Virus record (IMG/VR): IMGVR_UViG_3300025387_000009
Origin: a virus
Lineage: Duplodnaviria > Caudoviricetes
Reading direction: 5' to 3' (one strand)
DNA: 64,000 nt
In this document: one piece after another, positions 1 through 64,000 of the stretch
How the letters are laid out: each line of letters begins with the position of its first letter
How positions within the stretch are numbered: the first letter of the stretch is position 1
Position numbers and translations under genes: made by a program
The notes under the pieces: model-generated
Seen by the model: the letters and a program-made list of their open reading frames with translations, nothing else
Told to the model about the DNA's origin: nothing
The model's database searches: none

Positions 1-986
1 TCAAGTGGTTTGGTTCTGGCAGCTTCTACGTTACAAGATTTAGTAGTTTGAGAATTAACCATAAAAGTTCCTATACCACTAGGATCATTTCCATTACCAG
101 CGACAGCGTAATTGGAATCAGCCATAGCATTTGCAAAATAAATTGTATAAAATCCTTCAGGATAATTGTAATAGGTTTTATTTGGCGGATTTCTTAAAAT
201 AGATTCCACATTATAACACGATCTTATACCATCACTATAATACGAAAAAGTATTACCTTTAGCGGCTGTGCTTATAGTTGAATTAATATTAGTAAACCCA
301 CTTTGATAATTTCCATTTAAAATATTAAATACCGCAGTATTTTTGTTATTAAAACTAACAATTCTTACTGGACGATTTTTCCACCCCAATGTAGCAGAAG
401 ATATAAAATATATACAATTTAATACAGTTTGATCCCATTCAGCAACCGTTGCCCAAGTTCCAACATTTGATCCATTGTTTACGGATATATTATCTTTAAT
501 TTCACCAGTTACGGTTGATGCAACCGCTGCGCCATTAAAATTAACCCATGCCTTTGCGGTTACTATTTGAATGTTGCTATTTAAGCTATCATACTCAAGA
601 GTATTAGTTGTGATATCAGAACCAGTAATAGTATTATCAACGACTTGCAAATCTGATAAAGAGTTTGCAACAAACATATTACCATTTAAAAATGGAGCAT
701 TTGAAAATGATACATTTATTAAATTTGAATTATTAGTAATTGAAATACCATTTGATGCGCTAATGGTATTAAATAATACAGTGTCTTGAAAAACATTACC
801 AATACTTTGAACAATACTAATACCGTTACCAAGACTATTAACTTTGGTTTTTTTTCCTAATCCCGATTGTACAATAGTTTTTCCGCTTACTTTCCACGCT
901 AGACCGTTTTTAATTTTTAAAAAATAATCAGTAGATGATAAAGGTGTGGTATCCGATTGTAAGCTTGTTATCGGTAAATTAGCCAT
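1..986 (-). CDS. Tail-fibre/baseplate-type virion protein, 3' end outside window; paralog of 990..1769
   Basis: Hand-translated from ATG 986 (MANLPITSLQ...AKAWVNFNG...GNGNDPSG), open to the window edge; absent from ORF track because there is no stop. Confidence 0.6.
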   Translation of the reverse strand, partial: MANLPITSLQSDTTPLSSTDYFLKIKNGLAWKVSGKTIVQSGLGKKTKVNSLGNGISIVQSIGNVFQDTVLFNTISASNGISITNNSNLINVSFSNAPFLNGNMFVANSLSDLQVVDNTITGSDITTNTLEYDSLNSNIQIVTAKAWVNFNGAAVASTVTGEIKDNISVNNGSNVGTWATVAEWDQTVLNCIYFISSATLGWKNRPVRIVSFNNKNTAVFNILNGNYQSGFTNINSTISTAAKGNTFSYYSDGIRSCYNVESILRNPPNKTYYNYPEGFYTIYFANAMADSNYAVAGNGNDPSGIGTFMVNSQTTKSCNVEAARTKPL

Positions 987-989
987 AAA

Positions 990-1769
990 TTAATTCCCAA
1001 AAATTATAACCGATACGTTTGATACGTCATAAGTTTCAAGAGGCGAAGTTCTATCAACTTGTATCTGGCAATATGTTGGTTGTTGTGCATTAACTGTTAC
1101 TGTTGCTATACCCGAAGGATCATTAGCATTACCAATAACTGCATAATAAGCATCATTCATTGTGAAATTGAAATTAATTTGATACACGCCTGGTTTGTTT
1201 AATCTTACTACCCCTAAAACACCATGAGATGAGCGGACACCCGATAGAGAATTACTATTAGTAGAATCGTAATTAACAGCTTTGGTTCCATCGAAATTTA
1301 CCCATATCTTTGAAAGTCTTTGCTGTGCACCTTGATAAGATGAACTATTTAATAAATTGGAATACTGAATAGTATTTGTGGCAATACTGTTATTTGTAAT
1401 ACTATTATTCGCTATTTGAGAAGACGTAATAGTATTTGGTTGTATCATTGACGAAGTAACGAAATTGGTTCCCGAAACCTGTAATGTTAAAACGTGTGAA
1501 TTTTTATTAATATCAATACCATTAGACCCCTTAAGAGTATTAAAATTAAGACCACTATTATCAGGAGTTACACCACTATAAAAAGGATATCCACCACCTA
1601 GACTATTAACACCTGTAATACCTTGGAATGAATTTTGAAATACACTACCATCAACTTTAAATGATGTCGGTATGTTTCCTACATTTTTAACTTTTATAAA
1701 AGTATCACCAGTTTGTATTAAACTCGTATCTTCTGGTAAATCTGTTATTCTTATTCCTGAAAGTGCCAT
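990..1769 (-). CDS. Tail-fibre-type virion protein with WVNFDG C-terminal domain
   Basis: 259 aa, Ser/Thr/Asn-rich, SKIWVNFDG motif typical of phage fibre C-termini; TAAGTA late promoter upstream. Confidence 0.6.
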   Translation of the reverse strand: MALSGIRITDLPEDTSLIQTGDTFIKVKNVGNIPTSFKVDGSVFQNSFQGITGVNSLGGGYPFYSGVTPDNSGLNFNTLKGSNGIDINKNSHVLTLQVSGTNFVTSSMIQPNTITSSQIANNSITNNSIATNTIQYSNLLNSSSYQGAQQRLSKIWVNFDGTKAVNYDSTNSNSLSGVRSSHGVLGVVRLNKPGVYQINFNFTMNDAYYAVIGNANDPSGIATVTVNAQQPTYCQIQVDRTSPLETYDVSNVSVIIFGN

Positions 1770-1787
1770 AGTAATATATACTTACTT

Positions 1788-2078
1788 TTATAATAATAAA
1801 TAGGAAGTTATTAATCCTGATACACCGGAAACACTAATATCAACTATGAGTGGTATTTCGGTATATGGGTCAACATCCTGATCGCCAGGTTCCATGATAA
1901 TATGGGGAAGTAAGAATGTTTCATCTAGATCATATGTAACAGTTAATGCGTTGGTTATAATATTTGCAGCAGAAACAGAACATGCTATAGCAGCATAATT
2001 ATTATAAAAAGGAAAACTTCCTACATAAGTTGTTGTTCCTGCTCTGTAAGAATCATATATATCTATAGTTGAACTCAT
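1788..2078 (-). CDS. Hypothetical late protein
   Basis: ATG 2078 lies 7 nt after a perfect TATAAATA. Confidence 0.55.
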   Translation of the reverse strand: MSSTIDIYDSYRAGTTTYVGSFPFYNNYAAIACSVSAANIITNALTVTYDLDETFLLPHIIMEPGDQDVDPYTEIPLIVDISVSGVSGLITSYLLL

Positions 2079-2085
2079 CTTCAAA

Positions 2086-2093
2086 TATTTATA
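2086..2093 (-). promoter_or_regulatory. T4-type late promoter TATAAATA
   Basis: Exact gp55 consensus. Confidence 0.6.
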
Positions 2094-2128
2094 GACATTT
2101 CTTGGTTTTCTGCTACAATAATAAAAGT

Positions 2129-2878
2129 ATGAGAAAAATACCCATTAAATTTATAGCAACGGATAAAAATTTTCTTGACATTGCCCCAAGACCAGTTCCT
2201 TCATCTAAGATTGTTCCAACTTGGTATAAGAATACTCTAACGTATTCAAACGATAAAAAGAGTGTGGATAGATATAATGATCCTAACAGCACAATCAAAA
2301 TGTGCATGCCAGTAACAGATTCAATGAATGCAGGTTACACTATTACATTACCTTGTGATGTATGGGTGTTTAACGAAGGAGAGAATAAGATAAAGTTTCA
2401 ATGGGCATGGGATGAACTCAAATTGGTTGGGCTACAATCAAAAGAATATCATGAGTTGTATCCAGTTCCAGATAATCATTATACTCAAGTTTTCAAATGG
2501 ACAAACTATTGGACTGTAAAGACTCCCAAGAATTGGTCTTGTCTTTTCACTCATCCTTTGCACCACGATGACTTTCCATTTAAAACCATGACAGCATTGG
2601 TTGATACGGATAAGTTTCCAATTCCAATTAATCTGCCATTCTTTCTCAAAAAGGATTTTAGTGGTCTTATCCCAAAAGGAACTCCTCTTGTTCAAATCAT
2701 TCCATTTAAGAGAGAAAAGTTTGTATCAGAGTTTTCATGGGACGAGGGAAATGTATTGAGTAAAATTTGGACGAAAGCTCATACCGAATTCTTTGGTAGA
2801 TATCTTAAGAATTTCAGGTCTCAAAAAACCTTTGAGGAGGGTGAGGTTAAGAAATCAAAATGCCCGTTTCATTGGTAA
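2129..2878 (+). CDS. Conserved myophage hypothetical protein
   Basis: MRKIPIKF start; KTPKNWSCLFTHPLH...ALVDTD...LIPKGTPLVQIIPFKRE motif recurrent in aquatic T4-like phages. Confidence 0.65.
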   Translation: MRKIPIKFIATDKNFLDIAPRPVPSSKIVPTWYKNTLTYSNDKKSVDRYNDPNSTIKMCMPVTDSMNAGYTITLPCDVWVFNEGENKIKFQWAWDELKLVGLQSKEYHELYPVPDNHYTQVFKWTNYWTVKTPKNWSCLFTHPLHHDDFPFKTMTALVDTDKFPIPINLPFFLKKDFSGLIPKGTPLVQIIPFKREKFVSEFSWDEGNVLSKIWTKAHTEFFGRYLKNFRSQKTFEEGEVKKSKCPFHW

Positions 2879-2890
2879 GTATAATGAAAG

Positions 2891-4225
2891 ATGGATAAAG
2901 ATTCTAAAAGTTTAGAAGCTCTGTATGAAAGTATTAAGCTAATTAAAGAAGACGAAGCAGGTAGACCATTTCCTTATTATGGTTCTAATGCTGCCGCTAC
3001 ATCAACTGCTATAATGGGAACAGAACCATTAACCCAAGCAGAGATAGAAGTACCAGAAAAGGCAGGACAAGAATCTGCTCCTGATGCAGAAGACGAAGAA
3101 GATAATAGTAGTCTTAGAAAATTATTAGATACAATTAAAATTACTATTAGTGATTACGAAAATAGTAAACAGATGAGATTTAACAGAGAATTAGAGGAAT
3201 CTGTTATTAATGAAATTAATTTGCAAGATGTTAGAAATGCGTATCAAGGCGCAAAAAATGTTGCAAATGTTGTTAAAACCGGAGTAAATGCTTTTAAATC
3301 AACCGCAACATCAAAAAATCCTCTTGGCAACTTAGCAGGTGCTACCGGAGATGTTGTCGATGCCTTTCTTAAAAAAGAAATAAAACAGCCTAAAATAATT
3401 GGAGACGAAGATAAGAAGACAAAGGAAATAATCATTCCGATAAATGGTAAACCAGTTGTTGCTGTTATAAACAAAACAGTCAATCCAAATATTAAGGGAA
3501 CCATAATAAATGTATTAGATAAAAACGAGAAATACGTTGTTAGATTAAATAATACAGGTACATTTGGTTTTGCGCAACTTAAAACCGAAGAAGAGAAGCC
3601 TAATAAAGTAAGCGCATTGGTAACATCGACAACGGGAGATGTTCATATTTTAAATAAAACGCTTTTAAATGGAGAAAATGACAAAAATTACACCGACACG
3701 CGTGATACGGCGTTGTTTGACATTAACAATCCAACAAGCATTAAATGGGCTTATCCTATAGAGAAATCCCCAAAATTACAAACTGGTAAACCACAAAAGG
3801 GAGATAAGATTAAAACTCAAAAGGGTTCAGTTTATACTTTCAATGGTGCAAAATGGGTTGATCAAAATAAAAAACCAGCCATTAATCAAGGAACTTTTCT
3901 TAATACGTGGAGAAAAATGCACGGATTATCAACCTTACAACAAGTTAAGAAAAAAACGGAACCCATTGATAATGATAAAGTTACATTAAAAAATGGTAGA
4001 GTCTATACTTTCAAAAATAAACAATGGGTTGATGAAAATAATAAACCAGCAGTAAATCCAATCGCAATTAATAATGCATGGAAACAAGAAAATAATATTC
4101 CCATTGACACTACACCAACGCCAACGGCAACACCGAAATTAAAAACTGGCGCAAGTAAAAGAATGGCAACGGCTAAGCCGACAACAGGTAAACCAAAAAT
4201 ACAGAGAAAAAAAATAAAAGCTTGA
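2891..4225 (+). CDS. Putative internal head protein (leader family) with two ~40-aa repeats
   Basis: MDKDSKSLEALYESI leader; repeats VYTFNGAKWVDQNKKPAIN / VYTFKNKQWVDENNKPAVN; TAAGTA upstream. Confidence 0.55.
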   Translation: MDKDSKSLEALYESIKLIKEDEAGRPFPYYGSNAAATSTAIMGTEPLTQAEIEVPEKAGQESAPDAEDEEDNSSLRKLLDTIKITISDYENSKQMRFNRELEESVINEINLQDVRNAYQGAKNVANVVKTGVNAFKSTATSKNPLGNLAGATGDVVDAFLKKEIKQPKIIGDEDKKTKEIIIPINGKPVVAVINKTVNPNIKGTIINVLDKNEKYVVRLNNTGTFGFAQLKTEEEKPNKVSALVTSTTGDVHILNKTLLNGENDKNYTDTRDTALFDINNPTSIKWAYPIEKSPKLQTGKPQKGDKIKTQKGSVYTFNGAKWVDQNKKPAINQGTFLNTWRKMHGLSTLQQVKKKTEPIDNDKVTLKNGRVYTFKNKQWVDENNKPAVNPIAINNAWKQENNIPIDTTPTPTATPKLKTGASKRMATAKPTTGKPKIQRKKIKA

Positions 4226-4249
4226 CATAATCAAGCAATCTGATAATAT
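4222..4249 (+). promoter_or_regulatory. Sigma70-type promoter, leaderless
   Basis: TTGACA-16-TAATAT, ATG 6 nt downstream. Confidence 0.55.
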
Positions 4250-4255
4250 ATTAAC

Positions 4256-4468
4256 ATGGCAAGAATAATAAACGAAATCGTAAAGATCCCATTCACTAAA
4301 CCAAATCTTTCTTTTGGTCAAAGAAAGAAAATTCTTCATGAAGGGATTCAGAAGCAAATCGACCTCTATAATCAAAGAGGTTGGATTACGATTGCTCACA
4401 AGGTAAACGTCGAAACGGCTGCTCATGCATCTGTTCAGTTTACCGTGCAGCAAATGATTAAAGTATAA
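4256..4468 (+). CDS. Hypothetical protein
   Basis: 70-aa ORF behind a promoter. Confidence 0.65.
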   Translation: MARIINEIVKIPFTKPNLSFGQRKKILHEGIQKQIDLYNQRGWITIAHKVNVETAAHASVQFTVQQMIKV

Positions 4469-4508
4469 TTCTAATAAAATACTCTTTTTAAGAGTAAATA
4501 TAGAATAT

Positions 4509-5684
4509 ATGATAAGCATGAATTTTGATAAAATTGTTTCTTCTCTTTTTACAGAGGCAGATACTAGAGTAAGAGAACTCACTCCCGAAGAGAAACTTAA
4601 ACTTGGTATTAAATATAAAAACGAAACAGTAGACAAAGAAAGATTTGATCATCCGCTTCCTGTATCTGATTTACTTCCATCTGGTGCTAAGAAGTATCAG
4701 GTTGGTGGATTAGGATCAACGGAAAATAGATCTGCCGCTGTCAGCAAAAAGCATGCAACCCAATCAGGCGAGTACGAAAACAAAAGATTAGATCAATTTA
4801 GAAGTCAAATTATTGTTTTAAACAATCAACTTGATAAGACAAACGATGAACAGGAAGTCTTTAATATCTCAAGATCATTAGTTACCATTCTCTCAAAATT
4901 AGCAAATCTTAAAAACGAGAAGACTGATATTCCATTAAACTATGATGACTACAAGCCAGTTAGTGATGTAATCAATCAAGTCCGTGATAAGATTAAAGCC
5001 AAGGTTCCTCTTTTTGCCAAAGATGCTGAAAAGAAAAAGATTGCTTTCGATCCAAGAAGATGGAATCAAATCGAAGCGAATCTTGATACCTTGGTTAGAC
5101 AGGATTTTGAAAACTTTGAAGAGCTTATTAAACAAGGATCTTACACGAGAATGCAATCCGCACCAGGTCAGCATTACTTTGCATTAGATCTTGCATCATC
5201 ATTCAATCCAAAAACTGGTGCAACCAACTGGATCATCTACACCAAGAAAGGCAAGGACAAAGAAGGAAATTATATTAAAGGTAATCTTCCTTTTATCAAG
5301 CAAACCGAAGTTGCAAATGTATGGCCCGACCCACTCCCAGACGTAAGAAAGGGATTAAGACAGCCTCCTACGCTTTGGGAAGGTGGTGTACCTCAGTATG
5401 GTAAGCCAGTTTCCAAAGAACAATTAGCCAGAAAGAGATTCAAACTTCAGGATGGGCAAATTGTAAGTGGTATTAGAATAGACGAATTCTCAAAAAATAT
5501 CGGAGATCAAATCATTTTTGATGTCATCAAGGCAAAATACTATGATGAGAAAACCGGAGAACAAACATTCGGTAACTTTACTATCGATTTAGATAAACTT
5601 ACTGTTGCTCCATATGGCTTGAAAAAGGAAACTTCTAAAGAGGGCGAAGTTCCAGAAGCACTCCATCAAAAAAGATCCGCCTAA
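4509..5684 (+). CDS. Hypothetical late protein, MNFDKIVSSLFTE leader
   Basis: 391 aa; TAAATA 8 nt upstream. Confidence 0.7.
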   Translation: MISMNFDKIVSSLFTEADTRVRELTPEEKLKLGIKYKNETVDKERFDHPLPVSDLLPSGAKKYQVGGLGSTENRSAAVSKKHATQSGEYENKRLDQFRSQIIVLNNQLDKTNDEQEVFNISRSLVTILSKLANLKNEKTDIPLNYDDYKPVSDVINQVRDKIKAKVPLFAKDAEKKKIAFDPRRWNQIEANLDTLVRQDFENFEELIKQGSYTRMQSAPGQHYFALDLASSFNPKTGATNWIIYTKKGKDKEGNYIKGNLPFIKQTEVANVWPDPLPDVRKGLRQPPTLWEGGVPQYGKPVSKEQLARKRFKLQDGQIVSGIRIDEFSKNIGDQIIFDVIKAKYYDEKTGEQTFGNFTIDLDKLTVAPYGLKKETSKEGEVPEALHQKRSA

Positions 5685-5733
5685 AAAATAAGCTTGCATT
5701 ATTTTTGATTTTGGTATATATTAAAAAAATACC

Positions 5734-5871
5734 ATGAGCCAAGAAAAAGATATTGACACAATGAGTGTCGATGAGTTAAAAGAATATATTGCAATCCTTT
5801 TGGATCGTATTGCCGATCTGGAAAAATCCAGAAATCATTACGAGAGGATCGCAAAAGCCCTATCAAAATAA
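5734..5871 (+). CDS. Small coiled-coil protein (45 aa)
   Basis: Hand-translated MSQEKDIDTM...; TAATG overlap with next gene. Confidence 0.55.
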   Translation: MSQEKDIDTMSVDELKEYIAILLDRIADLEKSRNHYERIAKALSK

Positions 5872-6515
5872 TGCCAAGGAAAAAGAAAGTCAAAAAGGTC
5901 AAAGCTCAGAAGCCTCGTAAGCCGAAGAAGGAGACCAAGCTTCAGAAAGCCAAGAAAGAAAAGCTTGTGAAGTTTCCAGCAAACCAACTTAATAATCTTT
6001 CCAAGTGGATGGATTATTATAAAGAGCACAAGAAGTTTCCTCATACGAGAATCTATTGCTCTCACTGCACCAATGCATTCGTAAGCCTCAAGGGTATCGC
6101 CATGAAGCATGCGATGAAGGCATTCGATAACGATGCTAAAAGAATTCTAACCGAATCCTTGTGCAAGGATTGTAAAGAAGTCTTGGTTCCCAAGGTTGAA
6201 AAGGAGAAAGCACCTAGGGTGATTCATATCGAAACACCGGAAGAGAAAGAGGAGAGGTACAATGAGATTCGTAAGACTATTCCCAAGATTGATTTCAATC
6301 GTGTGAGAGAGCCAGTTATGCTTTCTAAGGATAAAGAAGGATGCAAGTTGCATACCTCATTCGCTTGCCATCGACCAGATATCTATTTGGATTACGGATG
6401 CAAAGAGTGCGTTCTGCAAAAGCACTGTGCGTGTCCCATCAAGGATGTCAATAGAAATCCTGATGATCGTCGCCCCAAGTTTAAAAAGTTTGTCACCAAG
6501 CCAATTCTTGATTGA
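5871..6515 (+). CDS. Lys-rich, Cys-rich putative Zn-binding protein
   Basis: CSHC, CKDC, CKEC...HCAC motifs. Confidence 0.65.
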   Translation: MPRKKKVKKVKAQKPRKPKKETKLQKAKKEKLVKFPANQLNNLSKWMDYYKEHKKFPHTRIYCSHCTNAFVSLKGIAMKHAMKAFDNDAKRILTESLCKDCKEVLVPKVEKEKAPRVIHIETPEEKEERYNEIRKTIPKIDFNRVREPVMLSKDKEGCKLHTSFACHRPDIYLDYGCKECVLQKHCACPIKDVNRNPDDRRPKFKKFVTKPILD

Positions 6516-6546
6516 CACTTCAACAATAATCTGAGAACATATTCTC

Positions 6547-6756
6547 ATGTACACAGTTAAAAGATGGACAGGAGCAGCATGGTATGATTCAATGTGCTCA
6601 CCATATAAAACCTATAAAGAAGCTATGGATCATGTTAAGGAATATTCTTGGCACTATACTACCGACAATCCGTATAAGATTGTCGAGACTAAAGTGAAAC
6701 AGAAGACCGTCAAGAGATTTGTCAATACTGATTGGGAAGGGGTTGTGATTGTATGA
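6547..6756 (+). CDS. Hypothetical protein
   Basis: ORF track, operon packing. Confidence 0.6.
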   Translation: MYTVKRWTGAAWYDSMCSPYKTYKEAMDHVKEYSWHYTTDNPYKIVETKVKQKTVKRFVNTDWEGVVIV

Positions 6757-7151
6757 AACTACAACAAAGATCAATAGCATATAAGTTTCCCTCTGTTAAA
6801 GATATTACTGCTCTCATTTTGTATTGGGAGTTCTATATTGACGAGGATGATTTCCCAAACAATCCAGATATTAGAAATAGATGGTTGACTATTCACGTTA
6901 AGCAACATCAGTTCTTGAGGGAAAAGAACGAAGGCAAATACAATACAATATTTTTTGGGCATAAAGGTAAACCTTGGGATCATACCACTAATGATAAAAT
7001 CAAGAAGATGATAATTGAAAAGATCGAAGACTTTATGCAATCTTACGAAGATCCAATTACGGGAAAGATAAGTGAATCATTGATTGCAAAATACAAGATG
7101 GGTAATAACGATCCATCTCTTACCATGTGGGATAATACAAAATATGTTTAG
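6753..7151 (+). CDS. Hypothetical protein
   Basis: ATGA overlap with previous gene. Confidence 0.6.
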   Translation: MKLQQRSIAYKFPSVKDITALILYWEFYIDEDDFPNNPDIRNRWLTIHVKQHQFLREKNEGKYNTIFFGHKGKPWDHTTNDKIKKMIIEKIEDFMQSYEDPITGKISESLIAKYKMGNNDPSLTMWDNTKYV

Positions 7152-7153
7152 AA

Positions 7154-7351
7154 ATGAAAGTCAACAGACTTCTGTTTAAGACAATTAGAATCTGGAGAGA
7201 TATCCAGTTTTATTTTTGGCTTACTTTTTACTATGCTATTCATCTTCCTGAGATAGTGTATCTATATCTTTATATCGAGTTTCTTTATATGAAGCTAATG
7301 TTCATATCCTTCTGCCAATTTATTAAGGATGTATTATTTCCTGATGAATAG
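7154..7351 (+). CDS. Small hydrophobic hypothetical protein
   Basis: ORF track, aromatic/hydrophobic. Confidence 0.5.
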   Translation: MKVNRLLFKTIRIWRDIQFYFWLTFYYAIHLPEIVYLYLYIEFLYMKLMFISFCQFIKDVLFPDE

Positions 7352-7456
7352 TGAACAAGTATTAATTGAAACTATAAGATGGATGGTTCCATTATCGGTA
7401 ATAATTTATTTAATTTTTGCCTATAAAAGCGATAACAAAGATCCATAAATATTAGT

Positions 7457-7684
7457 ATGACTATGATGCTTCCACCAGACCACAACCATGCACCGAAGCC
7501 AGACCACAACCATGAAACATGGGCTGCGTTTTATAAAAATGATGAAGAGGCGCAAGCTGCTTTAAAAAAAGCAACCGATAAAATATCAGAAACTCATCTA
7601 ATAGTAAGTGCAAAGGTTACATTCACTACAAAATATCATGATGGAAATATCTATAAAATAGATATAGTTAAGGCTAAAAAGTAA
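7457..7684 (+). CDS. Hypothetical protein
   Basis: PDHNH duplicated; TAAATA upstream. Confidence 0.55.
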   Translation: MTMMLPPDHNHAPKPDHNHETWAAFYKNDEEAQAALKKATDKISETHLIVSAKVTFTTKYHDGNIYKIDIVKAKK

Positions 7685-7718
7685 TTGCTTTATAATAAAG
7701 CCATACTAAAGTATTAGT

Positions 7719-8021
7719 ATGGACGAGTACATCGATGATGACTTTGAGGAAAAGAAGTGGAAGAAGAAACAAGGAAGGAAAAAGAAGCTCGTAACCAATC
7801 CGAAAGGTCCTTTCCATTTCGACATGACTTTCAAAGGTATTGAATACGATATAGTTATAGAAAATATAACCTACGATAAGTTTAAAGTCTGTGCAATTTG
7901 TAAAGAAGAAGAGGAAAAAAATATAGAAGAAATAGAATCGGAGATGTTAATTCTTCAAAGATATTTGGAAGACGAAGGGTTTTTTCTTGCCGCTCGTAAA
8001 CATAACTTGTATTATAATTGA
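7719..8021 (+). CDS. Hypothetical protein
   Basis: ORF track. Confidence 0.6.
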   Translation: MDEYIDDDFEEKKWKKKQGRKKKLVTNPKGPFHFDMTFKGIEYDIVIENITYDKFKVCAICKEEEEKNIEEIESEMLILQRYLEDEGFFLAARKHNLYYN

Positions 8022-8022
8022 T

Positions 8023-8250
8023 ATGACCGTAGAAGAAGAAAGAGATTATTGGAAAGATCTTGTTAAAGAATTAACCGATAGTATGGATAAAACTGCATTA
8101 AAATACTTTCGATTACTTAATCGTGCTGAAGAACTTTATAAAAATCTCGACTTGTATCAAACAGAGAATCCATTTGCGAATGATTCAATTGCTTATAAGG
8201 AAGCACAAATCGCACTACTGAAATTCGAAATTTATAAAAAAGAAAACTAA
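8023..8250 (+). CDS. Hypothetical protein
   Basis: ATG 8023 right after previous stop. Confidence 0.6.
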   Translation: MTVEEERDYWKDLVKELTDSMDKTALKYFRLLNRAEELYKNLDLYQTENPFANDSIAYKEAQIALLKFEIYKKEN

Positions 8251-8258
8251 ATATCTAT

Positions 8259-8534
8259 GTGCCACTTAATAGATTAATAATAGAAACATGTGGATTCCTA
8301 ATGACAAGCATTTGGTTTCTATGTTATCTACCGCAAATTTATAAAACTTATAAAACAAAAAGAGCACAAGATGTTTCTCTGATAATGGTTTACATGACCT
8401 TACTTGGTTATGTATTTGGAATGGTATATTTATTGGGAACTTATTTTAGCATGTGGGTTTTCATAAACTATTGTAGTGGAATCATTAACATGATGGTTAT
8501 GCTTTATTTCTGTTACAAATATAAAAAGGATTGA
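8259..8534 (+). CDS. PQ-loop / SemiSWEET-like 3-TM membrane protein
   Basis: YLPQIYKTYKTKRAQDVS motif and three hydrophobic helices in 91 aa. Confidence 0.75.
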   Translation: MPLNRLIIETCGFLMTSIWFLCYLPQIYKTYKTKRAQDVSLIMVYMTLLGYVFGMVYLLGTYFSMWVFINYCSGIINMMVMLYFCYKYKKD

Positions 8535-8558
8535 CAAGACTTATAATATCTGTATAAT
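8531..8558 (+). promoter_or_regulatory. Sigma70-type promoter, leaderless
   Basis: TTGACA-16-TATAAT, ATG 6 nt downstream. Confidence 0.7.
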
Positions 8559-8564
8559 GTATTA

Positions 8565-9629
8565 ATGGAGAAAGTCTTATCAGTTTGTGTTGACATAGAC
8601 GATGCATTGCTTGAAGCATGCAAACCATTTGATTATACTTTTAATGGCACGAGTGAATTTACTCTACCGAAGTTCGATGCACCAAAGAGAGATGACTCTT
8701 GGAATATAGGATTAATTGTAGGAGCTTCTGGTAGTGGTAAGACTCAGCTTTTAAAGCAGCATTTTGGAATTACCGAAGAGTTGGAATGGAATCCTAATAA
8801 GGCAATCGTATCCCAAATGGGAGAACAAGCAATAGAAAGACTATCAAGCACAGGATTAAATTCTGTACCTTCTTGGTGCAAACCTTACCATGTATTGAGT
8901 AATGGGGAGCAATTTAGGGCAAGGATAGCTCGTATGCTTAATAGCAATACAAGCTTTGATGAGTTTACCAGCGTTGTGGATCGAACTGTTGCCAAGAGTG
9001 CATCAGTTGCCATTCAAAGATATATTCGCCAACAAGACATGAAGGGGGTGGTATTCGCTACTTGTCACAGAGACATTATCGAATGGTTGCAACCTGATTG
9101 GGTTTACGATACTCTTGACGAGTCCTGTAAGCCAAGGGGGTTACTTTGTCCAAGACCAAATATTACAATCGACATCCAGCCTTGCTCTAAAGAATACTGG
9201 CAAATTTTCAAAAAGCATCACTATCTAAGTGGCGACCTAAACAATGCTTCAAGATGTTTTCTTGGTACATGGAATAATGAACCTATAGTTTTCGGAGCGG
9301 CTATCACAATGCCAAGCGGATCAATAAAGAATGCATGGAGAGGACATAGAACCGTTGTCATGCCTGACTATCAAGGTTTAGGTATCGGTGTGCGTTTTAG
9401 CGATGCCATTGCCCAGATGTTTATCGACAATGGTTATCGTTATTTCTCTCGTACTGCTCATCCAAGAATGGGTTCATATAGGATGCTTTCCTCTAAATGG
9501 AAACCAACCAGTAAGAATAGAGTCAGAAGAAAAGATTACGAAAAGAGAAGGGCAAAGGGAATTCCCACCTACAACAATTATGTGATCGATCCAAGGAGAG
9601 AATGTTTCTCTCATGAATACATTGGTTAA
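8565..9629 (+). CDS. ABC-type ATPase fused to GNAT acetyltransferase
   Basis: Walker A GASGSGKT, LSNGEQFR signature, DEFTSVVDR; C-terminal RTVVMPDYQGLGIG acetyl-CoA motif. Confidence 0.85.
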   Translation: MEKVLSVCVDIDDALLEACKPFDYTFNGTSEFTLPKFDAPKRDDSWNIGLIVGASGSGKTQLLKQHFGITEELEWNPNKAIVSQMGEQAIERLSSTGLNSVPSWCKPYHVLSNGEQFRARIARMLNSNTSFDEFTSVVDRTVAKSASVAIQRYIRQQDMKGVVFATCHRDIIEWLQPDWVYDTLDESCKPRGLLCPRPNITIDIQPCSKEYWQIFKKHHYLSGDLNNASRCFLGTWNNEPIVFGAAITMPSGSIKNAWRGHRTVVMPDYQGLGIGVRFSDAIAQMFIDNGYRYFSRTAHPRMGSYRMLSSKWKPTSKNRVRRKDYEKRRAKGIPTYNNYVIDPRRECFSHEYIG

Positions 9630-9790
9630 TAATCCAAGGGGCGCAATTCCAATAAAATTAATTCACCATCAGGGTAAGTTTCCCTTAATTTTTCTTTGGC
9701 GATAGAGCTATGGTGAGCCACAATTCGTAACATTTTAACGTGATTGTGATGTTTGTATTCAAAGAAATATTCAAATAATCTATCGGTCAC
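9626..9790 (-). CDS. Small hypothetical protein (54 aa)
   Basis: Hand-translated from GTG: MTDRLFEYFFEY...ELRPLDY. Confidence 0.45.
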   Translation of the reverse strand: MTDRLFEYFFEYKHHNHVKMLRIVAHHSSIAKEKLRETYPDGELILLELRPLDY

Positions 9791-9976
9791 GCTTATATTT
9801 ATCTAAAAAATACCCGAATAAATACCAGAAAATACCCAAAAAAAGTGGGAAAAAGTGGGAAAAAATGGGGGGGTTTCCCAAAAAAACGCTAAAAATTTAT
9901 TATTTTTTAAATTTCTACAGAGAAAAATAAAAAAATATCTTTAATATGGCACTTTAGTTGAGTAAATATAAATACT

Positions 9977-10300
9977 ATGGCAAATAAAGACCAAAAAAGT
10001 TTAGAATCAATCTACAGCAAAATTCTTCTTAGAGAGAATTTTGGAGCGACTCCAAACGAAACCGATGAGACTCCTGACGAAGCACCAACCTCATATAGTG
10101 TTTCCGGTGATCATGACAAGAAGGAAGCTCTCGCAGATATTTTCAGACAACATAATCTTCCTGCTTCCGAAGATGCTATTGATGCAATCTTAGCAGAGTT
10201 CGGTTTAGGTGGCGAAGCAGAGGAAGAGGCTAATTCCAGTGACTTTTTAAGTCCAATGGCTGATGCCGATGCTGCTAAAGATTACGACGAAGAACTCTAA
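9977..10300 (+). CDS. Acidic putative internal head protein (leader family)
   Basis: MANKDQKSLESIYSKILLRE leader; TAAATA upstream. Confidence 0.6.
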   Translation: MANKDQKSLESIYSKILLRENFGATPNETDETPDEAPTSYSVSGDHDKKEALADIFRQHNLPASEDAIDAILAEFGLGGEAEEEANSSDFLSPMADADAAKDYDEEL

Positions 10301-10473
10301 GAAGAGTAGCGCATCACTGCATGGGAAGTGTAAACTTTCCCATTGTATTTAAATTCATAGACATCGTAACCGAATAGGTCTTCTGATATGTCTATGAATT
10401 CTGTTTTAGAAGCAGGAACCCATTCACCTTTCACAAGGTAATGATGTTCTGTCTTTCCGTATTTGTCTTCCAT
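10297..10473 (-). CDS. Small hypothetical protein (58 aa)
   Basis: Hand-translated MEDKYGKTEHHY...; same operon as upstream genes. Confidence 0.5.
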   Translation of the reverse strand: MEDKYGKTEHHYLVKGEWVPASKTEFIDISEDLFGYDVYEFKYNGKVYTSHAVMRYSS

Positions 10474-10474
10474 A

Positions 10475-10675
10475 CTACGGCTTGTATAAAAAGCTAGGGG
10501 TTGTTTCTCCTACGTATGCTCCAACCATATTAAATTCGTACCATTCCTGTGCTTCATGGCTGGTCATACCCTGTTTCATAAGTTTCTTTAGAACCTTATC
10601 GACATCGTAGATGAGATGGTTAGGCTGACGGAGTCTTTCGACTACACCAACGATACAGTCATCATAACCATCCAT
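10475..10675 (-). CDS. Conserved phage hypothetical protein
   Basis: DGYDDCIVG...FNMVGAYVGETTP motif; start uncertain. Confidence 0.6.
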   Translation of the reverse strand: MDGYDDCIVGVVERLRQPNHLIYDVDKVLKKLMKQGMTSHEAQEWYEFNMVGAYVGETTPSFLYKP

Positions 10676-10700
10676 CTTCAATGCATCATCAGCGATGCAT

Positions 10701-11057
10701 TCAATTAGCTGCTGGAGTTTCCTGTTCAATGATATTAGGAGTTGCAACAGCTGGCGTGTGCTTAAAGATATCCTCATACTTTTGAATGAACTGAGGATGA
10801 AATTCAATATACTCACCATACCACTTTAGGCTCGTCGTGTAGAAGTTAAAATGAACTCCTTCCTTGATTGCCTTCTGACTCAGGAAACCATCATACATTA
10901 CAGGGACTACTGCAATACTGACGTTACCATCCTTGTCTCTTGGGTAGGCGATGCCTACTGGGTTTTTGATCACGAGGTGATCGGTTCTATCTGCGACAAG
11001 CTCTCCAACGTACATTGAATTTTCCTTGTCGATTATTGTTACTAGTTTTTTGCTCAT
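10701..11057 (-). CDS. Hypothetical protein
   Basis: ORF track. Confidence 0.6.
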   Translation of the reverse strand: MSKKLVTIIDKENSMYVGELVADRTDHLVIKNPVGIAYPRDKDGNVSIAVVPVMYDGFLSQKAIKEGVHFNFYTTSLKWYGEYIEFHPQFIQKYEDIFKHTPAVATPNIIEQETPAAN

Positions 11058-11062
11058 AAATT

Positions 11063-11581
11063 TTAGTTATTCTGAAGTTTAAAGGGGCTTACAATAATGC
11101 GAGGTTCGATATAAACTGGCTTCACGTTATTACTATTAGGATCTTTTAGAAGAACCCAAGTACCATCACAGCTTGCAGGGGAATACAAACCATTGGGATC
11201 AGCCTGTGGAATAGTTACATTACCCTGTTCATATGTTTCATAAGACTTTGCTGGTCTCATTGGACTAGTATATTGGGTGGCATAAGGAATACCATAACCA
11301 ATCGACTCCCCAAGGAAGATAAGCTTACCAGTATTCTCTGCTACGATATAGGTATAGGTAGTAAGACCATCCTGATCTCGCATCTCAAGAATATCCTTGA
11401 GAAGTTTCTTCTCACGAAAGTTCTTGATTGCTGGCATACCAACTTCAGATGCACATTCTTTTAGGATTTCTTCTTGTCTACGATTCTGAACCTGATCACT
11501 CGTTGTACGTATGGTAGTATCACAACCAGTGATTGCAATTGTTGCTACTGTGGCAATAATTAGGATTAGTTTGTTTTTCAT
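11063..11581 (-). CDS. Putative lipoprotein
   Basis: Signal peptide ending AITG-C; YGIPYATQYTSP and PQADPNGLY motifs. Confidence 0.7.
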   Translation of the reverse strand: MKNKLILIIATVATIAITGCDTTIRTTSDQVQNRRQEEILKECASEVGMPAIKNFREKKLLKDILEMRDQDGLTTYTYIVAENTGKLIFLGESIGYGIPYATQYTSPMRPAKSYETYEQGNVTIPQADPNGLYSPASCDGTWVLLKDPNSNNVKPVYIEPRIIVSPFKLQNN

Positions 11582-11599
11582 GTTTGTTTTATTTTGTTT

Positions 11600-11845
11600 T
11601 TATGCTGAAAGGTGCTTTTCTAGTGTTACTTTACCATAATATGGTTTGAATTGACTACTCCACTTGTCTAGATGCATTCCAATTTCATTTGGAAATTTAC
11701 TGTATAACAATGTGCCAGTATAACCAAGACCACCATGACCTGTATTTGTTGCTAAAATAACCATTCCCTCATCATTGACCATCAAAGTTGGAAATTCCAA
11801 TGTGTTTATGTTATTGTCTTCTATTTTTGTTGATTTTATATTCAT
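11600..11845 (-). CDS. Hypothetical protein
   Basis: ORF track. Confidence 0.55.
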   Translation of the reverse strand: MNIKSTKIEDNNINTLEFPTLMVNDEGMVILATNTGHGGLGYTGTLLYSKFPNEIGMHLDKWSSQFKPYYGKVTLEKHLSA

Positions 11846-12192
11846 TAGTATTTGTGGGTTTGGTTATTCTTAAGCGTCTGGATAAAACTATACAGATCAG
11901 GAGGCAGTTTGTCAATATCATAATCAGCGGCACGATGGAGAATGATACCTGCAAGTGCCGCCTGATGATCCTTATCAGTCTGTAGATACTGAAACTGCAT
12001 GTTCTGGAGTTCTTGAATCATTCCTTGGTTATATGCCTTGGATTGCTCAAAGACTTGACGACGAACTGCTTCCTGCTTTGGAGCAAAGTATTTGTACAGG
12101 AAGAAATCGTTTCCTGTAAAAACCCAGCTTAAACCAAGCACGATTACAATGATTGTGAGGAACGATAGGAATGCGGTGAATATGTCTCTCAT
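11845..12192 (-). CDS. Membrane-anchored protein
   Basis: N-terminal TM helix; RRQVFEQSKAYNQG motif. Confidence 0.65.
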   Translation of the reverse strand: MRDIFTAFLSFLTIIVIVLGLSWVFTGNDFFLYKYFAPKQEAVRRQVFEQSKAYNQGMIQELQNMQFQYLQTDKDHQAALAGIILHRAADYDIDKLPPDLYSFIQTLKNNQTHKY

Positions 12193-12235
12193 AATTGTTT
12201 ATACAGTATAGGGTATTTTGAATATGAAGTCAACC

Positions 12236-12568
12236 TTAAATTCCAAGTTTCTTCATTAATTCCATTACCTTTGGTTTAAAGTCTTCCTTGCATTCAAAGT
12301 TGATTGTCTTCTCTTTCATGACAACAACTCTTTCAGGAAGCAAGGGATCAATAGCCTTCATCATAGAGACATATTCGCTCACATTGGTTTGCTTTACTTC
12401 TAGTCTCTTATTGATTCTTTCCTTACATTCGTCCGATGGAAGCACAACATTACTTTTGACATTGGTTCCACAATCCCATGTGATAGGATTAGATCCATCA
12501 AGAGTACCTTCAGCAGTTCCACTTACCAGAACGCTTCTACAGAATGGACATTTATGATGACTACTCAT
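12236..12568 (-). CDS. Hypothetical protein with CPFC motif
   Basis: ORF track. Confidence 0.55.
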   Translation of the reverse strand: MSSHHKCPFCRSVLVSGTAEGTLDGSNPITWDCGTNVKSNVVLPSDECKERINKRLEVKQTNVSEYVSMMKAIDPLLPERVVVMKEKTINFECKEDFKPKVMELMKKLGI

Positions 12569-12750
12569 CGTTCTTCTTATCTTCTTTTACTCCTGAAATA
12601 GAGCAATGAGACAGAACGGCAGAGATCAAGAACCATCCCCAACCTGTTATACCATGAATTGCCATGTATCCTGCAATCAGAGCACAGGTAATGGAGAACA
12701 AATTAAGAGTAGATATAATGAGTGCTGTTTTCATGAATGAACCAATAGTC

Positions 12751-13248
12751 TTAATAGGGCAGGGCATTGGGTGCAGGAGTGTAAACAGTTGGAGGAGGAG
12801 CAACTGCAACAGGAGGAGCCGAGATGAGACCAAGAGTTAGTACAGAGGCAATACCAAACAATGCCCATCCCAAACCATTGGGAATTGCCGTACCGCACCA
12901 TCCTCCGCCACAATAGCCTCCACCGTAGTAACCGCCACCATAGTAACCTCCGCCGCAATATCCACCCCTGTAGTAGCCTCCGCCCCCACAGTATCCACTT
13001 GCGTATCCTGCATTGTAGGCTCTGACGTAGGCTCTGTTATAGGCGCATGCACTTCCTGCATAGCCTCGATTGTAAAAGCCACCATTGTAGCTTCCAGAGT
13101 AGGTATTACCACGAGGCGTTGTTACACTATAAGAGCCTCCACCGCCTGATGCATAGCCACCATGACTACCAGAAGCAGTCCATGCTTGGGAATTGGTTGC
13201 AAGAGCAGTCACAGTGAGGAGTGTTACCAATGTTGTTTTAATTTTCAT
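12751..13248 (-). CDS. Secreted/membrane Gly-Tyr-rich protein
   Basis: Signal peptide, GGGYY repeats, C-terminal TM and Pro-rich tail. Confidence 0.65.
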   Translation of the reverse strand: MKIKTTLVTLLTVTALATNSQAWTASGSHGGYASGGGGSYSVTTPRGNTYSGSYNGGFYNRGYAGSACAYNRAYVRAYNAGYASGYCGGGGYYRGGYCGGGYYGGGYYGGGYCGGGWCGTAIPNGLGWALFGIASVLTLGLISAPPVAVAPPPTVYTPAPNALPY

Positions 13249-13438
13249 AGGTTCTTACCTTAACAGATTTATTTTTGCGTGTCAACTTCTTTTTAAAGGG
13301 TTTTCTTTCCTTTGGGAGTTTGAGAACTTCTCTTCTATAGTTTTGATACCACAGCAAGTCTTGCTTTGAGCAATTGTCGTTACGGATATCTACTGCACTG
13401 GCATGTTCAATCTTCTGTGTTAATTTTGTGGGTGTCAT
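13238..13438 (-). CDS. Small basic hypothetical protein
   Basis: ORF track. Confidence 0.45.
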   Translation of the reverse strand: MTPTKLTQKIEHASAVDIRNDNCSKQDLLWYQNYRREVLKLPKERKPFKKKLTRKNKSVKVRTYEN

Positions 13439-13703
13439 AAATCATTGTCTCGTCTAGGTTCTTTTTAAAGTGTTTCAAAAAGCTTTTGACAAATTTTATC
13501 TGATCCTTTTCTTCTCTTCTGTCAATGACAACTTGGGCAAGAACGCCAAGAATAGTTGCAAGGGTATCGGGTTGCATGTGCTCAGCGTAGGCAAGAAACA
13601 TATCGGAAGGATACATTCTGAACTTGAGCATCCCCTTTTGGGCATCGACTATCTCTGCACTTATTTCCATAAGATGCACATAGTTCTGGTTTTCTTCTTC
13701 CAT
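13407..13703 (-). CDS. Hypothetical protein
   Basis: ORF track. Confidence 0.55.
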   Translation of the reverse strand: MEEENQNYVHLMEISAEIVDAQKGMLKFRMYPSDMFLAYAEHMQPDTLATILGVLAQVVIDRREEKDQIKFVKSFLKHFKKNLDETMIYDTHKINTED

Positions 13704-13706
13704 GTT

Positions 13707-14012
13707 TTAGGAATTAATGAGGTTAAGGATGGTTTGCTTACTCTGGATACCAAAGAGGCGACTTACTTCCACACCGTTTTTAAAGAGAACAAGCGTGGGA
13801 AGCTTTTGAATACTATATTTTGTGGCAGAGGAAGGATTAGAATCAATATCAATTTTAGCAACCTTAACGTTAATAGATTCGTCCTTGTCGATCTCGTCCA
13901 GAAGAGGGGCGAGCATTTTGCACGGACCGCACCACGCAGCCCAGAAATCTACGATGATTGTATCAAATTTGTTGATGATTTCTTCAATGTCACTGTCATT
14001 TAGGTTTGTCAT
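13707..14012 (-). CDS. trxA: Thioredoxin
   Basis: DFWAAWCGPCK, 101 aa, LPTL cis-Pro loop. Confidence 0.95.
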   Translation of the reverse strand: MTNLNDSDIEEIINKFDTIIVDFWAAWCGPCKMLAPLLDEIDKDESINVKVAKIDIDSNPSSATKYSIQKLPTLVLFKNGVEVSRLFGIQSKQTILNLINS

Positions 14013-14057
14013 ATCTCTCTAATAGTAGAGGCAAACCAAAGAGATGTCAAATTTTAT

Positions 14058-14798
14058 TTAATTTTTAAATGTCTGCATGAGAGAATCAAGCTGATCGAGA
14101 CTTAACCCAAGAGGATTAACTCCCTTTGCATTGATCCAATCTGGGGAAGTCATGGCAAATGCTTGGTCTACAAAAGCATCCCAGAAATTCCATGTCATAG
14201 TGTAATATTTCCCCCAAGAGATAACCTTAACACCATTGTCATCATATCCTGCAATAATAACGGCATGACCACCCTCATATTGTTTATCCCAAGAAGGATT
14301 AATATCCCACACAGGAGGAGCATCTCCATCAGGAGGTAAGATGTAAGAAGGCACAGAGAAACCCAAATAGACTACACCACAATCATAGACTGCACTTTTA
14401 ATGTGATCATGATTCTGCTCGTTTAACTGAACAAAGGCAGCAATCTTTTGAACTTTACCATCACTTGTAGTTGCCCCCTGACTTAAAAGATAATCCAAGA
14501 CATGATTTTCATTTCCCCCTTGATCAGTACTACTATCGCCATCAACATAACCATCTGCCTTTTCATAGAGAAGCTTTACGTCATTATCAGAATAGGTTAC
14601 CATATTGCCACAGTTAAATGTCCAAACCTGAATGGCATGAAAGAAAGCAGCACAGGTGCAATCCCCCAAACGATCATTAAGCATAACGCCTAAATCAGAA
14701 GGCATACCAACAGTATAGTCAACCGAAGAAGGAAAAGAATTTAAGGTGACTCCCAAATTATCCAACTTGGGCGCAGGAGTAGAAGGTGTAGTGGTCAT
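14058..14798 (-). CDS. Papain-like (C1-type) cysteine peptidase
   Basis: NDRLGDCTCAA...GGHAVIIAGYD...VISWG; TAAATA upstream. Confidence 0.75.
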   Translation of the reverse strand: MTTTPSTPAPKLDNLGVTLNSFPSSVDYTVGMPSDLGVMLNDRLGDCTCAAFFHAIQVWTFNCGNMVTYSDNDVKLLYEKADGYVDGDSSTDQGGNENHVLDYLLSQGATTSDGKVQKIAAFVQLNEQNHDHIKSAVYDCGVVYLGFSVPSYILPPDGDAPPVWDINPSWDKQYEGGHAVIIAGYDDNGVKVISWGKYYTMTWNFWDAFVDQAFAMTSPDWINAKGVNPLGLSLDQLDSLMQTFKN

Positions 14799-14840
14799 AG
14801 GTAATAATATTTACCCAAAAGACAACTCCGATTTAATAGC

Positions 14841-14880
14841 GCACCGTGAAATAATACAACACTATTTTCTATTACCACAA
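14841..14880. repeat. Degenerate copy of the ATACAACACCGTGT/TATTACC element
   Basis: caccgtg..aatacaacac..tattacc. Confidence 0.5.
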
Positions 14881-14938
14881 CTCCACATTACATAACACTA
14901 TTTGCAAACTTATGAGCACCTAATAAATAAAACTATCT

Positions 14939-15157
14939 ATGACAAGCGAAGAAATAAGAGACCAAGAAAAACAAAACAAGCTAGAAGAAATAAGAAAAGA
15001 AATCATTAACATGCAAGCAGAAACCATATCACTTAAAAGCCAAGCAGATAAACTCATAGGAGAAGCACAAGAACTCTCAGCAAGAAGATTAGACAAACTA
15101 GAGAAGATGCAAATCTTGGCAAGGCAATACGACAGTATAAAGAAAGGACAAGTGTGA
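14939..15157 (+). CDS. Coiled-coil hypothetical protein
   Basis: ORF track. Confidence 0.6.
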   Translation: MTSEEIRDQEKQNKLEEIRKEIINMQAETISLKSQADKLIGEAQELSARRLDKLEKMQILARQYDSIKKGQV

Positions 15158-15160
15158 TTT

Positions 15161-15207
15161 AATACAACACCGTGTAAAAATACAACATGGTGCTGTATTA
15201 CCGCAAG
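15161..15207. repeat. 18-bp-period tandem repeat ATACAACACCGTGT
   Basis: Units at 15162 and 15180, followed by TATTACCGCAAG. Confidence 0.7.
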
Positions 15208-15529
15208 TTTACCATTGCCTCGTAAAGTAAAGAGAAATAAAAAGATACTAATTCATCCTATAGGTTATCTCTATTAAAACCAAAGATAATTCAAAACACT
15301 TAGTGAGTAAACGCTGAAACTCCCTATGACACCAAAGCACACGAAAGGGAGAAGATTTAAAATTATCCCCTGAGAACATATCCTTTTGTTGTTTTTCTGG
15401 CTTATTTAACATTTCTTCTAAAAAGGTTTAGATTCCTTTTAACTTACTTTAGGATATTTAGAGAAGAATCTTATATTTTATCATAAAAAAATCCTTATTA
15501 CAATCAGTTTACAAAAAAATTTTGAAAAA

Positions 15530-15880
15530 AAATTCCTGTCAAGGAAAATTTCAAAATATTTTTAAGGTTGACAAGTAATTCGGAATACTTTGTCAAGCCT
15601 GTAATTCAGAATTTTTGTCCTTGACAAGTCTTCTGAATTATTTCTGAAGAATTCGCATGATGCGAAAAAATTCAGAATAAATTCTGAAACAATTCGTTTT
15701 GCCCAAATGGGTAAAATATTCCGAAACATTTTATTTTACCCATTTGGGCAGGAATGGTGAAAAAATATTATTTTACCCAATTCCCAAAACCTTCCCCTTT
15801 GGGGAAAAATTGGGAAACATATTATTTTACCCAACTAAAAAAAGTTGGAAATAGGTGTTGACATGAAAAAGGTTTTCTGA
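15530..15880. repeat. Cluster of inverted repeats in non-coding DNA
   Basis: Perfect 19-bp IR 15700-15718/15732-15750; TTGACA-17-TGTCAA; several TTCAGAA/TTCTGAA pairs. Confidence 0.75.
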
Positions 15881-15895
15881 TTTACTTTCTTGTCT

Positions 15896-16084
15896 ATGGC
15901 AAAACACCACTCACCATTATTTGACCTCTTGATTCAGGAGGCAGAGACTAAAGGAATCAGGGTTGTCCAGAGGGGCAACCGCTTCATGCTCTATCCTAAA
16001 GATAAGAGCAAGCCCATGCACACCTTTCACAGGGGAGCATTGGGAGAAAAACCATTGAGAAAATGGCTTGACAAGAATAGCTGA
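15896..16084 (+). CDS. HicA-like small protein
   Basis: 62 aa; helix, GIRVVQRGNRFMLYP, MHTFH pattern resembles HicA/dsRBD-like fold. Confidence 0.4.
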   Translation: MAKHHSPLFDLLIQEAETKGIRVVQRGNRFMLYPKDKSKPMHTFHRGALGEKPLRKWLDKNS

Positions 16085-16105
16085 AACTGATCCAATCCAA
16101 TTCCT

Positions 16106-16279
16106 ATGAAAGAAAACCGCACCAGTTACTGCACCAAGACCTCGACTGAAAAGAAGGGGTATGAGATGGTTCAATATATCACGCTTGTCAAGTCTACCTT
16201 TGACGGGTGGACTAGGACATCGGAAAAAGAAATTAAAATTGATCTTGACACTCTTTGGGATCTTCTGGTAAACAGGTAA
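16106..16279 (+). CDS. Small hypothetical protein (57 aa)
   Basis: Hand-translated MKENRTSYC... Confidence 0.5.
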   Translation: MKENRTSYCTKTSTEKKGYEMVQYITLVKSTFDGWTRTSEKEIKIDLDTLWDLLVNR

Positions 16280-16284
16280 GCCTT

Positions 16285-16596
16285 ATGACCACACCAACAC
16301 CGAGAGAAGTAAAAGTAGTAGACCTACCCGATCTAGTCCCTGCTGAATGGGATTGGTTTTGGGATATGCTAGGGAGTGCAGAACCAGATTTTTCCTATGG
16401 GGATAATAATCTGACTCTGATTTCTGGCGAGAGATTCGCTCGTTTTATTGACGATGCCTATGAGTGGTTCTCCTCTGGTATCAATGAGGAGGGAGAGGAA
16501 GCACCCCTTACTTGTTCAGAGGATGAGTGGAAAGCATTTGGGGATATGCTTTGGGATCTGAACAAGGAGCAAATCTATATCAATTTGGAGGCATAA
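16285..16596 (+). CDS. Acidic hypothetical protein
   Basis: ORF track, ATG 16285. Confidence 0.6.
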   Translation: MTTPTPREVKVVDLPDLVPAEWDWFWDMLGSAEPDFSYGDNNLTLISGERFARFIDDAYEWFSSGINEEGEEAPLTCSEDEWKAFGDMLWDLNKEQIYINLEA

Positions 16597-16600
16597 GAAT

Positions 16601-16831
16601 ATGAAGAAAACATACAAAGTCGAAGTCACTCGCACCACCTATGATTCCATGTCTTTTGATGTGGAAGCAAACAACGAAGAGGAGGCATACGATAATGCCA
16701 TTGAAATCGCTATGGAGGCATTGTGGGGAAGTGGCAATGCTGAATACGAGGTTGAAACCTTGGAAGAAGTAGAGGAAGATACAGGGTGGGAAGAGAGAAA
16801 CGAAAGACAAGCATACATCAACAACAACTAA
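16601..16831 (+). CDS. DpnD/PcfM-like small acidic protein
   Basis: MKKTYKVEVTRT...VEANNEEEAY pattern. Confidence 0.55.
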   Translation: MKKTYKVEVTRTTYDSMSFDVEANNEEEAYDNAIEIAMEALWGSGNAEYEVETLEEVEEDTGWEERNERQAYINNN

Positions 16832-16835
16832 TACT

Positions 16836-17015
16836 ATGAACTATCTAATGGACTATTACATTTCTTGGGATAAGAAGATCATCCCTATTCGTTCCTTGAA
16901 CGTCATCATGTTCGATGAGGACTCTGATGGGGATAAGGTTGTCGTTTTCAAAAACGATAAGAAGCAACTCTGCGAAGCAAAAGTTCGTCATAGTGATGGG
17001 AAGAGAGTTTTTTAA
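16836..17015 (+). CDS. Small hypothetical protein (59 aa)
   Basis: Hand-translated MNYLMDYYISW... Confidence 0.5.
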   Translation: MNYLMDYYISWDKKIIPIRSLNVIMFDEDSDGDKVVVFKNDKKQLCEAKVRHSDGKRVF

Positions 17016-17054
17016 TTCCTTATTGACAAACAAATCAACCTTTGCTATTCTTAA

Positions 17055-17228
17055 ATGATGATCTGGAAAGCTAAAAACGTAATGAAGTCTGAAGCCATCT
17101 GGAAGAAGATGGATAAGGAATACAAGTATGATATGCTTGACCTTACAGACAAGGACAGAGAGTTTATCGCCCAATCTCGCCAAAAGAGGCTAGAGAGAAG
17201 GGCTAAAAAGAAGGAGGTGAATCAGTAA
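17055..17228 (+). CDS. Small basic hypothetical protein (57 aa)
   Basis: Hand-translated; follows a TTGACA promoter. Confidence 0.5.
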   Translation: MMIWKAKNVMKSEAIWKKMDKEYKYDMLDLTDKDREFIAQSRQKRLERRAKKKEVNQ

Positions 17229-17229
17229 A

Positions 17230-17439
17230 GTGACAAACAACAAGATCGTAGTTAAAGACTTCTCCTATATGGGAGATCAGTTCACGACTCTTCCAACTAG
17301 TGTTAAGAAGGAGATCCTTATGGAGGAGATCAATACTTCTCGATACCATATCCTTGGTGCAGTCAATCAGTTCGACAAGTTCAAGCTGAAGTGTCGTTAC
17401 CATAACAAGAGGAATAAGAAGGGTCTCTGGATTCGCTAG
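17230..17439 (+). CDS. Hypothetical protein
   Basis: ORF track. Confidence 0.5.
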   Translation: MTNNKIVVKDFSYMGDQFTTLPTSVKKEILMEEINTSRYHILGAVNQFDKFKLKCRYHNKRNKKGLWIR

Positions 17440-17463
17440 GAGGCGATTCTAATTCACAGAATT

Positions 17464-17500
17464 TCCCAATAGGGTGAAATACCCCTATTGGGATTTTTTT
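17464..17500 (+). terminator. Rho-independent terminator
   Basis: TCCCAATAGGG/CCCTATTGGGA stem plus T run. Confidence 0.8.
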
Positions 17501-17749
17501 TATATAAAACGAAAAATATGAAATTTATGAATTTTTCAAAATCTTCGCCCTTGGGCGAAATTGTTTGAAAGATTTCATTTTACCCATTCTTTATATAAAA
17601 AATAAAAAAAAACCTTGACAAAGTATTTTACCCCTATGTGTCAAGATAAAAATAATCCTTGACACTTGGCATATGGGTCTGGTGTCAAGCACAAAGATTT
17701 TTGAAATTGTTCTTGAATGTTTGGGGAAAGATTGTATGGTAGCTCAACT

Positions 17750-19729
17750 ATGAAACTACTAGACACACCAAATCAAATCGAACAGATCGGAAACATCACG
17801 GGCACTTCGTCCTTCAAGATGAAGTCCTCTCGTAAAGCCTTCCAGATCCTCTCTGACCTTTACTCTGACAAGCCTCTTGCCATCGTCAGAGAGCTTGGTT
17901 GCAACGCCAATGATTCTATGGTTGCCTCTGGCAAGGTAGGTCAACCTTTCCACATTCACCTTCCCAACTCTCTTGAGCCTTGGATCACCATTCAGGATTT
18001 CGGAACAGGTATCTCGCACCAGAATATCTACGACATCTACTCCACTTACTTTGAAAGCACCAAGACCAATACCAATGAGCAGATCGGTTGCCTTGGTCTA
18101 GGTAGCAAGTCTCCCTTCTGTTATACGGACAACTTCTCTGTCACCTCCATCCATGATGGTGTCAAGAGAATCTACAATGCCTACTTCGCTCAAGATGGCA
18201 ACCCGACTATTGCCCTGATGAGTCAGGAGAACACCAAGGAAGAAAATGGTGTGGCAGTCCAGATCCCTGTCAAGGAGAAAGATTTCTGTGACTTCATCAA
18301 GGCAGTCCAGAAGGCATTTCGATTCTTCGATGTCAAGCCAACTACCTCTGGTGGGGTGTGCCATTGGTCAGAGGAGAAGCCTACCTTCTCTGGTGAGGAT
18401 TGGATGTTCATGGATTCCTCTAATCAATGGGAGGCATTTGCCATCATGGGAGGAGTCACCTATCCTATCGACCACTACAAGGTTGCCGACAAGTATAACA
18501 ACATCGTTCGCAAAGGTGTGGTTCTGAAGTTCGCTATGGGAGAACTCGACTTTGCTCCCTCTCGTGAACACCTGTCCTATGATGATGCCACTATCAAGGC
18601 AATCAATGACAAGCTGGAAAAAGTCTTGACAGAGATCAAGACCAAGGCAAAAGAGCAGATAGAAAATAAGGATAACATCCTTGACTCCATCCATGCTTTG
18701 CTCTCCTACACCGAGAGGTTCTCCTACTACGGGTCAAGCAATTTTGAACTCAAGAATGTCCAGTTCAAAGGTAAGGACATCACCGAGCCTTACAAGGTTG
18801 TCAAGGATATTCTCAAGACATCTGTGCAGTCCTTCACTCGCTACTCTTACAGGAAGCAGGTCAGCACCAGTTCATCCTTCTCCTTCGACAAGAAGTTCAC
18901 ATGGTATTACGATGATGGATGCAAGAATCCTATCGCTCGTGTCAAGACTCTTGTTCGTGAGACTAATGACACTTATGCCATCCTCTTCACTCAAGAGCAG
19001 AGGGATGACATGATGGATGCAGGATTCCCTGATAACTTCCTCCCTGCCTCCTCCCTGCCTTCCCCTACTGCCAAGAGGAAGCTCTCTGGTGGCACTATCG
19101 TAGTCAAGGCTAAAGAGGACATCACCTGCTATCAGATTGGTCACCCCTACAATGTCTCTTGGGAGTCAAGGACAATCGAACCGACTGAAACAAATCTTCC
19201 CAAGTATTATATCCTGAAGGGGAAGAATTGGGAGTTGAATGTCAAGCTCAATCATCTTCGCATCATCAGCGACAAGGATCGCCTTCGCTCCTATTGTCAA
19301 GCCTTTAATATCTCGCTCAATGATATTGTGCTTGCCAATGACAAGGAGGCAAAGAAGCTCAAGGCAAGGGGTGTCAAGGATTTTGTTGAGGAGTTCAACA
19401 AGAATCACGACCTATCTTGGGTTGACATGAGTGAAGTGGACATCCTCCAATCCTACTCGACTCACAGGTTGCATGACATCGTGAATCGTCAAGAGTTTTC
19501 TGATCTCGCCAACGACAATCCTATCAAGGAGATGCTTGTCAAGCTCCAAAGTTTCAAGCAGAAGTATAGCAAGATCACCGAAATCCTTGGCTACATGGAT
19601 AACAGGGACAGCAATAAAGTTTTCAAGATGGAAGATAAAGTTCTTGACTTCCTCCTCTCCTCTCTGCTAGGAGAGTGGGGTGAGGATCAGAAGATGTATC
19701 TGCTCCTTGCAAAGAAACTGGAAAAATAG
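17750..19729 (+). CDS. rIIA: RIIA protein (N-terminal GHKL/HATPase domain)
   Basis: LYSDKPLAIVRELGCNANDS, IQDFGTG, GCLGLGSKSPF; directly upstream of rIIB. Confidence 0.9.
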   Translation: MKLLDTPNQIEQIGNITGTSSFKMKSSRKAFQILSDLYSDKPLAIVRELGCNANDSMVASGKVGQPFHIHLPNSLEPWITIQDFGTGISHQNIYDIYSTYFESTKTNTNEQIGCLGLGSKSPFCYTDNFSVTSIHDGVKRIYNAYFAQDGNPTIALMSQENTKEENGVAVQIPVKEKDFCDFIKAVQKAFRFFDVKPTTSGGVCHWSEEKPTFSGEDWMFMDSSNQWEAFAIMGGVTYPIDHYKVADKYNNIVRKGVVLKFAMGELDFAPSREHLSYDDATIKAINDKLEKVLTEIKTKAKEQIENKDNILDSIHALLSYTERFSYYGSSNFELKNVQFKGKDITEPYKVVKDILKTSVQSFTRYSYRKQVSTSSSFSFDKKFTWYYDDGCKNPIARVKTLVRETNDTYAILFTQEQRDDMMDAGFPDNFLPASSLPSPTAKRKLSGGTIVVKAKEDITCYQIGHPYNVSWESRTIEPTETNLPKYYILKGKNWELNVKLNHLRIISDKDRLRSYCQAFNISLNDIVLANDKEAKKLKARGVKDFVEEFNKNHDLSWVDMSEVDILQSYSTHRLHDIVNRQEFSDLANDNPIKEMLVKLQSFKQKYSKITEILGYMDNRDSNKVFKMEDKVLDFLLSSLLGEWGEDQKMYLLLAKKLEK

Positions 19730-19767
19730 TATTGACAACACAACCCAAACAAAGTAGTATCGTAATC

Positions 19768-20862
19768 ATGAACAACACCAACAATGCAGTCACCATTACA
19801 GGACAGGGAAAGATCACTGCCTGTATCAACGGATCAATCTACACGATTGACAACACGCACCCCAACTACTTCAAGGCACTTGAGGCAGTCAAGGCACAGG
19901 ATTGGAACGCCTTCCTCGACCATGTAGACATTTCTCGTAAGGTCAAGGATTTTGTTCTCAACTCTGATGTCCAGATTGTAGATGGCATCATCGTCTACAA
20001 GGGTGAGCCTATCCACAATACTCTCACCAAGAGGGTGATTAGTTTCATGCAACAGGACTTGCCCTTCAAGCCTCTGCTGAACTTCCTCTATAACCTGATG
20101 GAGAATCCCTCCTATCGTGCAGTCAATGAACTCTACGATTTTCTGGATGTGGGTGAACTCCCAATCACAGAGGATGGTCACTTCCTCGCCTTCAAGAATG
20201 TTCGTGCAGACTATAAGGACATTCATAGTGGGACATTTGACAACTCCATTGGCAAGGTGTGTGAGATGCCTCGCTACAAGGTGGACGAGGACAAGGATCG
20301 CACTTGCTCAAGTGGATTGCACTTCTGCTCGATTAACTATCTGCCTCACTTTGCAGATCACAACGGAGGTCACACCATGATTGTCAAGATCAATCCCAAG
20401 GATGTGGTGTCAATCCCTGCTGACTACAACAACACCAAGGGTCGTTGCTGTAAGTATGAAGTGATCGGTGAATACACCGAGGATTGGAGGATCAAGCTCA
20501 ATCGTGGAGAGAATGGATTCGACAACGATCTCTACTCTTCTGATGGAGGAGATTACGAGGACGAGGATGAGAACGAGTATTGTGCCAACTGCCAAACCAT
20601 CCTTGATAATTGGGATGAGAACTCCGAGATGCTCTGTAACTCCTGCTACGATGACAAATACTCTGGATGCTACGGAGGAGGATGTGCTGGCAAGACTACA
20701 CTCACCAACGAGGATCAGGTAGGCAACGATGGCAACGATGGTTGCTGTGGTGGTCAATGCGGTTGTGAGAACAACAACCAGTATGGTGTCAAGCCTAATG
20801 GTCATCTCTTCCACAATGTCAGAGATGCCCTTGGTAAGTTTGTCAAGAAGAATGTAGGCTAG
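19768..20862 (+). CDS. rIIB: RIIB protein with Cys-rich acidic extension
   Basis: LPITEDGHFLAFKNVR...RTCSSGLH...VKINPKDVVSIPADY..KGRCCKYEV. Confidence 0.9.
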   Translation: MNNTNNAVTITGQGKITACINGSIYTIDNTHPNYFKALEAVKAQDWNAFLDHVDISRKVKDFVLNSDVQIVDGIIVYKGEPIHNTLTKRVISFMQQDLPFKPLLNFLYNLMENPSYRAVNELYDFLDVGELPITEDGHFLAFKNVRADYKDIHSGTFDNSIGKVCEMPRYKVDEDKDRTCSSGLHFCSINYLPHFADHNGGHTMIVKINPKDVVSIPADYNNTKGRCCKYEVIGEYTEDWRIKLNRGENGFDNDLYSSDGGDYEDEDENEYCANCQTILDNWDENSEMLCNSCYDDKYSGCYGGGCAGKTTLTNEDQVGNDGNDGCCGGQCGCENNNQYGVKPNGHLFHNVRDALGKFVKKNVG

Positions 20863-20870
20863 GACGAGGT

Positions 20871-20909
20871 GGGGAGGAGGGTGTGTTGCCTACTAGCACC
20901 CTCCTCCCC
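20871..20909 (+). terminator. 13-bp GC-rich hairpin after rIIB, no U tract
   Basis: GGGGAGGAGGGTG/CACCCTCCTCCCC. Confidence 0.5.
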
Positions 20910-20953
20910 AAATGGCAACCGAAAAAAGATTTCATTTTACCCAAACTAAAAAT

Positions 20954-21235
20954 ATGATTGACGAAGATGGCGAGATGCTAATGACAAAGGAAGATGCAAT
21001 CCTAGAGATGCTCGACCAAGCAGTAGAGGTTAAAGCATATAGAATTGATGACCTTGGAAACAAAGAGGGAGAGCTTGAGGTTCTTGAATGGGACAGCACA
21101 GCAACAAGTGAGCAGGGAATCCCAGATATCGTTATCGAAGGAAACTGCTTCACTATCTTCCACGATGAATTGCAAGATGCTAGCATCTCTGGTAATACCT
21201 TCACCATTGGTGACAAGCTTTTTGAGGTAATCTAA
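20954..21235 (+). CDS. Acidic hypothetical protein
   Basis: ORF track; start uncertain (20912 or 20954). Confidence 0.55.
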   Translation: MIDEDGEMLMTKEDAILEMLDQAVEVKAYRIDDLGNKEGELEVLEWDSTATSEQGIPDIVIEGNCFTIFHDELQDASISGNTFTIGDKLFEVI

Positions 21236-21426
21236 TGGACTACTACAATCTACATCTTCCCAAGGGTAATCACTGGAACGACGAGTATGATACTTGGATT
21301 GAATCTTCTTATAACAAGGGTCATGCCATTGACAAGTTCCATGACGATGACAGGTATGGCATCACTGCCAATAACCTTGATGACATTCCTATCGTAATCG
21401 GAGGGGAGGATATTTATATAGATTAA
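21235..21426 (+). CDS. Hypothetical protein
   Basis: TAATG overlap. Confidence 0.55.
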   Translation: MDYYNLHLPKGNHWNDEYDTWIESSYNKGHAIDKFHDDDRYGITANNLDDIPIVIGGEDIYID

Positions 21427-21438
21427 GATTTTAAATAA

Positions 21439-21513
21439 GGACTCGAAGCTCAATGGTCGAGCGGCATGCTCATAACGTGAAGGAAGTAGGTTCGATCCCT
21501 ACCGGGTCCACCA
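21439..21513 (+). tRNA. tRNA-CAU (elongator Met or Ile2)
   Basis: Cloverleaf, loop CTCATAA, G1-C72, A73, CCA. Confidence 0.85.
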
Positions 21514-21522
21514 AATATCTAC

Positions 21523-21597
21523 GCATCGTTCATTCAACGGATAGGATCGGGAACTTCTAATTCCTCAATGCAGGTTCGATTCCTGCACGATGCACCA
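21523..21597 (+). tRNA. trnR: tRNA-Arg(UCU)
   Basis: GGGAA-CTTCTAA-TTCCT arm, GTTCGATT, CCA. Confidence 0.92.
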
Positions 21598-21602
21598 ATT
21601 TT

Positions 21603-21676
21603 GGGAGTGAAGCATTAAAGTGATGCAATAAACTTTTAATTTATTGAAGAGGGAGCGTTACCCTCCACTCCTACCA
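21603..21676 (+). tRNA. trnK: tRNA-Lys(UUU), non-canonical T-loop AGCGTTA
   Basis: GGGAGTG/CACTCCT acceptor, ATAAA-CTTTTAA-TTTAT arm, CCA. Confidence 0.8.
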
Positions 21677-21911
21677 GTTTCAAATTACCATGATCGAACT
21701 CCCAATGATGATTAGGACAAAGCAAAACAAGATTATCAATATGATTGATTGTATTAAGTCTTACATTATCTTCAAAATCAGCAATCGGGATTTTATGAGC
21801 AACTTCTACATGAGCATCATAACCACAAACTGCACAGACTTTAGGAGCATCTTTCATAACCACACAACGAGAGTGCCATCTTATGTAAGCGTATGCTGTT
21901 TCACTTTTCAA
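21636..21911 (-). CDS. HNH endonuclease, possibly N-terminally truncated
   Basis: CAVCG..EVAHKIP..NLVLLCPNHHWEFD. Confidence 0.75.
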   Translation of the reverse strand: MKSETAYAYIRWHSRCVVMKDAPKVCAVCGYDAHVEVAHKIPIADFEDNVRLNTINHIDNLVLLCPNHHWEFDHGNLKLVGVEGNAPSSIN

Positions 21912-22015
21912 AAACTTCGCCTTGGGCGAAATCCTTTAAAAGATATTCTTTTACCCAAATAAAAAAAGTTGAAAATAGTTCTTGCATCTTTCTGGGGATA
22001 GTGTATAGTCATTCC

Positions 22016-22245
22016 ATAGTTGAAATGCTACTGGTGAACGGACTAGCTATCCGTAGTCGCCACAGGTCTCAAGTCCTGATCGTGTTGGTAACCCCAGCAC
22101 AAATGCAGAGAGCAACTACAGAAAAACAAGCAGTGCTGTGCAGACTTATGGGGGCGGTTGCAACCCACGCCATAAGATGCCGAGTCGGAGGTATTGAAAA
22201 ATATCACGGCGAAGTCCTTGACGAAGGATCAGCACCTAGTTTTTA
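22016..22245 (+). ncRNA. Candidate structured ncRNA
   Basis: Own promoter TTGCAT-16-TATAGT; several hairpins by eye; no credible ORF. Confidence 0.45.
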
Positions 22246-22262
22246 ATACCAACCACACCACC

Positions 22263-22676
22263 ATGAACCACCAGAAAGTCACACCAGCAGAGAACATCGG
22301 CTTCAAAGACAACAACAACTGCACCATTGTTGCCCTTTCAACTGCGGCGGGTATTCCTTATACCGAAGCATACAAGATCGGAGAGCAGTCTGGACGCAAG
22401 CATGGCAAGGGATTCTATACTGCCAAGTTGATGGAGACTGCTAGGAAAAACGGGATAGAGTATCGCAAGATCAAGACAGGCGGAATTACTGTACAGAAAT
22501 TCTTGCAGAAGTATCCTACTGGTCGTTATGTTGTCAATCGTAGAGATCATGCCTTCGCCATCATTGATGGTACAATCTACGATCACCTTCAAAACAAACC
22601 CATGCAGAGGATCATCGGAATCTGGAATGTTCAATCAAAAAGACTTGACACAATCAAATCCCTCTGCAACTCTTAA
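22263..22676 (+). CDS. Conserved phage protein, possible Cys-His-Asp peptidase fold
   Basis: NNCTIVALSTAAGIPY...HAFAIIDGTIYD. Confidence 0.6.
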   Translation: MNHQKVTPAENIGFKDNNNCTIVALSTAAGIPYTEAYKIGEQSGRKHGKGFYTAKLMETARKNGIEYRKIKTGGITVQKFLQKYPTGRYVVNRRDHAFAIIDGTIYDHLQNKPMQRIIGIWNVQSKRLDTIKSLCNS

Positions 22677-22681
22677 TCCCT

Positions 22682-23254
22682 ATGATCACACCTACCACCA
22701 TCACCAATTACAATCGCACCGAAGAAGAACTGGAAGAGTTCTTGATGTTCGCAATCCTTGTCGCAGGAAAGGGAGCAGAGCAACAGGCAAAGAAACTGGA
22801 TGCTTTTCTCACTCTTTGCTTGCACAAGCATCGCAACAAACCATTTGCCCACATCAAGCATCTTGCGAGTATGGGTTGGCTTGAGATTCACATGAAGCAG
22901 TTCAAGCTAGGTCAATACAATCGTGTTGGCAATGCCTTCAAGGAGATCCTCAAGTTCAAGGGTAAACTCAAGAAGGTGACTATCGAAGAACTGGAGAGTG
23001 TCAAGGGAATTGGTAGCAAGACTGCTAGGTTCTTTGTCCTGCACTCTCGACCAGATGCCAAGGTTGCAGTCCTTGACACTCATATCTTAAAGTGGATGAG
23101 TGAGAAGGGATACAAGGTTCCCAAGGCAACTCCCCCCAAAAAGAAATATGCAGATATTGAGAAATTGTTCTTGACAGAGGCAATCAATCATCAGATGACC
23201 CCAGCAGATTTGGACTTGACTATCTGGAAGTCCTATGCTACAAAGGCAAAATGA
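22682..23254 (+). CDS. HhH-GPD DNA glycosylase/lyase (Ogg-like)
   Basis: LESVKGIGSKTA helix-hairpin-helix with Lys; VAVLDTHILKW with catalytic Asp. Confidence 0.8.
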   Translation: MITPTTITNYNRTEEELEEFLMFAILVAGKGAEQQAKKLDAFLTLCLHKHRNKPFAHIKHLASMGWLEIHMKQFKLGQYNRVGNAFKEILKFKGKLKKVTIEELESVKGIGSKTARFFVLHSRPDAKVAVLDTHILKWMSEKGYKVPKATPPKKKYADIEKLFLTEAINHQMTPADLDLTIWKSYATKAK

Positions 23255-23379
23255 AAACCACATCATTCTCAATCGTCATCAAAGACATCAAGATTCGCAA
23301 GCACTTCGCACCTGCTACCAAGAAGATCAATTCAAAAAAGATCTACAAGAGAAACAAAGTTGTTGACACCAGAGACTAG
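23251..23379 (+). CDS. Small basic protein (42 aa)
   Basis: ATGA overlap; hand-translated. Confidence 0.45.
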   Translation: MKTTSFSIVIKDIKIRKHFAPATKKINSKKIYKRNKVVDTRD

Positions 23380-23564
23380 TTCTGCCATACTTCTAATCCT
23401 ATGAAAGACCCAATTACCCTTTTGCTTCGTTTCTTTGGAAAGGAAGTAAATCCCAAAACCTCCCTGTTGTATAAACACATCATGGAGACAACACACAGCA
23501 ATTGGCACACACGCCTATTCAACAACAACCAAATCGGAAAATACGAATACAACCTGTACAACAA

Positions 23565-24155
23565 ATGAAATCAGTTCTACCAATTCAAATCGAAACACCA
23601 ACTCTCAACGAGAGAACGTTCCATATTGGAGGGTGTGTCCAAGGAGCAAAACCAGTGGCAGGAATCTTCTGCTACAGTTTTGAGCATTGGGATTTTGCAA
23701 GATCTTTAAACAAGAAAGCACTTGAAACTTTCAAGAGTCTTGTCAATGAGATTCTTGAGATTAAACTGGATCAACTTATGGATGATTCGGAGATCTGGCA
23801 GATTGAAGGAAATTGGATGGGAATGCTTCATGACTCATACCACATTCTGGTTGTCAAGAATCTTCAGAAGGCAATCAATACCGACAAGTGGCATATGGAA
23901 AGTGATATGTTCATGGAGGATGCACTCTACCAGATGCTTGAAGAATCCTTTGCTCTTGCTGGTGACAATGAAGGATATGGTGACCATCGTAAGAAGTGGG
24001 CATCGGTTTTCAAGTCCCTTGGTTGGAAAGATGAGAACGAACTCTTCGCAAACGGAACCCCAGAAGATCTTTATTGGGATCTTGACTTTGAGATGCTCAA
24101 GCCAAGCAAGAAGGCAATAAAGGATTACTGTGACTTTCTTCGCAAAGCATATTAA
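23565..24155 (+). CDS. Hypothetical protein
   Basis: ORF track, ATG 23565. Confidence 0.65.
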   Translation: MKSVLPIQIETPTLNERTFHIGGCVQGAKPVAGIFCYSFEHWDFARSLNKKALETFKSLVNEILEIKLDQLMDDSEIWQIEGNWMGMLHDSYHILVVKNLQKAINTDKWHMESDMFMEDALYQMLEESFALAGDNEGYGDHRKKWASVFKSLGWKDENELFANGTPEDLYWDLDFEMLKPSKKAIKDYCDFLRKAY

Positions 24156-24193
24156 TACTTGACAAAAAGTTAAAACCTGTTAAGATATAAAGA

Positions 24194-24290
24194 TTGGTGG
24201 TATCTATTGAGAGTAGTGGCTCAATAGAGTTCATAGGGAAGCCCTTCCTCCTCCTAGTGGTTTGGGGGGAGGAAGGCAACCCGACACCAG
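24194..24290 (+). ncRNA. Candidate structured 5' leader or small RNA
   Basis: After TTGACA/TAAGAT promoter; closing stem TGGTG/CACCA, CTATTGAG/CTCAATAG, long purine/pyrimidine stem. Confidence 0.45.
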
Positions 24291-24306
24291 ACAAAAACAA
24301 AACTAT

Positions 24307-24492
24307 ATGAAGCACATCCCAACCCTCCAAGTCCTCTTCTTCCAAGAACATAATCTGTATGGTTATGAATATGATGACGAAACAGGCTTGACACAGACTG
24401 AATACGGACATCTCACCCTTGATGCCTGTCTTGGTTCTGCCTTCAAACATCTCAAGACTTTCCTTGTCTTGCCAGATGTTGAAACTCGTTAA
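24307..24492 (+). CDS. Hypothetical protein
   Basis: ATG 24307. Confidence 0.55.
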   Translation: MKHIPTLQVLFFQEHNLYGYEYDDETGLTQTEYGHLTLDACLGSAFKHLKTFLVLPDVETR

Positions 24493-24538
24493 AAATAATC
24501 ATTGACATTCTAAATCCTTTCTGCAAGGATCGCACCCT

Positions 24539-24751
24539 ATGACAACCACAAGACCCACCATCCAAATCTCCACGACTATGTTCTGGAGTGTCTACAACAC
24601 CCTTCTCAATACCGAGAGGGCATTAGCCGAACTAGAGGACGAGAACCTCTATCCCAACCAGATCGAAGCACACAAAGATGTTTGCACTGCTCTGGGTCGT
24701 TTGGAAACAATCGTGTCAACTCTAAAGGACATTGATTATAATGCAAACTGA
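24539..24751 (+). CDS. Hypothetical protein
   Basis: ORF track, TTGACA upstream. Confidence 0.6.
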   Translation: MTTTRPTIQISTTMFWSVYNTLLNTERALAELEDENLYPNQIEAHKDVCTALGRLETIVSTLKDIDYNAN

Positions 24752-25004
24752 AACCATACAGAAGAAACCCAGAAAGCCCAAGAAGGTTTCCAGAGACTCG
24801 ACGCACTTCCTGATTCATGTATATGGTGACAAGGAAATGCTTCAGCATCTTTATTCCGTAGGGGATGTTCCCAAGGATAAGAAGAAAGCACTTGACTTGA
24901 TGAAGGATCTCTATACAACGGATCTGATGCACAGCAAGTATTATTTCTATGAACTGGTGGAGCAATCCTTCAAGACAATCGACACCTTGCCCAACAACAA
25001 ATGA
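24741..25004 (+). CDS. Hypothetical protein
   Basis: ORF track. Confidence 0.55.
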   Translation: MQTETIQKKPRKPKKVSRDSTHFLIHVYGDKEMLQHLYSVGDVPKDKKKALDLMKDLYTTDLMHSKYYFYELVEQSFKTIDTLPNNK

Positions 25005-25276
25005 CAACATTCACAGGCGAACAGAGAAGCGAAGGATACGAAAATACCAAATGGCAGAATATCTATATCTCGCCTTCAGTAAATCCATCCAAGAAAGAAG
25101 ATTGGTATCAGGTAATTGATACCAGAAAGAGTTGGAGAAACAATGACCAGTGGACTCGCATCATTAAGAGAGAAGGAGTTAGAATTAGCTTCGCAAAGAA
25201 AAGCCAGATGAGTTCATTTGATCGTGAAGTGGAAATCTATATCAATCATCATTATCCCCTGCCACAAAATGATTAA
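25001..25276 (+). CDS. Hypothetical protein
   Basis: ATGA overlap. Confidence 0.6.
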   Translation: MTTFTGEQRSEGYENTKWQNIYISPSVNPSKKEDWYQVIDTRKSWRNNDQWTRIIKREGVRISFAKKSQMSSFDREVEIYINHHYPLPQND

Positions 25277-25403
25277 CACGATTCTTACGATTCTGCTTGC
25301 AATCGTGCTAGCATATCTGTTACCTTTCAACATCATCCTTGCCCTTTTGCTTGTGGTGATCATCATTCAGTTAAACAAATAAACAACCAACCAAACCAAA
25401 CAC

Positions 25404-26039
25404 ATGCCCAACCATTGCACCAACCTACTGATCTGCACTAGCGGAAAGACCATCGGAGAACTTGTCAAGCCCTATATCTCCGAGAGAACCGATAGACAAG
25501 GAGTGGAGAGATTCCTTGACTTCAATAAGATTGTCCCAATGCCTCCCTGCATTGAAGAGTCTTCTAAGTTTGGAGACATCGACTACATTACCTCAAAGAG
25601 GACTCCAGAAGAGGAAGCCATTGAGAAACAAAAACAGGATGAAAATAAACAAACCTGTGTAGACGAGACAGGTTTTAGCGGATGGTATGAGTGGTGTAAA
25701 GCCAAGTGGGATACCAAGTGGAATTCCTACAGCAACCTTACTCTGGAGGATTCTTCCAATGAGATTGAGGATCTGAGCAGCTACTGCTTCCAGACTGCAT
25801 GGTGTCCCCCAACCAATGTCATTCGTGAACTCGCTAAGATTACCGGAGAGACCATTGAGATGTATTACTACGACGAAGGACACATGTTCTTTGGATGCAC
25901 CACGTTCTCTAAGGATAGTGAGAACGACGAATGCTACGAAGCAGAAGAAGCGGCGGACATCGACCCAGAAAGTGATATCTACAAGTATTGCGATCTTGAC
26001 TATTACTTTGAGATGCATGAAGATGATGATGAAGAGTAA
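25404..26039 (+). CDS. DUF1281/YubB ferredoxin-like domain protein
   Basis: MPNHCTN..DFNKIVPMP..WYEWCKAKWDTKWN..FQTAWCPP. Confidence 0.8.
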   Translation: MPNHCTNLLICTSGKTIGELVKPYISERTDRQGVERFLDFNKIVPMPPCIEESSKFGDIDYITSKRTPEEEAIEKQKQDENKQTCVDETGFSGWYEWCKAKWDTKWNSYSNLTLEDSSNEIEDLSSYCFQTAWCPPTNVIRELAKITGETIEMYYYDEGHMFFGCTTFSKDSENDECYEAEEAADIDPESDIYKYCDLDYYFEMHEDDDEE

Positions 26040-26044
26040 TCATC

Positions 26045-26242
26045 ATGACAGAGAATCAGTACAAAGATCTCACTAGGAAGGCAATGATAAGGGAGTATCT
26101 ACTCTTAAGACAGAATACGATCTCCCTTATCGATGCCACCAATGAACTCTACGGCTTTATAGAAGAGAACTTCCAAGAAGACGATGAGTTTAAAGAAAAA
26201 CTTGACAACTACGATCAACTAGTAGAGAGTATAAATCTGTAA
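26045..26242 (+). CDS. Hypothetical protein
   Basis: ORF track. Confidence 0.6.
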   Translation: MTENQYKDLTRKAMIREYLLLRQNTISLIDATNELYGFIEENFQEDDEFKEKLDNYDQLVESINL

Positions 26243-26300
26243 CCGTGTTTTTATACAACACCGTGTTAAAATACAACACCGTGTTTTATTACCACGCAAG
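26242..26300. repeat. 18-bp-period tandem repeat ATACAACACCGTGT
   Basis: Units at 26253 and 26271 plus a partial unit, then TATTACCACGCAAG. Confidence 0.75.
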
Positions 26301-26345
26301 TACGCACACAACACCCGTAACCCACACACGCTCGTATACCCGCAT

Positions 26346-26546
26346 ATGAAGATTAAAACCAGTATAGTAATTAACTCAGAAGATGCTGACTACATCATCG
26401 AAGTCTCAGAGGATTGTTCAGACTACACGACAATCAAGGAAAGACTTGATGATGAGACAGAGAAGATCGTTCTGACTATCCCAAATAAGCAGATAGAAGA
26501 ATTCTCTCAGGCAATCCAAGAACACATCAGAATCCACGGACTATGA
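26346..26546 (+). CDS. Hypothetical protein
   Basis: ORF track. Confidence 0.55.
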   Translation: MKIKTSIVINSEDADYIIEVSEDCSDYTTIKERLDDETEKIVLTIPNKQIEEFSQAIQEHIRIHGL

Positions 26547-26758
26547 AAATAGCACACGACCCAGATCCCAGAAACATAGGTTACTGTAAGGGGGGTTTAT
26601 CCACGGATATGATGAAGGAGTTTCAAACAACCCCTACGACGGAGGAAGCTTTAATTACGACGAACTCTATAGACACCTTCAATACAAGATTGGATATGAT
26701 GCAGGAGTCGCTGAATACTGTACAGATTTCCATCCAGAAGAACAGTCTTCGTAAGTAA
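26543..26758 (+). CDS. Hypothetical protein
   Basis: ORF track. Confidence 0.5.
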   Translation: MKIAHDPDPRNIGYCKGGLSTDMMKEFQTTPTTEEALITTNSIDTFNTRLDMMQESLNTVQISIQKNSLRK

Positions 26759-26968
26759 TTGTAAGATAATAACTTGTAGGATAAATGAATATAATGTGTT
26801 CATTTATCTTACAACGCAGTCTTGGGTGGATATAGAAGAAACATTTTATTTTACCCAAACTAATATATGGATGTTATATTAGTTAAAAAACATATACGAA
26901 AAAAAATTAATATAACTTAATTCTTTTTTCTTGATTAGTTGCTAGGGATTTGATCTACTGGTTGTCCT

Positions 26969-27223
26969 ATGAGCAAAGTACCACACAACACCGACGAGGG
27001 TTTCGCCCTCACCACCCCAGCCCAGATCGACACCTTCCGTCTGGCTACCATCAAGATGGGATTGAAGGCACTCCAACACGGCATGGTCATCACCAGAGGA
27101 GCCAATGCCAAGTACCTCCTCTCCTGCCTCTCCCAGTATACTGGCAAGAAGTATTCCCCTCGCAAAGATGTCCAGCAGGGAATCGCTGACATCGAAGAGA
27201 TCATGAGGAAGGTCACCTCCTAA
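26969..27223 (+). CDS. Hypothetical protein
   Basis: ORF track, terminator follows. Confidence 0.65.
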   Translation: MSKVPHNTDEGFALTTPAQIDTFRLATIKMGLKALQHGMVITRGANAKYLLSCLSQYTGKKYSPRKDVQQGIADIEEIMRKVTS

Positions 27224-27240
27224 AAATCCCCCAATCAAAA

Positions 27241-27270
27241 ATCCCCTTGCAAGTCAAGGGGATTTTTTTT
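27241..27270 (+). terminator. Rho-independent terminator
   Basis: ATCCCCTTG/CAAGGGGAT plus T8. Confidence 0.85.
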
Positions 27271-27547
27271 GTATTCATACCTTGGGGAGAATTATTTGAA
27301 AGAAATTATTTTACCCAAGGTTCCAATGCCTTGGGCGTATGCTCCAAAAAGTTTGGGTAAAATGAAATCTTTTTTCCTTCAGACTTTTTTGATTTTGTCA
27401 ATAGGGAAAAATAAAAATCACCTACCCCTAAAAATAGCAGTTGACCAATGAGGAGGAATATGATCTACTTGATCCATAGTCAAAAACGGCTATGACCTCT
27501 AAACCGAAGGTGCAAATCGGAAAGGGCGGAAATCCCTTATTGATAGT

Positions 27548-28009
27548 ATGAACATCGAAATCATCAAGCAAATCGTCAAGAGCCGCAAGGGGTCGAACCT
27601 CTCGGCTGTTATCACCAAGACCCTCAAGACCAAAAAGCCCCATGCTGGCAACAAGATCGAGAAGATCACCAAGCTGGTCATTCGTGGTGGCGTTGAATAC
27701 GACAACATGGGAGTTGTCAAGGAAGGTCGTGAGGAAGGAACTCTCCCTTCCGAAAACGCTGGTCTGCCTTGGGGTGAGTGGTCAGAGTATCCCCTTCACA
27801 TTACCCACAAGGGAGCAGATTACGCTCGGTTCTACCCTGCTTCTGGTATCAAGTTCACCCCTCATGTTGAGTATTTCCTCAACGGAGTGAGCGTTGACAA
27901 GAGCGTGATTGAGCCTCTGGTTCTCGCCTCTGAACTCCCCAAGCCCAAGGAGGAAGAGCCTTTGTGCTTTACAATCAAAGCGGAGAATGTAAAGGATATC
28001 ATCCTCTAA
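27548..28009 (+). CDS. Hypothetical protein
   Basis: 153 aa, biased codon usage. Confidence 0.7.
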   Translation: MNIEIIKQIVKSRKGSNLSAVITKTLKTKKPHAGNKIEKITKLVIRGGVEYDNMGVVKEGREEGTLPSENAGLPWGEWSEYPLHITHKGADYARFYPASGIKFTPHVEYFLNGVSVDKSVIEPLVLASELPKPKEEEPLCFTIKAENVKDIIL

Positions 28010-28022
28010 TTTCCCCCCAACC

Positions 28023-28057
28023 GAAGAGAGGGAGTCACCCCCCGACTCCCTCTCTTC
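28023..28057. terminator. Perfect 14-bp hairpin without U tract
   Basis: GAAGAGAGGGAGTC/GACTCCCTCTCTTC. Confidence 0.5.
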
Positions 28058-28111
28058 AACCTTCAAAAAAAAAACAAAACACCGATAAAACATATCATTC
28101 TACCCAACATC

Positions 28112-28375
28112 ATGAAAGACCGCATCCACTCCACGCTCATCGTCGCACTCCTCATCACCCTTCTTTGTGCCATTGATTGCCTCGCCACTAGCCTCTACTG
28201 GCAACATCAAGCAATCGTGCATCATGCCGCTTTCTTTGAAGCATCATCTTGGGGGAATGTCTCCTTCCATTGGGAGGACGATTCCTATGCCCATGCTCCC
28301 TTCCAAGACTTCACCTACTACCAGAACAAGGTGCAGGAAGCCTTCAACAAGACAATCCCTACTGATTCAAAGTAA
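28112..28375 (+). CDS. Membrane-anchored or secreted hypothetical protein
   Basis: N-terminal hydrophobic helix. Confidence 0.55.
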   Translation: MKDRIHSTLIVALLITLLCAIDCLATSLYWQHQAIVHHAAFFEASSWGNVSFHWEDDSYAHAPFQDFTYYQNKVQEAFNKTIPTDSK

Positions 28376-28485
28376 TGGAAGATTCTCGCCTCAATGACCT
28401 GATTGCCTTGCGTGACCAAATCGCTCGTGACTTACAGGATGTTAAAACCAGATAGAATTTATTCTCACCGCCGACAACAGAAACA

Positions 28486-28701
28486 ATGACAACTCTGACT
28501 CCTAGATCAGTCATCGAAAATCTCCTCAATGGCAATCTCACGAAAGCCACAACCGATGCAACATATTATTCTACCCAAACTCACCTTGATGAGGCAATGG
28601 GCATGGGATACAACTACAACGATGCCTTGATCATGGGAGCCTATCTCACGGGTCAAATCTGCTTCCAAGACTACGCCGACAACTTCAACAACAGAAAATG
28701 A
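28486..28701 (+). CDS. Hypothetical protein
   Basis: ORF track. Confidence 0.55.
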   Translation: MTTLTPRSVIENLLNGNLTKATTDATYYSTQTHLDEAMGMGYNYNDALIMGAYLTGQICFQDYADNFNNRK

Positions 28702-28895
28702 ATATCTTCCTCATGCGTAAATACACGACAAGGATCAATCTCTTCCTTGCCTTTGCATTCTTTTTGACTCTCGCATCCTGCTACACAACCTATCTCAACA
28801 AGCTGAAGAAAGATCCAACGCTTCCTTGGCAAGCAATGTTCCTTCAGATCCAGCCTCAACCATCTTGGCAGAGAGCCACCCCATTCAATAGTTAA
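28698..28895 (+). CDS. Small membrane protein
   Basis: TM segment, ATGA overlap. Confidence 0.5.
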   Translation: MNIFLMRKYTTRINLFLAFAFFLTLASCYTTYLNKLKKDPTLPWQAMFLQIQPQPSWQRATPFNS

Positions 28896-28912
28896 TTGCC
28901 ATAGAAAAAACC

Positions 28913-28949
28913 ATCCCCCTGATCTTGTGGTGAGGTCAGGGGGATTTTT
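28913..28949 (+). terminator. Rho-independent terminator
   Basis: ATCCCCCTGATCT/AGGTCAGGGGGAT plus T run. Confidence 0.75.
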
Positions 28950-29090
28950 CTTTCCCCACCTTGGGTAGAGAATACTGAATCATTTTATTTTACCCAAGGT
29001 TTTTTCCTATACGAATTTTCTTGATCTATAGATTATTTTCTATAGAGTTTTCTCCAGAAGGCACAACCTCCTTCTCGCAGTATCACCACT

Positions 29091-29468
29091 ATGGCAACTC
29101 GTCTCTACGTCAACGCTCCCTCCAATGTCATCGAACGCCTCATTGGTGTTCCCATTGGAACTACCGAAATCCTCAACCAGTTTGAGGAGCGCACCAAGTC
29201 GTATGACTCCTACGACCAGTATCAGCTTCGCCAGCTGGAGCCTAACCTCGCCAAACTCCATGACTTCCAAGTCTTTGGATACGGTCGCCTCACTGGTGCG
29301 GCTATGAACTCCATCCGTGCCTTTGCTCCCAAGGACGCTGGCGAGGATTTCCTGTGGTGCGGCTCCACTAGCGATCAGTCCGCTATCGGTAACATTCTGG
29401 AAGATCAGCTAGGCAACCTCGTCCACGACGATATCGTTGCCCAGATTGATTCCCTCTCTTGGAGTTAA
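29091..29468 (+). CDS. Hypothetical protein
   Basis: ORF track. Confidence 0.65.
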   Translation: MATRLYVNAPSNVIERLIGVPIGTTEILNQFEERTKSYDSYDQYQLRQLEPNLAKLHDFQVFGYGRLTGAAMNSIRAFAPKDAGEDFLWCGSTSDQSAIGNILEDQLGNLVHDDIVAQIDSLSWS

Positions 29469-29482
29469 TCCATCTAGAAATT

Positions 29483-29512
29483 CCCCTGTCCTTAATTGGG
29501 CAGGGGTTTTTC
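29483..29512 (+). terminator. Rho-independent terminator
   Basis: CCCCTGTCC/GGGCAGGGG plus T run. Confidence 0.75.
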
Positions 29513-29769
29513 TTTGCCTTCGTACTAGGGTAAAAGTTTCTGAATCTTTTTATTTTACCCAAATCTCCCACCCTTCCAAAATCCCTTGCGCTTCGCCGCA
29601 AATACATTTGGGTAAAATGATTTCTTTTCTCGCTCAGAGTTCTCTCCCTTTGTCAACACCGAAAAAGAAAAAGTTTTTTCCTGCACGAATTTGTTTGAAC
29701 TATTCAGTAATTCCTGTACAGTAAATCCAACCTGAAGAGCCAACAGAATAAAACGGGCAACAACACCAC

Positions 29770-30756
29770 ATGGCACATATGATAATGGACAGGGACACGC
29801 AGGAAGGCGTGGAGGTAGCATGGCACAAGCTGACGGTCGTGAAGGAGAAGCTCTCCCTCAAGGAGGATTGCGGCATCCGTTACCCTATGGTCACGGTTCC
29901 TCTCTCCTACACACTTGGTGACAAGGTGATCGAAACCGAAGCCAAGCAGATCATCTCTCTTGATGATGGTCTCCCCATTGGCAATCCGGTTTCCTCCTCC
30001 TATGGTATGATCACCAACGAGCAGATGCTCGACATGATCAGCGATGCTCTGCTAGGAACCCGTTACGAGATCGTCTCCTTGGGGACAGTCTGCAATCGTG
30101 CAAAGGCATTCGTCAGCATCAAGCTGTCGGATGATATCGTCGCCGCTGGTCGCCTCACAAAGAATGTTCTCAACATCATGTGGGGGCATGGAGGTCTCAT
30201 GAGCGTGATCGGTAACTCTGGGCTGACCGTTGTGGTCTGTCAGAACACGCTCAACGTAGCCTTGGCGGAGAAGGGAGATTTCCGCTTCACCATCAAGCAT
30301 ACCAAGTTCGCCGCTGATCGTCTGGGCGGAATGGCAGAGGCTATCGACCGCCACTGTGGAGTCGTGGCAGAGTTCCAAGCGGCGATGGATTCCCTCGACA
30401 GCATCGACTGTGAGGAGGAGACAGCGAGGAAAATCACAGCAGGGATTCTCACTCCCGCATCGTTTGAAAAGGAAGCCAAGGTTTCCACTCGCACGATGAA
30501 TATGGTCGATAAGGTTGTCAGCCTCTATCGTCATGGAGCAGGGAACAACGGTCGCACGATGGCTGACCTGTTCAATGGAGCCACTGACTACTTCACGCAC
30601 GAGTCGAGCGGAGGTGATGATCCTTGGAAGCAGTTCGTCTCTTCCGAGTTCGGCTCCGCCGCTGACAGCAAGAGGGAGTGGTTCAACGTCCTGACCGACG
30701 ATACCTCTCGCCAACTCATGAAGGCAAGGGGAGAGCAGGTTCTCCTAGTCGCCTAG
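29770..30756 (+). CDS. DUF932/DUF945-family protein
   Basis: WHKL..YGMITNEQML..VVVCQNTLNVAL..IKHT..LFNGATDYFTH. Confidence 0.8.
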   Translation: MAHMIMDRDTQEGVEVAWHKLTVVKEKLSLKEDCGIRYPMVTVPLSYTLGDKVIETEAKQIISLDDGLPIGNPVSSSYGMITNEQMLDMISDALLGTRYEIVSLGTVCNRAKAFVSIKLSDDIVAAGRLTKNVLNIMWGHGGLMSVIGNSGLTVVVCQNTLNVALAEKGDFRFTIKHTKFAADRLGGMAEAIDRHCGVVAEFQAAMDSLDSIDCEEETARKITAGILTPASFEKEAKVSTRTMNMVDKVVSLYRHGAGNNGRTMADLFNGATDYFTHESSGGDDPWKQFVSSEFGSAADSKREWFNVLTDDTSRQLMKARGEQVLLVA

Positions 30757-30775
30757 TCCTTAACTGTCAAGTCAG

Positions 30776-30812
30776 TCCCTCCTAGCCGAAAGGTTGGGAG
30801 GGATTTTCTTTT
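30776..30812 (+). terminator. Rho-independent terminator
   Basis: TCCCTCCTAGCC-GAAA-GGTTGGGAGGGA plus T run. Confidence 0.85.
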
Positions 30813-30939
30813 GCCTGATGCGTAACAATACGCTTGACATTTCCACCAGACCCTACTGGGAAAAGATATCATTTTACCCAAGCCGCTCCTATTAGACGAC
30901 ATTGGATTTTTGAGCTTGACAAAAACCGAGGGGAGCCTA

Positions 30940-31095
30940 GAAAAATCTACCCTATATGGCTTCGTAAGACAAGGTGGGGTGGGGCGCAGTGCGCCCTAGT
31001 ACCCCCTATAGGGAAGGGGTGGGGGTATTTTTAAAGTACCCCCTATCGGGTATAAGGATTTGGCGGGTTCTCTTATAGGGAATTCTTATTATACC
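30940..31095. repeat. G/C-run palindromes and AGTACCCCCTAT direct repeat
   Basis: GGGGGTA/TACCCCC IR; repeat near 30998 and 31035; non-coding. Confidence 0.55.
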
Positions 31096-31097
31096 CT

Positions 31098-31724
31098 TTA
31101 AGGTATAAAGAAATATTCAGAATCTAAATCATAAGTTTTCCCAATCTCAGGGGAAATAGTTTGAGGAAATCTTCTGAATACATGACCCATATAAGTTTTG
31201 TGGTAATACTTTTTAGTTTCCGTGGAGCTAGAGGTTATTGAACGGTTTGCTACCTTGTAAACGCTTGTAACATTTGGGTAGTCTTCTAAGAGGTCATTTA
31301 CACCGTTATAGGTTTTTAACAATATACCATCTTTTGTAAACTTTCCTAGGGTTCCTTTAAATGAAACGTGTTTATCTTTCCCTTGTATTATTAATCCTGT
31401 ATCAATGGCATGCTTTACGTTTTGCTTTGCTGTAACCCATTCTAGGTTCTCTAATCTATAATCGTTTTTATCTCCATTTATATGGTTTATCATGGGATAG
31501 TTGTTTGGGTTTGGAATAAAGTATAGAGCTAAAAGTCTATGAATATAGTAAGTGGTGTATCTTCCTTTTATCTTTAAGGTAACGAGAGGATAGCGTTTTG
31601 TCTTTTTGACTTTCAGTATTCTGGGTGATTTAAAACAAAAGCTTTTAAATCTACCTTTATTGCTTACTTGGTATTTGTTATTTGTGTCTTCTATTGTTTT
31701 CCAGATTTCTTCTTTATTTTCCAT
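31098..31724 (-). CDS. NUMOD4-HNH homing endonuclease
   Basis: EEIWKTI..YQVSNKGRFKS; HRLLALYFI..INHINGDKNDYRLENLEWVT. Confidence 0.9.
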   Translation of the reverse strand: MENKEEIWKTIEDTNNKYQVSNKGRFKSFCFKSPRILKVKKTKRYPLVTLKIKGRYTTYYIHRLLALYFIPNPNNYPMINHINGDKNDYRLENLEWVTAKQNVKHAIDTGLIIQGKDKHVSFKGTLGKFTKDGILLKTYNGVNDLLEDYPNVTSVYKVANRSITSSSTETKKYYHKTYMGHVFRRFPQTISPEIGKTYDLDSEYFFIP

Positions 31725-32256
31725 ATTTTTCTTTTACGTATTCTACAAATCCTCTTAAGACTCCTATTCTTGTGCTTTGGTTTACATTTTTACCAAAGTG
31801 AATGGTGTAATAGTCTTTGTTCTTTTCAGACCATTCTTGGTTTTCCTGTATAAGAATAAAGGGATCTTTTAGGTTTAAATTTCTTAATTCCTCTAGGTAA
31901 TCTATTTTGTAAACGCTTTTATACTCTTGCATTGCTTTTTCCCACCAGTAGGTTTCATAGAATCCCATTGATGTTCTATTTGATTTTATCCAATCCCACA
32001 TAAAGGAGGATGAATTGCAATTGGGAGCCATTTCATGACATTCATTACACAAGAGGACGTAATTCTCTGGTGAGTCTTTTCCTCCTAGGGCATGAGGAAT
32101 GATATGACATCTTTCCGTATCTCTTTCACAACCACAGTTCCAACACATGATGTCGGCTTCTGACCAATCGAAATTCAATTCTCCTTCATAGATAAGATTC
32201 GTCCAATAGGCGATAATCTTATCTTTGGTTGTTTTCATTGACTTTCTCTTTGTCAT
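31714..32256 (-). CDS. HNH endonuclease
   Basis: CWNCG..RCHIIPHALGG..ENYVLLCNECH. Confidence 0.85.
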   Translation of the reverse strand: MTKRKSMKTTKDKIIAYWTNLIYEGELNFDWSEADIMCWNCGCERDTERCHIIPHALGGKDSPENYVLLCNECHEMAPNCNSSSFMWDWIKSNRTSMGFYETYWWEKAMQEYKSVYKIDYLEELRNLNLKDPFILIQENQEWSEKNKDYYTIHFGKNVNQSTRIGVLRGFVEYVKEKYGK

Positions 32257-32358
32257 GATCCCTATTATTATAGGGAAAGAAAAAGTAAAGTCAATTAACT
32301 TATGGGATTTACCGTGATTTTATAATCTCTACCGAAATAATCTCTGACAATGAGACCA

Positions 32359-32523
32359 TTATCTGTTTCTTCTATATGAAGTTGTATGTTGTTTTTTTTG
32401 CAAAGCAACATTAATAGCAGTATAAAGACCAGAACTTTCGTCTACGCTAAGATCTCTTTCTTCTTTCAAAACCTTTGTAGCATAGAGTTCTTTTAAAGTT
32501 ACGAGTCTTTTGGGTGCTTTCAT
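32359..32523 (-). CDS. Small late protein with leader-like N-terminus; possible frameshift at A8
   Basis: MKAPKRLVTLKELYATKVLKEE; TAAATA upstream. Confidence 0.4.
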   Translation of the reverse strand: MKAPKRLVTLKELYATKVLKEERDLSVDESSGLYTAINVALQKKQHTTSYRRNR

Positions 32524-32575
32524 ATTCTTTTTATATTTAGTCTCAAAAAAATTTTTTAAGGGTAATTATTATCAA

Positions 32576-33025
32576 ATGCGAGATCGTGATACACTTTTAC
32601 TTCAAGAAGCCTATAGTCTTATTTGCGAGGAGGGATTAGAAGCAAGAACTGGTCATATTGGGTTTTCTGGAAAAGTTTGGGTGTATAAGAACCTAAACTT
32701 GTCAGATAAACTTGGCTATCCTATATTCTCCATTATGGATGTGGCAACAAATAAGGTTATTGGTCATGAAAGAAATCTCTTGCTTAAGGATTGCATTTTA
32801 AAGGTTCGTCAAGGGGGAATGGAAAAGGTTCGTGAACAGAAAAGAAAAAATGTTCATGCAGGGGTTATTGGGTTTTTATCCAACGAAGAACCTCGTGTTT
32901 TACCAATTAGTATTACCTATAATCCCTACAAATATAACTCATTTGTAAACCGAGCAAATGAGCAACCCATTTATAATGCAAAGCTTGTATCCATTATCGA
33001 TGGAAAGCTTACGGCGCAAATTTAG
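32576..33025 (+). CDS. Leader-family protein with conserved phage domain
   Basis: MRDRDTLLLQEAYSLI; KVWVYKNL..KRKNVHAGVIG motif. Confidence 0.7.
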   Translation: MRDRDTLLLQEAYSLICEEGLEARTGHIGFSGKVWVYKNLNLSDKLGYPIFSIMDVATNKVIGHERNLLLKDCILKVRQGGMEKVREQKRKNVHAGVIGFLSNEEPRVLPISITYNPYKYNSFVNRANEQPIYNAKLVSIIDGKLTAQI

Positions 33026-33045
33026 CAAAAAAATTTTTTTAAGGG

Positions 33046-33051
33046 TAAATA
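33046..33051 (+). promoter_or_regulatory. Late promoter TAAATA
   Basis: 7 nt before ATG 33059. Confidence 0.55.
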
Positions 33052-33058
33052 TAATATC

Positions 33059-34192
33059 ATGAGAGATAAAGACGCATTAATACTTGAGAGTTTGTACGAA
33101 GAAGTTTCTATTTTGGAAGCATTCGACACATTGGGAGCAAAGGCAGACGCAATTGCCCCAGAAGAACTAGTTGCCTATATTAACAGGGTTAACGAAAAAT
33201 CAAAACTCAAGGCAAGCGAAAAGAAAGGTAAGGATAAGGATTATTTCCACATGCCTCATATCCATTCCGCCATTGCAAAGAAGGTAATGATCCAAACTCC
33301 AGATGGCGAAAAAGTTGATCTTGATGAATTTAAGAAAATCTTAATGACCCGTCCAAAGGAGCTTTTACGCCAAAACGAGAAGATGCAAAAGAGTGGTACA
33401 GACACCACAGTTTTCTTTAACACAACTCTTCCTGCCTTAAAGGGTATGGTTGTTGACGAAAGCACAGGAGAATTTAAAATCATTACAACCTGTCCATCCG
33501 CTGGTGCTTGTCAATTAGTATGTTACGCAAAACACGGATCATATGTCATGTATCCAGAGGTTTCCATGTTCCAGAATAAAACCCTTAACTATCTCTTCAA
33601 TGATGCAGAGGGTTATGAAAACCAAATGGTAGCAGAAATTAAATTAGCTGCTATTAAAAACAGAGGCAAGAAAGTTCAGGTTCGCTGGAATGATTCCGGT
33701 GACTTACTCTCCCCTAAGTTCTTTGATATTGTAATGAAAATTGTAAATGCAACGCCTGATGCAGATCACTATATCTACACCAAGGAAGTTGCATTAATTA
33801 AATCAATTCCAAATCCTCCACATAACGTAATCTTTAACTTCTCTTACGGGGCAAGAAAAGAACAGGAGAAATTAATTGATCCTCAGAAAGATAAGGTTTC
33901 CTATATCGTTAATATTAAAGACCCAACAAAGGAGCCTTCCCTTTATCCGATTTCAAAATTCAAATACATTGAATTAAAAAACAAGAAGTGGGTTTATACC
34001 AATCCAGATGCAGTAAAGCAACTCATTGCACAGAGATATAAGATTGATCCAAAGAGTGTTTTAACAATTGATGAATTGAAACATACCCCTGAAGGTCAGA
34101 ACGGGCAGTATAACGTGATCGTATTGCCTGGCGAATCCGACCTCTCCGCCTCACGCAGAGACGTTCGTGGTACGTATTTAATCATCCACTAA
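33059..34192 (+). CDS. GP88-like Cys-cluster (radical-SAM-like) protein with leader
   Basis: TCPSAGACQLVCYA..VRWNDSGD..YIYTKE. Confidence 0.75.
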   Translation: MRDKDALILESLYEEVSILEAFDTLGAKADAIAPEELVAYINRVNEKSKLKASEKKGKDKDYFHMPHIHSAIAKKVMIQTPDGEKVDLDEFKKILMTRPKELLRQNEKMQKSGTDTTVFFNTTLPALKGMVVDESTGEFKIITTCPSAGACQLVCYAKHGSYVMYPEVSMFQNKTLNYLFNDAEGYENQMVAEIKLAAIKNRGKKVQVRWNDSGDLLSPKFFDIVMKIVNATPDADHYIYTKEVALIKSIPNPPHNVIFNFSYGARKEQEKLIDPQKDKVSYIVNIKDPTKEPSLYPISKFKYIELKNKKWVYTNPDAVKQLIAQRYKIDPKSVLTIDELKHTPEGQNGQYNVIVLPGESDLSASRRDVRGTYLIIH

Positions 34193-34273
34193 ATCGTTAT
34201 TTATCCTTCAGCATTTCCCATTTCATCGGCATGAATGGGTGATTTAGAATCGATAAGTATTGACATAACCACT

Positions 34274-34504
34274 ATGTCAAAGGATTTCAACAAAAGAATG
34301 AAAACAAAGGAATTTGCTCAAAAGGCAAAGAAGAAACAATCCTTTGTAGTCAAAGAAGTAAAGGTAGAAGAAATTTTCGATGAAACCGGAGAGGTAAACG
34401 AATCTACGATTCTAAAAATTTCTTTTGAGGGTATCCTTTTACATTTAAGTATAGGAGCAGCATATAGACTTTTTAGAGATTTACGTGAGATTTTGGATTC
34501 CTAA
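34274..34504 (+). CDS. Hypothetical protein
   Basis: ORF track, start uncertain. Confidence 0.5.
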   Translation: MSKDFNKRMKTKEFAQKAKKKQSFVVKEVKVEEIFDETGEVNESTILKISFEGILLHLSIGAAYRLFRDLREILDS

Positions 34505-34508
34505 AGTG

Positions 34509-34514
34509 TAAGTA
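34509..34514 (+). promoter_or_regulatory. Late promoter TAAGTA
   Basis: 6 nt before ATG 34521. Confidence 0.55.
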
Positions 34515-34520
34515 ATATTA

Positions 34521-35492
34521 ATGAACAAGAAAGACTATCTCATTTTAGAAGAAGCTTATAATAAAGTTTTAGTTAACGAGGCATATGATACAAGTAGTTT
34601 GCCTCACGATCAGCAAGCCACAATCCATAAATTAGAAGAGCACGGATTTAAAATCGTTGGCTATAAAACCCAGAGTGGTCAGAAAGTTATGGAGCTTAGA
34701 AAGATGGGTGTTAGTGCACACGTTGATTCAGAAGGATTTATAAATGACGAAGAGAACGCTGATGATTTCTTACTTAAGTTCAAACCATCAAGACCAGAAG
34801 AAAAGCTTCGTGGATTAACAAATAGAGAAGTCGAAAAGGATATCGCTGCTCAGAGAATGCAAAGAGGAGCAGAAGGTTATGCAGAAAGAAAGCACGAGCA
34901 TGGTGCTCTTCATGGTGACGTAGCATATAACAATTACAAAGAATCAACTTCATTGGAAGATGTTTATGCAAAGCTTTTAAGTGAATCTCAGGACATTGAT
35001 CCAAGAAACACAGATCATAAACACCCATTCAATCGTGTTGATAATGATCCTCATTCTGGTACACAGAAAACAGGTTCATACAAGCTTCCTGTTGTAGAGG
35101 CAGACGAAGAGGAAGATCACGTTGAAAAAACCGAAAAGGAAAAGGTTGAAGACGTTAAGGATAAGGAAGAAGAGGAGTCTTCCAAATATAAAAAATCGGA
35201 GGAAGGCGAACATGGTGATAATGAAAAGCTAGAAGGTAAAGAAGAAATTTCAGTTGAGGAAGAAGATTTCGATCTTTTATCCGCTGCTCTTGACATCATC
35301 AAGGAAGCGAAGAAGAAAGCCGTTTCCGGAAAAAAGAATATAAACCCTTGGGCTGTTGAAAAAGCACTTGAAAAGAAAACAGGTCATCATTACGGCAAAG
35401 AGAAAAAGGAAAGAATCGTAAAGGGTATAAAAAAGGGTGCAGAAAAATACGGTAAGAAGATTACCTCCAAACCAGTTAAAAAATCCAAGTAA
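34521..35492 (+). CDS. Highly charged putative internal head protein (leader family)
   Basis: MNKKDYLILEEAYNKVLVNE; internal STSLEDVYAKLLSE; acidic tract then Lys-rich end. Confidence 0.65.
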   Translation: MNKKDYLILEEAYNKVLVNEAYDTSSLPHDQQATIHKLEEHGFKIVGYKTQSGQKVMELRKMGVSAHVDSEGFINDEENADDFLLKFKPSRPEEKLRGLTNREVEKDIAAQRMQRGAEGYAERKHEHGALHGDVAYNNYKESTSLEDVYAKLLSESQDIDPRNTDHKHPFNRVDNDPHSGTQKTGSYKLPVVEADEEEDHVEKTEKEKVEDVKDKEEEESSKYKKSEEGEHGDNEKLEGKEEISVEEEDFDLLSAALDIIKEAKKKAVSGKKNINPWAVEKALEKKTGHHYGKEKKERIVKGIKKGAEKYGKKITSKPVKKSK

Positions 35493-35493
35493 T

Positions 35494-36111
35494 ATGTTCT
35501 CAAATTCAAAAGATCAAGTTAGCCTAGAAGAAGCTTATAGTAGCGTTAAAAGAAACGTTATTAACGAAGATTTTTCTCACATTGCAAATGAAATTGTTTC
35601 TGCAATTAGAAGTACAGGTCATATGTCACCACAGATACAAGGGTTGGTAACATTGGCATCGTTCTATATACCAGGCATGCTTGGAGCCGCCACCGTAGCT
35701 GCAATTCAAAAAGGATTTGATATGGCATCCAAGGGTGGAGTTCAACACCTTTTAACAAAAATTAAATCCCTTTTAAAACACGAACCAAAGGAAGAAATCG
35801 TACACGATATCGAATCAAGAACATCAAAGGAAATTGCACAGGCTTATATTAGCAATCCTACCAAAGATAATTTGGAAGCATTTCTTAATGATTTGAAAAA
35901 GAGTCTAGATGGTGCAGTTGAGCGTCATGGTCATCGTCAATCAAAGAAAGTTGCCAATGCTATTTCTGATAATCCTGTGCATCAAGAATCTGCAAATTCA
36001 ACTTTAAGATATTTGGGTGGAAGAGGCAGTGCAAAATATAATCCAGATCAAGGACTTATCCAAGAATCACACAAGCCTCGTAGAGGTTCTACGCTAGATT
36101 ATTTAAAATAG
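35494..36111 (+). CDS. Leader-family protein
   Basis: MFSNSKDQVSLEEAYSSV..INE. Confidence 0.65.
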   Translation: MFSNSKDQVSLEEAYSSVKRNVINEDFSHIANEIVSAIRSTGHMSPQIQGLVTLASFYIPGMLGAATVAAIQKGFDMASKGGVQHLLTKIKSLLKHEPKEEIVHDIESRTSKEIAQAYISNPTKDNLEAFLNDLKKSLDGAVERHGHRQSKKVANAISDNPVHQESANSTLRYLGGRGSAKYNPDQGLIQESHKPRRGSTLDYLK

Positions 36112-36151
36112 TTCTTGCATTTCTATAAAATTGCTTTAAGATAGTTTCTAT

Positions 36152-36688
36152 ATGAATGAGACTAACGTAAACAATGATTCAAAAGTTGCAAAGGTTCTTT
36201 GCGTGGTAATTGATGGCATTAACAGGGTTATTCCTGTTAATAAGATTAACAGCGTAAATTGTTTTTATTCTTGGCTTCATAGTCATGGTAATCTTAACGA
36301 TTACGTTCAAGCCGATTATTATAATGGCTCAGAGAATGATTTGACAAATATATTTTTGGAAATTCATAAGCTTGCCACAACTGATCACTGTTTCAATGGC
36401 AATTATGTTTTGAAGAGACTTGAGTTTCTTGCAAATGAAGGTCTTCATTTTGCACAGATCTTTAATTCAAACAATCCAACCTTTAAGGTCACCGAAGATG
36501 AAGCCAATCAAATCCTTGTAAAGTCTGCAAAGAATATCAAGAAGGCTACCAAGGCAAAGGCTACAAAGAACCTTAAGAAGGCTGCTGAGTTTTATAAGAA
36601 GAATGTAAAGTCTTCTGTTGGTCTTAAGCCTCTTAAGAAGAAGCCAGCAAAGAGAGATAAGAAGGGTCGTTTCATCAAAAACAAATAA
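36152..36688 (+). CDS. Hypothetical protein with Lys/Ala-rich tail
   Basis: ORF track; ends RDKKGRF. Confidence 0.65.
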   Translation: MNETNVNNDSKVAKVLCVVIDGINRVIPVNKINSVNCFYSWLHSHGNLNDYVQADYYNGSENDLTNIFLEIHKLATTDHCFNGNYVLKRLEFLANEGLHFAQIFNSNNPTFKVTEDEANQILVKSAKNIKKATKAKATKNLKKAAEFYKKNVKSSVGLKPLKKKPAKRDKKGRFIKNK

Positions 36689-36689
36689 T

Positions 36690-36815
36690 ATGGCTGGCAA
36701 AGGATCTAAACCTCGTCCAACGGATATGAAGAAGTTTGTACAAAACTTCCCAAAGCCTTCTGGTAAAATCGAAGGGTTTGTAAAAACAAAAGGAAAAATT
36801 ACGAAAAAGTATTGA
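36690..36815 (+). CDS. Small basic phage protein
   Basis: MAGKGSKPRP motif. Confidence 0.55.
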   Translation: MAGKGSKPRPTDMKKFVQNFPKPSGKIEGFVKTKGKITKKY

Positions 36816-36858
36816 CCTATTTGAAAATTTGATGTATTATTAATACATAATCAAATAT

Positions 36859-36934
36859 GGCTGCGTAGTCCAACGGCAGAGACAAGCGACTTAAAATCGC
36901 TCAAGTGTGAGTTCGAATCTCACCGCAGCTACCA
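36859..36934 (+). tRNA. trnL: tRNA-Leu(UAA), short variable loop
   Basis: AGCGA-CTTAAAA-TCGCT, 5-nt variable region, A73, CCA. Confidence 0.88.
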
Positions 36935-36946
36935 ACTTTAAAATTT

Positions 36947-37135
36947 ATGACAACCGAAACAACAACAACCGCACTAAAACAAGCCAAAGTATTCCAACTC
37001 TGCAAGGAATTGGATGAGATGAAGGACAAGAAGAAGAGTATCTCTAAATCTTACAATGATGAGATTAAGAGGATTCAAACCGAAATTGATGAGTTGATCA
37101 ATTCGGATGGTCAACCGCAGGATAACGATATTTAA
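36947..37135 (+). CDS. Small coiled-coil protein
   Basis: ORF track. Confidence 0.6.
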   Translation: MTTETTTTALKQAKVFQLCKELDEMKDKKKSISKSYNDEIKRIQTEIDELINSDGQPQDNDI

Positions 37136-37141
37136 AATTTT

Positions 37142-37236
37142 GGTGGGTTAGTGTAATTGGAAGCACGATATAGTTTATACCTATAACTTCCCTAGATGAG
37201 GGATTAGCATGGGTTCGATTCCCATACCCACTTCCA
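37142..37236 (+). tRNA. Atypical tRNA with UAU anticodon, long variable arm, U73
   Basis: GGTGGGT/ACCCACT acceptor, TATAG-TTTATAC-CTATA arm, 23-nt V region, GGTTCGATTCC, CCA. Confidence 0.75.
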
Positions 37237-37239
37237 TTT

Positions 37240-37318
37240 TAAATCCATGAATAGAACGTAAAGAGAATCTACGGCGACCTTTTAGAAATTTTAAGGTTTC
37301 ATTGAACACATGGATTTA
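37240..37318 (+). ncRNA. Candidate three-way-junction RNA
   Basis: AAATCCATG/CATGGATTT closing stem with CGTA/TACG and GACCTT/AAGGTT arms. Confidence 0.35.
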
Positions 37319-37391
37319 TTTAAAAAAATATGGAACAGCTGGGTTAGCGTAGCATTTTTTGTAATGCTTTTTATTTACGAAATATATCTTC

Positions 37392-38105
37392 TTATTTCGT
37401 AAAGAAGTTTTTAAACTTCTCCAAAGACAATTCTTTGTCTTCCATATCATTATTAAAATCAAAAAGTTTTTCGTTTGCCCCTGAATTTCTTAATTTTTTA
37501 AAAACCAAATTGCCAACAGAATATTCTCCATCGTGTTTTAAGCCTTCTTTTCGTAATGCCTTGATGGTATTTTTCAACTTTTTAAAATCGTAATATGGTG
37601 CTTGGTATCTAATAAGCCAATCTATCTTTTTTTCAAAATAATCCGAAAGTTGCAATACTAATGGGTCGTTTAAATTTCTTGTATTTGGATTTGGCTTTTT
37701 TATCCATTTTTGATTATATAGATCGTAAACAGGTTTATCTTTCCAGAATTGCTGTTGCTCCGCACCCTCTTCATTAATATTGATTTCAACCTTGTAACCT
37801 TTAATAAAAATATTATGATTCTTATTGAAATAATCTTTCTTCAAATCAAAATAATCATCGGTGCTTTTATCGGCATGAGGTTCGTTAATGTCTACTGTTA
37901 AATGGACATCTATATCACTTGTCGGTGTCCATTTATAAGACGCTAGAGATCCTACTAGATATATGTTTTTAACTGTTACTGGCGTGATGAAGTCCTCTAA
38001 AAATCTTTTTGAGATTTGTAAAAGCTTTTCTCTCACTGAGGGAACAACAGTTCCATCCTTTTGCCAAATTTTTTCGTTTAATCCTTCCATAATTGTTGAC
38101 ACCAT
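37392..38105 (-). CDS. Pol-beta superfamily nucleotidyltransferase
   Basis: LVGSLASYKW..SDIDVHL; GEYSVGNLVFKKLR; TAAGTA upstream. Confidence 0.85.
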   Translation of the reverse strand: MVSTIMEGLNEKIWQKDGTVVPSVREKLLQISKRFLEDFITPVTVKNIYLVGSLASYKWTPTSDIDVHLTVDINEPHADKSTDDYFDLKKDYFNKNHNIFIKGYKVEININEEGAEQQQFWKDKPVYDLYNQKWIKKPNPNTRNLNDPLVLQLSDYFEKKIDWLIRYQAPYYDFKKLKNTIKALRKEGLKHDGEYSVGNLVFKKLRNSGANEKLFDFNNDMEDKELSLEKFKNFFTK

Positions 38106-38132
38106 ATAGTGGTTGGTGTACCATATATACTT

Positions 38133-38297
38133 ATGGCAAAAAATAAAAAAGAAACCCAAAATATTACAGAAGCTGATCTTATCAAGGAATTGCAATATCT
38201 AGTAAAAGAGGGATTTGTAGTATATAACCCTGTCGATGAAACTTATCGGATGAAAACCGAAGAGGAGCTTGAGGCAGAAATTAAAAATGTTCGTTAA
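38133..38297 (+). CDS. Small hypothetical protein
   Basis: ATG 38133. Confidence 0.55.
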   Translation: MAKNKKETQNITEADLIKELQYLVKEGFVVYNPVDETYRMKTEEELEAEIKNVR

Positions 38298-38420
38298 ACT
38301 GTTTTTTTGTTAGTGTAAATATTTGAGTAATGATCAAATCCAAATACATCGCTTTAGCCATTTTACTATTGGCATTTGCTGGATTGACATATTGTACAAA
38401 GCTTTCAATTCAATAATAAA

Positions 38421-38627
38421 ATGCTAGGAATTGAAAAGTATATAAATAAGGATGGTTCCAAATTTTATTTGGATATATCGGAATGGAATACCGATAATGA
38501 TATTCCATTAGAAAACGGAGATGTAATAAAATTTTCATACGAAGGGAAAAAATATACTGCAAAAGTAGCTAATTTAGGACATAGCAATTTTGGTGTACTT
38601 GAGCTAAGTATACTGAAGGAATTGTAA
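38421..38627 (+). CDS. Hypothetical protein
   Basis: ORF track. Confidence 0.55.
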   Translation: MLGIEKYINKDGSKFYLDISEWNTDNDIPLENGDVIKFSYEGKKYTAKVANLGHSNFGVLELSILKEL

Positions 38628-38628
38628 T

Positions 38629-39114
38629 GTGACCATCGAAAATACAGGTATTTTTAGCAAAAGAATTGTTGCTTTTGATTTTCATGGAACACTCGTGGAA
38701 AGACATGAACATCATAAACCTTATAGAGTTGAAAATTCAAAAGCCGTTCATGCCAATAGACCTGTACTTGAAATTCTGAAACGATGTTTAAAATTAGGAA
38801 TTAAAACTTATATAATTTCCGCTGAAAATATTACAGGTGTTGACGAAGAGGGAATAGATAACAACGAAAGAATTTTACATCATTATGGTATAGATATTCC
38901 TAAATCAGATATTTTTTGTACCAATTTTGCTGCAAAAAATGCATGGTATGATGATTTAAAAGTTGAATATGTTATCGATGATGAAATTGGAAATATTCTA
39001 CTTGCTCGACAGATGGGTATAAATGGATTACTAGTTGATTATAAAGATCATCCAGTTGCAAGTTTGTTTACGAGAATAAGATTAAATGGAAAAGTTTTAA
39101 ATGGTGAGTTATAA
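38629..39114 (+). CDS. HAD-superfamily phosphatase-like protein
   Basis: VAFDFHGTL, IISA, YVIDDE. Confidence 0.65.
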   Translation: MTIENTGIFSKRIVAFDFHGTLVERHEHHKPYRVENSKAVHANRPVLEILKRCLKLGIKTYIISAENITGVDEEGIDNNERILHHYGIDIPKSDIFCTNFAAKNAWYDDLKVEYVIDDEIGNILLARQMGINGLLVDYKDHPVASLFTRIRLNGKVLNGEL

Positions 39115-39150
39115 GCCTTGATAAAATTTTTTTTTTGATAAGTTTTTAAT

Positions 39151-39345
39151 ATGAGCGAAAACACAGAACTAAAAGAAGAATTTCTTTATTTGGTAACAAG
39201 TAAAGATAAGGATGCAGAGGGAAATCCAACAGTTGAAATTGCCCAATACCGCAAGGGTAAGTTTTGGTTTTTTGGTTGGGAGATCCCAGAACCCACCGAA
39301 AAGTTTGAAAGTTGGAAAGAACTAGTAGTTGGAATTAAGGAATAG
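39151..39345 (+). CDS. Hypothetical protein
   Basis: ORF track. Confidence 0.55.
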   Translation: MSENTELKEEFLYLVTSKDKDAEGNPTVEIAQYRKGKFWFFGWEIPEPTEKFESWKELVVGIKE

Positions 39346-39351
39346 CTAGTG

Positions 39352-39357
39352 TAAGTA
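39352..39357 (+). promoter_or_regulatory. Late promoter TAAGTA
   Basis: 7 nt before ATG 39365. Confidence 0.55.
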
Positions 39358-39364
39358 TTGGTTA

Positions 39365-41536
39365 ATGAACAATATTAACCTTACATTGGTAAGTAATTTC
39401 ACTGCAAACCAGCAGAATCCTAATGTCGCTTATAGCAATTCATGGATTCAACAAGATGGTGCGCCCTTTCCTCTTTTTGCCCAAGCATCTTATATTACTA
39501 ATTTAGATGCATTAAAAATTTCTTTAAGTTCTACTGGTTTATCTATTGGTAATGTCGGTATATTTGATCCGATAAGTGGGGCAGTGGCAGATGTTGTTAA
39601 TGTTGGTGTAGGAGCAAATGCCCTTCGTGTATTAACTCAAAATTTTGGTTCGAATGTAGATAGTGTTGCAATTGGTGATTCAAGTGGAAATTTAGTTGGT
39701 ACAACTAGAGGCGGTTTAAATGTTTATCAAGTAAATGCTAATTCGGCTATTGATATTGCTCAATGTAATGTTACTCTACCTGTAAGTGGTTCTGTTACTG
39801 TTTTAAACCCTGTAAACTCGTTAAGTGCTTATATTACCAATCCTCAAATTGAAATTACAAATGATGCAGGTAATCCAATTCCGGTAACAGGTTCCTTAAG
39901 TGCTACTATTTTAAACTCAGTAACTTCGGTTTCGATTGCTAATAACAATGTAAACTCTCCTTTATATTTCCAATATTCTAGTAATCTTCAATTAGATCCA
40001 GCGGGTAAACTTCGTGTTGCTCAACCTGCTGCTTCTTGGTGGCATCAGTCAACAGTTGATAAAGATGGTGATTTTAGACTTACAGAACAATTTACTGGTC
40101 TCAGTGCTCAAAGTATTTTTATACAAGATTTAGGTAGTACATTATTAACTAGTGGTTTGAGTTCTACTGGTTATGTAATCAGACAATCCAAAAGACATTT
40201 TAAATTCACACCTGGCATTGGTACTCAAGTATACGGAACCCTAAACTTTTGTGGATCTGATCCCTATACCGTAAAAAGATTTGGACAGTTTAATTATGCC
40301 TCTGGTATATTCTTTGAGCTATCTGCCAATAATTCATTTAATGTTGTTGTTCGTAGAAGAGAAATGGATGGAACTATCGTTGAGGATAGAACAAATAGTG
40401 CTAATTTTAATGGTGATAAATTAGATGGAACTGGTTCTTCTGGACTTAATTTCTTTACATCCGTAAGTGCTACAGGATTAACATATAGTTCAATTTCTAC
40501 TGTTGCGTTTCCAAATCAAACTTTATCGGCTTATGATGTAACATATAGCACATCATCAAGTTTAATAGGCGTATTTAATCAATCATCTACTGTTACCGTT
40601 TCTGGAATTAATCCTTCTGGTTATGATGGCGTGGCATGGGTTTCTAGTATTACACCAAGTACAATTACATTAACATATCCATTTAATCCAGGGTCTTTTG
40701 TTTCTGGTAATACAATTACCTTAACACAAACTCCTTTCCACGAGGAGTGGACATGGTGGTTTGATTATTTTGGTGGTAGAACTTCAAGAGTTAGATTTGT
40801 TCTTGTGGGTCCAACTGGATCATTTATAATTCATACCTATGGTGTTGCTGGTCGTTATGGTCAACAATTTGTTTCGGAAACAGCTTTACCAGTAAGAACC
40901 GAAATATTTAATCAAGCAACATTGTCTTATCTTCCTTATGTATTGGCTTCATCGAAAGCAATAGATACGGAAGCAGAGGTGACAATGAATCCCTTTTTTG
41001 CAAATTATAATACAGTAAGTCAAGTTGTATGGCCCTCCACCACATCAACGGCAGAATATGCTATTATTGGTCTTGGATTAAGACAGGGAGAGCCTTATAA
41101 TAAGGTTGATATTCAACTTCAAGGATTATCAATTACTGATTTAGGATGGCAGAATGTTAATGCTGGTAGTGGTAATTCGACACCTGCAAATTATTCTTGG
41201 CGATTAATGTATAATCCTGTTTTATCTGGACAAAATACTTCTGCTAAACAATCCATATCAGGATCAATTAATATGGGCAAAGCATCAAGAGTTTGGGACT
41301 ACAATACAGGAGTTGTTTATCTCAGTGGTGGATATCAAATATTAGGTGGTTGGGGTTCTGCAACCACCGTACAAGATATTCAAACTGCTCTTAACTTTTT
41401 AAATATTGGAGCAAACGTAGATTATACACAACCAGATTCTGTTGTGTTACTCGTCCAACAAAACAATTATAGTTTAAACCCTCCATACAAACCTTTAGTT
41501 TGTGCTGCTACTCTTAATTGGCAAGAACAATTTTAA
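39365..41536 (+). CDS. Large beta-rich virion-type protein, paralog of 50179..51963
   Basis: 723 aa Ser/Thr/Asn/Gly-rich; RQSKRHFKFTPG, KRFGQF..GIFFE. Confidence 0.65.
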   Translation: MNNINLTLVSNFTANQQNPNVAYSNSWIQQDGAPFPLFAQASYITNLDALKISLSSTGLSIGNVGIFDPISGAVADVVNVGVGANALRVLTQNFGSNVDSVAIGDSSGNLVGTTRGGLNVYQVNANSAIDIAQCNVTLPVSGSVTVLNPVNSLSAYITNPQIEITNDAGNPIPVTGSLSATILNSVTSVSIANNNVNSPLYFQYSSNLQLDPAGKLRVAQPAASWWHQSTVDKDGDFRLTEQFTGLSAQSIFIQDLGSTLLTSGLSSTGYVIRQSKRHFKFTPGIGTQVYGTLNFCGSDPYTVKRFGQFNYASGIFFELSANNSFNVVVRRREMDGTIVEDRTNSANFNGDKLDGTGSSGLNFFTSVSATGLTYSSISTVAFPNQTLSAYDVTYSTSSSLIGVFNQSSTVTVSGINPSGYDGVAWVSSITPSTITLTYPFNPGSFVSGNTITLTQTPFHEEWTWWFDYFGGRTSRVRFVLVGPTGSFIIHTYGVAGRYGQQFVSETALPVRTEIFNQATLSYLPYVLASSKAIDTEAEVTMNPFFANYNTVSQVVWPSTTSTAEYAIIGLGLRQGEPYNKVDIQLQGLSITDLGWQNVNAGSGNSTPANYSWRLMYNPVLSGQNTSAKQSISGSINMGKASRVWDYNTGVVYLSGGYQILGGWGSATTVQDIQTALNFLNIGANVDYTQPDSVVLLVQQNNYSLNPPYKPLVCAATLNWQEQF

Positions 41537-41553
41537 AAAGATAAGTATTCTAT

Positions 41554-42495
41554 ATGTTTACTTTTGTTATTGGTTTGGTAGCATTAATTGTTGCTGGCTG
41601 TGCAGCATTCTTTTCAGTTCAGGGTTTAGCTTCATTATATGCAGCTAGATTTATTGCCGTCTGTGTGATGGCAGGAGGATTAGAAGTCGGTAAACTAGTT
41701 GCCGCATCATTCCTTCATCGTTATTGGAAAACAACCGGATGGTTACTTAAAACTTATTTAACTCTTGCTGTTATTATTTTAATGGGCATAACTTCTCTTG
41801 GTATTTTTGGTTTCTTAACCGCTGCTTATCAGCAAAGTCACGTTAAAGTAGAACTCACGGATGTAAAACAGGAAGCATTAAATTCAAAGAAAGAATTTTT
41901 AAACATTGAAATTAAACAGCTTAATGATAGAATCAATACTTTAAATGAAGCAAGAAAAGCACAAGAAGCCAGACTCCCTAATTTATCTAGACGATCCGCT
42001 GCCCCCATTTACGAAGACATCAAACGATCATCTGAAGAAATTACAGAAACAAGAAATAGAGTGGCACAACTTACCACTGACCTCTTCAAAACATCCTCTG
42101 AGTCAATTCAAGAAAAGATTGAAGGTTCAAAAGAAGTTGACATTGGGACTCTCAAATATGTGGCAAAGGCGTTTGGAGTTGATATGGATACTATTGTTAA
42201 GTGGTTTACTTTGGGTATCGTTTTGGTATTTGATCCTCTTGCAGTGGCATTGGTTTTAGCATACAACTCATTAATAGAAAAAAAATCTGAACCCGTCGAA
42301 TTCGACGGGTTTAAAAAAGAATTAACTAAAGCGGAAAATTCTGAAAATTCACTTTTAGTTAATTCAAATGAATACATTAAAGAAGAAAATTCTGAAAATT
42401 CACCTTTAATGAATTCTAATTCCCCTGAAAACGAGGGAATTAAGAATAGTGGTATTCGCAAAAATTTAAATAACGCAATTAATTACAGAGTATGA
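41554..42495 (+). CDS. Multi-TM plus coiled-coil membrane protein (DUF4407-like)
   Basis: LEVGKLVAASFL..ITSLGIFGFLT..VFDPLAVALVLA. Confidence 0.7.
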   Translation: MFTFVIGLVALIVAGCAAFFSVQGLASLYAARFIAVCVMAGGLEVGKLVAASFLHRYWKTTGWLLKTYLTLAVIILMGITSLGIFGFLTAAYQQSHVKVELTDVKQEALNSKKEFLNIEIKQLNDRINTLNEARKAQEARLPNLSRRSAAPIYEDIKRSSEEITETRNRVAQLTTDLFKTSSESIQEKIEGSKEVDIGTLKYVAKAFGVDMDTIVKWFTLGIVLVFDPLAVALVLAYNSLIEKKSEPVEFDGFKKELTKAENSENSLLVNSNEYIKEENSENSPLMNSNSPENEGIKNSGIRKNLNNAINYRV

Positions 42496-42659
42496 ATAAA
42501 GTACCTTATAACACAAATAGAAAATATAGAGATTTTGATTGGGAAAAGGAAGAGATAAAACCTGAAAAAGATATTTTAAATGTTAAAAAATTAAGAGATT
42601 TAAAGAAATCAAGATTTGAGTCCTTTAAACAGACCTTTAGAAATATCTTTAAAAAATAA
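42492..42659 (+). CDS. Small basic protein (55 aa)
   Basis: ATGA overlap; hand-translated MNKVPYNTNR... Confidence 0.5.
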   Translation: MNKVPYNTNRKYRDFDWEKEEIKPEKDILNVKKLRDLKKSRFESFKQTFRNIFKK

Positions 42660-42696
42660 TTGACATATTTATAATCATCATTTATTATATGGTGAT

Positions 42697-43803
42697 ATGT
42701 CAAATTCATACGATAAGCAACAGCTAATAGAACAAGCTAGAGAGCTTCAGACTCAAGGTAAAACAAACACCGAAATTTCAAAACTTCTGGATGTTCCTAG
42801 GAAGACTATCTATAACTGGATTGGTAATAGTTTGAATGTTACATCTCGCTCTTACATTGAGGAGGAGCCAATTATTAACGAAGACGGTGAATATATTGGT
42901 AATGCACTAAAGGTTTTTAAGCAGAATGATGCAGATGGTGATGAGGTTTTGCAGTTCTTGGAGCAATTGACTCCCATTCATTATGATCCACCAAAGAGAT
43001 CACAGGTTAGGCAAGAAGCTGCTAAATCAGCTGTTGTAATTGGTGATCTGCATTTTGGCGTTGAGCATCAACCCACAATTGAAATCTTCTTTAAAGTTGT
43101 TGAAGAAGTAAAACCAGAGAAAATCATTCTCAATGGTGACACTCTTGATATGCTTTCAATTAGCACCTATTCAAATGATGTTCGTCACAACTATTCGCTT
43201 GCTGATGAACTAAAGAAGTATCATGCATTCTTGAAGACGTTGCATGATATTACCGAAGCATGGGATTGTGAAATCTTGGAAACTAATGCAAACCATTCTG
43301 GTAATAGTCAGGAAGGTAGATGGTGGAGATATCTCAGTAAGCAAATTGGTCAGGCGGCATCGTTGCCTAGAATTCAAGAATTGCTTTCTTATGATAATGT
43401 ATTTTACCCAAACGAATCTTGGTGTAGAATCAAGTTGGTTGATGAAGTAGTTCTCCCAACAAACTTGATCGTTAAGCACGGTACAGCAGTTAGAAAAAAT
43501 GGTGGTCAGTCAGCAAGAGCAGAGTACGAAAAAGTTTTTGCTTCAACTATTACTAATCACGTTCATCGTTTTGGTGCTACCTCGCAGAGACATCCTGCTG
43601 TCGGTAACAGAAAAGCAGTTACATATTACAATTATGAGAATGCTTGCGCCTGTGATCTAAACCCTTCATATGTAAAAGATCCGAATTGGCAGAATGGATT
43701 TTCAATTGTTAATTATGGTGATGAAGTAGTGGGTGTTGATTTTGTTGCTGTCCACGAAGATATTGCTTGCGTTAATACCCTTAGAAAGACTATTAGAGCT
43801 TAA
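42697..43803 (+). CDS. HTH plus calcineurin-like metallophosphoesterase
   Basis: EISKLLDVPRKTIYNW; GDLHFG, NGDTLD, ANH, KHG, HVHR. Confidence 0.85.
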   Translation: MSNSYDKQQLIEQARELQTQGKTNTEISKLLDVPRKTIYNWIGNSLNVTSRSYIEEEPIINEDGEYIGNALKVFKQNDADGDEVLQFLEQLTPIHYDPPKRSQVRQEAAKSAVVIGDLHFGVEHQPTIEIFFKVVEEVKPEKIILNGDTLDMLSISTYSNDVRHNYSLADELKKYHAFLKTLHDITEAWDCEILETNANHSGNSQEGRWWRYLSKQIGQAASLPRIQELLSYDNVFYPNESWCRIKLVDEVVLPTNLIVKHGTAVRKNGGQSARAEYEKVFASTITNHVHRFGATSQRHPAVGNRKAVTYYNYENACACDLNPSYVKDPNWQNGFSIVNYGDEVVGVDFVAVHEDIACVNTLRKTIRA

Positions 43804-44471
43804 ATTTCCTTCAAAATAACCATCCCATCACTATCTATAATGATATAATGAGATGGAGAGTCACAGAAAGATCCAGTATTATAATAGCTTTTGTTGGTTT
43901 TTATGCAGTGATATTCTTCTGCGTAATGGACATGACCACCAAAAATTGCATCGTATTGTGTATTGTGAATATATTCCAATGCTTTATACTTGATTTTATC
44001 TTTAACTTCTAGGAAAGTTTTACTGCTTCTTTTTAACCATATAGCCAATGGCTTATGTAGTTTTTGAAAAAAATAATAGATTTTTTCAGCGATACTTGTC
44101 AATAAACCATAACTGGCAATAAAGGTATCAAATATGTCTAAGTGCAAGAATAAGAAGCGTTTATCACTAATTTGCATTTCATATTTTTCAACGAATTCTA
44201 TACCCAATATTCCAGCAAGAGCTTCGGAATTTCTATCGTGATTTCCTCTTATTAGGATAACTTCTTTTTTCTTTGAAATTTTTCTGATAGTTTCCAAAAC
44301 CTTCCAATGTTTCTTTTTATATCTTTCAAAATAGTTATTATCCAATAAATCACCATTAATGATTAACTTATCGTATTTCTCTTCGGTTAAAACCTTTAAG
44401 ATTGCATCGGTGCGACTGACGGGTGAACCAAGATGAATGTCCGAAATTACTAGGGTTTTGCCTTGTATCAT
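43800..44471 (-). CDS. Metallophosphoesterase, LpxH-like
   Basis: SDIHLG, INGDLLD, RGNHD, GGHVH. Confidence 0.85.
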   Translation of the reverse strand: MIQGKTLVISDIHLGSPVSRTDAILKVLTEEKYDKLIINGDLLDNNYFERYKKKHWKVLETIRKISKKKEVILIRGNHDRNSEALAGILGIEFVEKYEMQISDKRFLFLHLDIFDTFIASYGLLTSIAEKIYYFFQKLHKPLAIWLKRSSKTFLEVKDKIKYKALEYIHNTQYDAIFGGHVHYAEEYHCIKTNKSYYNTGSFCDSPSHYIIIDSDGMVILKEI

Positions 44472-44536
44472 TTATAATATTTAGTTTAAAAGTGACCTCA
44501 AGCTATATAAGTATAATCATACAGATGTAAAATATT

Positions 44537-44941
44537 ATGAGTTTTAATCCTCTCGATCCTTTGTCACATTTAGATTCTCCATCACCAGGCAGTAAATGGT
44601 ATACAATCTTTATTAAACCAGCAGTAATGGTGGTAGCATTTATAATGTTCTCTTATGCAACTCTTTGGATGGGTCAACACTATGTAACCCAAGATAAATT
44701 TGCAGTATATGTCGAAAGACAAATAGAATCTGATAAACACGCTTCGGAAGAAGCATCAAAAAGATTTGAAGTAACACAGGAGAAGCTAGAAACCATAATT
44801 AACAATCAAAGTATCTTCTCAGAAGATTTAAAACATATTAACCAAACCGAAGCAGGTCTAGATAAAAGAATGGACAATTTAGATCAACGTTTAATTTACT
44901 TAGAAAGAAAAGCTGGTACTATACAAACACCTGCCCAGTAA
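44537..44941 (+). CDS. Single-TM coiled-coil membrane protein
   Basis: TM 26-46 then heptads; TAAGTA upstream. Confidence 0.6.
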   Translation: MSFNPLDPLSHLDSPSPGSKWYTIFIKPAVMVVAFIMFSYATLWMGQHYVTQDKFAVYVERQIESDKHASEEASKRFEVTQEKLETIINNQSIFSEDLKHINQTEAGLDKRMDNLDQRLIYLERKAGTIQTPAQ

Positions 44942-44942
44942 T

Positions 44943-45110
44943 ATGAAATTTGATGCTTTAGTTGCTTCTATATTAGAAGAAAAAAAAGATGCTTGTTACT
45001 ATAAAGTAAAGAGCAGATATAAGGTGTGGCCCTCCGCCTACGCATCCGGTGCATTGGTTAAATGTCGTAAAAAGGGTGCTAAAAATTGGGGTAAATCTAA
45101 AAAGAAATGA
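44943..45110 (+). CDS. Small basic leader protein (DUF5872-like)
   Basis: Hand-translated MKFDALVASILEE-KKDACYYKVKSRYKVWPSAYASGALVKCRKKG. Confidence 0.7.
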   Translation: MKFDALVASILEEKKDACYYKVKSRYKVWPSAYASGALVKCRKKGAKNWGKSKKK

Positions 45111-45364
45111 AATTTGATTCACTTGTAGCAACTTTATTAGAAGGTTTCGAAAAGGAAAAACGTGAAGGACTTCACGGGTGGTTTTCACGCAGAGGTGCAG
45201 GTGGTCAAAAAGGTTGGATAGATTGTAAAACTGGTAAGGTTTGCGGTAGACAAAAAGGCGAAAAAAGAAAAGGTTATCCAGCTTGTCGCCCTACAAAAGC
45301 AATGTGTTCAGCAAGTAAAAGAAAAAAGAAAGGTCATAAAGCAATCAGATGGAAAAAGAAATAA
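45107..45364 (+). CDS. Small basic leader protein (DUF5872-like)
   Basis: MKFDSLVATLLE..GLHGWF..WIDC..CGR..YPACRP. Confidence 0.7.
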   Translation: MKFDSLVATLLEGFEKEKREGLHGWFSRRGAGGQKGWIDCKTGKVCGRQKGEKRKGYPACRPTKAMCSASKRKKKGHKAIRWKKK

Positions 45365-45500
45365 ATCTTTATAAAATAATAAGAAGTGTTATTACTGAAG
45401 TCAACTGTTGGAAAGGTTATCACAAAAAAGGAACTAAAAACTTTTTGGTAAAATAGTAAATAACTGTGTTAAAAACAAAAAGAAAAAGAAGTAATATTTG

Positions 45501-45677
45501 ATGCATAACAAAAGACATAACTATCGTCAGGCTGTTGTAATAACGGAAAATCACCCTTCATTAGAAAGAGGTCAGATTATAGAGATTCTTCGTGAGGAAG
45601 AATTTTATTATGTAGTTCAATCAGGAAGAACTGGTAGTATTGAAAAAATTGAGAAAAAAGATTTATCTTTTGATTGA
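45501..45677 (+). CDS. Small SH3-like protein (58 aa)
   Basis: Hand-translated MHNKRHNY..LERGQIIEIL. Confidence 0.45.
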   Translation: MHNKRHNYRQAVVITENHPSLERGQIIEILREEEFYYVVQSGRTGSIEKIEKKDLSFD

Positions 45678-45719
45678 CATCAAAGGGTTGGTGTGGTAAG
45701 TTATTAATATAAATTTATT

Positions 45720-45794
45720 GCCTCTGTAGCTCAGTGATAGAGCTTTCGCCTTGTAAGCGAAGGGTCGTCGGTTTAATCCCGACCAGAGGCTCCA
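45720..45794 (+). tRNA. trnT: tRNA-Thr(UGU)
   Basis: TTCGC-CTTGTAA-GCGAA, CCA. Confidence 0.9.
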
Positions 45795-45797
45795 TAT

Positions 45798-45872
45798 ACG
45801 TTGGTGGCAGACAAGAAATGCAGCAGTCTCCAAAACTGCCTTATGTGGGAGCGTTACCCACCCAACGTGCCA
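45798..45872 (+). tRNA. trnW: tRNA-Trp(CCA), T-loop AGCGTTA
   Basis: ACGTTGG/CCAACGT, GCAGT-CTCCAAA-ACTGC, G73, CCA. Confidence 0.8.
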
Positions 45873-45878
45873 ATTTAT

Positions 45879-45951
45879 CGCAGGGTGGACAAGTGGTTAA
45901 GTCATCTGGCTCATAACCAGAGGATCGTGGGTTCAAATCCCACCCCTGCCA
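45879..45951 (+). tRNA. trnfM: Initiator-type tRNA-Met(CAU), CCA not encoded
   Basis: C1:C72 mismatch, TCTGG-CTCATAA-CCAGA, GTTCAAATC. Confidence 0.85.
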
Positions 45952-46097
45952 ATTGTAAGTATATATGTGCTTGATCCACTAGAAGCCGCTATGACAGGAG
46001 TATCTGTTTTGATATTTTTTTTGGGATATTTTATTTTAAGTATCATCATCTTTATTGTTGACTTTGTGCGAAAACATCTCTAAGATATATAAATAGA

Positions 46098-46172
46098 GTC
46101 GCCATCATCTAACGGTTAGGATACACGGTTTTCATCCGTGGAATAGGGGTTCGATTCCCCTTGGCGATGCCA
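46098..46172 (+). tRNA. trnE: tRNA-Glu(UUC)
   Basis: CACGG-TTTTCAT-CCGTG, CCA. Confidence 0.92.
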
Positions 46173-46180
46173 GTTTTTTT

Positions 46181-46254
46181 GGGCGTATGATGTAACGGTA
46201 GCCTGTTAGTCTTCCAAACTTAATGAGAGGGTTCGATTCCCTCTACGCCCTCCA
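46181..46254 (+). tRNA. trnG: tRNA-Gly(UCC)
   Basis: Loop CTTCCAA, U73, CCA. Confidence 0.9.
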
Positions 46255-46268
46255 AGTGTAAGTATAAG

Positions 46269-46853
46269 ATGAAAGATAGGGATAGCCTAATATTAGAATT
46301 TTTATACGAGAAGGTATCTTCTCCGATTGTTGTAGTCGGAGGAATTCATGGAGATGAAGTAGCTGGAACTATTGCTGCCGATAGATTTAAAGGTAAAGAA
46401 GGAATCTACGTTATATCCCATGTCAATAAGACAGGAAAAAGAAGAGATGGTTCAATTGATTTAAATAGACACTTTGACCAAAAGGATTCGGTAGAAAAAG
46501 AAGATAGAATTTTAAATAAAATTTTATCTTTAAAACCAAGAGTCGTAATAGCACTACATGAAGATTGTGATGGAAGTGGAATCTATGCTTATTGTAATCC
46601 AGAGTTTAAAGAAAAGCTAAAGGATATATTGGCATCAATTCATGCACCGAAAGCAAAGAGTGCATGTGGAGATAAAACAGAGGATGGTGTTATTTCTTTC
46701 GGTCACTTGCCAACAAAGGGAACATTAGAAAGAGCAATGAGAAAAAGAGGTATTCCTTATTGCACACTAGAAACCCCTATGGATTGGGATAAGAAAGAAA
46801 GAGCAGATTATTTAGAAACCATTGCAAATAAAATTATTTCTGCTTATAGCTGA
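46269..46853 (+). CDS. M14-type zinc carboxypeptidase/deacylase with leader
   Basis: GGIHGDE, DLNRHF, ALHED, TLETP. Confidence 0.8.
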   Translation: MKDRDSLILEFLYEKVSSPIVVVGGIHGDEVAGTIAADRFKGKEGIYVISHVNKTGKRRDGSIDLNRHFDQKDSVEKEDRILNKILSLKPRVVIALHEDCDGSGIYAYCNPEFKEKLKDILASIHAPKAKSACGDKTEDGVISFGHLPTKGTLERAMRKRGIPYCTLETPMDWDKKERADYLETIANKIISAYS

Positions 46854-47206
46854 TTTAAAAATTCTTTAGGGTGAGTATTAAATTTCTTCAAATACTTGTG
46901 GAGTTTTTCGCTGTTGAGTAAACCATGTAAAAAATTGTGATTTATATCATGATCATTCTTATAATAGATTAAGAATTTCTTGATCTTGTGTAAAAGGTTA
47001 TTCGGATCTTTTTTATGGTCATCCGATAACAGATCAATCTCCCAGATATCATCTCCGATATCAATATAGATAACATGTGGCTTCTCATCTGGTACTTCTC
47101 CGCTTTTTTCTTCTTCACCAATATCATCTTCTTTAATATCAGCACCAGAGTAATGATTCATCTTTTCATAAATCATCTGTAATTTTTTTTCGTCGTTATC
47201 TTTCAC
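46844..47206 (-). CDS. Leader-family protein
   Basis: MKDNDEKKLQMIYEKM; TAAATA 6 nt upstream. Confidence 0.6.
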   Translation of the reverse strand: MKDNDEKKLQMIYEKMNHYSGADIKEDDIGEEEKSGEVPDEKPHVIYIDIGDDIWEIDLLSDDHKKDPNNLLHKIKKFLIYYKNDHDINHNFLHGLLNSEKLHKYLKKFNTHPKEFLNQL

Positions 47207-47257
47207 TATTAATATTTATGCTTTACATGACACCTTTCTATGATAAGATATTAATAC

Positions 47258-47465
47258 GGTTGGGGGGTAGCAAATCACCTAACTAGGAAACGAATCTTTG
47301 CTGATTGGTAAGTTGGGATGACTTTCTGAATGGTAACTAGCGAAGCTACAGGAGCTATGATGTTACTGATTAGAACAACATTAGCTATACGGATAGGGCA
47401 GCGTTCCACGCAGCCTTGCCCGTTGAAGAAGGAACAAAGTGCGCAACAAAATCCTTCAAACACCA
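47258..47465 (+). ncRNA. Candidate ~210-nt structured ncRNA ending in ACCA
   Basis: TTTACA-16-TAAGAT promoter, five or more hairpins, paired ends, T run after. Confidence 0.55.
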
Positions 47466-47518
47466 CGTTTTTTTTAAATGGTTTATTGAAATGTATCGTC
47501 ATAACTATAAGTATTTTT

Positions 47519-48001
47519 ATGGATAATAAATGTATATTTTGTAGTAGACAAATTTTAAATAAGGGTTCATTAACCGCTCATCAAAAAACATGCAAACAAA
47601 ATCCTAATAAAATTAAATTTTATCATTCACCAAAAGCAGGTGGTCAAAGAGGATTAGTTGGTTGGAGTAAAGGTAAAATATTTGAAAAAGAAAATCTCGA
47701 AAGGAATTTACAATTGATAGAATCCGGTGAATATAAAAAATTTGGAGAAACTCACATAAGAAGAAGAATTAAAAAATATTTGATTCATAAGCATGGTCAT
47801 AAATGCATGATATGTGGTTTAACTGAATGGAGAGGTGTACAAATACCTTTAGTTGCTGATCATATAGATGGTAATTCTGAAAATAATGATCTCTCAAATT
47901 TTAGAATAATTTGCAATAATTGTGATTCCATACTGCCAACATTCAAAGCTAAAAATACAGGTAAAGGAAGAAAGGGAAGATATTTAAAAAAATATTCTTG
48001 A
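47519..48001 (+). CDS. HNH endonuclease with N-terminal C2H-type finger
   Basis: CIFC..HQKTC; CMICG..ADHIDGNSENN..NFRIICNNCD; TAAGTA upstream. Confidence 0.88.
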   Translation: MDNKCIFCSRQILNKGSLTAHQKTCKQNPNKIKFYHSPKAGGQRGLVGWSKGKIFEKENLERNLQLIESGEYKKFGETHIRRRIKKYLIHKHGHKCMICGLTEWRGVQIPLVADHIDGNSENNDLSNFRIICNNCDSILPTFKAKNTGKGRKGRYLKKYS

Positions 48002-48034
48002 TATAAAAAAATAATTTGATAAGATATTAAAAGT

Positions 48035-48123
48035 GGGAGCGTGACTGAGTGATTTAAAGTATCCGATTACTAATCGGAAGAACCCAAAAGGTTCCGTGGG
48101 TTTGAATCCCACCGCTCCTTCCA
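48035..48123 (+). tRNA. trnS: tRNA-Ser(ACU)
   Basis: TCCGA-TTACTAA-TCGGA, long arm GAACC/GGTTC, U73, CCA. Confidence 0.8.
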
Positions 48124-48128
48124 AATAT

Positions 48129-48220
48129 GGCAGGTTGGTAGAGTCCGGTTTATTGCACCGCACTTGAAATGCGGAGAACCTTTATCGGTTCCGTGGGTTC
48201 GAATCCCACACCTGCTTCCA
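48129..48220 (+). tRNA. trnS: tRNA-Ser(UGA)
   Basis: CCGCA-CTTGAAA-TGCGG, long arm, U73, CCA. Confidence 0.92.
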
Positions 48221-48226
48221 TTTTTT

Positions 48227-48298
48227 GCCTGATGAGACAGCAAGAGAAGTCCACGGTCTGCAAAACCGTTATGTTCGGAGCGTTACCGAAATCAGGCT
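48227..48298 (+). tRNA. trnC: tRNA-Cys(GCA), T-loop AGCGTTA, CCA not encoded
   Basis: GCCTGAT/ATCAGGC, ACGGT-CTGCAAA-ACCGT, U73. Confidence 0.78.
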
Positions 48299-48342
48299 CA
48301 TTTTTTATGATTTTTAGACCCTTGCCTAGTAAGTATATGTAT

Positions 48343-48936
48343 ATGAATAATTTTTACTATCTATACAAAATAACCAATTTAATTAATAAAAAATATTATA
48401 TAGGTGTCCATAGTACTAATAATTTAGATGATGGGTATATGGGATCTGGAAAATTGATATTAAAAGCTATAGAAAAATACGGAAATAAAAATTTTAAAAA
48501 AGAAATATTAGAGTGGTTTAATACAGAAGAAGAAATGTACAAAAAAGAAATTGAAATTGTTAATGAAGAATTCGTAAATGATAAAACAAACTACAATGTC
48601 AAGCTTGGTGGACCAGCTAATTTTTATTATGTAAATAAAAACAAATTAAACCATAAAAAAAATCAACACTTAATACATGCTAACAAATTAAAATCTGATC
48701 CAGAATATAGAAAAAGATTTGTTGAAAAAATGAAAAATGCCTTATCAAAGGAAAAACGATTAGAGTATAGCAAAAGGATGAAAGAGAATAATTGTAATAG
48801 AAATAGATTTTGGATATCAAACGATTTTTATAAAAAATCTAAAATGGTAACACAAGAACAGTTTGATGTTCTGTTAAATCAAAATTGGTATAAGGGTGTA
48901 AAATATAGAAAGAATAGATATTCAAATCCTACTTGA
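48343..48936 (+). CDS. GIY-YIG (Seg-like) homing endonuclease
   Basis: YLYKITNLINKKYYIG..YMGSG..KYG..NFKKEILE; TAAGTA 7 nt upstream. Confidence 0.9.
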   Translation: MNNFYYLYKITNLINKKYYIGVHSTNNLDDGYMGSGKLILKAIEKYGNKNFKKEILEWFNTEEEMYKKEIEIVNEEFVNDKTNYNVKLGGPANFYYVNKNKLNHKKNQHLIHANKLKSDPEYRKRFVEKMKNALSKEKRLEYSKRMKENNCNRNRFWISNDFYKKSKMVTQEQFDVLLNQNWYKGVKYRKNRYSNPT

Positions 48937-49000
48937 CGCTCCATTTTTATTACAAAAAAGACACATTTTAATGTGGTTCTACACTAGTAAGTATTAGCAA

Positions 49001-49753
49001 ATGAGCAGAGAATTAGACCCAAGAAGCCCAAAAAACGGAGGAAGATATTTAGAGATGGTCACAATTTGTGTGAACTATCCAGATTTTCTTTGGGTGACAT
49101 TACCACATAATTTACAGTATTTTGACAATGTTGTGGTTGTTACAAGCTTTGCAGATCGTGAAACTCAACAAATTTGCCGTCACTTCAATATTGATCCTGT
49201 AATTACTGATTGCTTTTACGAGAGTGAAGATCCTTTCAACAAAGCTCGTGGAATTAATTTGGGTCTTTCTCACTTAAGATATAATGATTGGGTTGCTCAT
49301 ATTGATGCAGATATTTTACTTCCTCATAATTTTAGAAATAATTTGTTTATGACTCCATTAAATAAAGATTGTATCTATGGAATGGATCGCCAAAACGTAA
49401 TCGGAAGAGCCGAATACAATAAATTAATCAAAAGTTCTGCGTTTAATAAGCAATATAGAGATAAATTTCTTTTTGAAAAACCAGTTTTAGAAGAAGGTGC
49501 AAGGCTCGTTCATCGTGAATTTGGATATGCTCCAATTGGATTTTTTCAGTTATGGCATGGTTCATACATGAAGAAATGGAATCTCAAATATCCAGATAAT
49601 CAGTATGGAGCAGAAAGAAGTGATGTTCAACATGCTCTTCAATGGAAAAGAGAAAATCGTATTCTTCTTCCAACGGTTTCTTGTTTCCATTTGGAAAGCG
49701 AAAGATCTTCCCAAGGTGTAAATTGGCATGGAAGACAATCTGCCGAATTTTAA
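49001..49753 (+). CDS. GT-A fold glycosyltransferase (GT2-like)
   Basis: VTICVNY..FNKARGIN..HIDADILLP..GFFQLW. Confidence 0.75.
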   Translation: MSRELDPRSPKNGGRYLEMVTICVNYPDFLWVTLPHNLQYFDNVVVVTSFADRETQQICRHFNIDPVITDCFYESEDPFNKARGINLGLSHLRYNDWVAHIDADILLPHNFRNNLFMTPLNKDCIYGMDRQNVIGRAEYNKLIKSSAFNKQYRDKFLFEKPVLEEGARLVHREFGYAPIGFFQLWHGSYMKKWNLKYPDNQYGAERSDVQHALQWKRENRILLPTVSCFHLESERSSQGVNWHGRQSAEF

Positions 49754-49802
49754 ATTTTTTTTGTTGATTTTATAATACATCCGTATTAGTATATTAAGAA
49801 TA

Positions 49803-49834
49803 CGGAGTGTAGCTCAGCTTGGCTAGAGCACTTG
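49803..49834 (+). pseudogene. 5' fragment of a canonical tRNA-Pro
   Basis: CGGAGTGTAGCTCAGCTTGGCTAGAGCACTTG, then breaks off. Confidence 0.65.
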
Positions 49835-49844
49835 ATAAATTTAT

Positions 49845-49917
49845 CGTATCGTCGCCTAGTGGCTATGGCACTTGCTTTGGGAGCAAGGAACCGAGAGTTC
49901 GAGTCTCTCCGATACGA
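49845..49917 (+). tRNA. trnP: tRNA-Pro(UGG), CCA not encoded
   Basis: CGTATCG/CGATACG, CTTGC-TTTGGGA-GCAAG. Confidence 0.88.
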
Positions 49918-50052
49918 GATTTATCTTAAAATACACCATCAATATATGCATAGTAAATATGTAGGCGAAATATTACCAATTGTGGAAAAATATGTTAAAA
50001 ATTTTATTGCTAAATTAGAAAATACTGATAAGATATAAGAACAATTTATTAT

Positions 50053-50128
50053 TGCCAAGTAGCTCAGCGGTAGTAGCGGCAAGCTGTTAACTTGCAAGTC
50101 GTAGGTTCGATCCCTACCTTGGCAGCCA
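50053..50128 (+). tRNA. trnN: tRNA-Asn(GUU)
   Basis: GCAAG-CTGTTAA-CTTGC, G73, CCA. Confidence 0.92.
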
Positions 50129-50178
50129 ACTTTTAAGTTATTTTTGACTTATCTTTGGGGTAAGTAATTAGGAATAAT

Positions 50179-51963
50179 ATGTCTATCCAATTTACGCCTA
50201 CTCTTCAAACACTCCAAATGAATCCAAATGTTGCTTGGAGTAATTCATGGTTTTCTGTCCCAAATACACAAGGAACACCACTTTATGCTCAAGCAGTATT
50301 TCCAGTAAATGCAAGTGGTGCAGGAAATACATATGTAGAGTTTGGTAAGAGAAATAAGAGTGTTGTAGGTGCTGCCAAGGTTTCCCTTTCACAGAATATT
50401 TATGAAGCTGACTTTGAATATGGTCTCCAGCCATTGCGTTGGGAGATTTTTACATCCTCCCAATACGGAACCGCTACCGTGAAACAGTTGCCAGGTATGG
50501 GTGGCGTACTCATGCAAATCCTTTCTGGCGGTGACGTAACCATTCGCCAATCAAGACCTTATCATAGATACCAGCCAGGTAAATCGATGTATATGGCAAC
50601 CGCTACGAATTTTGGAGGTCCTTACGGTGGTCAATATCAACGTGTAGGTTTCTTTGATGATGCAAACGGAATGTTCTTTGAGCAAGGTACACCAGCTTCT
50701 ACTTTAAATTCAACAACATCTTCTGTTTTAGGTTTATCTTATGTTGCGGCTGTTTCTTCTGGTGTATATGCAACAAGTGGTATCAATACAACTGGTTTAA
50801 ATACTTCTTTATCAGCAAATAACCCAGCTGGTATTTATGTTTGTTGGAGAAGTGATATTAATCCTTATGCGTTTACCGGAACTTCAACAAACTCAATTTA
50901 CACTGATTATAAAATAAGTTTTGATCAATGGAGTGATCCAAGTGGAATTAAAAATTCGATCAACTGGAATGATAACCAAATGTTATGGTTAGAATATTCA
51001 TGGTATGGTGCTGGTTGCTTACGTTGGGGTGTTCTTTTAGGAGGCGAACCCTATATTCTCCATGAGCAGACAATGGGTAACTTACAGCAATTTGCGTGGA
51101 GTAGAACTGGTAACTTACCAGTAAGATACGAACAGAGAGATACAACTTTCTCAAATACATCTGCTAATTTCATGCATTATGGTGTATCGGTTATCGTTGA
51201 AGGTCAGAGAGATCCACAAAGAGGATTTACCTATGCTTATGGAAATAGTGCAACCGTAGCTGTTCCTGCTAATAGAACATCAATTCCCTTGATGTCTTTC
51301 CGTCCTCGTACAATGGGTGTAATTGAATATAATAGTTCATATGCTCCTATTACATCAAATCCTGCTCCTACAAACAATTTTATTGCATTTTCTGGTTCAA
51401 ACTGGGCAACTAATCAATTAGTTGGTCGTGCAATTTATTTCCCAAGTTTATCTTCAACAACATATCCAAACGGATATACTGCTAAGATTTCTGCTAACAA
51501 TACAAATTCAATTAGTTTTGTTGATGTTGTTACATTAAGTTCAATTCCATTTACTCCTACTGCTGGTGCTCCTTACCAGATTGGTTTAATTGATCGTGGG
51601 CAAATTCTTCCACAGGATATGTTCATTACTTCAAACGGAACAGCACTTGTTCAGTTAATTGCTTCAACTCCAACAAATCCAGTTAAGTTAACTGGTGCAA
51701 ACTTCCAGCCTCTTTCTGCAAGTGGATCAACTTATTCATTTGCCGAATTGGATTTAAATGCAACTGCTGTAACTGGTGGTGAAGTTGTTTATGGTTTCTT
51801 AACCCCTGCCGCTGGTACGGTTCAGGACGTTAACTTGCAAAACTTCTTCCCATTATATAACAACATCCGTGGAAATACTCCAGATATCTTAACGGTTGCA
51901 GTTACAACTACACAGGCTGTTACTGCTGGTGTACACATTGTTGGTCAGGAAGCAATGTCCTAA
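50179..51963 (+). CDS. Large beta-rich virion-type protein, paralog of 39365..41536
   Basis: RQSRPYHRYQPGKS, QRVGFFDD..MFFEQ, LWLEYSWYGAG; TAAGTA upstream. Confidence 0.7.
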   Translation: MSIQFTPTLQTLQMNPNVAWSNSWFSVPNTQGTPLYAQAVFPVNASGAGNTYVEFGKRNKSVVGAAKVSLSQNIYEADFEYGLQPLRWEIFTSSQYGTATVKQLPGMGGVLMQILSGGDVTIRQSRPYHRYQPGKSMYMATATNFGGPYGGQYQRVGFFDDANGMFFEQGTPASTLNSTTSSVLGLSYVAAVSSGVYATSGINTTGLNTSLSANNPAGIYVCWRSDINPYAFTGTSTNSIYTDYKISFDQWSDPSGIKNSINWNDNQMLWLEYSWYGAGCLRWGVLLGGEPYILHEQTMGNLQQFAWSRTGNLPVRYEQRDTTFSNTSANFMHYGVSVIVEGQRDPQRGFTYAYGNSATVAVPANRTSIPLMSFRPRTMGVIEYNSSYAPITSNPAPTNNFIAFSGSNWATNQLVGRAIYFPSLSSTTYPNGYTAKISANNTNSISFVDVVTLSSIPFTPTAGAPYQIGLIDRGQILPQDMFITSNGTALVQLIASTPTNPVKLTGANFQPLSASGSTYSFAELDLNATAVTGGEVVYGFLTPAAGTVQDVNLQNFFPLYNNIRGNTPDILTVAVTTTQAVTAGVHIVGQEAMS

Positions 51964-52006
51964 AAAAGATCTTGATATTTTTATCAGAACCTATAAAATA
52001 TAGGTA

Positions 52007-52282
52007 ATGAGTAATTCTACATCAAGAGCTTTTCATGGAATTAATAATATTAATCCCAGACCTGAATTGAAAAATTCTTTTCAGGAAAGGGTTTATATTC
52101 CAATTAGTGACCCAAATAGATTTCTACCAATTGAAAATGGTAAAAGGGGTGAAACTATGGTTAATAAAACCATAGAAGAATGGATGAAAGAAAACGGATA
52201 TGATAAGGAAGTTGTATACGAAGAAAAAAGTTTTCTTCAAAAAATAAAGGAATTCATCTTAAACTTTAAACCTTATTTTTAA
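52007..52282 (+). CDS. Hypothetical protein
   Basis: ORF track. Confidence 0.55.
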   Translation: MSNSTSRAFHGINNINPRPELKNSFQERVYIPISDPNRFLPIENGKRGETMVNKTIEEWMKENGYDKEVVYEEKSFLQKIKEFILNFKPYF

Positions 52283-52288
52283 TTTTAT

Positions 52289-52362
52289 TACCCTTTGGTG
52301 TAACGGTAGCACCGCAGTTTTTGGCACTGTGAGTCATGGTTCGAATCCATGAGGGGTAGCCA
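52289..52362 (+). tRNA. trnQ: tRNA-Gln(UUG)
   Basis: GCAGT-TTTTGGC-ACTGT, U1-A72, G73, CCA. Confidence 0.9.
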
Positions 52363-52408
52363 CTTTAATATTGACACAAACAACAAAATAAAATAATATA
52401 GTTTCATA

Positions 52409-52495
52409 GGGTAGATACCGAAGCTGGACAAACGGGAATGACTGTAAATCATTTGGCTATTGCCTTCAGTGGTTCGAATCCACTTCTGCCCACCA
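52409..52495 (+). tRNA. trnY: tRNA-Tyr(GUA)
   Basis: AATGA-CTGTAAA-TCATT, V arm, CCA. Confidence 0.92.
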
Positions 52496-52502
52496 CTTTT
52501 AA

Positions 52503-53189
52503 ATGAACATAAAATATAAACTTGAAGAAATTCACCCCAAGGTTTTCTTGGTAACTATGGACAATTCTTATGATCTTGCGATGACATTTTGCAGGGTTCA
52601 AGAATTTTATGAATCCCCATATAAAGAGATCAGGGGAAAGTATTTTAGTATGATGGAGTTTCAAAGACTCTATACAATGAGAAGAGGTGGAGATTGTTTT
52701 ACCTATCCTATTGATTGGGCAGGGTTTAACGTTCCTAGTCATATCATTGATAAATGTTATGGTTATGTTGATACATTTAAGGATATAAATGAATACGATG
52801 ATGTGATTCAAGAGATTGATCACAAGATTACAAATAGTGATACGGATGCCCCGAAATATTATCTAATCGGTGCTCAAACTGGAAATCAATGCACAATCAA
52901 CCACGAGGTATCTCATGCTTTTTATTATCTTCATAAGGGATACAGAAAGGAAGCAAATGAAATAGTTGAAAAACTCCCAGAAAAACTTTTCAATAAATTC
53001 AAAAAACACTTGCTTGGTATTGGATATAATGATAAAGTCATTAAAGATGAAATTCAGGCTTACCTTTCTTCCGATCCAGAAAATTTAATGGATATTAACG
53101 GAACTACCAAAAAGGAAAATGAAATCATTGGAATTTCAAATATAAAACTTAAAAATCTAAAAAAAGAATATGCAAATCGAAAAGGTTAA
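52503..53189 (+). CDS. Putative zincin metallopeptidase-like protein
   Basis: HEVSH (HEXXH); RVQEFYESP..WAGFNVP. Confidence 0.6.
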   Translation: MNIKYKLEEIHPKVFLVTMDNSYDLAMTFCRVQEFYESPYKEIRGKYFSMMEFQRLYTMRRGGDCFTYPIDWAGFNVPSHIIDKCYGYVDTFKDINEYDDVIQEIDHKITNSDTDAPKYYLIGAQTGNQCTINHEVSHAFYYLHKGYRKEANEIVEKLPEKLFNKFKKHLLGIGYNDKVIKDEIQAYLSSDPENLMDINGTTKKENEIIGISNIKLKNLKKEYANRKG

Positions 53190-53715
53190 AAGCACCAAAG
53201 ATCTTTGGAAGCCACCCACTCTTCCTTGGTGGGAGGAAACTTATTGGAAAATTTGGAGAGTTTGGGATAAAGCATATTGGTATGTTTATTATATCTTTAA
53301 TCATCAACACGAAGCCATTCGTAAGGCTGTGCCAAAGGAATGGAGAGATCTTGATGGAATTGTAGAAGATGTTTTATCGGCTATTATTATCTCATTTGTT
53401 GAAGAGGAAAATGGGTTGGATCAAATCCAAATGATTCTAGACTCCTTGGGTAAGGATGATGAGTATCTTAAGCAAGAATGGGGAAGCGTTGATGCTTTTT
53501 GGGATTACTATGAGGCTCGTTATAAGGATTACCTGAGACTTCAATCTATTTATACATGGGTTAAAACCGGAAGAAAAGCCATGCAAAACTATTTGGATTC
53601 TATTGAGGCTAATGGAAATTGGCAGGAGTACGGAAAAGTTGAACATGATATTCACGAAAGAGATTCTGAATATCTTGCAGATTTGGTTCGTCTTCGTAAA
53701 TATTTGTGGACTTAA
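53170..53715 (+). CDS. Hypothetical protein
   Basis: ORF track. Confidence 0.65.
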   Translation: MQIEKVKSTKDLWKPPTLPWWEETYWKIWRVWDKAYWYVYYIFNHQHEAIRKAVPKEWRDLDGIVEDVLSAIIISFVEEENGLDQIQMILDSLGKDDEYLKQEWGSVDAFWDYYEARYKDYLRLQSIYTWVKTGRKAMQNYLDSIEANGNWQEYGKVEHDIHERDSEYLADLVRLRKYLWT

Positions 53716-53716
53716 T

Positions 53717-53792
53717 GCACGGATAGCACAGCGGTAGTTGCATTCGCCTTACACGCGAAATGTCGTCAGTTCGATCCTGACTCCGTGTACCA
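53717..53792 (+). tRNA. trnV: tRNA-Val(UAC)
   Basis: TTCGC-CTTACAC-GCGAA, CCA. Confidence 0.92.
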
Positions 53793-53824
53793 AGTTCTTT
53801 GTTCTTTGATAAGTATAATTTAAC

Positions 53825-54274
53825 GGGGGTGTACTGGTTTCGACTTAATTGTTGAATGCTATGTATGCAAGCAGTAGTTGATCGCTTGGCTACTATAAAA
53901 GGCGATTAAAACATAAACGCAAAGGCTATAACCAATGCAGTTAATGTAGTCAAGTCATTCGTGACAAATGTTGCAGAGTCTCTCTTCTCCCAAGAAGAAG
54001 ATTACTGTCTCATGGCAGCATAAACACCAAGAGTAGATCCTATTAAGCTCTTGTCGAATCACAATAGGTTGAAGTAGTTCTTGTGATACTCGTAAAATAA
54101 GTGCAAGCGGTGGTATGATGGTCGTTATTCACTCATACAGGTAGGTCTCTAAACATAGATAGGTTGGCATTGCCTTGTTACCTTTAGACAACGAAAGTAC
54201 GAAGTTTGCCAAAGCTTGTGTAGATTATATAGTACCCAATATTAAGGACGGGAGTTCAACTCTCCCCACCTCCA
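53825..54274 (+). ncRNA. ssrA: tmRNA, 450 nt, tag ORF 53919..54023
   Basis: 5' GGGGGTGTACTGGTTTCGAC; 3' GGACGGGAGTTCAACTCTCCCCACCTCCA; G3-U70; tag ends YCLMAA. Confidence 0.92.
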
Positions 54275-54284
54275 AGTTATTTAA

Positions 54285-54358
54285 GGGGGATTAGTTTAGT
54301 GCTAAAACGCTGCACTTGCACTGCGGAGTCTAGGGTTGAATTCCCTAATCCTCCACCA
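54285..54358 (+). tRNA. trnA: tRNA-Ala(UGC)
   Basis: G3-U70, loop CTTGCAC, CCA. Confidence 0.9.
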
Positions 54359-54399
54359 TTATACTTGACAAATAAATAAAAAAATCCTAAGATTAAAAA

Positions 54400-54918
54400 A
54401 TGGCTTTTATCTTAGAGGAAGAAATTATAAAAATTTGTAATGAGTTTGCTGAAAAATGCTGCCCAACAAATAAAGACGAATATGCTAGTAGGAATCAAAC
54501 AAACCTTGAAAAGATAAAGAAAGATATTCGTATAGGAAAAATGGCAGAGTTTGCTGTTTACTATATATTAAAAGAAAAAGGATTGGAAAATCTTACACCA
54601 CCCGATTTAAACATTTATAAAAAGAACGAAAAAAGTTTTGATGCTGACCTGACCTGCGAAGGTTATAAAATTCATGTAAAATCTCAAGATGTGCAATCTG
54701 CTAATGCATGGGGTGATAGTTGGACATTTCAAAAAGAAGATCCACTTATTAAATTAGCAAGTGATCATGATCATTTCATCGGAACTAAAGTTGATGAAAA
54801 AAATAGAAAGGTTGAGATTATGCTTTCACGAAAAGTAAAAGATTTAATATTTGGTCAACCTGTATTAGAAAAACTTAGAAAGTTTAAGGTTTGTGTTTAC
54901 TTGAAAGATAACAATTGA
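54400..54918 (+). CDS. Putative PD-(D/E)XK-like nuclease
   Basis: GKMAEFAV..FDADL..IHVKSQ. Confidence 0.5.
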   Translation: MAFILEEEIIKICNEFAEKCCPTNKDEYASRNQTNLEKIKKDIRIGKMAEFAVYYILKEKGLENLTPPDLNIYKKNEKSFDADLTCEGYKIHVKSQDVQSANAWGDSWTFQKEDPLIKLASDHDHFIGTKVDEKNRKVEIMLSRKVKDLIFGQPVLEKLRKFKVCVYLKDNN

Positions 54919-54989
54919 CAAATAAATAAAACCTGTTAGGATTATAAATTATGAATAATAACAACACGCTGAAAAGCTAGGAGGTAATT

Positions 54990-55625
54990 TTGGGAATGTT
55001 CGATAATATCAAATGTCAATTGCCTCTTCCATTGAATAAGAAGGAGCAAGCAAAGTTTTCCAATGTAAATTGGGATGAACAAGTTTTTCAATCTAAGGAT
55101 TTAGATTGCACACTTTCAACCTATATCATTAAAAAGAATGGTAAGGTTTATGGTCTTTTTGTTGAAGGTGAAAAAGTTCGTGTGATTTCCGAAAAGGAAG
55201 AAAAGAAAATTAAAAAGCAAGGTCGCTTCTGCTGGCCCTACGAATTTAAGGAGAAATCTAGAAAGTATAAGTTTGAAAAGTTTACTGGTGATCTTTATTT
55301 CTACGATCACATAGAAGATAACGATGGAAACGAGTGGTGGGTAGAATTCGTTGGAAAGTTTGTTAACGGAGTTATCCAAGGAAAACTTAAAAAAGTTGAA
55401 GTTCGTTTGTTTCAAACCGCAGAAGAGATAAAAAAAAATGAAGAGAATTGGCAAGAAAAAATTGCATTAGAACAAGCCAAACTTTCCAATAGAATCAAAA
55501 AAACTTTAAACAAATATACTGGTGGATACTGGAGAATTTTTTGGATTACTTTTGGTGGATACATTAGAAAATTTGCAAATAAAATTCAACACTTGGATAT
55601 TTGGATTAATCGTAACATCGCATAA
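54990..55625 (+). CDS. Conserved phage hypothetical protein
   Basis: MGMFDNIKC..FQSKDLDC motif. Confidence 0.65.
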   Translation: MGMFDNIKCQLPLPLNKKEQAKFSNVNWDEQVFQSKDLDCTLSTYIIKKNGKVYGLFVEGEKVRVISEKEEKKIKKQGRFCWPYEFKEKSRKYKFEKFTGDLYFYDHIEDNDGNEWWVEFVGKFVNGVIQGKLKKVEVRLFQTAEEIKKNEENWQEKIALEQAKLSNRIKKTLNKYTGGYWRIFWITFGGYIRKFANKIQHLDIWINRNIA

Positions 55626-55626
55626 T

Positions 55627-55885
55627 ATGACAAAATATATTACAATTCTATTAAGTTGTGTTTTTTTTTGGATGTACAGTTAACGGAGATTATGTAGTTT
55701 CTACCCCTGCTGTAAGTTACGCATACACATATCCTTATAGTTATGGATATGTATATCCTTATTATGGCTACACTTATCCTTACTATGGTGGTTGGGGTTG
55801 GGGTGGTTGGGGATATGGTTGGGGTGGATATTATGGCAGTTGGGGATATCGTGGTGGATGGGGTGGCGGTTGCTATCATAGATAA
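55627..55885 (+). pseudogene. Gly/Tyr/Trp-rich lipoprotein split by a T9 tract
   Basis: ATG 55627 frame stops after 18 aa; T8 would give MTKYITILLSCVFFGC fused to the YGGWG-rich ORF. Confidence 0.55.
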
Positions 55886-55922
55886 TCATTGACACAATTC
55901 CAAATTTATATATTATAGTAAT

Positions 55923-56765
55923 ATGAACATTATAGCTATTGGAGATATCCATAACCATTGGGTCGAAGCTGAACAGATTGCTTCTTTGTATGATAAGACT
56001 CATACTGTAGTTTTTACTGGTGATTATTTTGATGATTTTGGTGATACTGCCAATGATGCAATTCAGACTGCAAAGTGGCTCAAGGAATCTCTTGATAAGC
56101 CTAATCGTATCCATTTGATGGGTAATCATGATATCAATTATTCGTATTTGAATTATCTTAAAGACGAAAGTGGTCATATTCAAAACATTTATAATTGTTC
56201 TGGATATCATATGACTAAAGATGATGCTATTAATCGTGTGATGGATGAACAAGCATGGGATAAAATCAAGTTTGCTCATTTTGGTAATGGTGTATGGTTT
56301 ACTCATGCTGGTATTCACCCTCATTGGTTTGAACATCCTGTTAAGGGAATGGCTAACGATGTTATCATTGATAAAATTGCAAAGGCTACTGATGATTATC
56401 TTAATCGTACTTGGAATGAAATCATTGGTGCAGTAGGTCGTTGTCGTGGTGGTGTGCAAAGAGTTGGAGGAATTCTTTGGTGTGATGACTTTCAAGAAGG
56501 TCATGTTACTAGGGGATTACGCCAAGTTTATGGTCATACTCCTACTATGGGAAAAATTAATACTTGGTATGAGAATGGCGGTCTCAATGCCAATATTGAT
56601 TGCGGTCTTTGCCAAGTTCTTGAGATCGATGAAGATGGTAACGTAGAAGCACTTGATACGGATTTTCCAAACTTTTATCTTACTGCCCAAGAAAAAAGAA
56701 GAAAAAAAGCCTTGGAAACTATCGGTGCATATGATAGTATCTATAAAGATTTACCATTTGTATAA
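55923..56765 (+). CDS. Calcineurin-like metallophosphoesterase
   Basis: GDIHN, GDYFDD, GNHD, THAG, GHT. Confidence 0.88.
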   Translation: MNIIAIGDIHNHWVEAEQIASLYDKTHTVVFTGDYFDDFGDTANDAIQTAKWLKESLDKPNRIHLMGNHDINYSYLNYLKDESGHIQNIYNCSGYHMTKDDAINRVMDEQAWDKIKFAHFGNGVWFTHAGIHPHWFEHPVKGMANDVIIDKIAKATDDYLNRTWNEIIGAVGRCRGGVQRVGGILWCDDFQEGHVTRGLRQVYGHTPTMGKINTWYENGGLNANIDCGLCQVLEIDEDGNVEALDTDFPNFYLTAQEKRRKKALETIGAYDSIYKDLPFV

Positions 56766-56768
56766 AAT

Positions 56769-57080
56769 ATGAAACTGATCCCAATATCAACATTTCGAAA
56801 CAGCTATGTCATCCATGTAAGCAGAGATGTAGCCGAGATCTATGCAAAATACATTGAAGAATTGTCTTCATATGAAAACATGGATGGTGTAGCTGTTATC
56901 GTTAATACTACTGGTGCTTGTGCTATAGTTATCCCAAATGACAAGCCCATTAAGAAGATTGAAACAAATCTTTTTCAATTTGGTAGCAACAACCCCGAAA
57001 CAAAAAATTCTGGATTTTGGGGGCAGTGGGGATTTCATGAGCCTTCTTATCCCGCTAATGATGGATGGACAAAAATATGA
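56769..57080 (+). CDS. Hypothetical protein
   Basis: ORF track. Confidence 0.55.
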   Translation: MKLIPISTFRNSYVIHVSRDVAEIYAKYIEELSSYENMDGVAVIVNTTGACAIVIPNDKPIKKIETNLFQFGSNNPETKNSGFWGQWGFHEPSYPANDGWTKI

Positions 57081-57289
57081 TAATGGAAATTATTAAAATA
57101 TCGGCGGCAATTATTCTCAGTGTAACAGCACTAGGTATAGTTATCTTTCTTTTAACTTTTGCTTATTGGTTAGCAAGTGGGTTTATTCAAGGCGTTAAAG
57201 AAACATTGAAAGACCTTCCCAAAATAATCGAAGAAAGAAAAGCCGAAAGAATCAGGAGAAAACTAGACAATAAAAACTATTACAAATGA
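57077..57289 (+). CDS. Small membrane protein
   Basis: TM helix. Confidence 0.55.
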   Translation: MIMEIIKISAAIILSVTALGIVIFLLTFAYWLASGFIQGVKETLKDLPKIIEERKAERIRRKLDNKNYYK

Positions 57290-57576
57290 GCGAAACAAAA
57301 TATAAAATTGTATATGATGAAATGTCCTGCTATGGTTGGGGATTTTCTATCAATGATGTGTGGAGGAGTGGAGAAGTAGAAGAAAGCGTTAAGCAACCCG
57401 AAGAGGATGATGAACTTCTGGATTATCTTCTCCTTAAACTCAAAGAAGGAATTAAAGACAATACCTGTTCATTCAAAGATCTTGTAGAATGCTTTCAATG
57501 TGATGATACTGAATTTGATCGAAGCTCTTGTGATGATTGTGGTCATTCTGGGTATAGAACAACTTGGAATATATGA
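57286..57576 (+). CDS. Hypothetical protein, C-terminal CDDC
   Basis: ORF track. Confidence 0.6.
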   Translation: MSETKYKIVYDEMSCYGWGFSINDVWRSGEVEESVKQPEEDDELLDYLLLKLKEGIKDNTCSFKDLVECFQCDDTEFDRSSCDDCGHSGYRTTWNI

Positions 57577-57875
57577 AAGATAAAGCTAAAACATTCTGGT
57601 TTGGAATAAAGATAACAGTTTGTATATTGGCTATACCTCTTACACCTATTTTAGTTATAACAGGATGTGCGTATTTTGATCCACCTGAACCTACCCATTA
57701 TTATAAGATCCAAAGGTTAAATTATAACGGTGAAGTAATTCAAACTTATTATAGTAAGTCATATCCTTGGGGAACAGACTTTATTGACTTTAAAGAATAT
57801 CCTTCTGACAAGTGGATTAAGTTTAAATCTCCTTATACTGCTGAAGATATCGGAACAAACAAACCTATTTTTTAA
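57573..57875 (+). CDS. Membrane-anchored hypothetical protein
   Basis: TM ending ITGC. Confidence 0.55.
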   Translation: MKDKAKTFWFGIKITVCILAIPLTPILVITGCAYFDPPEPTHYYKIQRLNYNGEVIQTYYSKSYPWGTDFIDFKEYPSDKWIKFKSPYTAEDIGTNKPIF

Positions 57876-58003
57876 TATGCAAGATTATACTAATGGTGAT
57901 CCAATTTTAATGGGATTTTTTATTTTACTCATAGGATGTGTAGTGTGGGGACTTTTTAATAATAAATCTTGACTCTCTTTTAATATTCCATAAAATAAAA
58001 CTG

Positions 58004-58234
58004 ATGACTGTAAAAGAACTAATAGAACAACTTCAGAAATTTGATCCAGAACAAATTGTTGTTGTGGATGGTTATGAAACTGGATTTGATGAAATAAAAG
58101 AAGTAGAATATATTGCTGGTCTTAAAAAGTTACCAGAAGATAAAGCTTGGTACGATGGCGAATATCAAAAAGCACCAAATATAACTTGGATGCAAGATCT
58201 TGTGAATGCTGTTTACCTCCCTCGTTTATCATGA
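58004..58234 (+). CDS. Conserved small phage protein
   Basis: MTVKELIEQLQKFDPE..VVVDGYE. Confidence 0.65.
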   Translation: MTVKELIEQLQKFDPEQIVVVDGYETGFDEIKEVEYIAGLKKLPEDKAWYDGEYQKAPNITWMQDLVNAVYLPRLS

Positions 58235-58650
58235 AAGGTGTAATCTCTTTTGATTTTGATGACACACTTGCGTCATTATCTGATGAAAAGCAAGGTCTTC
58301 TTTGGTGTATAATGGATGTATTAAAACCCATCCAAAAGGTTATTGATCTTGTTTTCGAAAAGCATAATGAAGGATATATCATTGATATCGTGACTGCAAG
58401 AGATGCATGGGCAATACAAGAAGTTCGTGATTTTATTGAAGAACATAAATTACCAATTCGTAAAATTCATTACACTGCTGGTGGATCAAAAGTACCAATT
58501 CTTAAAGAAATTAAAAGTGTTCTCCATGTTGATGATATTCTCAATCATGTAATTCAAGCTGAAATGAATGGAATTCCTTGTCTTTTGGTTGATGATGGTA
58601 GACATAAAAATAATACTACCGCCGATCAATTTGATAAAATTTTGATTTGA
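58231..58650 (+). CDS. HAD-superfamily phosphatase-like protein
   Basis: ISFDFDDTL, VTAR, SK, HVDD. Confidence 0.75.
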   Translation: MKGVISFDFDDTLASLSDEKQGLLWCIMDVLKPIQKVIDLVFEKHNEGYIIDIVTARDAWAIQEVRDFIEEHKLPIRKIHYTAGGSKVPILKEIKSVLHVDDILNHVIQAEMNGIPCLLVDDGRHKNNTTADQFDKILI

Positions 58651-58683
58651 CAGAATTAGAAAGTTCAATTACTATATAAAAAT

Positions 58684-59040
58684 ATGAAATACCAAATACG
58701 CAAAGTAGAAGAGATAACCCTGTGGCAAGCAACCGAGGTTGCAGAACTTGATCCAGAGGCATTTAGGAACCTTGAGGAGAATCCCTACACTGGTAATAGT
58801 GAAGAGGAATTTCTAAAGTATATCCAAGGATTTATCAATAATTGCAGATGGGATGGGTTCCCAAGCGATCTTGACGATGATGTAGAAGAGGAACTCGACA
58901 AGATGGTAGATAATGTCATGTGGACAGAGTATGCCAATTCCTGTGAGAAGGGAGAAACTTCTTGGTTCCAGAGTGGAGAGAAGAACGATGAATATCGTAA
59001 GACCGGAGGATTTAAGATTAATTTTGACGTAGCAAATTAA
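58684..59040 (+). CDS. Acidic hypothetical protein
   Basis: TTGACA-17-TACTAT upstream. Confidence 0.65.
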   Translation: MKYQIRKVEEITLWQATEVAELDPEAFRNLEENPYTGNSEEEFLKYIQGFINNCRWDGFPSDLDDDVEEELDKMVDNVMWTEYANSCEKGETSWFQSGEKNDEYRKTGGFKINFDVAN

Positions 59041-59276
59041 TGAATAACAATACCAGTGTTCAAGTAAATGTAAAACTTGATGATTATTTTTTAACATTCA
59101 GACAATCGCCAGATAATTACGAATGGACTGAAATGTTTACTATGGATACTTGTTCAAGTCATTTGGACGCAAATCGTCACCCTAGAAGTTTTATGACTTT
59201 TGAAAACTATGAGCTTGATTCTATCATTAAAGCATTGACAGCATATAGAGATACTGTTAAGATGATAAGACAATAA
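59040..59276 (+). CDS. Hypothetical protein
   Basis: TAATG overlap. Confidence 0.55.
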   Translation: MNNNTSVQVNVKLDDYFLTFRQSPDNYEWTEMFTMDTCSSHLDANRHPRSFMTFENYELDSIIKALTAYRDTVKMIRQ

Positions 59277-59279
59277 TTT

Positions 59280-59391
59280 GACTAGGGTGCGAGTTCTTAA
59301 AGCTAAAGAACTTCCGCAACAGGTGATAGCGAAGCATAGTATACGATGAACGTGTAGCCTGTCCGAAGTACTGTCAAGGTATTTCCTAGTC
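59280..59391 (+). ncRNA. Candidate four-stem intergenic RNA
   Basis: GACTAGG/CCTAGTC closing stem; GAGTTCTT/AAGAACTT; ACAGG/CCTGT; AGTAC/GTATT. Confidence 0.45.
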
Positions 59392-59405
59392 TCCCCTTTA
59401 AAAAT

Positions 59406-59738
59406 ATGACAAAACAATCCTTTGAAAAGATTATTTTAAACCTCCAACTTGCTCATAAGAAATCTCGTGAGTTATATAAGTTTGGTGTTGATCTCATGCA
59501 GTATGATGAAAACTATGAGTTTGTAATTGATGAACTATTTAAAGCAACCTTTAATGAAGAACAGAGAGGTTGGGTTGATTGGTTCCTTTATGAGAGAGAA
59601 GGATTCAACGGTAAGATTCAAAAAGCATGGAAAAAAGTTGGTAGAAAGAAAGTAGAGATTTGCCACACAATTGATTCATTATGGGAAACGGTTCATGAAG
59701 CCGGTCATCCTCAAAAAATTGATCCTAATAGAATATGA
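59406..59738 (+). CDS. Hypothetical protein
   Basis: ORF track. Confidence 0.65.
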   Translation: MTKQSFEKIILNLQLAHKKSRELYKFGVDLMQYDENYEFVIDELFKATFNEEQRGWVDWFLYEREGFNGKIQKAWKKVGRKKVEICHTIDSLWETVHEAGHPQKIDPNRI

Positions 59739-59992
59739 AAAAGAAAAAGAAAGAAAAATTCAATTACGAACTTATTCGTAATGGTATACAGTTCTTGAAT
59801 GATCTGAACAATGCAAAGAATGAATCTTTGTATTTCCATAAAGAGAATGAAAATTACTATGAGACTCCTGATTGGCTTCAGAATCGTTATAACCAAGCTA
59901 TGCAAGATCTTGGTCGCTGGTTAGTCAGAGACTATCAAGAGGAAGATGAATACATGGATGCACTAGAATCCACTGGTGATACTGATTTTTAA
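59735..59992 (+). CDS. Hypothetical protein
   Basis: ORF track. Confidence 0.55.
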   Translation: MKKKKKEKFNYELIRNGIQFLNDLNNAKNESLYFHKENENYYETPDWLQNRYNQAMQDLGRWLVRDYQEEDEYMDALESTGDTDF

Positions 59993-59996
59993 TATT

Positions 59997-60287
59997 ATGG
60001 ACATAGAATCAATTGATCCCACCAAAATAAAGAAAATACCCTTTATTAATGTGGAACTTGCTGAAGTTGGAGATGGGTTTTCTATTACAAATGTAATATG
60101 GAAAACTAGTCATGTTCATACTAATAGTGTTATTAGTGCATGTACTAATATTTTACACACCTTTATTAATAGTGCTCCAGAAGAAAAACAAATTGAACTA
60201 GAAGAATATCTAATGAATGGTTTGATTAAAAATATGCAAGATCGTTTTGAACACACAAGAAGTGTTGTAGTTGACATCTCATCTTAA
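59997..60287 (+). CDS. Hypothetical protein
   Basis: ORF track. Confidence 0.55.
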   Translation: MDIESIDPTKIKKIPFINVELAEVGDGFSITNVIWKTSHVHTNSVISACTNILHTFINSAPEEKQIELEEYLMNGLIKNMQDRFEHTRSVVVDISS

Positions 60288-60330
60288 ATGTAACCTTCCC
60301 ACTACATATTTCCGAAATATGTATAAGGAT

Positions 60331-60369
60331 CTTGACACCTCCTCCTAAAGCATATAGAATAAGATTATG
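60331..60369 (+). promoter_or_regulatory. Repeated promoter, copy 1
   Basis: CTTGACA-CCTCCTCCTAAAGCATA-TAGAAT-AAGATT-ATG. Confidence 0.85.
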
Positions 60370-60472
60370 AAACAACTTAAGAACCTTTTTTATACAGTCA
60401 TTGCAACTATTGCAGCACTCTATGTCTATTATCTGATCTCTGGTGAAGTAATTTGTTTTAAGCATCTTTAAA

Positions 60473-60781
60473 ATGGAACAAGAGATTTCAAGCTCTGAAT
60501 TTGATGTCATTGTAAAGAAGACAAATAGCTATCACTGTAAGGATGGTGGTCCTATAAATCTGTTTTGTAAGTTTCCATCCATAAAACAGAGTGTACATGT
60601 TGCTTGTTGCAGACAATTTCAGAGTTTTAATGATATGCTTAATTGGCTTATTGAAAACAAAGGCATTGTTCTTTATAAGATATATGATACACCTAATGGT
60701 TTCATTGTGAGATATTATGATGATGTTAAGTTTAACTGGCTCACAAAGTTATGGCATAGCTTTTGGTCTTTTTGGATTTAA
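60473..60781 (+). CDS. Hypothetical protein
   Basis: ORF track. Confidence 0.55.
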   Translation: MEQEISSSEFDVIVKKTNSYHCKDGGPINLFCKFPSIKQSVHVACCRQFQSFNDMLNWLIENKGIVLYKIYDTPNGFIVRYYDDVKFNWLTKLWHSFWSFWI

Positions 60782-60783
60782 TT

Positions 60784-60822
60784 CTTGACACCTCCTCCTA
60801 AAGCATATAGAATAAGATTATG
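60784..60822 (+). promoter_or_regulatory. Repeated promoter, copy 2
   Basis: Identical to copy 1 over 39 bp. Confidence 0.85.
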
Positions 60823-61944
60823 AATACAGAAAACACAAATGCAGCAAAAGAATTACCAAAGGTTTTGACATTTGGTGAAAACAATGAATGGGCAGTTCAT
60901 CATGATGATGGATGTCTAATTTTTCATCCTCAATGGAATACCAATCCCCATAATACCTCTACATATATTTGGAGAGAAGCTTGGGAGTTTGTCCAGAATC
61001 AAGGTGGGTTTGATAATCTTGTTGCTCGTCTTAGAGATATAAAAGCCAGAAAGTATAAGAAACTTCTTCTTAACTTTGCAGAAGAGACAGGTGTTGATCC
61101 ATCCTTTGTTGGATTCCAAGGACATGACTTTAGTTTCCGTGGTATGAGTGGAGCAGAGGATGCAGCTATGACAGGTGCTGGTCACTTGACTAGCTTTGTA
61201 GGAACCGATACTGTTCCTGCTATCGACTTCCTCGAAGACTATTATAACGCTAATGCAGATAAAGAACTTGTTGGTTGTTCTGTTCCTGCTACTGAGCATA
61301 GTGTCATGACTCTTAATGCCAAATTTGGTGAGGGAGAGCCTGATGAGTATGATAGCTTCAAGCGTCTTATTACCGAACTCTATCCTATTGGTATTGTTTC
61401 TATTGTCTCTGATAGTTTTGATTTTTGGGGAGTTCTTAGTAAGATTTTACCTAACCTAAAAGAAGAGATCATGGCTCGTAATGGCAAGGTTGTCATTCGT
61501 CCTGACTCTGGAGACCCAGTTAAGATCGTAGCAGGATATAATAACGATGAATACTATCTTGACAATGGTTACTTCAAAGAAGTTGGTACTGATAAGATTC
61601 TTAATCTTAATGAGATTATTGGTGCAGTAGAACTTTTATGGGCTATTTTTGGTGGAACTGTTACTGATAAAGGTTATAAGTCTTTGGATTCGCATATTGG
61701 GCTGATCTATGGTGATTCTATCACACTTGATCGTGCAAATGAAATCCTTACTCGTTTGAAGAACAAGGGATTTGCTTCCAACAATATCGTCTTTGGTATT
61801 GGTTCTTACACCTATCAGTACCAGACTCGTGATACTCTTGGCTTTGCTGTTAAGGCAACCGCTGGTATCGTCAATGGTGAGGTCAAGGAGATCTTCAAGA
61901 AGCCTAAGACCGATGATGGTATGAAGAATAGTGCAGGATGTTGA
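60820..61944 (+). CDS. nadV: Nicotinamide phosphoribosyltransferase core, truncated at both ends and fused to an unrelated N-terminus
   Basis: HDFSFRG, SVPATEHSVM, SIVSDS, VIRPDSGDP, IYGDSIT, FGIGSYTYQY..RDT.GFAVKAT. Confidence 0.85.
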   Translation: MNTENTNAAKELPKVLTFGENNEWAVHHDDGCLIFHPQWNTNPHNTSTYIWREAWEFVQNQGGFDNLVARLRDIKARKYKKLLLNFAEETGVDPSFVGFQGHDFSFRGMSGAEDAAMTGAGHLTSFVGTDTVPAIDFLEDYYNANADKELVGCSVPATEHSVMTLNAKFGEGEPDEYDSFKRLITELYPIGIVSIVSDSFDFWGVLSKILPNLKEEIMARNGKVVIRPDSGDPVKIVAGYNNDEYYLDNGYFKEVGTDKILNLNEIIGAVELLWAIFGGTVTDKGYKSLDSHIGLIYGDSITLDRANEILTRLKNKGFASNNIVFGIGSYTYQYQTRDTLGFAVKATAGIVNGEVKEIFKKPKTDDGMKNSAGC

Positions 61945-61969
61945 CACCTCCTCCTAAAGCATATAGAAT
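61941..61969 (+). promoter_or_regulatory. Repeated promoter, copy 3
   Basis: Its TTGACA supplies the NAMPT stop codon. Confidence 0.85.
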
Positions 61970-61978
61970 ATAAAAACC

Positions 61979-62149
61979 ATGAATAAACAATTTACAAAAG
62001 TATTTGATAATGTTAGTGCCCAGATTGAAGATGCTATAGCTCCTGTTTATGAGCTTTTTGCAAATGAAAAAATTACAAGTAAAGAATATGTAGATTTTTT
62101 AACTTTACAAGTAGAATGGTTAAATGAAGAGATAAAAAACCATCAATAG
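61979..62149 (+). CDS. Small hypothetical protein (56 aa)
   Basis: Hand-translated MNKQFTKVFD... Confidence 0.55.
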   Translation: MNKQFTKVFDNVSAQIEDAIAPVYELFANEKITSKEYVDFLTLQVEWLNEEIKNHQ

Positions 62150-62339
62150 AACTCTATTAAAATAATATGACTAAAGAATCAGTCTATGTGACAATTAAAT
62201 TTTCTGAAAGTAAACCACTCAAAATTATGAAATTTCTTTTAAATGGAATATTTGAAGTCTTTAAAGGCATTGGATTAATTTTTACATGTAGAAAATAATT
62301 TTCTTGCATTGTCCTAAAATTTCCAATATATTAAAAATC

Positions 62340-62603
62340 ATGAAAAACAAACTATACTTGTATCTCATCTCACAGAATGTCAACAATGACTATGACACTT
62401 ATGATTCAGCAGTTGTTGTGGCTCCTAATCCAAAATCAGCAAAGCTAATACATCCTTGTGGTGATTATGTGTTGTCAGAACTAGATTGGAAAAAAGATTG
62501 CACTTGGTGTCCTTCGCCTAATGATGTAAATGTGAAGTGTATTGGTGTAGCATCTAAAGGTCAAAAAGTAGGTGTTGTTTTATCTTCTTATAATGCTGGA
62601 TAA
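62340..62603 (+). CDS. Conserved small phage protein
   Basis: YDTYDSAVVVA..HP..IGVA..SYNAG. Confidence 0.65.
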   Translation: MKNKLYLYLISQNVNNDYDTYDSAVVVAPNPKSAKLIHPCGDYVLSELDWKKDCTWCPSPNDVNVKCIGVASKGQKVGVVLSSYNAG

Positions 62604-62643
62604 TTTTCTTGCATTATCCTGAAATTTCTAATATACTGAATGT

Positions 62644-62892
62644 ATGAAAATTAACTATGGTTGGTATATAAGAGATAAAAACACAGGAAATCTTGTTTGT
62701 GCTGATGATTATATCAGTTACATTAACGAGGATAGATATGTAAAGTGTACCTATCCTAGATTCAAATACGAAAGTTTTTTAACTGAAGAAGATGCTGTTA
62801 AAGCTCTTAATGAATATCTTAATTATAAATATCATGAACCATATGAGGGTACATATGTCCTTTTAAAGGAATTTGGTCAACCAACTAATTAA
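62644..62892 (+). CDS. Hypothetical protein
   Basis: Preceded by second copy of a TTTTCTTGCATT..AATATA promoter (62298 and 62603). Confidence 0.6.
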   Translation: MKINYGWYIRDKNTGNLVCADDYISYINEDRYVKCTYPRFKYESFLTEEDAVKALNEYLNYKYHEPYEGTYVLLKEFGQPTN

Positions 62893-63348
62893 ATGAATAA
62901 AACTATGAACATAAAAAAAATATTAAAAGAACTTGTGACTTATTATGAATACACAAGACAAGCTGGACACACTACTGCTGTTATTGAAGGTGTAAGATAT
63001 AAACCAAAAACTATTGTTGTCACCAATTCTAAAGAAATGAGCAATCATTATAAAGAGGTATGCTCAGATGAACTCCATACAATAACACTCAATTATATTG
63101 GCAGTAGTTTGAGAGGACACAACAGACCCATTGTTTTTGATAATGCAGCATTGCATGTAATTTTTAGTGAAGCATTAAAGACAATTGAAAGTATTGAAAC
63201 CAAGAACAATGGTAATCAAGAAAAAGATATCTTTGATATTATGGATGTGCTTTCTGGAGATATTGAAGAGGTTGTCATAAAGGGAATCAGATATAAGAAG
63301 ATTACAGAAACAAAAACTACTTGGAAAAAGCTTGACACCTCCTCCTAA
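62893..63348 (+). CDS. Hypothetical protein whose stop lies in promoter repeat 4
   Basis: Ends KLDTSS, encoded by the repeat. Confidence 0.6.
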   Translation: MNKTMNIKKILKELVTYYEYTRQAGHTTAVIEGVRYKPKTIVVTNSKEMSNHYKEVCSDELHTITLNYIGSSLRGHNRPIVFDNAALHVIFSEALKTIESIETKNNGNQEKDIFDIMDVLSGDIEEVVIKGIRYKKITETKTTWKKLDTSS

Positions 63349-63369
63349 AGCATATAGAATAAGAATATG
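63331..63369 (+). promoter_or_regulatory. Repeated promoter, copy 4
   Basis: One mismatch to copy 1. Confidence 0.85.
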
Positions 63370-63660
63370 CAAAAAAATTATTATATTGCTGAAGATATAG
63401 ATCAAGTTGTTCTTGGTGCTATTGGTTACAAAGTAACTCATCAAGATGGACAAATTATTTTTGAAGAGGCAGCACCATTTCACTGGGCGCATAAGGTATT
63501 TGCTTTTGAAAAGATAAAAGGAATAAACAACACTGCTGGTATTTGGTATTTAGTTCACATGGATTCAAGTAGTGAAAGAGTTCCAGCACATCACATTTAT
63601 GGAGCAATAGAATACTGTGAAGATGTTTATGGAAAAAGCTTTGAAGGGCTACCAACATAA
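63367..63660 (+). CDS. Hypothetical protein
   Basis: ORF track. Confidence 0.6.
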   Translation: MQKNYYIAEDIDQVVLGAIGYKVTHQDGQIIFEEAAPFHWAHKVFAFEKIKGINNTAGIWYLVHMDSSSERVPAHHIYGAIEYCEDVYGKSFEGLPT

Positions 63661-63665
63661 AACCT

Positions 63666-63704
63666 CTTGACACTTCCTCCTAAAGCATATAGAATAAGAT
63701 TATG
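63666..63704 (+). promoter_or_regulatory. Repeated promoter, copy 5
   Basis: One mismatch to copy 1; drives a ~34-aa hydrophobic ORF. Confidence 0.85.
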
Positions 63705-63807
63705 AACATTGATTTAAATTCTAAAACAGTATTTGTCACAATATTTGTAGTGTATTCTATATTTTGTTATACATTTGGCTATGCAATTGGCAGATTTTTT
63801 AAATAAG

Positions 63808-63846
63808 CTTGACACCTCCTCCTAAAGCATATAGACTGTAAAAATG
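63808..63846 (+). promoter_or_regulatory. Repeated promoter, copy 6
   Basis: TTGACA-17-TAGACT, ATG 63844. Confidence 0.8.
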
Positions 63847-64000
63847 AATTGCCCTTATGACTATGATGACCCAGAGTTTAGACTCGAGTGGTTTGAAGAC
63901 ATACTAGAAAAAGTAGAACTGGAAAGAGATGCTCTGTGGGTCAAAACTCAAGAGGATGAGAGGGAGATTAATCAGTTGAGGGATATTAATAATGAGTTGA
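63844..64000 (+). CDS. Hypothetical coiled-coil protein, runs off window
   Basis: MNCPYDYDDPEF... open to the edge. Confidence 0.5.
   Translation, partial: MNCPYDYDDPEFRLEWFEDILEKVELERDALWVKTQEDEREINQLRDINNEL

Follow-up and report, generated by a model that had tools for sequence, protein, structure and literature searches.

A compact, pseudoknotted RNA family of large phages with a predicted palindromic dimer interface

Natural assemblies built from RNA only are few, and the phage-encoded ones, GOLLD and ROOL, combine large size with an unknown function. For loop L9.3 of OLE and loop L21a of GOLLD, the argument from palindrome switching agrees with cryo-EM structures (PMC12286853), and HYER1 and HYER5 dimerise through palindromic pairing (PMC12990946). 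The locus described here lies in a window of 64,000 nucleotides derived from a large T4-like phage, with rIIA and rIIB, and holds a member of a candidate non-coding RNA (ncRNA) family that is a third of the size of GOLLD and ROOL and carries the comparative-sequence signature of a dimer bridge (Table 1).

The window contains a tRNA cluster and a tmRNA, and the ncRNA lies inside the cluster, with a divergent 120-aa gene on one side and a pair of tRNA-Ser genes on the other, where a GC content of 42–47% (47256-47467) stands out from the 24–30% of the flanks. The tRNA-Ser gene listed in Table 1 has the anticodon ACT, unusual in bacteria, which we also found in L017, L021, L029-L032, L124, L128, L131, L135 and L170; its alleles differ greatly across the phage group, and inosine editing may be needed. 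A tRNA-Cys(GCA)-like gene at 48227-48300 (+) has an aberrant T-loop, was missed by both ARAGORN and Rfam, and has a near-identical copy in L124; the same odd T-loop occurs in a tRNA at 21603-21673, also missed by ARAGORN. The cluster further contains a second free-standing endonuclease, of the GIY-YIG type and SegE-like by weak Pfam hits, at 48346-48936 (+).

Table 1. Coordinates of the ncRNA, its predicted helices and the adjoining features (positions in the window unless a record is named).
Feature	Position	Strand	Remarks
Sigma-70-type promoter of the ncRNA	47222..47249	+	-35 TTTACA (47222-47227), 16-base spacer, TG, extended -10 TAAGAT (47244-47249); putative function
ncRNA, ~210 nt	47256..47467	+	18 distinct copies; exact ends predicted from conservation
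P1, 5' hairpin	47259..47283	+	47259-64 with 47278-83; 6/6 pairs changed on both sides
K, loop-loop helix	47267..47349	+	47267-71 (P1 loop) with 47345-49 (P3 loop)
P2	47286..47327	+	47286-90/47323-27 and 47294-98/47315-19; two 5-bp halves flanking a 3x3 internal loop
PA, long-range pseudoknot helix	47300..47385	+	47300-05 with 47380-85
PB, probable helix	47306..47465	+	UGGU 47306-09 (P2 loop) with 3' ACC(A) 47462-65
P3 hairpin	47331..47368	+	47331-37 with 47362-68; 5/5 outer pairs covary
P5, long variable hairpin	47389..47423	+	10/13 pairs covary
P6 hairpin	47428..47457	+	18-base loop; best conserved part of the ncRNA
Self-complementary hexamer UGCGCA, predicted intermolecular kissing site	47440..47445	+	Palindromic in 17/17 copies
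T-run after the ncRNA, possible 3' boundary	47468..47475	+	Similar runs in L017, L132 and L170
Optional HNH cassette	47476..48016	+	Junctions compared in L017, L124, L128, L132, L170 and L193
Zinc-finger HNH endonuclease, 160 aa, free-standing	47519..48001	+	PHROG HNH families; start shared with close relatives
tRNA-Ser, ACT anticodon	48035..48123	+	Usual downstream neighbour of the ncRNA (subfamily 1) and of the closest HNH relatives
Subfamily-2 RNA arrays	L225 5216-5324; L240 3335-3550; L229 11056-11333; L269 900-1129

The initial annotation had proposed a novel structured RNA at this place and named cmscan and a homologue search as its check. Rfam returned no match for the ncRNA at gathering or E-value thresholds (to E 10 for the window, and for members of both subfamilies defined below), and BLAST against 50,697 GenBank phages found none for the ncRNA or for a neighbour gene, matching only a short piece of the HNH gene. 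DNA patterns built on the window sequence alone recovered a single relative, L017, with an ncRNA 98% identical. Relatives of the upstream gene and two more patterns led to seven further distinct copies of 59–65% identity, and a covariance model built from the resulting nine copies (subfamily 1) picked up a more distant relative, about 50% identical, from another phage record. Patterns with free central loop bases then added more copies, so that subfamily 2 comprises nine distinct sequences. In all, 18 distinct copies were recovered, with 49–98% identity to the window ncRNA, 17 of which entered the alignment, and their covariation supports the proposal of a new structured RNA; the copies form two related groups, and counts among them therefore overstate independent events. 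Every copy comes from a phage or phage-like contig, usually from its tRNA cluster, and each record searched has one. A pattern scan of 185,579 prokaryote genomes produced ten hits and no homologue, in a search where exact patterns can miss distant copies. The copies, of 208–217 nt, have no common reading frame, and a coding role was dismissed on these grounds.

The same annotation had given the RNA a promoter of its own. Taken singly, the promoter match is no better than chance, but it is retained in eight of the nine subfamily-1 copies, and the upstream DNA differs in two of those eight. Downstream, the neighbour of the ncRNA varies: a T-run followed by a new promoter, a tRNA-Ser gene (9–10 bases 3' of the ncRNA in L131 and L135), or a twister-like ribozyme, directly 3' in eight of the nine subfamily-2 copies. 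These ribozymes score below the Rfam gathering threshold with their core motifs present, and the predicted cut falls 13–17 bases beyond the ACC end of the ncRNA. With such varied neighbours the ncRNA looks as if it were freed by any means at hand, an indirect sign of expression. Very probably it is transcribed, either from its own host-type promoter or together with its neighbours in a tRNA/ncRNA operon, and released at its 3' side by the T-run, by processing of the next tRNA or by the twister.

Folded alone, the window ncRNA is only moderately better than its shuffles (z −2.5, 3/200), and the case for it therefore had to rest on the homologues. An unbiased helix scan together with pair counts yielded P1, P2, P3, P5 and P6. 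Across the 17 copies, two-sided changes were observed in 34 of the 41 nested pairs, and 91.9% of cells were paired, against 39–47% when the helices were slid, in an alignment fitted to these same helices; an unfitted alignment of nine sequences had two-sided change in 23 of 60 pairs. The strongest test made came from subfamily 2, discovered later and at about 50% identity, in which the fold set on subfamily 1 held. Duplex energies with the own partner and with that of the other subfamily were, respectively, −10.6 and −2.7 kcal/mol for P1, −7.6 and −3.9 for K, −9.9 and −3.3 for P2, −8.3 and −3.0 for PA, and −15.9 and −6.9 for P5.

The elements follow one another as P1 with K in its loop, P2 with PA and PB in its loop, P3 with K', and then PA', P5, P6 and PB', so that P2, PA and PB are mutually crossing. 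The P1 loop bears the first kissing strand of K and P3 presents the second; K is better than shuffles in 17/17 copies and exists as GUAGC/GCUAC in most of subfamily 1, as ACAGC/GCUGU in L128, and as GUAGG with CCUAC-like strands in subfamily 2. PA joins the P2 loop to the stretch after P3, has seven sequence versions, all of them pairing, and is better than shuffles in 16/17 copies; two of the four differences between the window ncRNA and that of L017 form one compensated pair within it. Both K and PA are absent from the covariance model and still conserved. Eight of nine P2 pairs covary; the stem is unbroken over 9–11 bp in the other copies, whereas the window has the weakest P2 of the family, in a register assigned by eye. 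Comparison among the copies thus demonstrates the predicted hairpins P1, P3, P5 and P6, the stem P2 and the helices K and PA. A further helix, PB, between UGGU and the 3' ACC, is proposed tentatively: it is formable in all copies, has no two-sided change, and beats shuffles in 4/17. Subfamily 2 can also form a strong 6-bp helix, GGAGCC/GGCUCC, from the base of the P3 loop to the tip of P5 (L216, L225-L229, L240 and L247), without a clear equivalent in subfamily 1; it competes with the P3 and P5 tips and could be a switch or a further intermolecular bridge.

The stems first drawn from the single sequence fared unevenly. All six sets of complementary words are present and GAAGGA/TCCTTC is conserved as drawn, but most of the others are not. 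GGGCA/TGCCC falls within the real hairpin P5 in a different register, and TAGC/GCTA is real solely as the loop-loop helix K. The stem AGCAAA/TTTGCT is unconserved (4/17 copies beat shuffles), as are AAGTT/GACTT and AGCTA..ATGTT/AACAT..TAGCT. We also discarded a long helix between the P2 3' strand and the 3' end, suggested by single-sequence folds, which breaks where P2 and P6 covary, and a hairpin UAGC-GAA-GCUA, which is disrupted in L170, L193 and subfamily 2.

The loop of P6 consists of a hexamer between two stretches of six A-rich bases. The hexamer reads UGCGCA in eight copies, UGUACA in L132 and UCCGGA in subfamily 2. Among 28 new pattern hits obtained with the four middle bases free, the palindrome was present in 14/14 true RNAs and 0/14 false hits; the true hits are related and share one hexamer, leaving two independent palindrome changes. 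Both adjacent central bases are changed in L132, from CG to UA, which is not explicable by pairing within one chain, and there is no second copy of the hexamer within the ncRNA. This switching between palindromes, with the cryo-EM-backed precedent of OLE and GOLLD, leads us to predict a homodimer. We consider it likely, from sequence comparison, that two molecules join symmetrically through the P6 palindrome; were K or PA to form between chains as well, in the manner of ARRPOF and manA, a ring or cage of more copies could result. Two hexamer versions should not cross-pair, which provides a built-in control, and in vitro transcription is easy.

On balance, we lean towards a stand-alone ncRNA of a new family, compact and multiply pseudoknotted, that would pair with a second copy of itself. 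The body would fold through P1, P2, P3, P5, P6, the K kiss and the PA pseudoknot; the P6 hexamers of two molecules would then pair into a homodimer, with K or PA between chains producing a larger assembly. Such an assembly could be a stable, non-catalytic binding surface within the translation-support kit of the phage, a decoy or scaffold that occupies some host nuclease or RNA-binding protein and keeps it from attacking tRNA or stalling translation. A decoy or scaffold role is a tentative pick among weak options, drawn from gene neighbourhood and analogy alone, and it is favoured because no protein gene co-travels with the ncRNA among the copies, the conserved loop is exposed, and the RNA is retained with tRNAs and tmRNA.

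It is rather unlikely that the RNA acts instead as a monomer whose palindrome binds a protein or pairs with something else. Many palindromic loops fail to dimerise at cellular concentration, and the changes that keep the palindrome amount to two independent events, both of which fit a monomer; however, a protein reading the loop would fix its sequence rather than its symmetry, the ncRNA offers the hexamer no second copy to pair with, and by our own estimate the chance that both variants stay palindromic is about 0.4% (15/255 squared). A new ribozyme, with an active site built by the crossing helices, seems more doubtful still. Such a role would suit an RNA of 210 nt that is so densely pseudoknotted, has conserved unpaired bases and, in subfamily 2, adjoins a twister ribozyme and other undescribed RNAs, but there a separate twister makes the 3' end, counter to self-cleavage at that point, the best conserved part is an exposed palindromic loop and not a core, and no Rfam ribozyme matched at E up to 5–10.

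The P2-loop UGGU raises the unlikely alternative of a gripper of tRNA 3' ends, in which UGGU would pair in trans with the ACCA of a tRNA, the ncRNA's own ACC would be a placeholder, and a dimer would hold two tRNAs for protection, sensing or processing. The T-box bulge and the L15 loop of RNase P pair with tRNA 3' ends. Consistent with this idea, no copy departs from UGGU, in contrast to the free covariation of every other helix, the U of UGGU is constant whether its own partner is A (nine copies) or U (eight copies), PB is weak, and the gene lies among tRNAs. A tertiary core would explain the same invariance, though, the ncRNA's own ACC is equally invariant, and the T-box motif is absent. An RNA dimer working as a protein-free machine on tRNA 3' ends, seizing them in trans through UGGU or catalysing a step on them, we hold to be improbable to the same degree; if true, such capture would be a phage tool for protecting or processing tRNAs without known counterpart.

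The reading first proposed for the locus, in which the RNA mimics a tRNA and serves the adjacent HNH enzyme as binding partner or guide, had appealed to the short distance between them and the ACCA end. The HNH ATG lies 53 bases past the ACCA at 47462-47465 and is preceded by a late-type promoter word, TATAAGTA, at 47506-47513. The HNH ORF matches phrog_10822 (E 2.3e-19) and gave no match in a Pfam search; a 223-aa ORF that public gene calls start at 47330, running over the ncRNA and hiding it, is probably a gene-caller artefact. The HNH cassette replaces about 20 bases of the empty allele, the -35 box of the tRNA-Ser promoter. In other subfamily-1 copies the tRNA-Ser promoter or gene comes immediately after the ncRNA, the promoter in the case of L017, and an HNH adjoins no other distinct copy (the L193 flank ends soon after an intact tRNA promoter). 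A complete 218-kb genome has the ncRNA and no HNH relative, the ncRNA has no match in a complete 140-kb genome whose HNH is 74% identical, and in records holding both they are kilobases apart. Eighteen HNH relatives of 43–74% identity lie in tRNA regions without the ncRNA upstream, the closest directly preceding tRNA-Ser(ACT), as in the window. This co-occurrence check, in which each partner is found without the other, contradicts the coupling of RNA and HNH and favours simple homing, the alternative already voiced in the initial annotation: judged by its optional insertion and independent distribution, the enzyme is best read as a homing endonuclease of the free-standing kind, resident in the tRNA cluster and inserted between the ncRNA and tRNA-Ser. 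Co-conversion of tRNA-Ser with the HNH was set aside because L124 has nearly the same tRNA allele and no HNH. Like the enzyme of the window, the free-standing homing endonucleases of the T4 SegB/MobE type are optional in a tRNA cluster and missing from homologous loci (PMC2330249), although SegB is a GIY-YIG enzyme, whereas ours is an HNH with an N-terminal zinc finger, for which the tRNA-Ser region is the candidate cleavage site.

The tRNA-like character fared no better. The supposed acceptor-like pairing of the 5' strand with the stretch before ACCA is absent, and neither it nor any acceptor stem or TLS pseudoknot joining the ends beats shuffles in any of the 17 copies; the 5' end lies in P1 and CCUUC in P6. 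The 3' end is ACCA in 9/17 and ACCU in 8/17 aligned copies, so that CCA is unconserved, and its ACC probably pairs internally with UGGU. We found no T-arm GUUCRANUC loop, no ARAGORN or Rfam tRNA match, and no variable guide segment in the ncRNA, which leaves a mimic that binds or guides the HNH highly improbable. HEARO or omega-RNA was rejected because RNA and nuclease are not always together, the 160-aa protein has matches to HNH families only, and Rfam gave no match; RNase P RNA, because it would require an end-joining P1 and a long-range P4 pseudoknot, which the ncRNA lacks along with an Rfam RNase P match. Words loosely resembling CR-I and CR-V, the strands of P4, with 2–3 mismatches are confined to subfamily 2, where they lie next to each other within P6 and form no long-range helix. 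A group I intron was rejected in view of the RNA's own promoter, the lack of exons and of P4-P6 between crossing helices, and the absence of an Rfam match.

Other structured RNAs accompany the family. At 59280-59391 (+) the window has a second undescribed structured RNA of about 112 nt with a closing 7-bp stem, its own sigma-70-type promoter (59236-59263) and no Rfam match; it is homologous (E 5e-11) to an element, B, that sits just upstream of the ncRNA in L216, L227, L247 and L269. A twister-like ribozyme at 22019-22116 (+) (RF03160, E 2.5e-4, below gathering) is homologous to the twister after the ncRNA in subfamily 2. In the phages of that subfamily the ncRNA stands in tandem with other unannotated structured RNAs: element A of about 109 nt, element B of about 123 nt and element C of 99–138 nt, followed by the twister, in combinations that vary between phages. 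The ncRNA also marks a phage group in which twister ribozymes and no fewer than three other undescribed RNAs recur in shuffled combinations. Its structure could be approached by cryo-EM, and it offers a way into the question of why phages maintain ornate RNAs next to their tRNAs.

Among described systems, T4 RNA species I and II (PMC2330249) are likewise non-tRNA RNA genes in a T4-type tRNA cluster, though the ncRNA has no similarity to any GenBank phage record. GOLLD and ROOL (PMC12286853) share with the ncRNA a phage-encoded location near tRNA islands, several pseudoknots, the lack of a known protein partner or function, and kissing loops that switch palindromes, as the P6 loop does by covarying between them; they differ in length (550–830 nt against 210 nt, and a defining length above 500 nt against 208–217 nt) and in helix order, their models do not match the ncRNA, and a cage is only putative for it. 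The L9.3 loop of OLE (PMC12286853), a dimer bridge, resembles the P6 loop in switching between palindromes (GGCC, GAUC, AGCU) and in its conserved A-rich loop contacts, but OLE is about 600 nt, chromosomal and membrane-bound with Oap proteins, and the ncRNA has no sequence or model match to it. ARRPOF (PMC12990946), manA and EGFOA (10.64898/2026.07.01.735769) are likewise small, under 200 to 255 nt, and form dimers up to a 60-mer through interchain loop-loop or pseudoknot contacts; their folds are other, their settings are plasmids or 5' leaders, and their Rfam models do not match. Novelty is judged here against Rfam 15 and the searchable literature, and an unnamed entry among 10,000 candidate viral RNAs (PMC10690425) may correspond to it. 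The best reading of these sequence comparisons is that the ncRNA represents a new RNA family, kin in kind to GOLLD, ROOL, OLE and ARRPOF and a member of none.

Follow-up and report, generated by a model that had tools for sequence, protein, structure and literature searches.

In split codon boxes, tRNAs with adenine at position 34 (A34) have been described as "universally missing", and in phages too they have been regarded as "prohibited" (2021 review, PMC8007984). In GtRNAdb, ANN genes for two-codon boxes are sporadic only and always stand beside a GNN gene; the survey that reported this left out phages and CPR (Patescibacteria) bacteria (Raval et al. 2026, bioRxiv 10.64898/2026.05.15.725136). 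The near-universal absence of ANN tRNAs has been called a paradox, since engineered versions are tolerated in E. coli, where an over-expressed Ser-tRNA(ACU) improved growth (Raval et al. 2026). According to papers cited in that study, unmodified A34 can read a whole four-codon box in several systems. [quoted passage not shown] These tRNAs serve four-codon boxes, in which reading all four codons is harmless, whereas an ACU anticodon belongs to the split Ser/Arg box. Our literature search for phage Ser(ACU) yielded no relevant report, and the main text of Morgado and Vicente (2019) holds no anticodon detail.

The window analyzed here, a stretch of 64,000 nucleotides, is part of a large T4-like phage and contains a tRNA-Ser(ACU) gene at positions 48035-48123 on the plus strand. 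The earlier note had described this gene as a well-formed class II tRNA-Ser, and this was confirmed. ARAGORN called a class II tRNA-Ser with the anticodon ACT, and Rfam RF00005 matched the gene with 53.0 bits (gathering score 29, E = 1.5e-8). At minimum energy the sequence folds into a clover-leaf that has an extra arm of 5 bp (-30.9 kcal/mol, z = -3.6), and none of 200 shuffled sequences reached this energy. The anticodon loop is UUACUAA (TTACTAA in the DNA), and the 3' CCA is encoded in the gene. These results establish that the window carries a real class II serine tRNA gene.

In its body, the tRNA resembles bacterial and phage tRNA-Ser(GCU) of the E. coli serV type, which are class II tRNAs whose extra arm is long and whose D stem has 3 bp, C11-G24 among them. 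The extra arm of Ser(ACU) is about 17 nt long, with a 5-bp stem (GAACC/GGTTC) in common with a neighboring tRNA-Ser(UGA), and its D stem, as read from the fold and the sequence, consists of A10-U25, C11-G24 and U12-A23. C11-G24 is an identity element for E. coli SerRS. Ser(ACU) also has in common with tRNA-Ser(GCU) the place that it occupies within phage tRNA clusters and the bases C35, U36 and A37, which form a t6A context. Unlike the GCU type, the tRNA has A34, which would form a Watson-Crick pair at AGU and would probably be a poor reader of AGC, and the lineage of the window has U73, G1-U72 and A19-U56. The usual serine discriminator G73 is thus absent, and the same G1-U72 and U73 are seen in the Ser(UGA) neighbor. 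Among the matches listed, U73 was present in 24 of 117 viral ACT, 11 of 113 viral GCT and 17 of 47 scored viral UGA serine tRNAs, so it is a common variant among viral tRNA-Ser. Leucine and tyrosine identity require A73, and U73 speaks against both. A20 is an identity element of ArgRS; it is missing from Ser(ACU), in which position 20 is U. Body and anticodon both specify serine, so the mismatch between the two that marks a mistranslator is absent. Charging with serine by SerRS is probable, with U73 and G1-U72 weighing against it.

ARAGORN found 17 tRNAs and one tmRNA in the window, and the total number of tRNAs lies between 17 and 19. The earlier note had also stated that the window has no Ser(GCU) gene, and this holds: the only serine tRNAs called by ARAGORN in the 64 kb, which are part of a larger genome, are ACT and its tandem partner TGA at 48129-48220 (+), 5 nt downstream and found by both ARAGORN and Rfam. 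The other tRNAs make up a typical set of readers for codons that end in A or U (Arg UCU, Ile UAU, Leu UAA, Thr UGU, Glu UUC and others). Among them is the phage's own reader of AGA, tRNA-Arg(UCU), at 21523-21597 (+) (ARAGORN, Rfam), which is a competitor for any misreading of AGA by Ser(ACU). Upstream of Ser(ACU), a sigma-70-like promoter match (TTGATA, 16 nt, TG-TAAGAT; 9 of 12 consensus positions) at 47998-48025 (+) ends 9 nt before the 5' end of the tRNA; the regional number of such sites is not above that of shuffled sequences.

IMG/VR was searched with the anticodon arm, position 34 being left free (N). Two independent metagenome contigs carry the same gene, again with ACT (L007, 97% identical, and L008, 94%), and a diverged copy in L009, about 61% identical with position 34 masked, keeps ACT and has compensatory substitutions in the stems of the acceptor and the extra arm. 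The contig that holds L008 (G002) has a rearranged gene order relative to the window, and the proteins shared by the two are 47-73% identical. Their shared coding DNA is 69-77% identical, whereas the ACT and TGA tRNA pair is 94.4% identical over 213 nt. This comparison shows that Ser(ACU) is under purifying selection. Moreover, A19-U56 stands in place of the universal tertiary pair G19-C56 in the Ser(ACU) of the window, L007 and L008 (D loop GAGTGA, T loop TTTGAAT), while L009 and the neighboring Ser(UGA) retain G19-C56. A compensated tertiary pair of this kind would be hard to explain in a dead gene.

The earlier note had raised the possibility that the true anticodon is GCT and that A34 is an assembly error. 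This is effectively excluded because ACT is kept across L007, L008 and L009. Single ANN tRNA predictions in genome databases often score low, which counts in favor of taking the gene for a pseudogene, for an assembly error or for a tRNA-like sequence that arose by chance. This reading is scarcely credible, given the Rfam score, the compensated A19-U56 pair, the conservation of the tRNA pair relative to its coding flanks, and the recurrence of ACT in independent contigs and in the genome of a cultured phage (see below). Conservation and covariation led us to reject both assembly error and pseudogene.

With position 34 masked, the nearest relatives of the window Ser(ACU) after L007 and L008 were the Ser(UGA) genes that these phages carry (66-67% identical), and the other ACT tRNAs among the matches listed were at most 61% identical to it. 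The ACU and UGA genes have in common the variable arm (identical in L008), the T stem, G1-U72 and U73; the 5' strand of the acceptor stem, the D arm and the anticodon arm are completely different. From the shared parts and the ranking of relatives, the pair looks like a tandem duplicate or a product of gene conversion with an AGY-type anticodon arm. An identical anticodon stem is found on viral GCT genes of L001 and L004.

The distribution of Ser(ACT) was surveyed with the pattern TTACTAA, 20-32 nt, GGTTCGAATCC, and the hits were then typed by ARAGORN; the surveys are thus pattern-selected for the loop TTNCTAA and a canonical T loop. IMG/VR contained at least 119 stretches with the pattern, at least 113 of which are class II Ser(ACT) of 82-92 nt. 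A species-representative genome collection contained at least 120 stretches, at least 88 of them Ser(ACT), and many of these belong to Patescibacteria (Saccharibacteria, Paceibacterota, Microgenomates). The 88 listed genomic ACT loci carry 42 GCT genes in all. The Ser(ACT) type is widespread in viral contigs and Patescibacteria. According to the earlier note, A34 in bacteria is essentially confined to Arg(ACG) and some Leu(AAG); this agrees with the reviews but is too narrow in view of how common Ser(ACT) is in these two groups. Among the matches listed, when position 34 was masked, the nearest neighbor was also ACT for 112 of 117 viral and 86 of 87 genomic ACT tRNAs, and no cluster at 90% identity or above mixed ACT with GCT. 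These results indicate that the ACT tRNAs form lineages and are not sporadic G-to-A mutants. Many Ser(ACT) genes (within L130-L249) stand on short contigs, bearing several tRNAs, in MAGs that are labelled Pseudomonadales or Gammaproteobacteria; such contigs may be of phage origin and misbinned, in which case the genes would not be cellular. At L010:4651-4727 (-) there is a 77-nt class I tRNA with the anticodon ACT and no long extra arm. In the anticodon arm it is identical to the window Ser(ACU) and to the tRNA-Arg(TCT) genes of L003 and L006, and it may combine a Ser anticodon with the body of an Arg-type tRNA.

A Ser(ACU) gene is also present in a cultured phage. Salmonella phage Munch has a complete genome sequence (MK268344.1), in which the gene at 266654-266744, annotated only as "tRNA-Ser", has the anticodon ACT. 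Munch encodes 12 tRNAs, including Ser(UGA) and Arg(UCU); Ser(GCU) is absent. Like that of the window, the tRNA of Munch, a jumbo phage, is a class II Ser(ACT). It differs in having C32 instead of U32, G19-C56, A73 and other stems, and it does not adjoin Ser(UGA).

ACT replaces GCT in phage tRNA sets. Among the matches listed, just 1 of the 113 viral ACT loci also carried a GCT gene, and none of 110 control loci, which had been chosen from the matches listed for the GCT pattern, carried ACT. Contig G002 likewise has 16 tRNAs, with ACT and TGA and without GCT. We compared the codon usage of the two kinds of loci after clustering their tRNAs at 90% identity, which left 48 ACT and 76 GCT clusters among the matches listed. 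By crude ORF calls on these short, pattern-selected loci, AGT was used 17.6 times per 1000 codons in ACT loci and 12.1 times in GCT loci (P = 1.5e-5), about 1.5 times as often. AGT made up 25% of the serine codons in ACT loci and 18% in GCT loci among the same matches (P = 7.8e-6). After regression on GC content, the ACT effect among the matches listed was +4.2 AGT per 1000 codons (t = 4.0). AGC (8.4 vs. 8.6) and AGR (20.1 vs. 21.1) did not differ between ACT and GCT loci among these matches. The ratio AGT/(AGT+AGC) was discarded as a signal because GC content explains it and the ACT term is only 0.016. The true difference lies in the absolute use of AGT and in its share of the serine codons. 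The window itself uses AGT and AGC 196 and 97 times, respectively (112 and 37 times in the AT-rich 32-64 kb part that holds Ser(ACU)). Its AGT usage of 13.6 per 1000, or 21% of the serine codons, is only middling for the ACT class.

Three readings of the gene had been offered by the earlier note: an unmodified A34 that serves AGU codons, Arg-to-Ser misreading, and escape from a GCU-specific nuclease. The reading with unmodified A34 is the best supported of the three, with the GCT slot taken and AGT alone enriched. We consider it somewhat more probable than its negation that the host SerRS charges Ser(ACU) and that the tRNA, with unmodified A34, reads AGU in the place of the GCU tRNA and leaves AGC to the host. 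Under this proposal, Ser(ACU) would be transcribed together with the adjacent Ser(UGA), and host SerRS, which senses the long extra arm and not the anticodon, would probably charge it. A34 would most likely stay unmodified, A37 would be expected to receive t6A from the host, and AGU would be decoded through the Watson-Crick A34-U pair. The tRNA would fill the place of tRNA-Ser(GCU) in the phage set, and the GCU tRNA of the host would serve AGC. The engineered ANN set in E. coli offers a parallel, in that Ser-tRNA(ACU) was tolerated there and even beneficial (Raval et al. 2026).

Deamination of A34 ranks second after this reading, and we regard it as a minority prospect. The host TadA or an unrecognized phage enzyme would convert A34 to I34, and the resulting ICU anticodon would read AGU, AGC and some AGA; this would explain how a phage set without GCT still reads AGC. 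The loop UUACUAA agrees with the extended TadA motif YUACGAA at six of seven positions (PMC11472039), and Ser(ACU) has A34, U33, C35, A37 and A38 in common with tRNA-Arg(ACG), the TadA substrate that carries I34. Unlike tRNA-Arg(ACG), it has U36 instead of G36 and a class II body, and its I34 form would misread AGA. G36 is found at every known TadA site, the core being UACG in E. coli and Klebsiella and UAMG in S. pyogenes (PMC11472039); Ser(ACU) keeps U33, A34 and C35 and departs from this core at position 36. However, the engineered Phe-tRNA(AAA) of E. coli was seemingly edited to I34, as judged indirectly from sequencing, and earlier work on His-tRNA(AUG) editing is cited in the same study; both tRNAs are without G36 (Raval et al. 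2026). The related contig G002 encodes a tRNA-Arg(ACG), so its host must possess TadA. This gene (L368:16803-16879) is a classic TadA substrate, and the two A34 tRNAs of the contig would meet the same host deaminase. Against I34, inosine pairs with U by wobble, just as G does, and ICU would therefore bring no gain over GCU at AGU, yet AGT is the only codon enriched. ICU would also place serine at AGA, which is the main arginine codon of the phage. No deaminase domain was found in the 76 ORFs of at least 90 aa in the window. PF00383 matches near the tRNA clusters of G001 and G002 were considered as TadA and rejected as ComEB-type dCMP deaminases (60 and 54 bits to ComEB vs. 19 and 22 to TadA), and the two deaminases of Munch are annotated as dCMP deaminase and cytidine deaminase.

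The change from G34 to A could instead be kept mainly to resist a host anticodon nuclease that recognizes GCU, or another tRNA-directed defense, with AGY decoding retained; this we find improbable. Anticodon-loop changes that are predicted to confer resistance to host tRNases have been documented in phage tRNAs (van den Berg et al. 2023, PMC10264068), Tyr tRNAs are reported to rescue phages from retron effectors (PMC11555353), and Ser(ACU) lies in the tRNA cluster of a phage with many defense-related features. The change in Ser(ACU) sits in the anticodon itself and alters decoding. PMC10264068 names no nuclease against Ser(GCU) and lists this tRNA as not targeted. Since A34 probably reads AGC poorly and AGC is used equally in ACT and GCT loci, the host GCU tRNA would still be needed. 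In many Patescibacteria ACT is kept beside GCT, where escape from the organism's own nuclease makes little sense, and nuclease escape does not predict the link with AGT usage. Misreading of AGA is a real risk, because AGA is the commonest arginine codon of the window (284 occurrences, 19.7 per 1000, vs. 196 AGT) and unmodified A34 can read all four codons of a box in the systems mentioned above. A device that inserts serine at AGA and AGG by superwobble or as ICU, and so harms the host or diversifies phage proteins, is nevertheless very unlikely. It would hurt the phage most, whose own genes are rich in AGA and which encodes the cognate tRNA-Arg(UCU), and the body and anticodon of Ser(ACU) agree on serine, unlike those of known mistranslators. 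Among the matches listed, AGR usage is not shifted in ACT loci, and neither is the co-occurrence of Arg(UCU); the latter, considered as a compensation, was present on 38 of 113 ACT and 37 of 110 GCT loci, which is no difference. We rate just as low the variant in which proteome-wide Arg-to-Ser recoding or sabotage of the host is restrained on phage genes by Arg(UCU). In alignments with three rIIA homologues, AGR codons stand opposite R/K more often than S/T, in small counts; this leans to the standard code, and the phage's own tRNA-Arg(UCU) argues for it as well. Arg-to-Ser misreading as the purpose of the tRNA has no support, AGA being the main arginine codon and ACT loci neither avoiding AGR nor carrying extra Arg(UCU), and deliberate mistranslation is unlikely.

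Textbooks as well as reviews regard A34 as excluded from split boxes in every organism and in phages (PMC8007984). Ser(ACU) is kept across diverged phages, replaces GCU and tracks AGU usage, which shows that the rule is not absolute. We found no description in the literature searched of a natural, conserved phage tRNA-Ser(ACU) that replaces the GCU type, and the examples in GenBank are unremarked; such genes are labelled merely "tRNA-Ser" and have so been overlooked. Salmonella phage Munch, which is cultured on a tractable host, provides natural test material.

Megablast of 9 kb revealed no close cultured relative of the phage, its sole match being 54 nt of tRNA sequence in Cronobacter phage GAP32, and the Ser(ACU) sequence had no match by blastn. 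Its rIIA gene matches phrog_612 (E = 2.5e-120), with closest matches 30-42% identical, and rIIB comes after it. CheckV rated a related 65-kb contig as 31% complete, which suggests a genome size of about 200 kb. The tRNA pair is flanked by virion proteins and by HNH and GIY-YIG homing endonucleases, the genes of which (47330-48001 and 48307-48936, both +) bracket a Ser-Ser-(Cys-like) tRNA block. The GIY-YIG ORF listed as 48169-48936 starts inside tRNA-Ser(UGA), and translation more likely begins at the in-frame ATG at 48307. The Cys-like element at 48227-48298 (+), directly 3' of Ser(UGA), forms a perfect clover-leaf with the anticodon GCA; it is missed by ARAGORN and by Rfam even at E = 10, its T loop is AGCGTTA (vs. 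TTCRANY) and its D loop is without GG. The region 16000-32000, which contains rIIA and rIIB, has 43-45% GC compared with 33-36% elsewhere, and its serine codon choice differs (AGT:AGC 29:34 vs. 112:37 in the 32-64 kb part). A full-length phage tmRNA (Rfam 104 bits) lies at 53825-54274 (+) between tRNA-Val and tRNA-Ala. The tRNA-Ile(UAU) at 37142-37236 (+) is 95 nt long and has a long extra arm, which is unusual for an isoleucine tRNA.

What the first reader, a model, noticed from the sequence alone, without database searches (positions are those of the whole stretch)
60331..63846. Array of gene cassettes each headed by the same ~35-bp promoter
Seen: six near-identical copies of TTGACA-CCTCCTCCTAAAGCATA-TAGAAT, even in the normally free spacer, 140-1400 bp apart, each followed by an ATG. 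Upstream ORFs run into the repeat for their stops (KLDTSS; NAMPT TGA). A second duplicated promoter lies at 62298/62603. Known: repeated early-promoter modules (PeSLs) mediate gene shuffling in some T4-type phages. Inference: a recombination-driven, integron-like expression platform that captures, excises and reorders accessory genes.
Basis: partly seen in the sequence, partly recalled or inferred. Interest (0 to 1): 0.7.

Follow-up and report, generated by a model that had tools for sequence, protein, structure and literature searches.

The report
Leaderless promoter cassettes shuffling phage genes
An uncultured T4-like phage sets the same 38-base bacterial-type promoter directly against the start codon of its small early genes, and genes are swapped between phages at these units; this is a variant of the promoter cassettes already known in T4-type phages, not an integron.

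Summary
There are six copies of TTGACA-N17-TAGAAT with an invariant spacer: four exact and two with one mismatch, against 0 expected by chance. A second promoter family has two more copies. The window is a T4-like phage (rIIA/rIIB, 17 tRNAs, tmRNA).

The repeat unit is about 38 bp and combines three things: stop codons for the upstream gene, a near-consensus sigma70 promoter, and a 6-nt discriminator followed by ATG. The predicted mRNAs are therefore leaderless. Across viral and metagenome contigs I found 294 distinct copies, and 76% keep exactly this geometry. They head about 190 different gene starts.

- **Reassortment:** Flanks reassort at the unit. 62 of 65 recurrent left flanks have at least two right partners.
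- **Population variant:** Genomes identical over 13 kb diverge exactly at the left edge of one copy.
- **Recombination scar:** A nicotinamide phosphoribosyltransferase gene is cut off by one copy.
- **Recent exchange:** Cassette DNA is 93-99% identical between phages whose background is 64-79% identical.

No integrase, attC-like hairpin or stem-loop is present. The best reading is therefore homology-driven shuffling of the PeSL kind, in a form with no terminator, no Shine-Dalgarno sequence and no leader. It is not an integron.

The transcription start and excised circles were not testable here. This scan has already reported the same kind of cassette in this genome and in many other lake phages.

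The parts
60332..60369 (+). Module 1: TTGACA, 17-nt invariant spacer, TAGAAT, AAGATT, ATG
   Evidence: Exact 29-mer. ATG lies 6 nt after the -10. 11/12 match to the sigma70 consensus.
60367..60471 (+). 34-aa hydrophobic ORF (w34a), the most mobile cassette gene
   Evidence: An identical or 94-100% identical protein occurs in many other contexts. 31 of 35 loci anchored on it have an unrelated left flank.
60473..60781 (+). 102-aa ORF, start overlapping-coupled to w34a (TAAAATG), no family
   Evidence: The 95% identical homologue in L044 has a different N-terminus and its own module.
60785..60822 (+). Module 2 (exact), ATG 6 nt after the -10
60820..61944 (+). Chimeric, truncated NAMPT ORF (374 aa). 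About 66 codons of a small cassette gene are fused in frame to NAMPT codons 162-458, and the ORF is cut off by module 3.
   Evidence: PHROG 448 positions 169-439 of 500. Full-length 513-aa relative P0004. Junction alignments. The N-terminal 76 aa equal a stand-alone gene present twice in G005.
61941..61981 (+). Module 3 (exact), ATG 9 nt after the -10. Its TGA ends the NAMPT remnant.
61979..62298 (+). ORFs of 56 and 43 aa
   Evidence: 94-96% nt identity in G001 and G003, against a 64-79% background.
62304..62342 (+). Second-family module: TTGCAT-N17-TATATT, 7 nt, ATG
   Evidence: D10; D3.
62340..62603 (+). 87-aa ORF, PHROG 5444 (function unknown)
62609..62646 (+). Second-family module: TTGCAT-N17-TATACT, 6 nt, ATG
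62644..63348 (+). ORFs of 82 and 151 aa. The second ends ...KLDTSS with its stop in the spacer of module 4.
   Evidence: A homologue of the C-terminal 33 aa lies upstream of modules in other phages.
63332..63369 (+). Module 4 (exact), ATG 6 nt after the -10
63367..63660 (+). 97-aa ORF, no family
63667..63704 (+). Module 5 (1 mismatch), ATG 6 nt after the -10
63702..63806 (+). 34-aa hydrophobic ORF (w34b)
63809..63846 (+). Module 6 (TAGACT variant), ATG 6 nt after the -10. Its left edge is the breakpoint of a population variant.
   Evidence: L038 is 100% identical to window 50820-63806 and unrelated from 63807 on.
63844..64000 (+). Start of a gene of a multi-copy paralogue family (w52), running off the window
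   Evidence: Several copies per related genome. It contains the rejoin point of the population variant, and position 63930 is a recurrent breakpoint.

Best explanation
Each repeat is a self-contained junction unit of about 38 bp in the early, hyperplastic region of an uncultured T4-like phage. Reading 5' to 3', it closes the upstream gene with a TGA inside the -35 hexamer or a TAA in the spacer. It then offers the host sigma70 RNA polymerase a near-consensus promoter (TTGACA, 17 nt, TAGAAT). It places the A of the next gene's ATG exactly where transcription should begin, 6 nt after the -10. Every small early gene is thus expressed from its own promoter as a leaderless mRNA, with no Shine-Dalgarno sequence and no terminator. 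Inferred: because the units are identical, they also serve as portable homology for the phage's general recombination system. Crossovers at or near the left part of the unit move 'unit plus downstream gene' cassettes within a genome and between co-infecting phages. These events produce deletions, replacements, duplications, half-units and truncated genes. No dedicated recombinase is involved. Shown here: the sequence anatomy, its conservation, and the reassortment and breakpoints. Inferred: promoter activity, the transcription start, and homologous recombination as the mechanism.
For: **Promoter and leaderless geometry**
- Match to consensus is 11/12 with a 17-nt spacer.
- Of 294 distinct copies, 223 (76%) have exactly 6 nt between the -10 and the ATG, and 257 have 5-9 nt.
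- In the whole window, 20 of 52 strong sigma70-like sites have an ORF-opening ATG 5-9 nt after the -10, against 0.5 in shuffles (maximum 2). 14 of these 20 have unrelated spacers, so the design is genome-wide.
- Only 4 of 78 ORFs have a Shine-Dalgarno-like 4-mer.
- The leaderless translation pathway tolerates leaders of up to about 5 nt (PMC4007540).

**Stop function**
- 61 of 97 upstream ORFs end inside the unit: 34 at the spacer TAA and 27 at the -35 TGA.

**One family by descent**
- A spacer-blind scan of IMG/VR found 46 units, 45 of them with the same spacer family.
- The exact 29-mer occurs in 21 IMG/VR contigs and 87 metagenome stretches.

**Reassortment**
- 62 of 65 recurrent left flanks join at least 2 right flanks, and 47 of 49 recurrent right flanks join at least 2 left flanks.
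- Homology-block ends fall on units 96 times, against 22.6 expected.
- 64 of 68 gene junctions with a unit are breakpoints, against 197 of 277 without one (odds ratio 6.5, p = 3e-5).
- 7 of the window's 8 units have relatives in which one flank is kept and the other is unrelated.

**Population level**
- Three independent assemblies are identical to the window up to 63806 and then differ. Two other assemblies share the window's form.

**Scars**
- NAMPT is cut 5 nt before a -35 hexamer.
- A half-unit and a gene fusion that lost its unit occur in L038.

**Recent exchange**
- Unit plus gene segments are 93-99% identical to G001-G005, whose other matches are 64-79%. The rIIA of G002 is only 39% identical.
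- The 3' half of the unit travels with the downstream gene: 40% identical against 14-17%.
Against: - There are no RNA data, so the transcription start and promoter activity are inferred from geometry only.
- The host is unknown.
- The region is hyperplastic everywhere. 71% of gene junctions without a unit are also breakpoints, and w34a also moves with breakpoints at its own start and stop codons, without a unit. The unit is therefore a preferred junction, not the only one.
- The right end of the population variant and the 5' fusion point of NAMPT are not at units.
- The invariance of the spacer is not explained by promoter function alone, because other leaderless promoters in the window have unrelated spacers. 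A bound regulator cannot be excluded.
- Circles were not looked for.
Confidence: 0.72

Rival explanations
1. The repeats are only strong early promoters kept by selection for expression. Mosaic junctions coincide with them simply because viable recombinants must break between genes, and the units sit between genes. Recombination is illegitimate or uses other short homologies.
For: 71% of unit-free gene junctions near the arrays are also breakpoints. w34a reassorts at its own start and stop codons without a unit. The NAMPT 5' fusion and the right end of the L038 variant lie outside units.
Against: Units are breakpoints more often than other junctions (94% against 71%, p = 3e-5). Block ends fall on units 4 times more often than expected. 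Half-units exist. Exact identity of 29-38 bp is shared by phages whose other DNA is 64-79% identical. Other promoters in the same phage do not need this spacer.
Confidence: 0.15
2. This is an integron-like platform: a site-specific recombinase captures and excises cassettes at the repeat.
For: The layout is a same-strand array of single-gene cassettes bounded by one repeat. The same gene appears in many contexts.
Against: No integrase family appears among the precomputed Pfam hits for 10 kb on either side. The unit has no self-complementarity (-0.4 kcal/mol). Each cassette has its own promoter. Breakpoints are not at one fixed base.
Confidence: 0.03
3. The unit is mainly a binding site, for a phage or host regulator on the DNA or for a translational repressor on read-through RNA. 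The sigma70 likeness is secondary.
For: The 17-nt spacer and the 6-nt discriminator are as conserved as the hexamers (86-100% per position). Other leaderless promoters of the phage have free spacers.
Against: Hexamers, spacer length and distance to the ATG all fit the sigma70 geometry exactly. That geometry is shared by 14 unrelated promoters in the window. Shared descent and recent spread also explain the invariance. This reading can coexist with the best explanation.
Confidence: 0.07
4. The apparent shuffling is an artefact of metagenome assembly at a shared repeat.
Against: The repeat (38-42 bp) is shorter than usual final k-mers and reads. The window's order is recovered in at least 5 independent assemblies from JGI and ENA samples, and the alternative form in 3. 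Scars such as the in-frame NAMPT chimera recur identically in 13 contigs.
Confidence: 0.03

Closest known systems
PeSLs (promoter-early stem-loops), the mobile regulatory cassettes of T4-type phages RB49/phi1, T4/PST and KVP40/nt-1 (Arbiol et al. 2010, PMC2839356; Comeau et al. 2014, PMC4122927)
   Same: Both have a near-consensus sigma70 early promoter with N17 spacing, repeated between small ORFans in the hyperplastic regions of T4-type genomes. Both sit at insertions, deletions and replacements between relatives. Both leave degraded half-elements. In both, homologous recombination on less than 50 bp of homology is the proposed mechanism.
   Different: This unit has no stem-loop or terminator: upstream ORFs end inside it, and upstream folding energy equals the control. 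It has no Shine-Dalgarno sequence, and the ATG sits at the predicted +1, making the mRNA leaderless. The whole 29-38 bp, spacer included, is almost invariant. It is shared by phage lineages as far apart as 39% rIIA identity, not only by close pairs. Mini-circles, shown for PeSLs, were not tested.
Integron gene cassettes (IntI, attI/attC, Pc)
   Same: Both are same-strand arrays of single-gene cassettes that are gained, lost and reordered. In both, the same gene is found in many arrays.
   Different: There is no integrase, no attC hairpin and no single shared promoter. Joints are not at one fixed base.
Leaderless mRNAs of bacteria and phages (for example lambda cI from PRM, from my own knowledge; Deinococcus deserti, PMC4007540)
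   Same: The -10 hexamer lies about 6-7 nt before a 5'-terminal AUG, and there is no Shine-Dalgarno sequence.
   Different: Here the arrangement is a repeated, mobile unit that heads about 190 different genes in a phage community. Transcription starts have not been mapped.
T4 early promoters (from my own knowledge: they carry conserved positions beyond the two hexamers)
   Same: Both are host-sigma70-dependent early promoters with extra conserved positions.
   Different: T4 early genes have leaders and Shine-Dalgarno sites. Conservation here is near-total identity, not a consensus.

Membership tests
PeSL cassettes of T4-type phages | Sigma70-like early promoter, -35 and -10 hexamers 17 nt apart | tested here: met
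   TTGACA-N17-TAGAAT, 11/12 match, in all six copies.
PeSL cassettes of T4-type phages | Stem-loop (terminator) just upstream of the promoter | tested here: not met
   Upstream 52-nt folding energy is -5.99 against -5.63 kcal/mol in controls (p = 0.27). 61 of 97 upstream ORFs end inside the unit, which leaves no room for a stem-loop. No terminator-like site is found beside the units.
PeSL cassettes of T4-type phages | Shine-Dalgarno sequence and start codon at the 3' end of the element | tested here: not met
   The start codon is present, but it lies 6 nt after the -10 with no Shine-Dalgarno sequence. Shine-Dalgarno motifs are rare in the whole window (4 of 78 ORFs).
PeSL cassettes of T4-type phages | Location among small ORFans in a hyperplastic region of a T4-type genome | tested here: met
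   rIIA and rIIB are present, with the best cultured relatives being KVP40-like and other T4-type phages at 42% identity or less. 8 of 10 ORFs in and next to the array have no Pfam or PHROG family that passes the curated cut-off.
PeSL cassettes of T4-type phages | Association with indels and replacements between relatives | tested here: met
PeSL cassettes of T4-type phages | Formation of mini-circles by recombination between neighbouring elements | not testable with these tools
Integron | Adjacent tyrosine-recombinase integrase (IntI) | tested here: not met
   No integrase family appears among the Pfam hits on record for all called genes within 10 kb on either side (L038). The rest of the genome was not searched.
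Integron | attC-type imperfect hairpin at cassette borders | tested here: not met
   The unit folds at -0.4 kcal/mol, and the flanks are not more structured than controls.
Integron | Promoterless cassettes read from one common promoter | tested here: not met
   Eight promoter-like units lie in 3.5 kb, and most cassettes have their own.
Leaderless mRNA | Transcription start at, or within about 5 nt of, the start codon | not testable with these tools
   Only the geometry is known: a 6-nt discriminator in 76% of 294 copies. No RNA data were available.
Leaderless mRNA | AUG start codon and no Shine-Dalgarno sequence | tested here: met
   ATG in all six window copies, and AAGATT or a similar sequence before it.

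The most novel reading that the evidence does not exclude
The 38-bp unit is a community-wide currency of gene exchange: a recombinase-free counterpart of the integron cassette. Because it is at once a stop signal, a promoter, a transcription start and a translation start, any ORF attached to it is expressed wherever it lands. Because it is identical in many phage lineages of the same waters (rIIA identity down to 39%), it lets those lineages trade about 190 different early genes by ordinary homologous recombination. Its invariance would then be maintained by this double use.
Probability: 0.4. Interest if true: 0.75.

Novelty: new variant of a known kind. Interest (0 to 1): 0.55.

Why it matters
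How large lytic phages acquire and turn over their many small early genes of unknown function is an open question. Many of these genes are thought to act in host take-over and counter-defence. This case offers a compact and countable system: one 38-bp unit, about 300 sequenced contexts and about 190 genes. In it, expression signals and recombination substrate are the same sequence, and exchange is visible between nearly identical genomes as well as between distant lineages. It also points to a T4-like lineage that appears to express early genes, and many others, as leaderless, Shine-Dalgarno-free messages. I found no published account of that arrangement for T4-type phages, and it says something about the unknown host's translation. 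The practical gain is modest but real. The unit is a search handle for early genes in viromes, and a candidate for a minimal portable expression element.

Tried and rejected
- **Own genome:** Not held, so copies elsewhere in the genome were counted only through near-identical contigs.
- **Cultured relatives:** Megablast against cultured phages found only a short NAMPT match, so there is no cultured relative.
- **Host promoter copy:** The unit, with 3 free positions, has no match in 185,579 bacterial and archaeal species genomes. It is therefore not a copied host promoter in any reference genome, and no host clue came from it.
- **Earlier findings by sequence:** Nothing returned.
- **PeSL stem-loop:** Looked for and not found.
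- **Anti-Shine-Dalgarno reading:** I considered that the CCTCC stretch of the spacer mimics the anti-Shine-Dalgarno sequence. I rejected this as idle, because the phage hardly uses Shine-Dalgarno sites and the spacer is not in the unit's own transcript.
- **MotA box reading:** The reverse complement of the spacer contains a T4 MotA-box-like TGCTTTA. I rejected this because the -10 it would need falls in the non-conserved flank.
- **Shared CCTAAA motif:** It occurs in the spacers of both promoter families but in different registers, so it is not a positional motif.
- **Three-frame stop:** The unit closes all three frames, but this is not unlikely by chance for an AT-rich 39-mer, so I make no claim of selection. 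Almost no upstream ORF uses the third frame, and I cannot explain that.
Full report
**1. The observation**

The 29-mer TTGACACCTCCTCCTAAAGCATATAGAAT occurs six times on the + strand of the window. Four copies are exact (60332, 60785, 61941, 63332) and two have one mismatch (63667, 63809). None of 100 shuffles gave a single match. The repeat finder extends the unit to about 42 nt, from one or two bases before TTGACA to ATGAA (family D2).

Each copy is followed by an ATG that opens an ORF. ORF 62893-63348 ends ...KLDTSS with its TAA in the spacer. ORF 60820-61944 ends on the TGA inside TTGACA.

The 'second duplicated promoter' is also real. TTGCAT-N17-TATATT lies at 62304 and TTGCAT-N17-TATACT at 62609, with the ORF start 7 and 6 nt after the -10.

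**2. Where it sits**

The window encodes rIIA and rIIB, 17 tRNAs and a tmRNA. Its best cultured relatives by rIIA are KVP40-like and other T4-type phages, at 42% identity or less. It is therefore an uncultured, distant T4-like phage with 37% G+C.

No whole genome is held. The chimeric protein of the array is found on 13 contigs, the longest of about 225 kb.

Most genes in the array are short, from 34 to 151 aa. 8 of the 10 ORFs scanned in and next to it have no Pfam or PHROG family that passes the curated cut-off. The exceptions are a NAMPT fragment and one PHROG of unknown function.

**3. Anatomy of the unit**

The hexamers match the sigma70 consensus at 11 of 12 positions, with the optimal 17-nt spacer. 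Five of the six window copies have exactly 6 nt (AAGATT or similar) between the -10 and the ATG. With the canonical 6-nt discriminator, the A of the ATG is the predicted +1.

This geometry holds widely. I collected 294 distinct copies (at most 4 mismatches, different flanks) from IMG/VR, metagenome contigs and near-identical contigs.

| Measure | Count of 294 |
|---|---|
| Exactly 6 nt between -10 and ATG | 223 (76%) |
| 5-9 nt between -10 and ATG | 257 |

Every one of the 29 positions is conserved in 86-100% of copies.

The unit also closes the upstream gene. In 61 of 97 copies the upstream ORF ends inside it, 34 at the spacer TAA and 27 at the TGA of the -35.

There is no stem-loop. The 52 nt upstream fold no better than random windows of the same loci (-5.99 against -5.63 kcal/mol, p = 0.27). 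The unit itself is unstructured (-0.4 kcal/mol).

**4. The leaderless design is genome-wide**

In the 64-kb window, 52 sites match the sigma70 consensus at 10 or more of 12 positions. Of these, 20 have an ORF-opening ATG 5-9 nt after the -10. Shuffled sequence gives 0.5 on average and never more than 2.

Fourteen of the 20 are unique promoters with unrelated spacers. They stand in front of, for example, the 354-aa ORF at 8565 and the metallophosphatase at 55923.

Only 4 of 78 ORFs of 80 aa or more have a Shine-Dalgarno-like 4-mer upstream.

This supports two inferences. These sites are real promoters, and this phage expresses many genes as leaderless messages. It also shows that the invariant spacer of the repeat is not needed for promoter function as such.

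The transcription start itself remains inferred, because no RNA data could be reached. Leaders of up to about 5 nt still use the leaderless pathway (PMC4007540).

**5. One family, widely spread**

- The exact 29-mer is present in 28 stretches from 21 IMG/VR contigs and in 87 metagenome stretches.
- It is absent from 185,579 bacterial and archaeal species genomes.
- Whole records carry 4 to 14 copies, nearly all on one strand and clustered.
- A scan that left the spacer free returned 46 distinct units, 45 of them with the same spacer family.

The carriers are not close kin. The rIIA of G002 (154 kb, terminal repeats) is 39% identical to the window's, and G001 gave no rIIA match.

**6. Reassortment at the unit**

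Among the 294 copies there are 177 kinds of left flank and 193 kinds of right flank.

| Test | Result |
|---|---|
| Recurrent left flanks joined to at least 2 right flanks | 62 of 65 (up to 7 partners) |
| Recurrent right flanks joined to at least 2 left flanks | 47 of 49 (up to 15 partners) |
| Homology-block ends on units, inside array spans | 96 observed, 22.6 expected (maximum 38 in 1000 trials) |
| Gene junctions with a unit that are breakpoints | 64 of 68 (94%) |
| Gene junctions without a unit that are breakpoints | 197 of 277 (71%) |

The last comparison is a control for 'breaks must fall between genes'. It gives an odds ratio of 6.5 (p = 3e-5).

The whole region is therefore hyperplastic, and the units are its preferred joints, not its only ones. 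For 7 of the window's 8 units, at least one sequenced relative keeps one flank at 90-100% identity while the other flank is unrelated.

The 3' half of the unit and its discriminator go with the downstream gene. They are identical in 40% of pairs that share only the right flank, against 14-17% otherwise. The 5' half does not go with the left flank. The mobile entity is therefore 'unit plus downstream gene'.

**7. Variants among nearly identical genomes**

Contig L038 (JGI 3300025382, 224,987 bp) is 100% identical to window 50820-63806. It becomes unrelated from 63807, two bases before the -35 of unit 6.

L038 carries 1.18 kb with two more units and four ORFs at that point. The two forms rejoin inside the conserved C-terminal part of a multi-copy paralogue.

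| Form | Assemblies |
|---|---|
| Window form | Window, L040 and L043 |
| Alternative form | L038, L039 and L041 |

These come from different JGI and ENA samples, which argues against assembly error.

L038 also shows two other scars. One is a half-unit: a -10, a discriminator and an ATG directly after a stop codon. The other is a copy of the 34-aa gene w34a that has lost its unit and is fused in frame to an upstream ORF.

w34a itself occurs in at least seven sequence contexts. The identical protein lies beside four more kinds of neighbours.

**8. A gene broken by the array**

ORF 60820-61944 matches nicotinamide phosphoribosyltransferase only over profile positions 169-439 of 500. Relatives 95% identical in that part have a full 513-aa gene with its N-terminal domain (P0004).

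Alignment with L044 shows DNA homology from codon 162 to codon 458. It ends 5 nt before the -35 of unit 3.

The first 66 or so codons of the window ORF are those of a small stand-alone cassette gene. That gene is present twice in G005, each time followed by a unit.

Compared with the L044 arrangement, the window lacks about 4.1 kb that holds nine genes, among them a PRPP-synthetase-like gene. No homologue of these is found anywhere in the window. The same in-frame chimera recurs in 13 contigs.

It is a recombination scar. One end is at a unit and the other end is not.

**9. Recent exchange between lineages**

A 20-kb query (window 44001-64000) against G001-G005 matches ordinary genes at 64-79% nucleotide identity. 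It matches 'unit plus gene' segments at 93-99%:

- Unit 1 plus w34a is 98-99% identical in G002 and G003.
- Unit 3 plus the 56/43-aa genes is 94-96% identical in G001 and G003.
- Unit 6 plus the next 87 nt is 98% identical in G001.

The high-identity segments begin at or inside the unit. This is the signature of recent lateral transfer of cassettes between diverged phages.

**10. Mechanism and comparison with known systems**

The closest known system is the PeSL of T4-type phages. A PeSL is a sigma70-like early promoter with a stem-loop terminator upstream and a Shine-Dalgarno sequence and start codon downstream. PeSLs are repeated in hyperplastic regions, sit at indels between close relatives, leave half-elements, and were shown to form mini-circles by recombination on less than 50 bp of homology (PMC2839356, PMC4122927).

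The present unit shares the promoter, the location, the link with rearrangements and the half-elements. It fails two defining features, the stem-loop and the Shine-Dalgarno sequence. It adds the leaderless geometry and near-total sequence invariance across distant lineages. I therefore file it as a variant that works like a PeSL, not as a member in the strict sense.

The integron comparison fails on all three defining features:

- No integrase appears in the Pfam hits on record within 10 kb.
- There is no attC-like hairpin.
- There is one promoter per cassette, not one for the array.

Homologous recombination at the unit is inferred, not shown. Site-specific action is unlikely, because the joints are not at a fixed base.

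**11. Earlier notes of this scan**

After I had reached the leaderless and PeSL reading, a look-up showed that the scan had already described the same kind of cassette elsewhere in this genome (e1-5363537). It had also described it in many other lake T4-like phages. Those notes agree with the present result and were not used as evidence.

**12. Verdict**

- **Classification:** It is a new variant of a known kind.
- **Open points:**
  - promoter activity and the transcription start;
  - why the spacer is invariant;
  - whether circles form;
  - the host.

Noticed in passing
window 15706-29562: Eight or more copies of a 37-38-nt box with inverted ends (TTGGGTA ... TACCCAA), often beside longer conserved stretches, lie in the rIIA/rIIB part of the window (families D1, D3, D8, D9).
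   Followed up: no
window 53825-54275: The phage encodes a one-piece tmRNA (Rfam RF00023, 104 bits; ARAGORN tag ending ...DYCLMAA) among 17 tRNA genes. G002 has a 74% identical stretch.
   Followed up: partly
whole window: Shine-Dalgarno motifs are almost absent: 4 of 78 ORFs of 80 aa or more. Upstream regions are A/T-rich instead. This says something about the unknown host's translation initiation.
   Followed up: partly
window 63844-64000; L038 14060-14311; several copies in G001, G003, G005: A multi-copy paralogue family has a variable N-terminus and a conserved C-terminal part (...LERDALWVKTQEDEREIN...). Recombination joints recur at the border between the two parts, including window 63930.
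   Followed up: partly
L044 8661-11542: Relatives with the intact NAMPT also carry a PRPP-synthetase-like gene (Pribosyltran_N) two genes upstream, forming an NAD-salvage pair. The window's phage has lost this pair except for the NAMPT fragment.
   Followed up: partly
module copies in all loci: Upstream ORFs that end inside the unit use the -35 TGA (27 cases) or the spacer TAA (34 cases). Almost none use the third frame, which would read through to a TGA overlapping the next ATG (1-2 cases). I have no explanation for this.
   Followed up: no
window 42315-42416: A tandem duplication of a 51-nt coding segment (82% identical) lies inside ORF 41554-42495 (D16).
   Followed up: no
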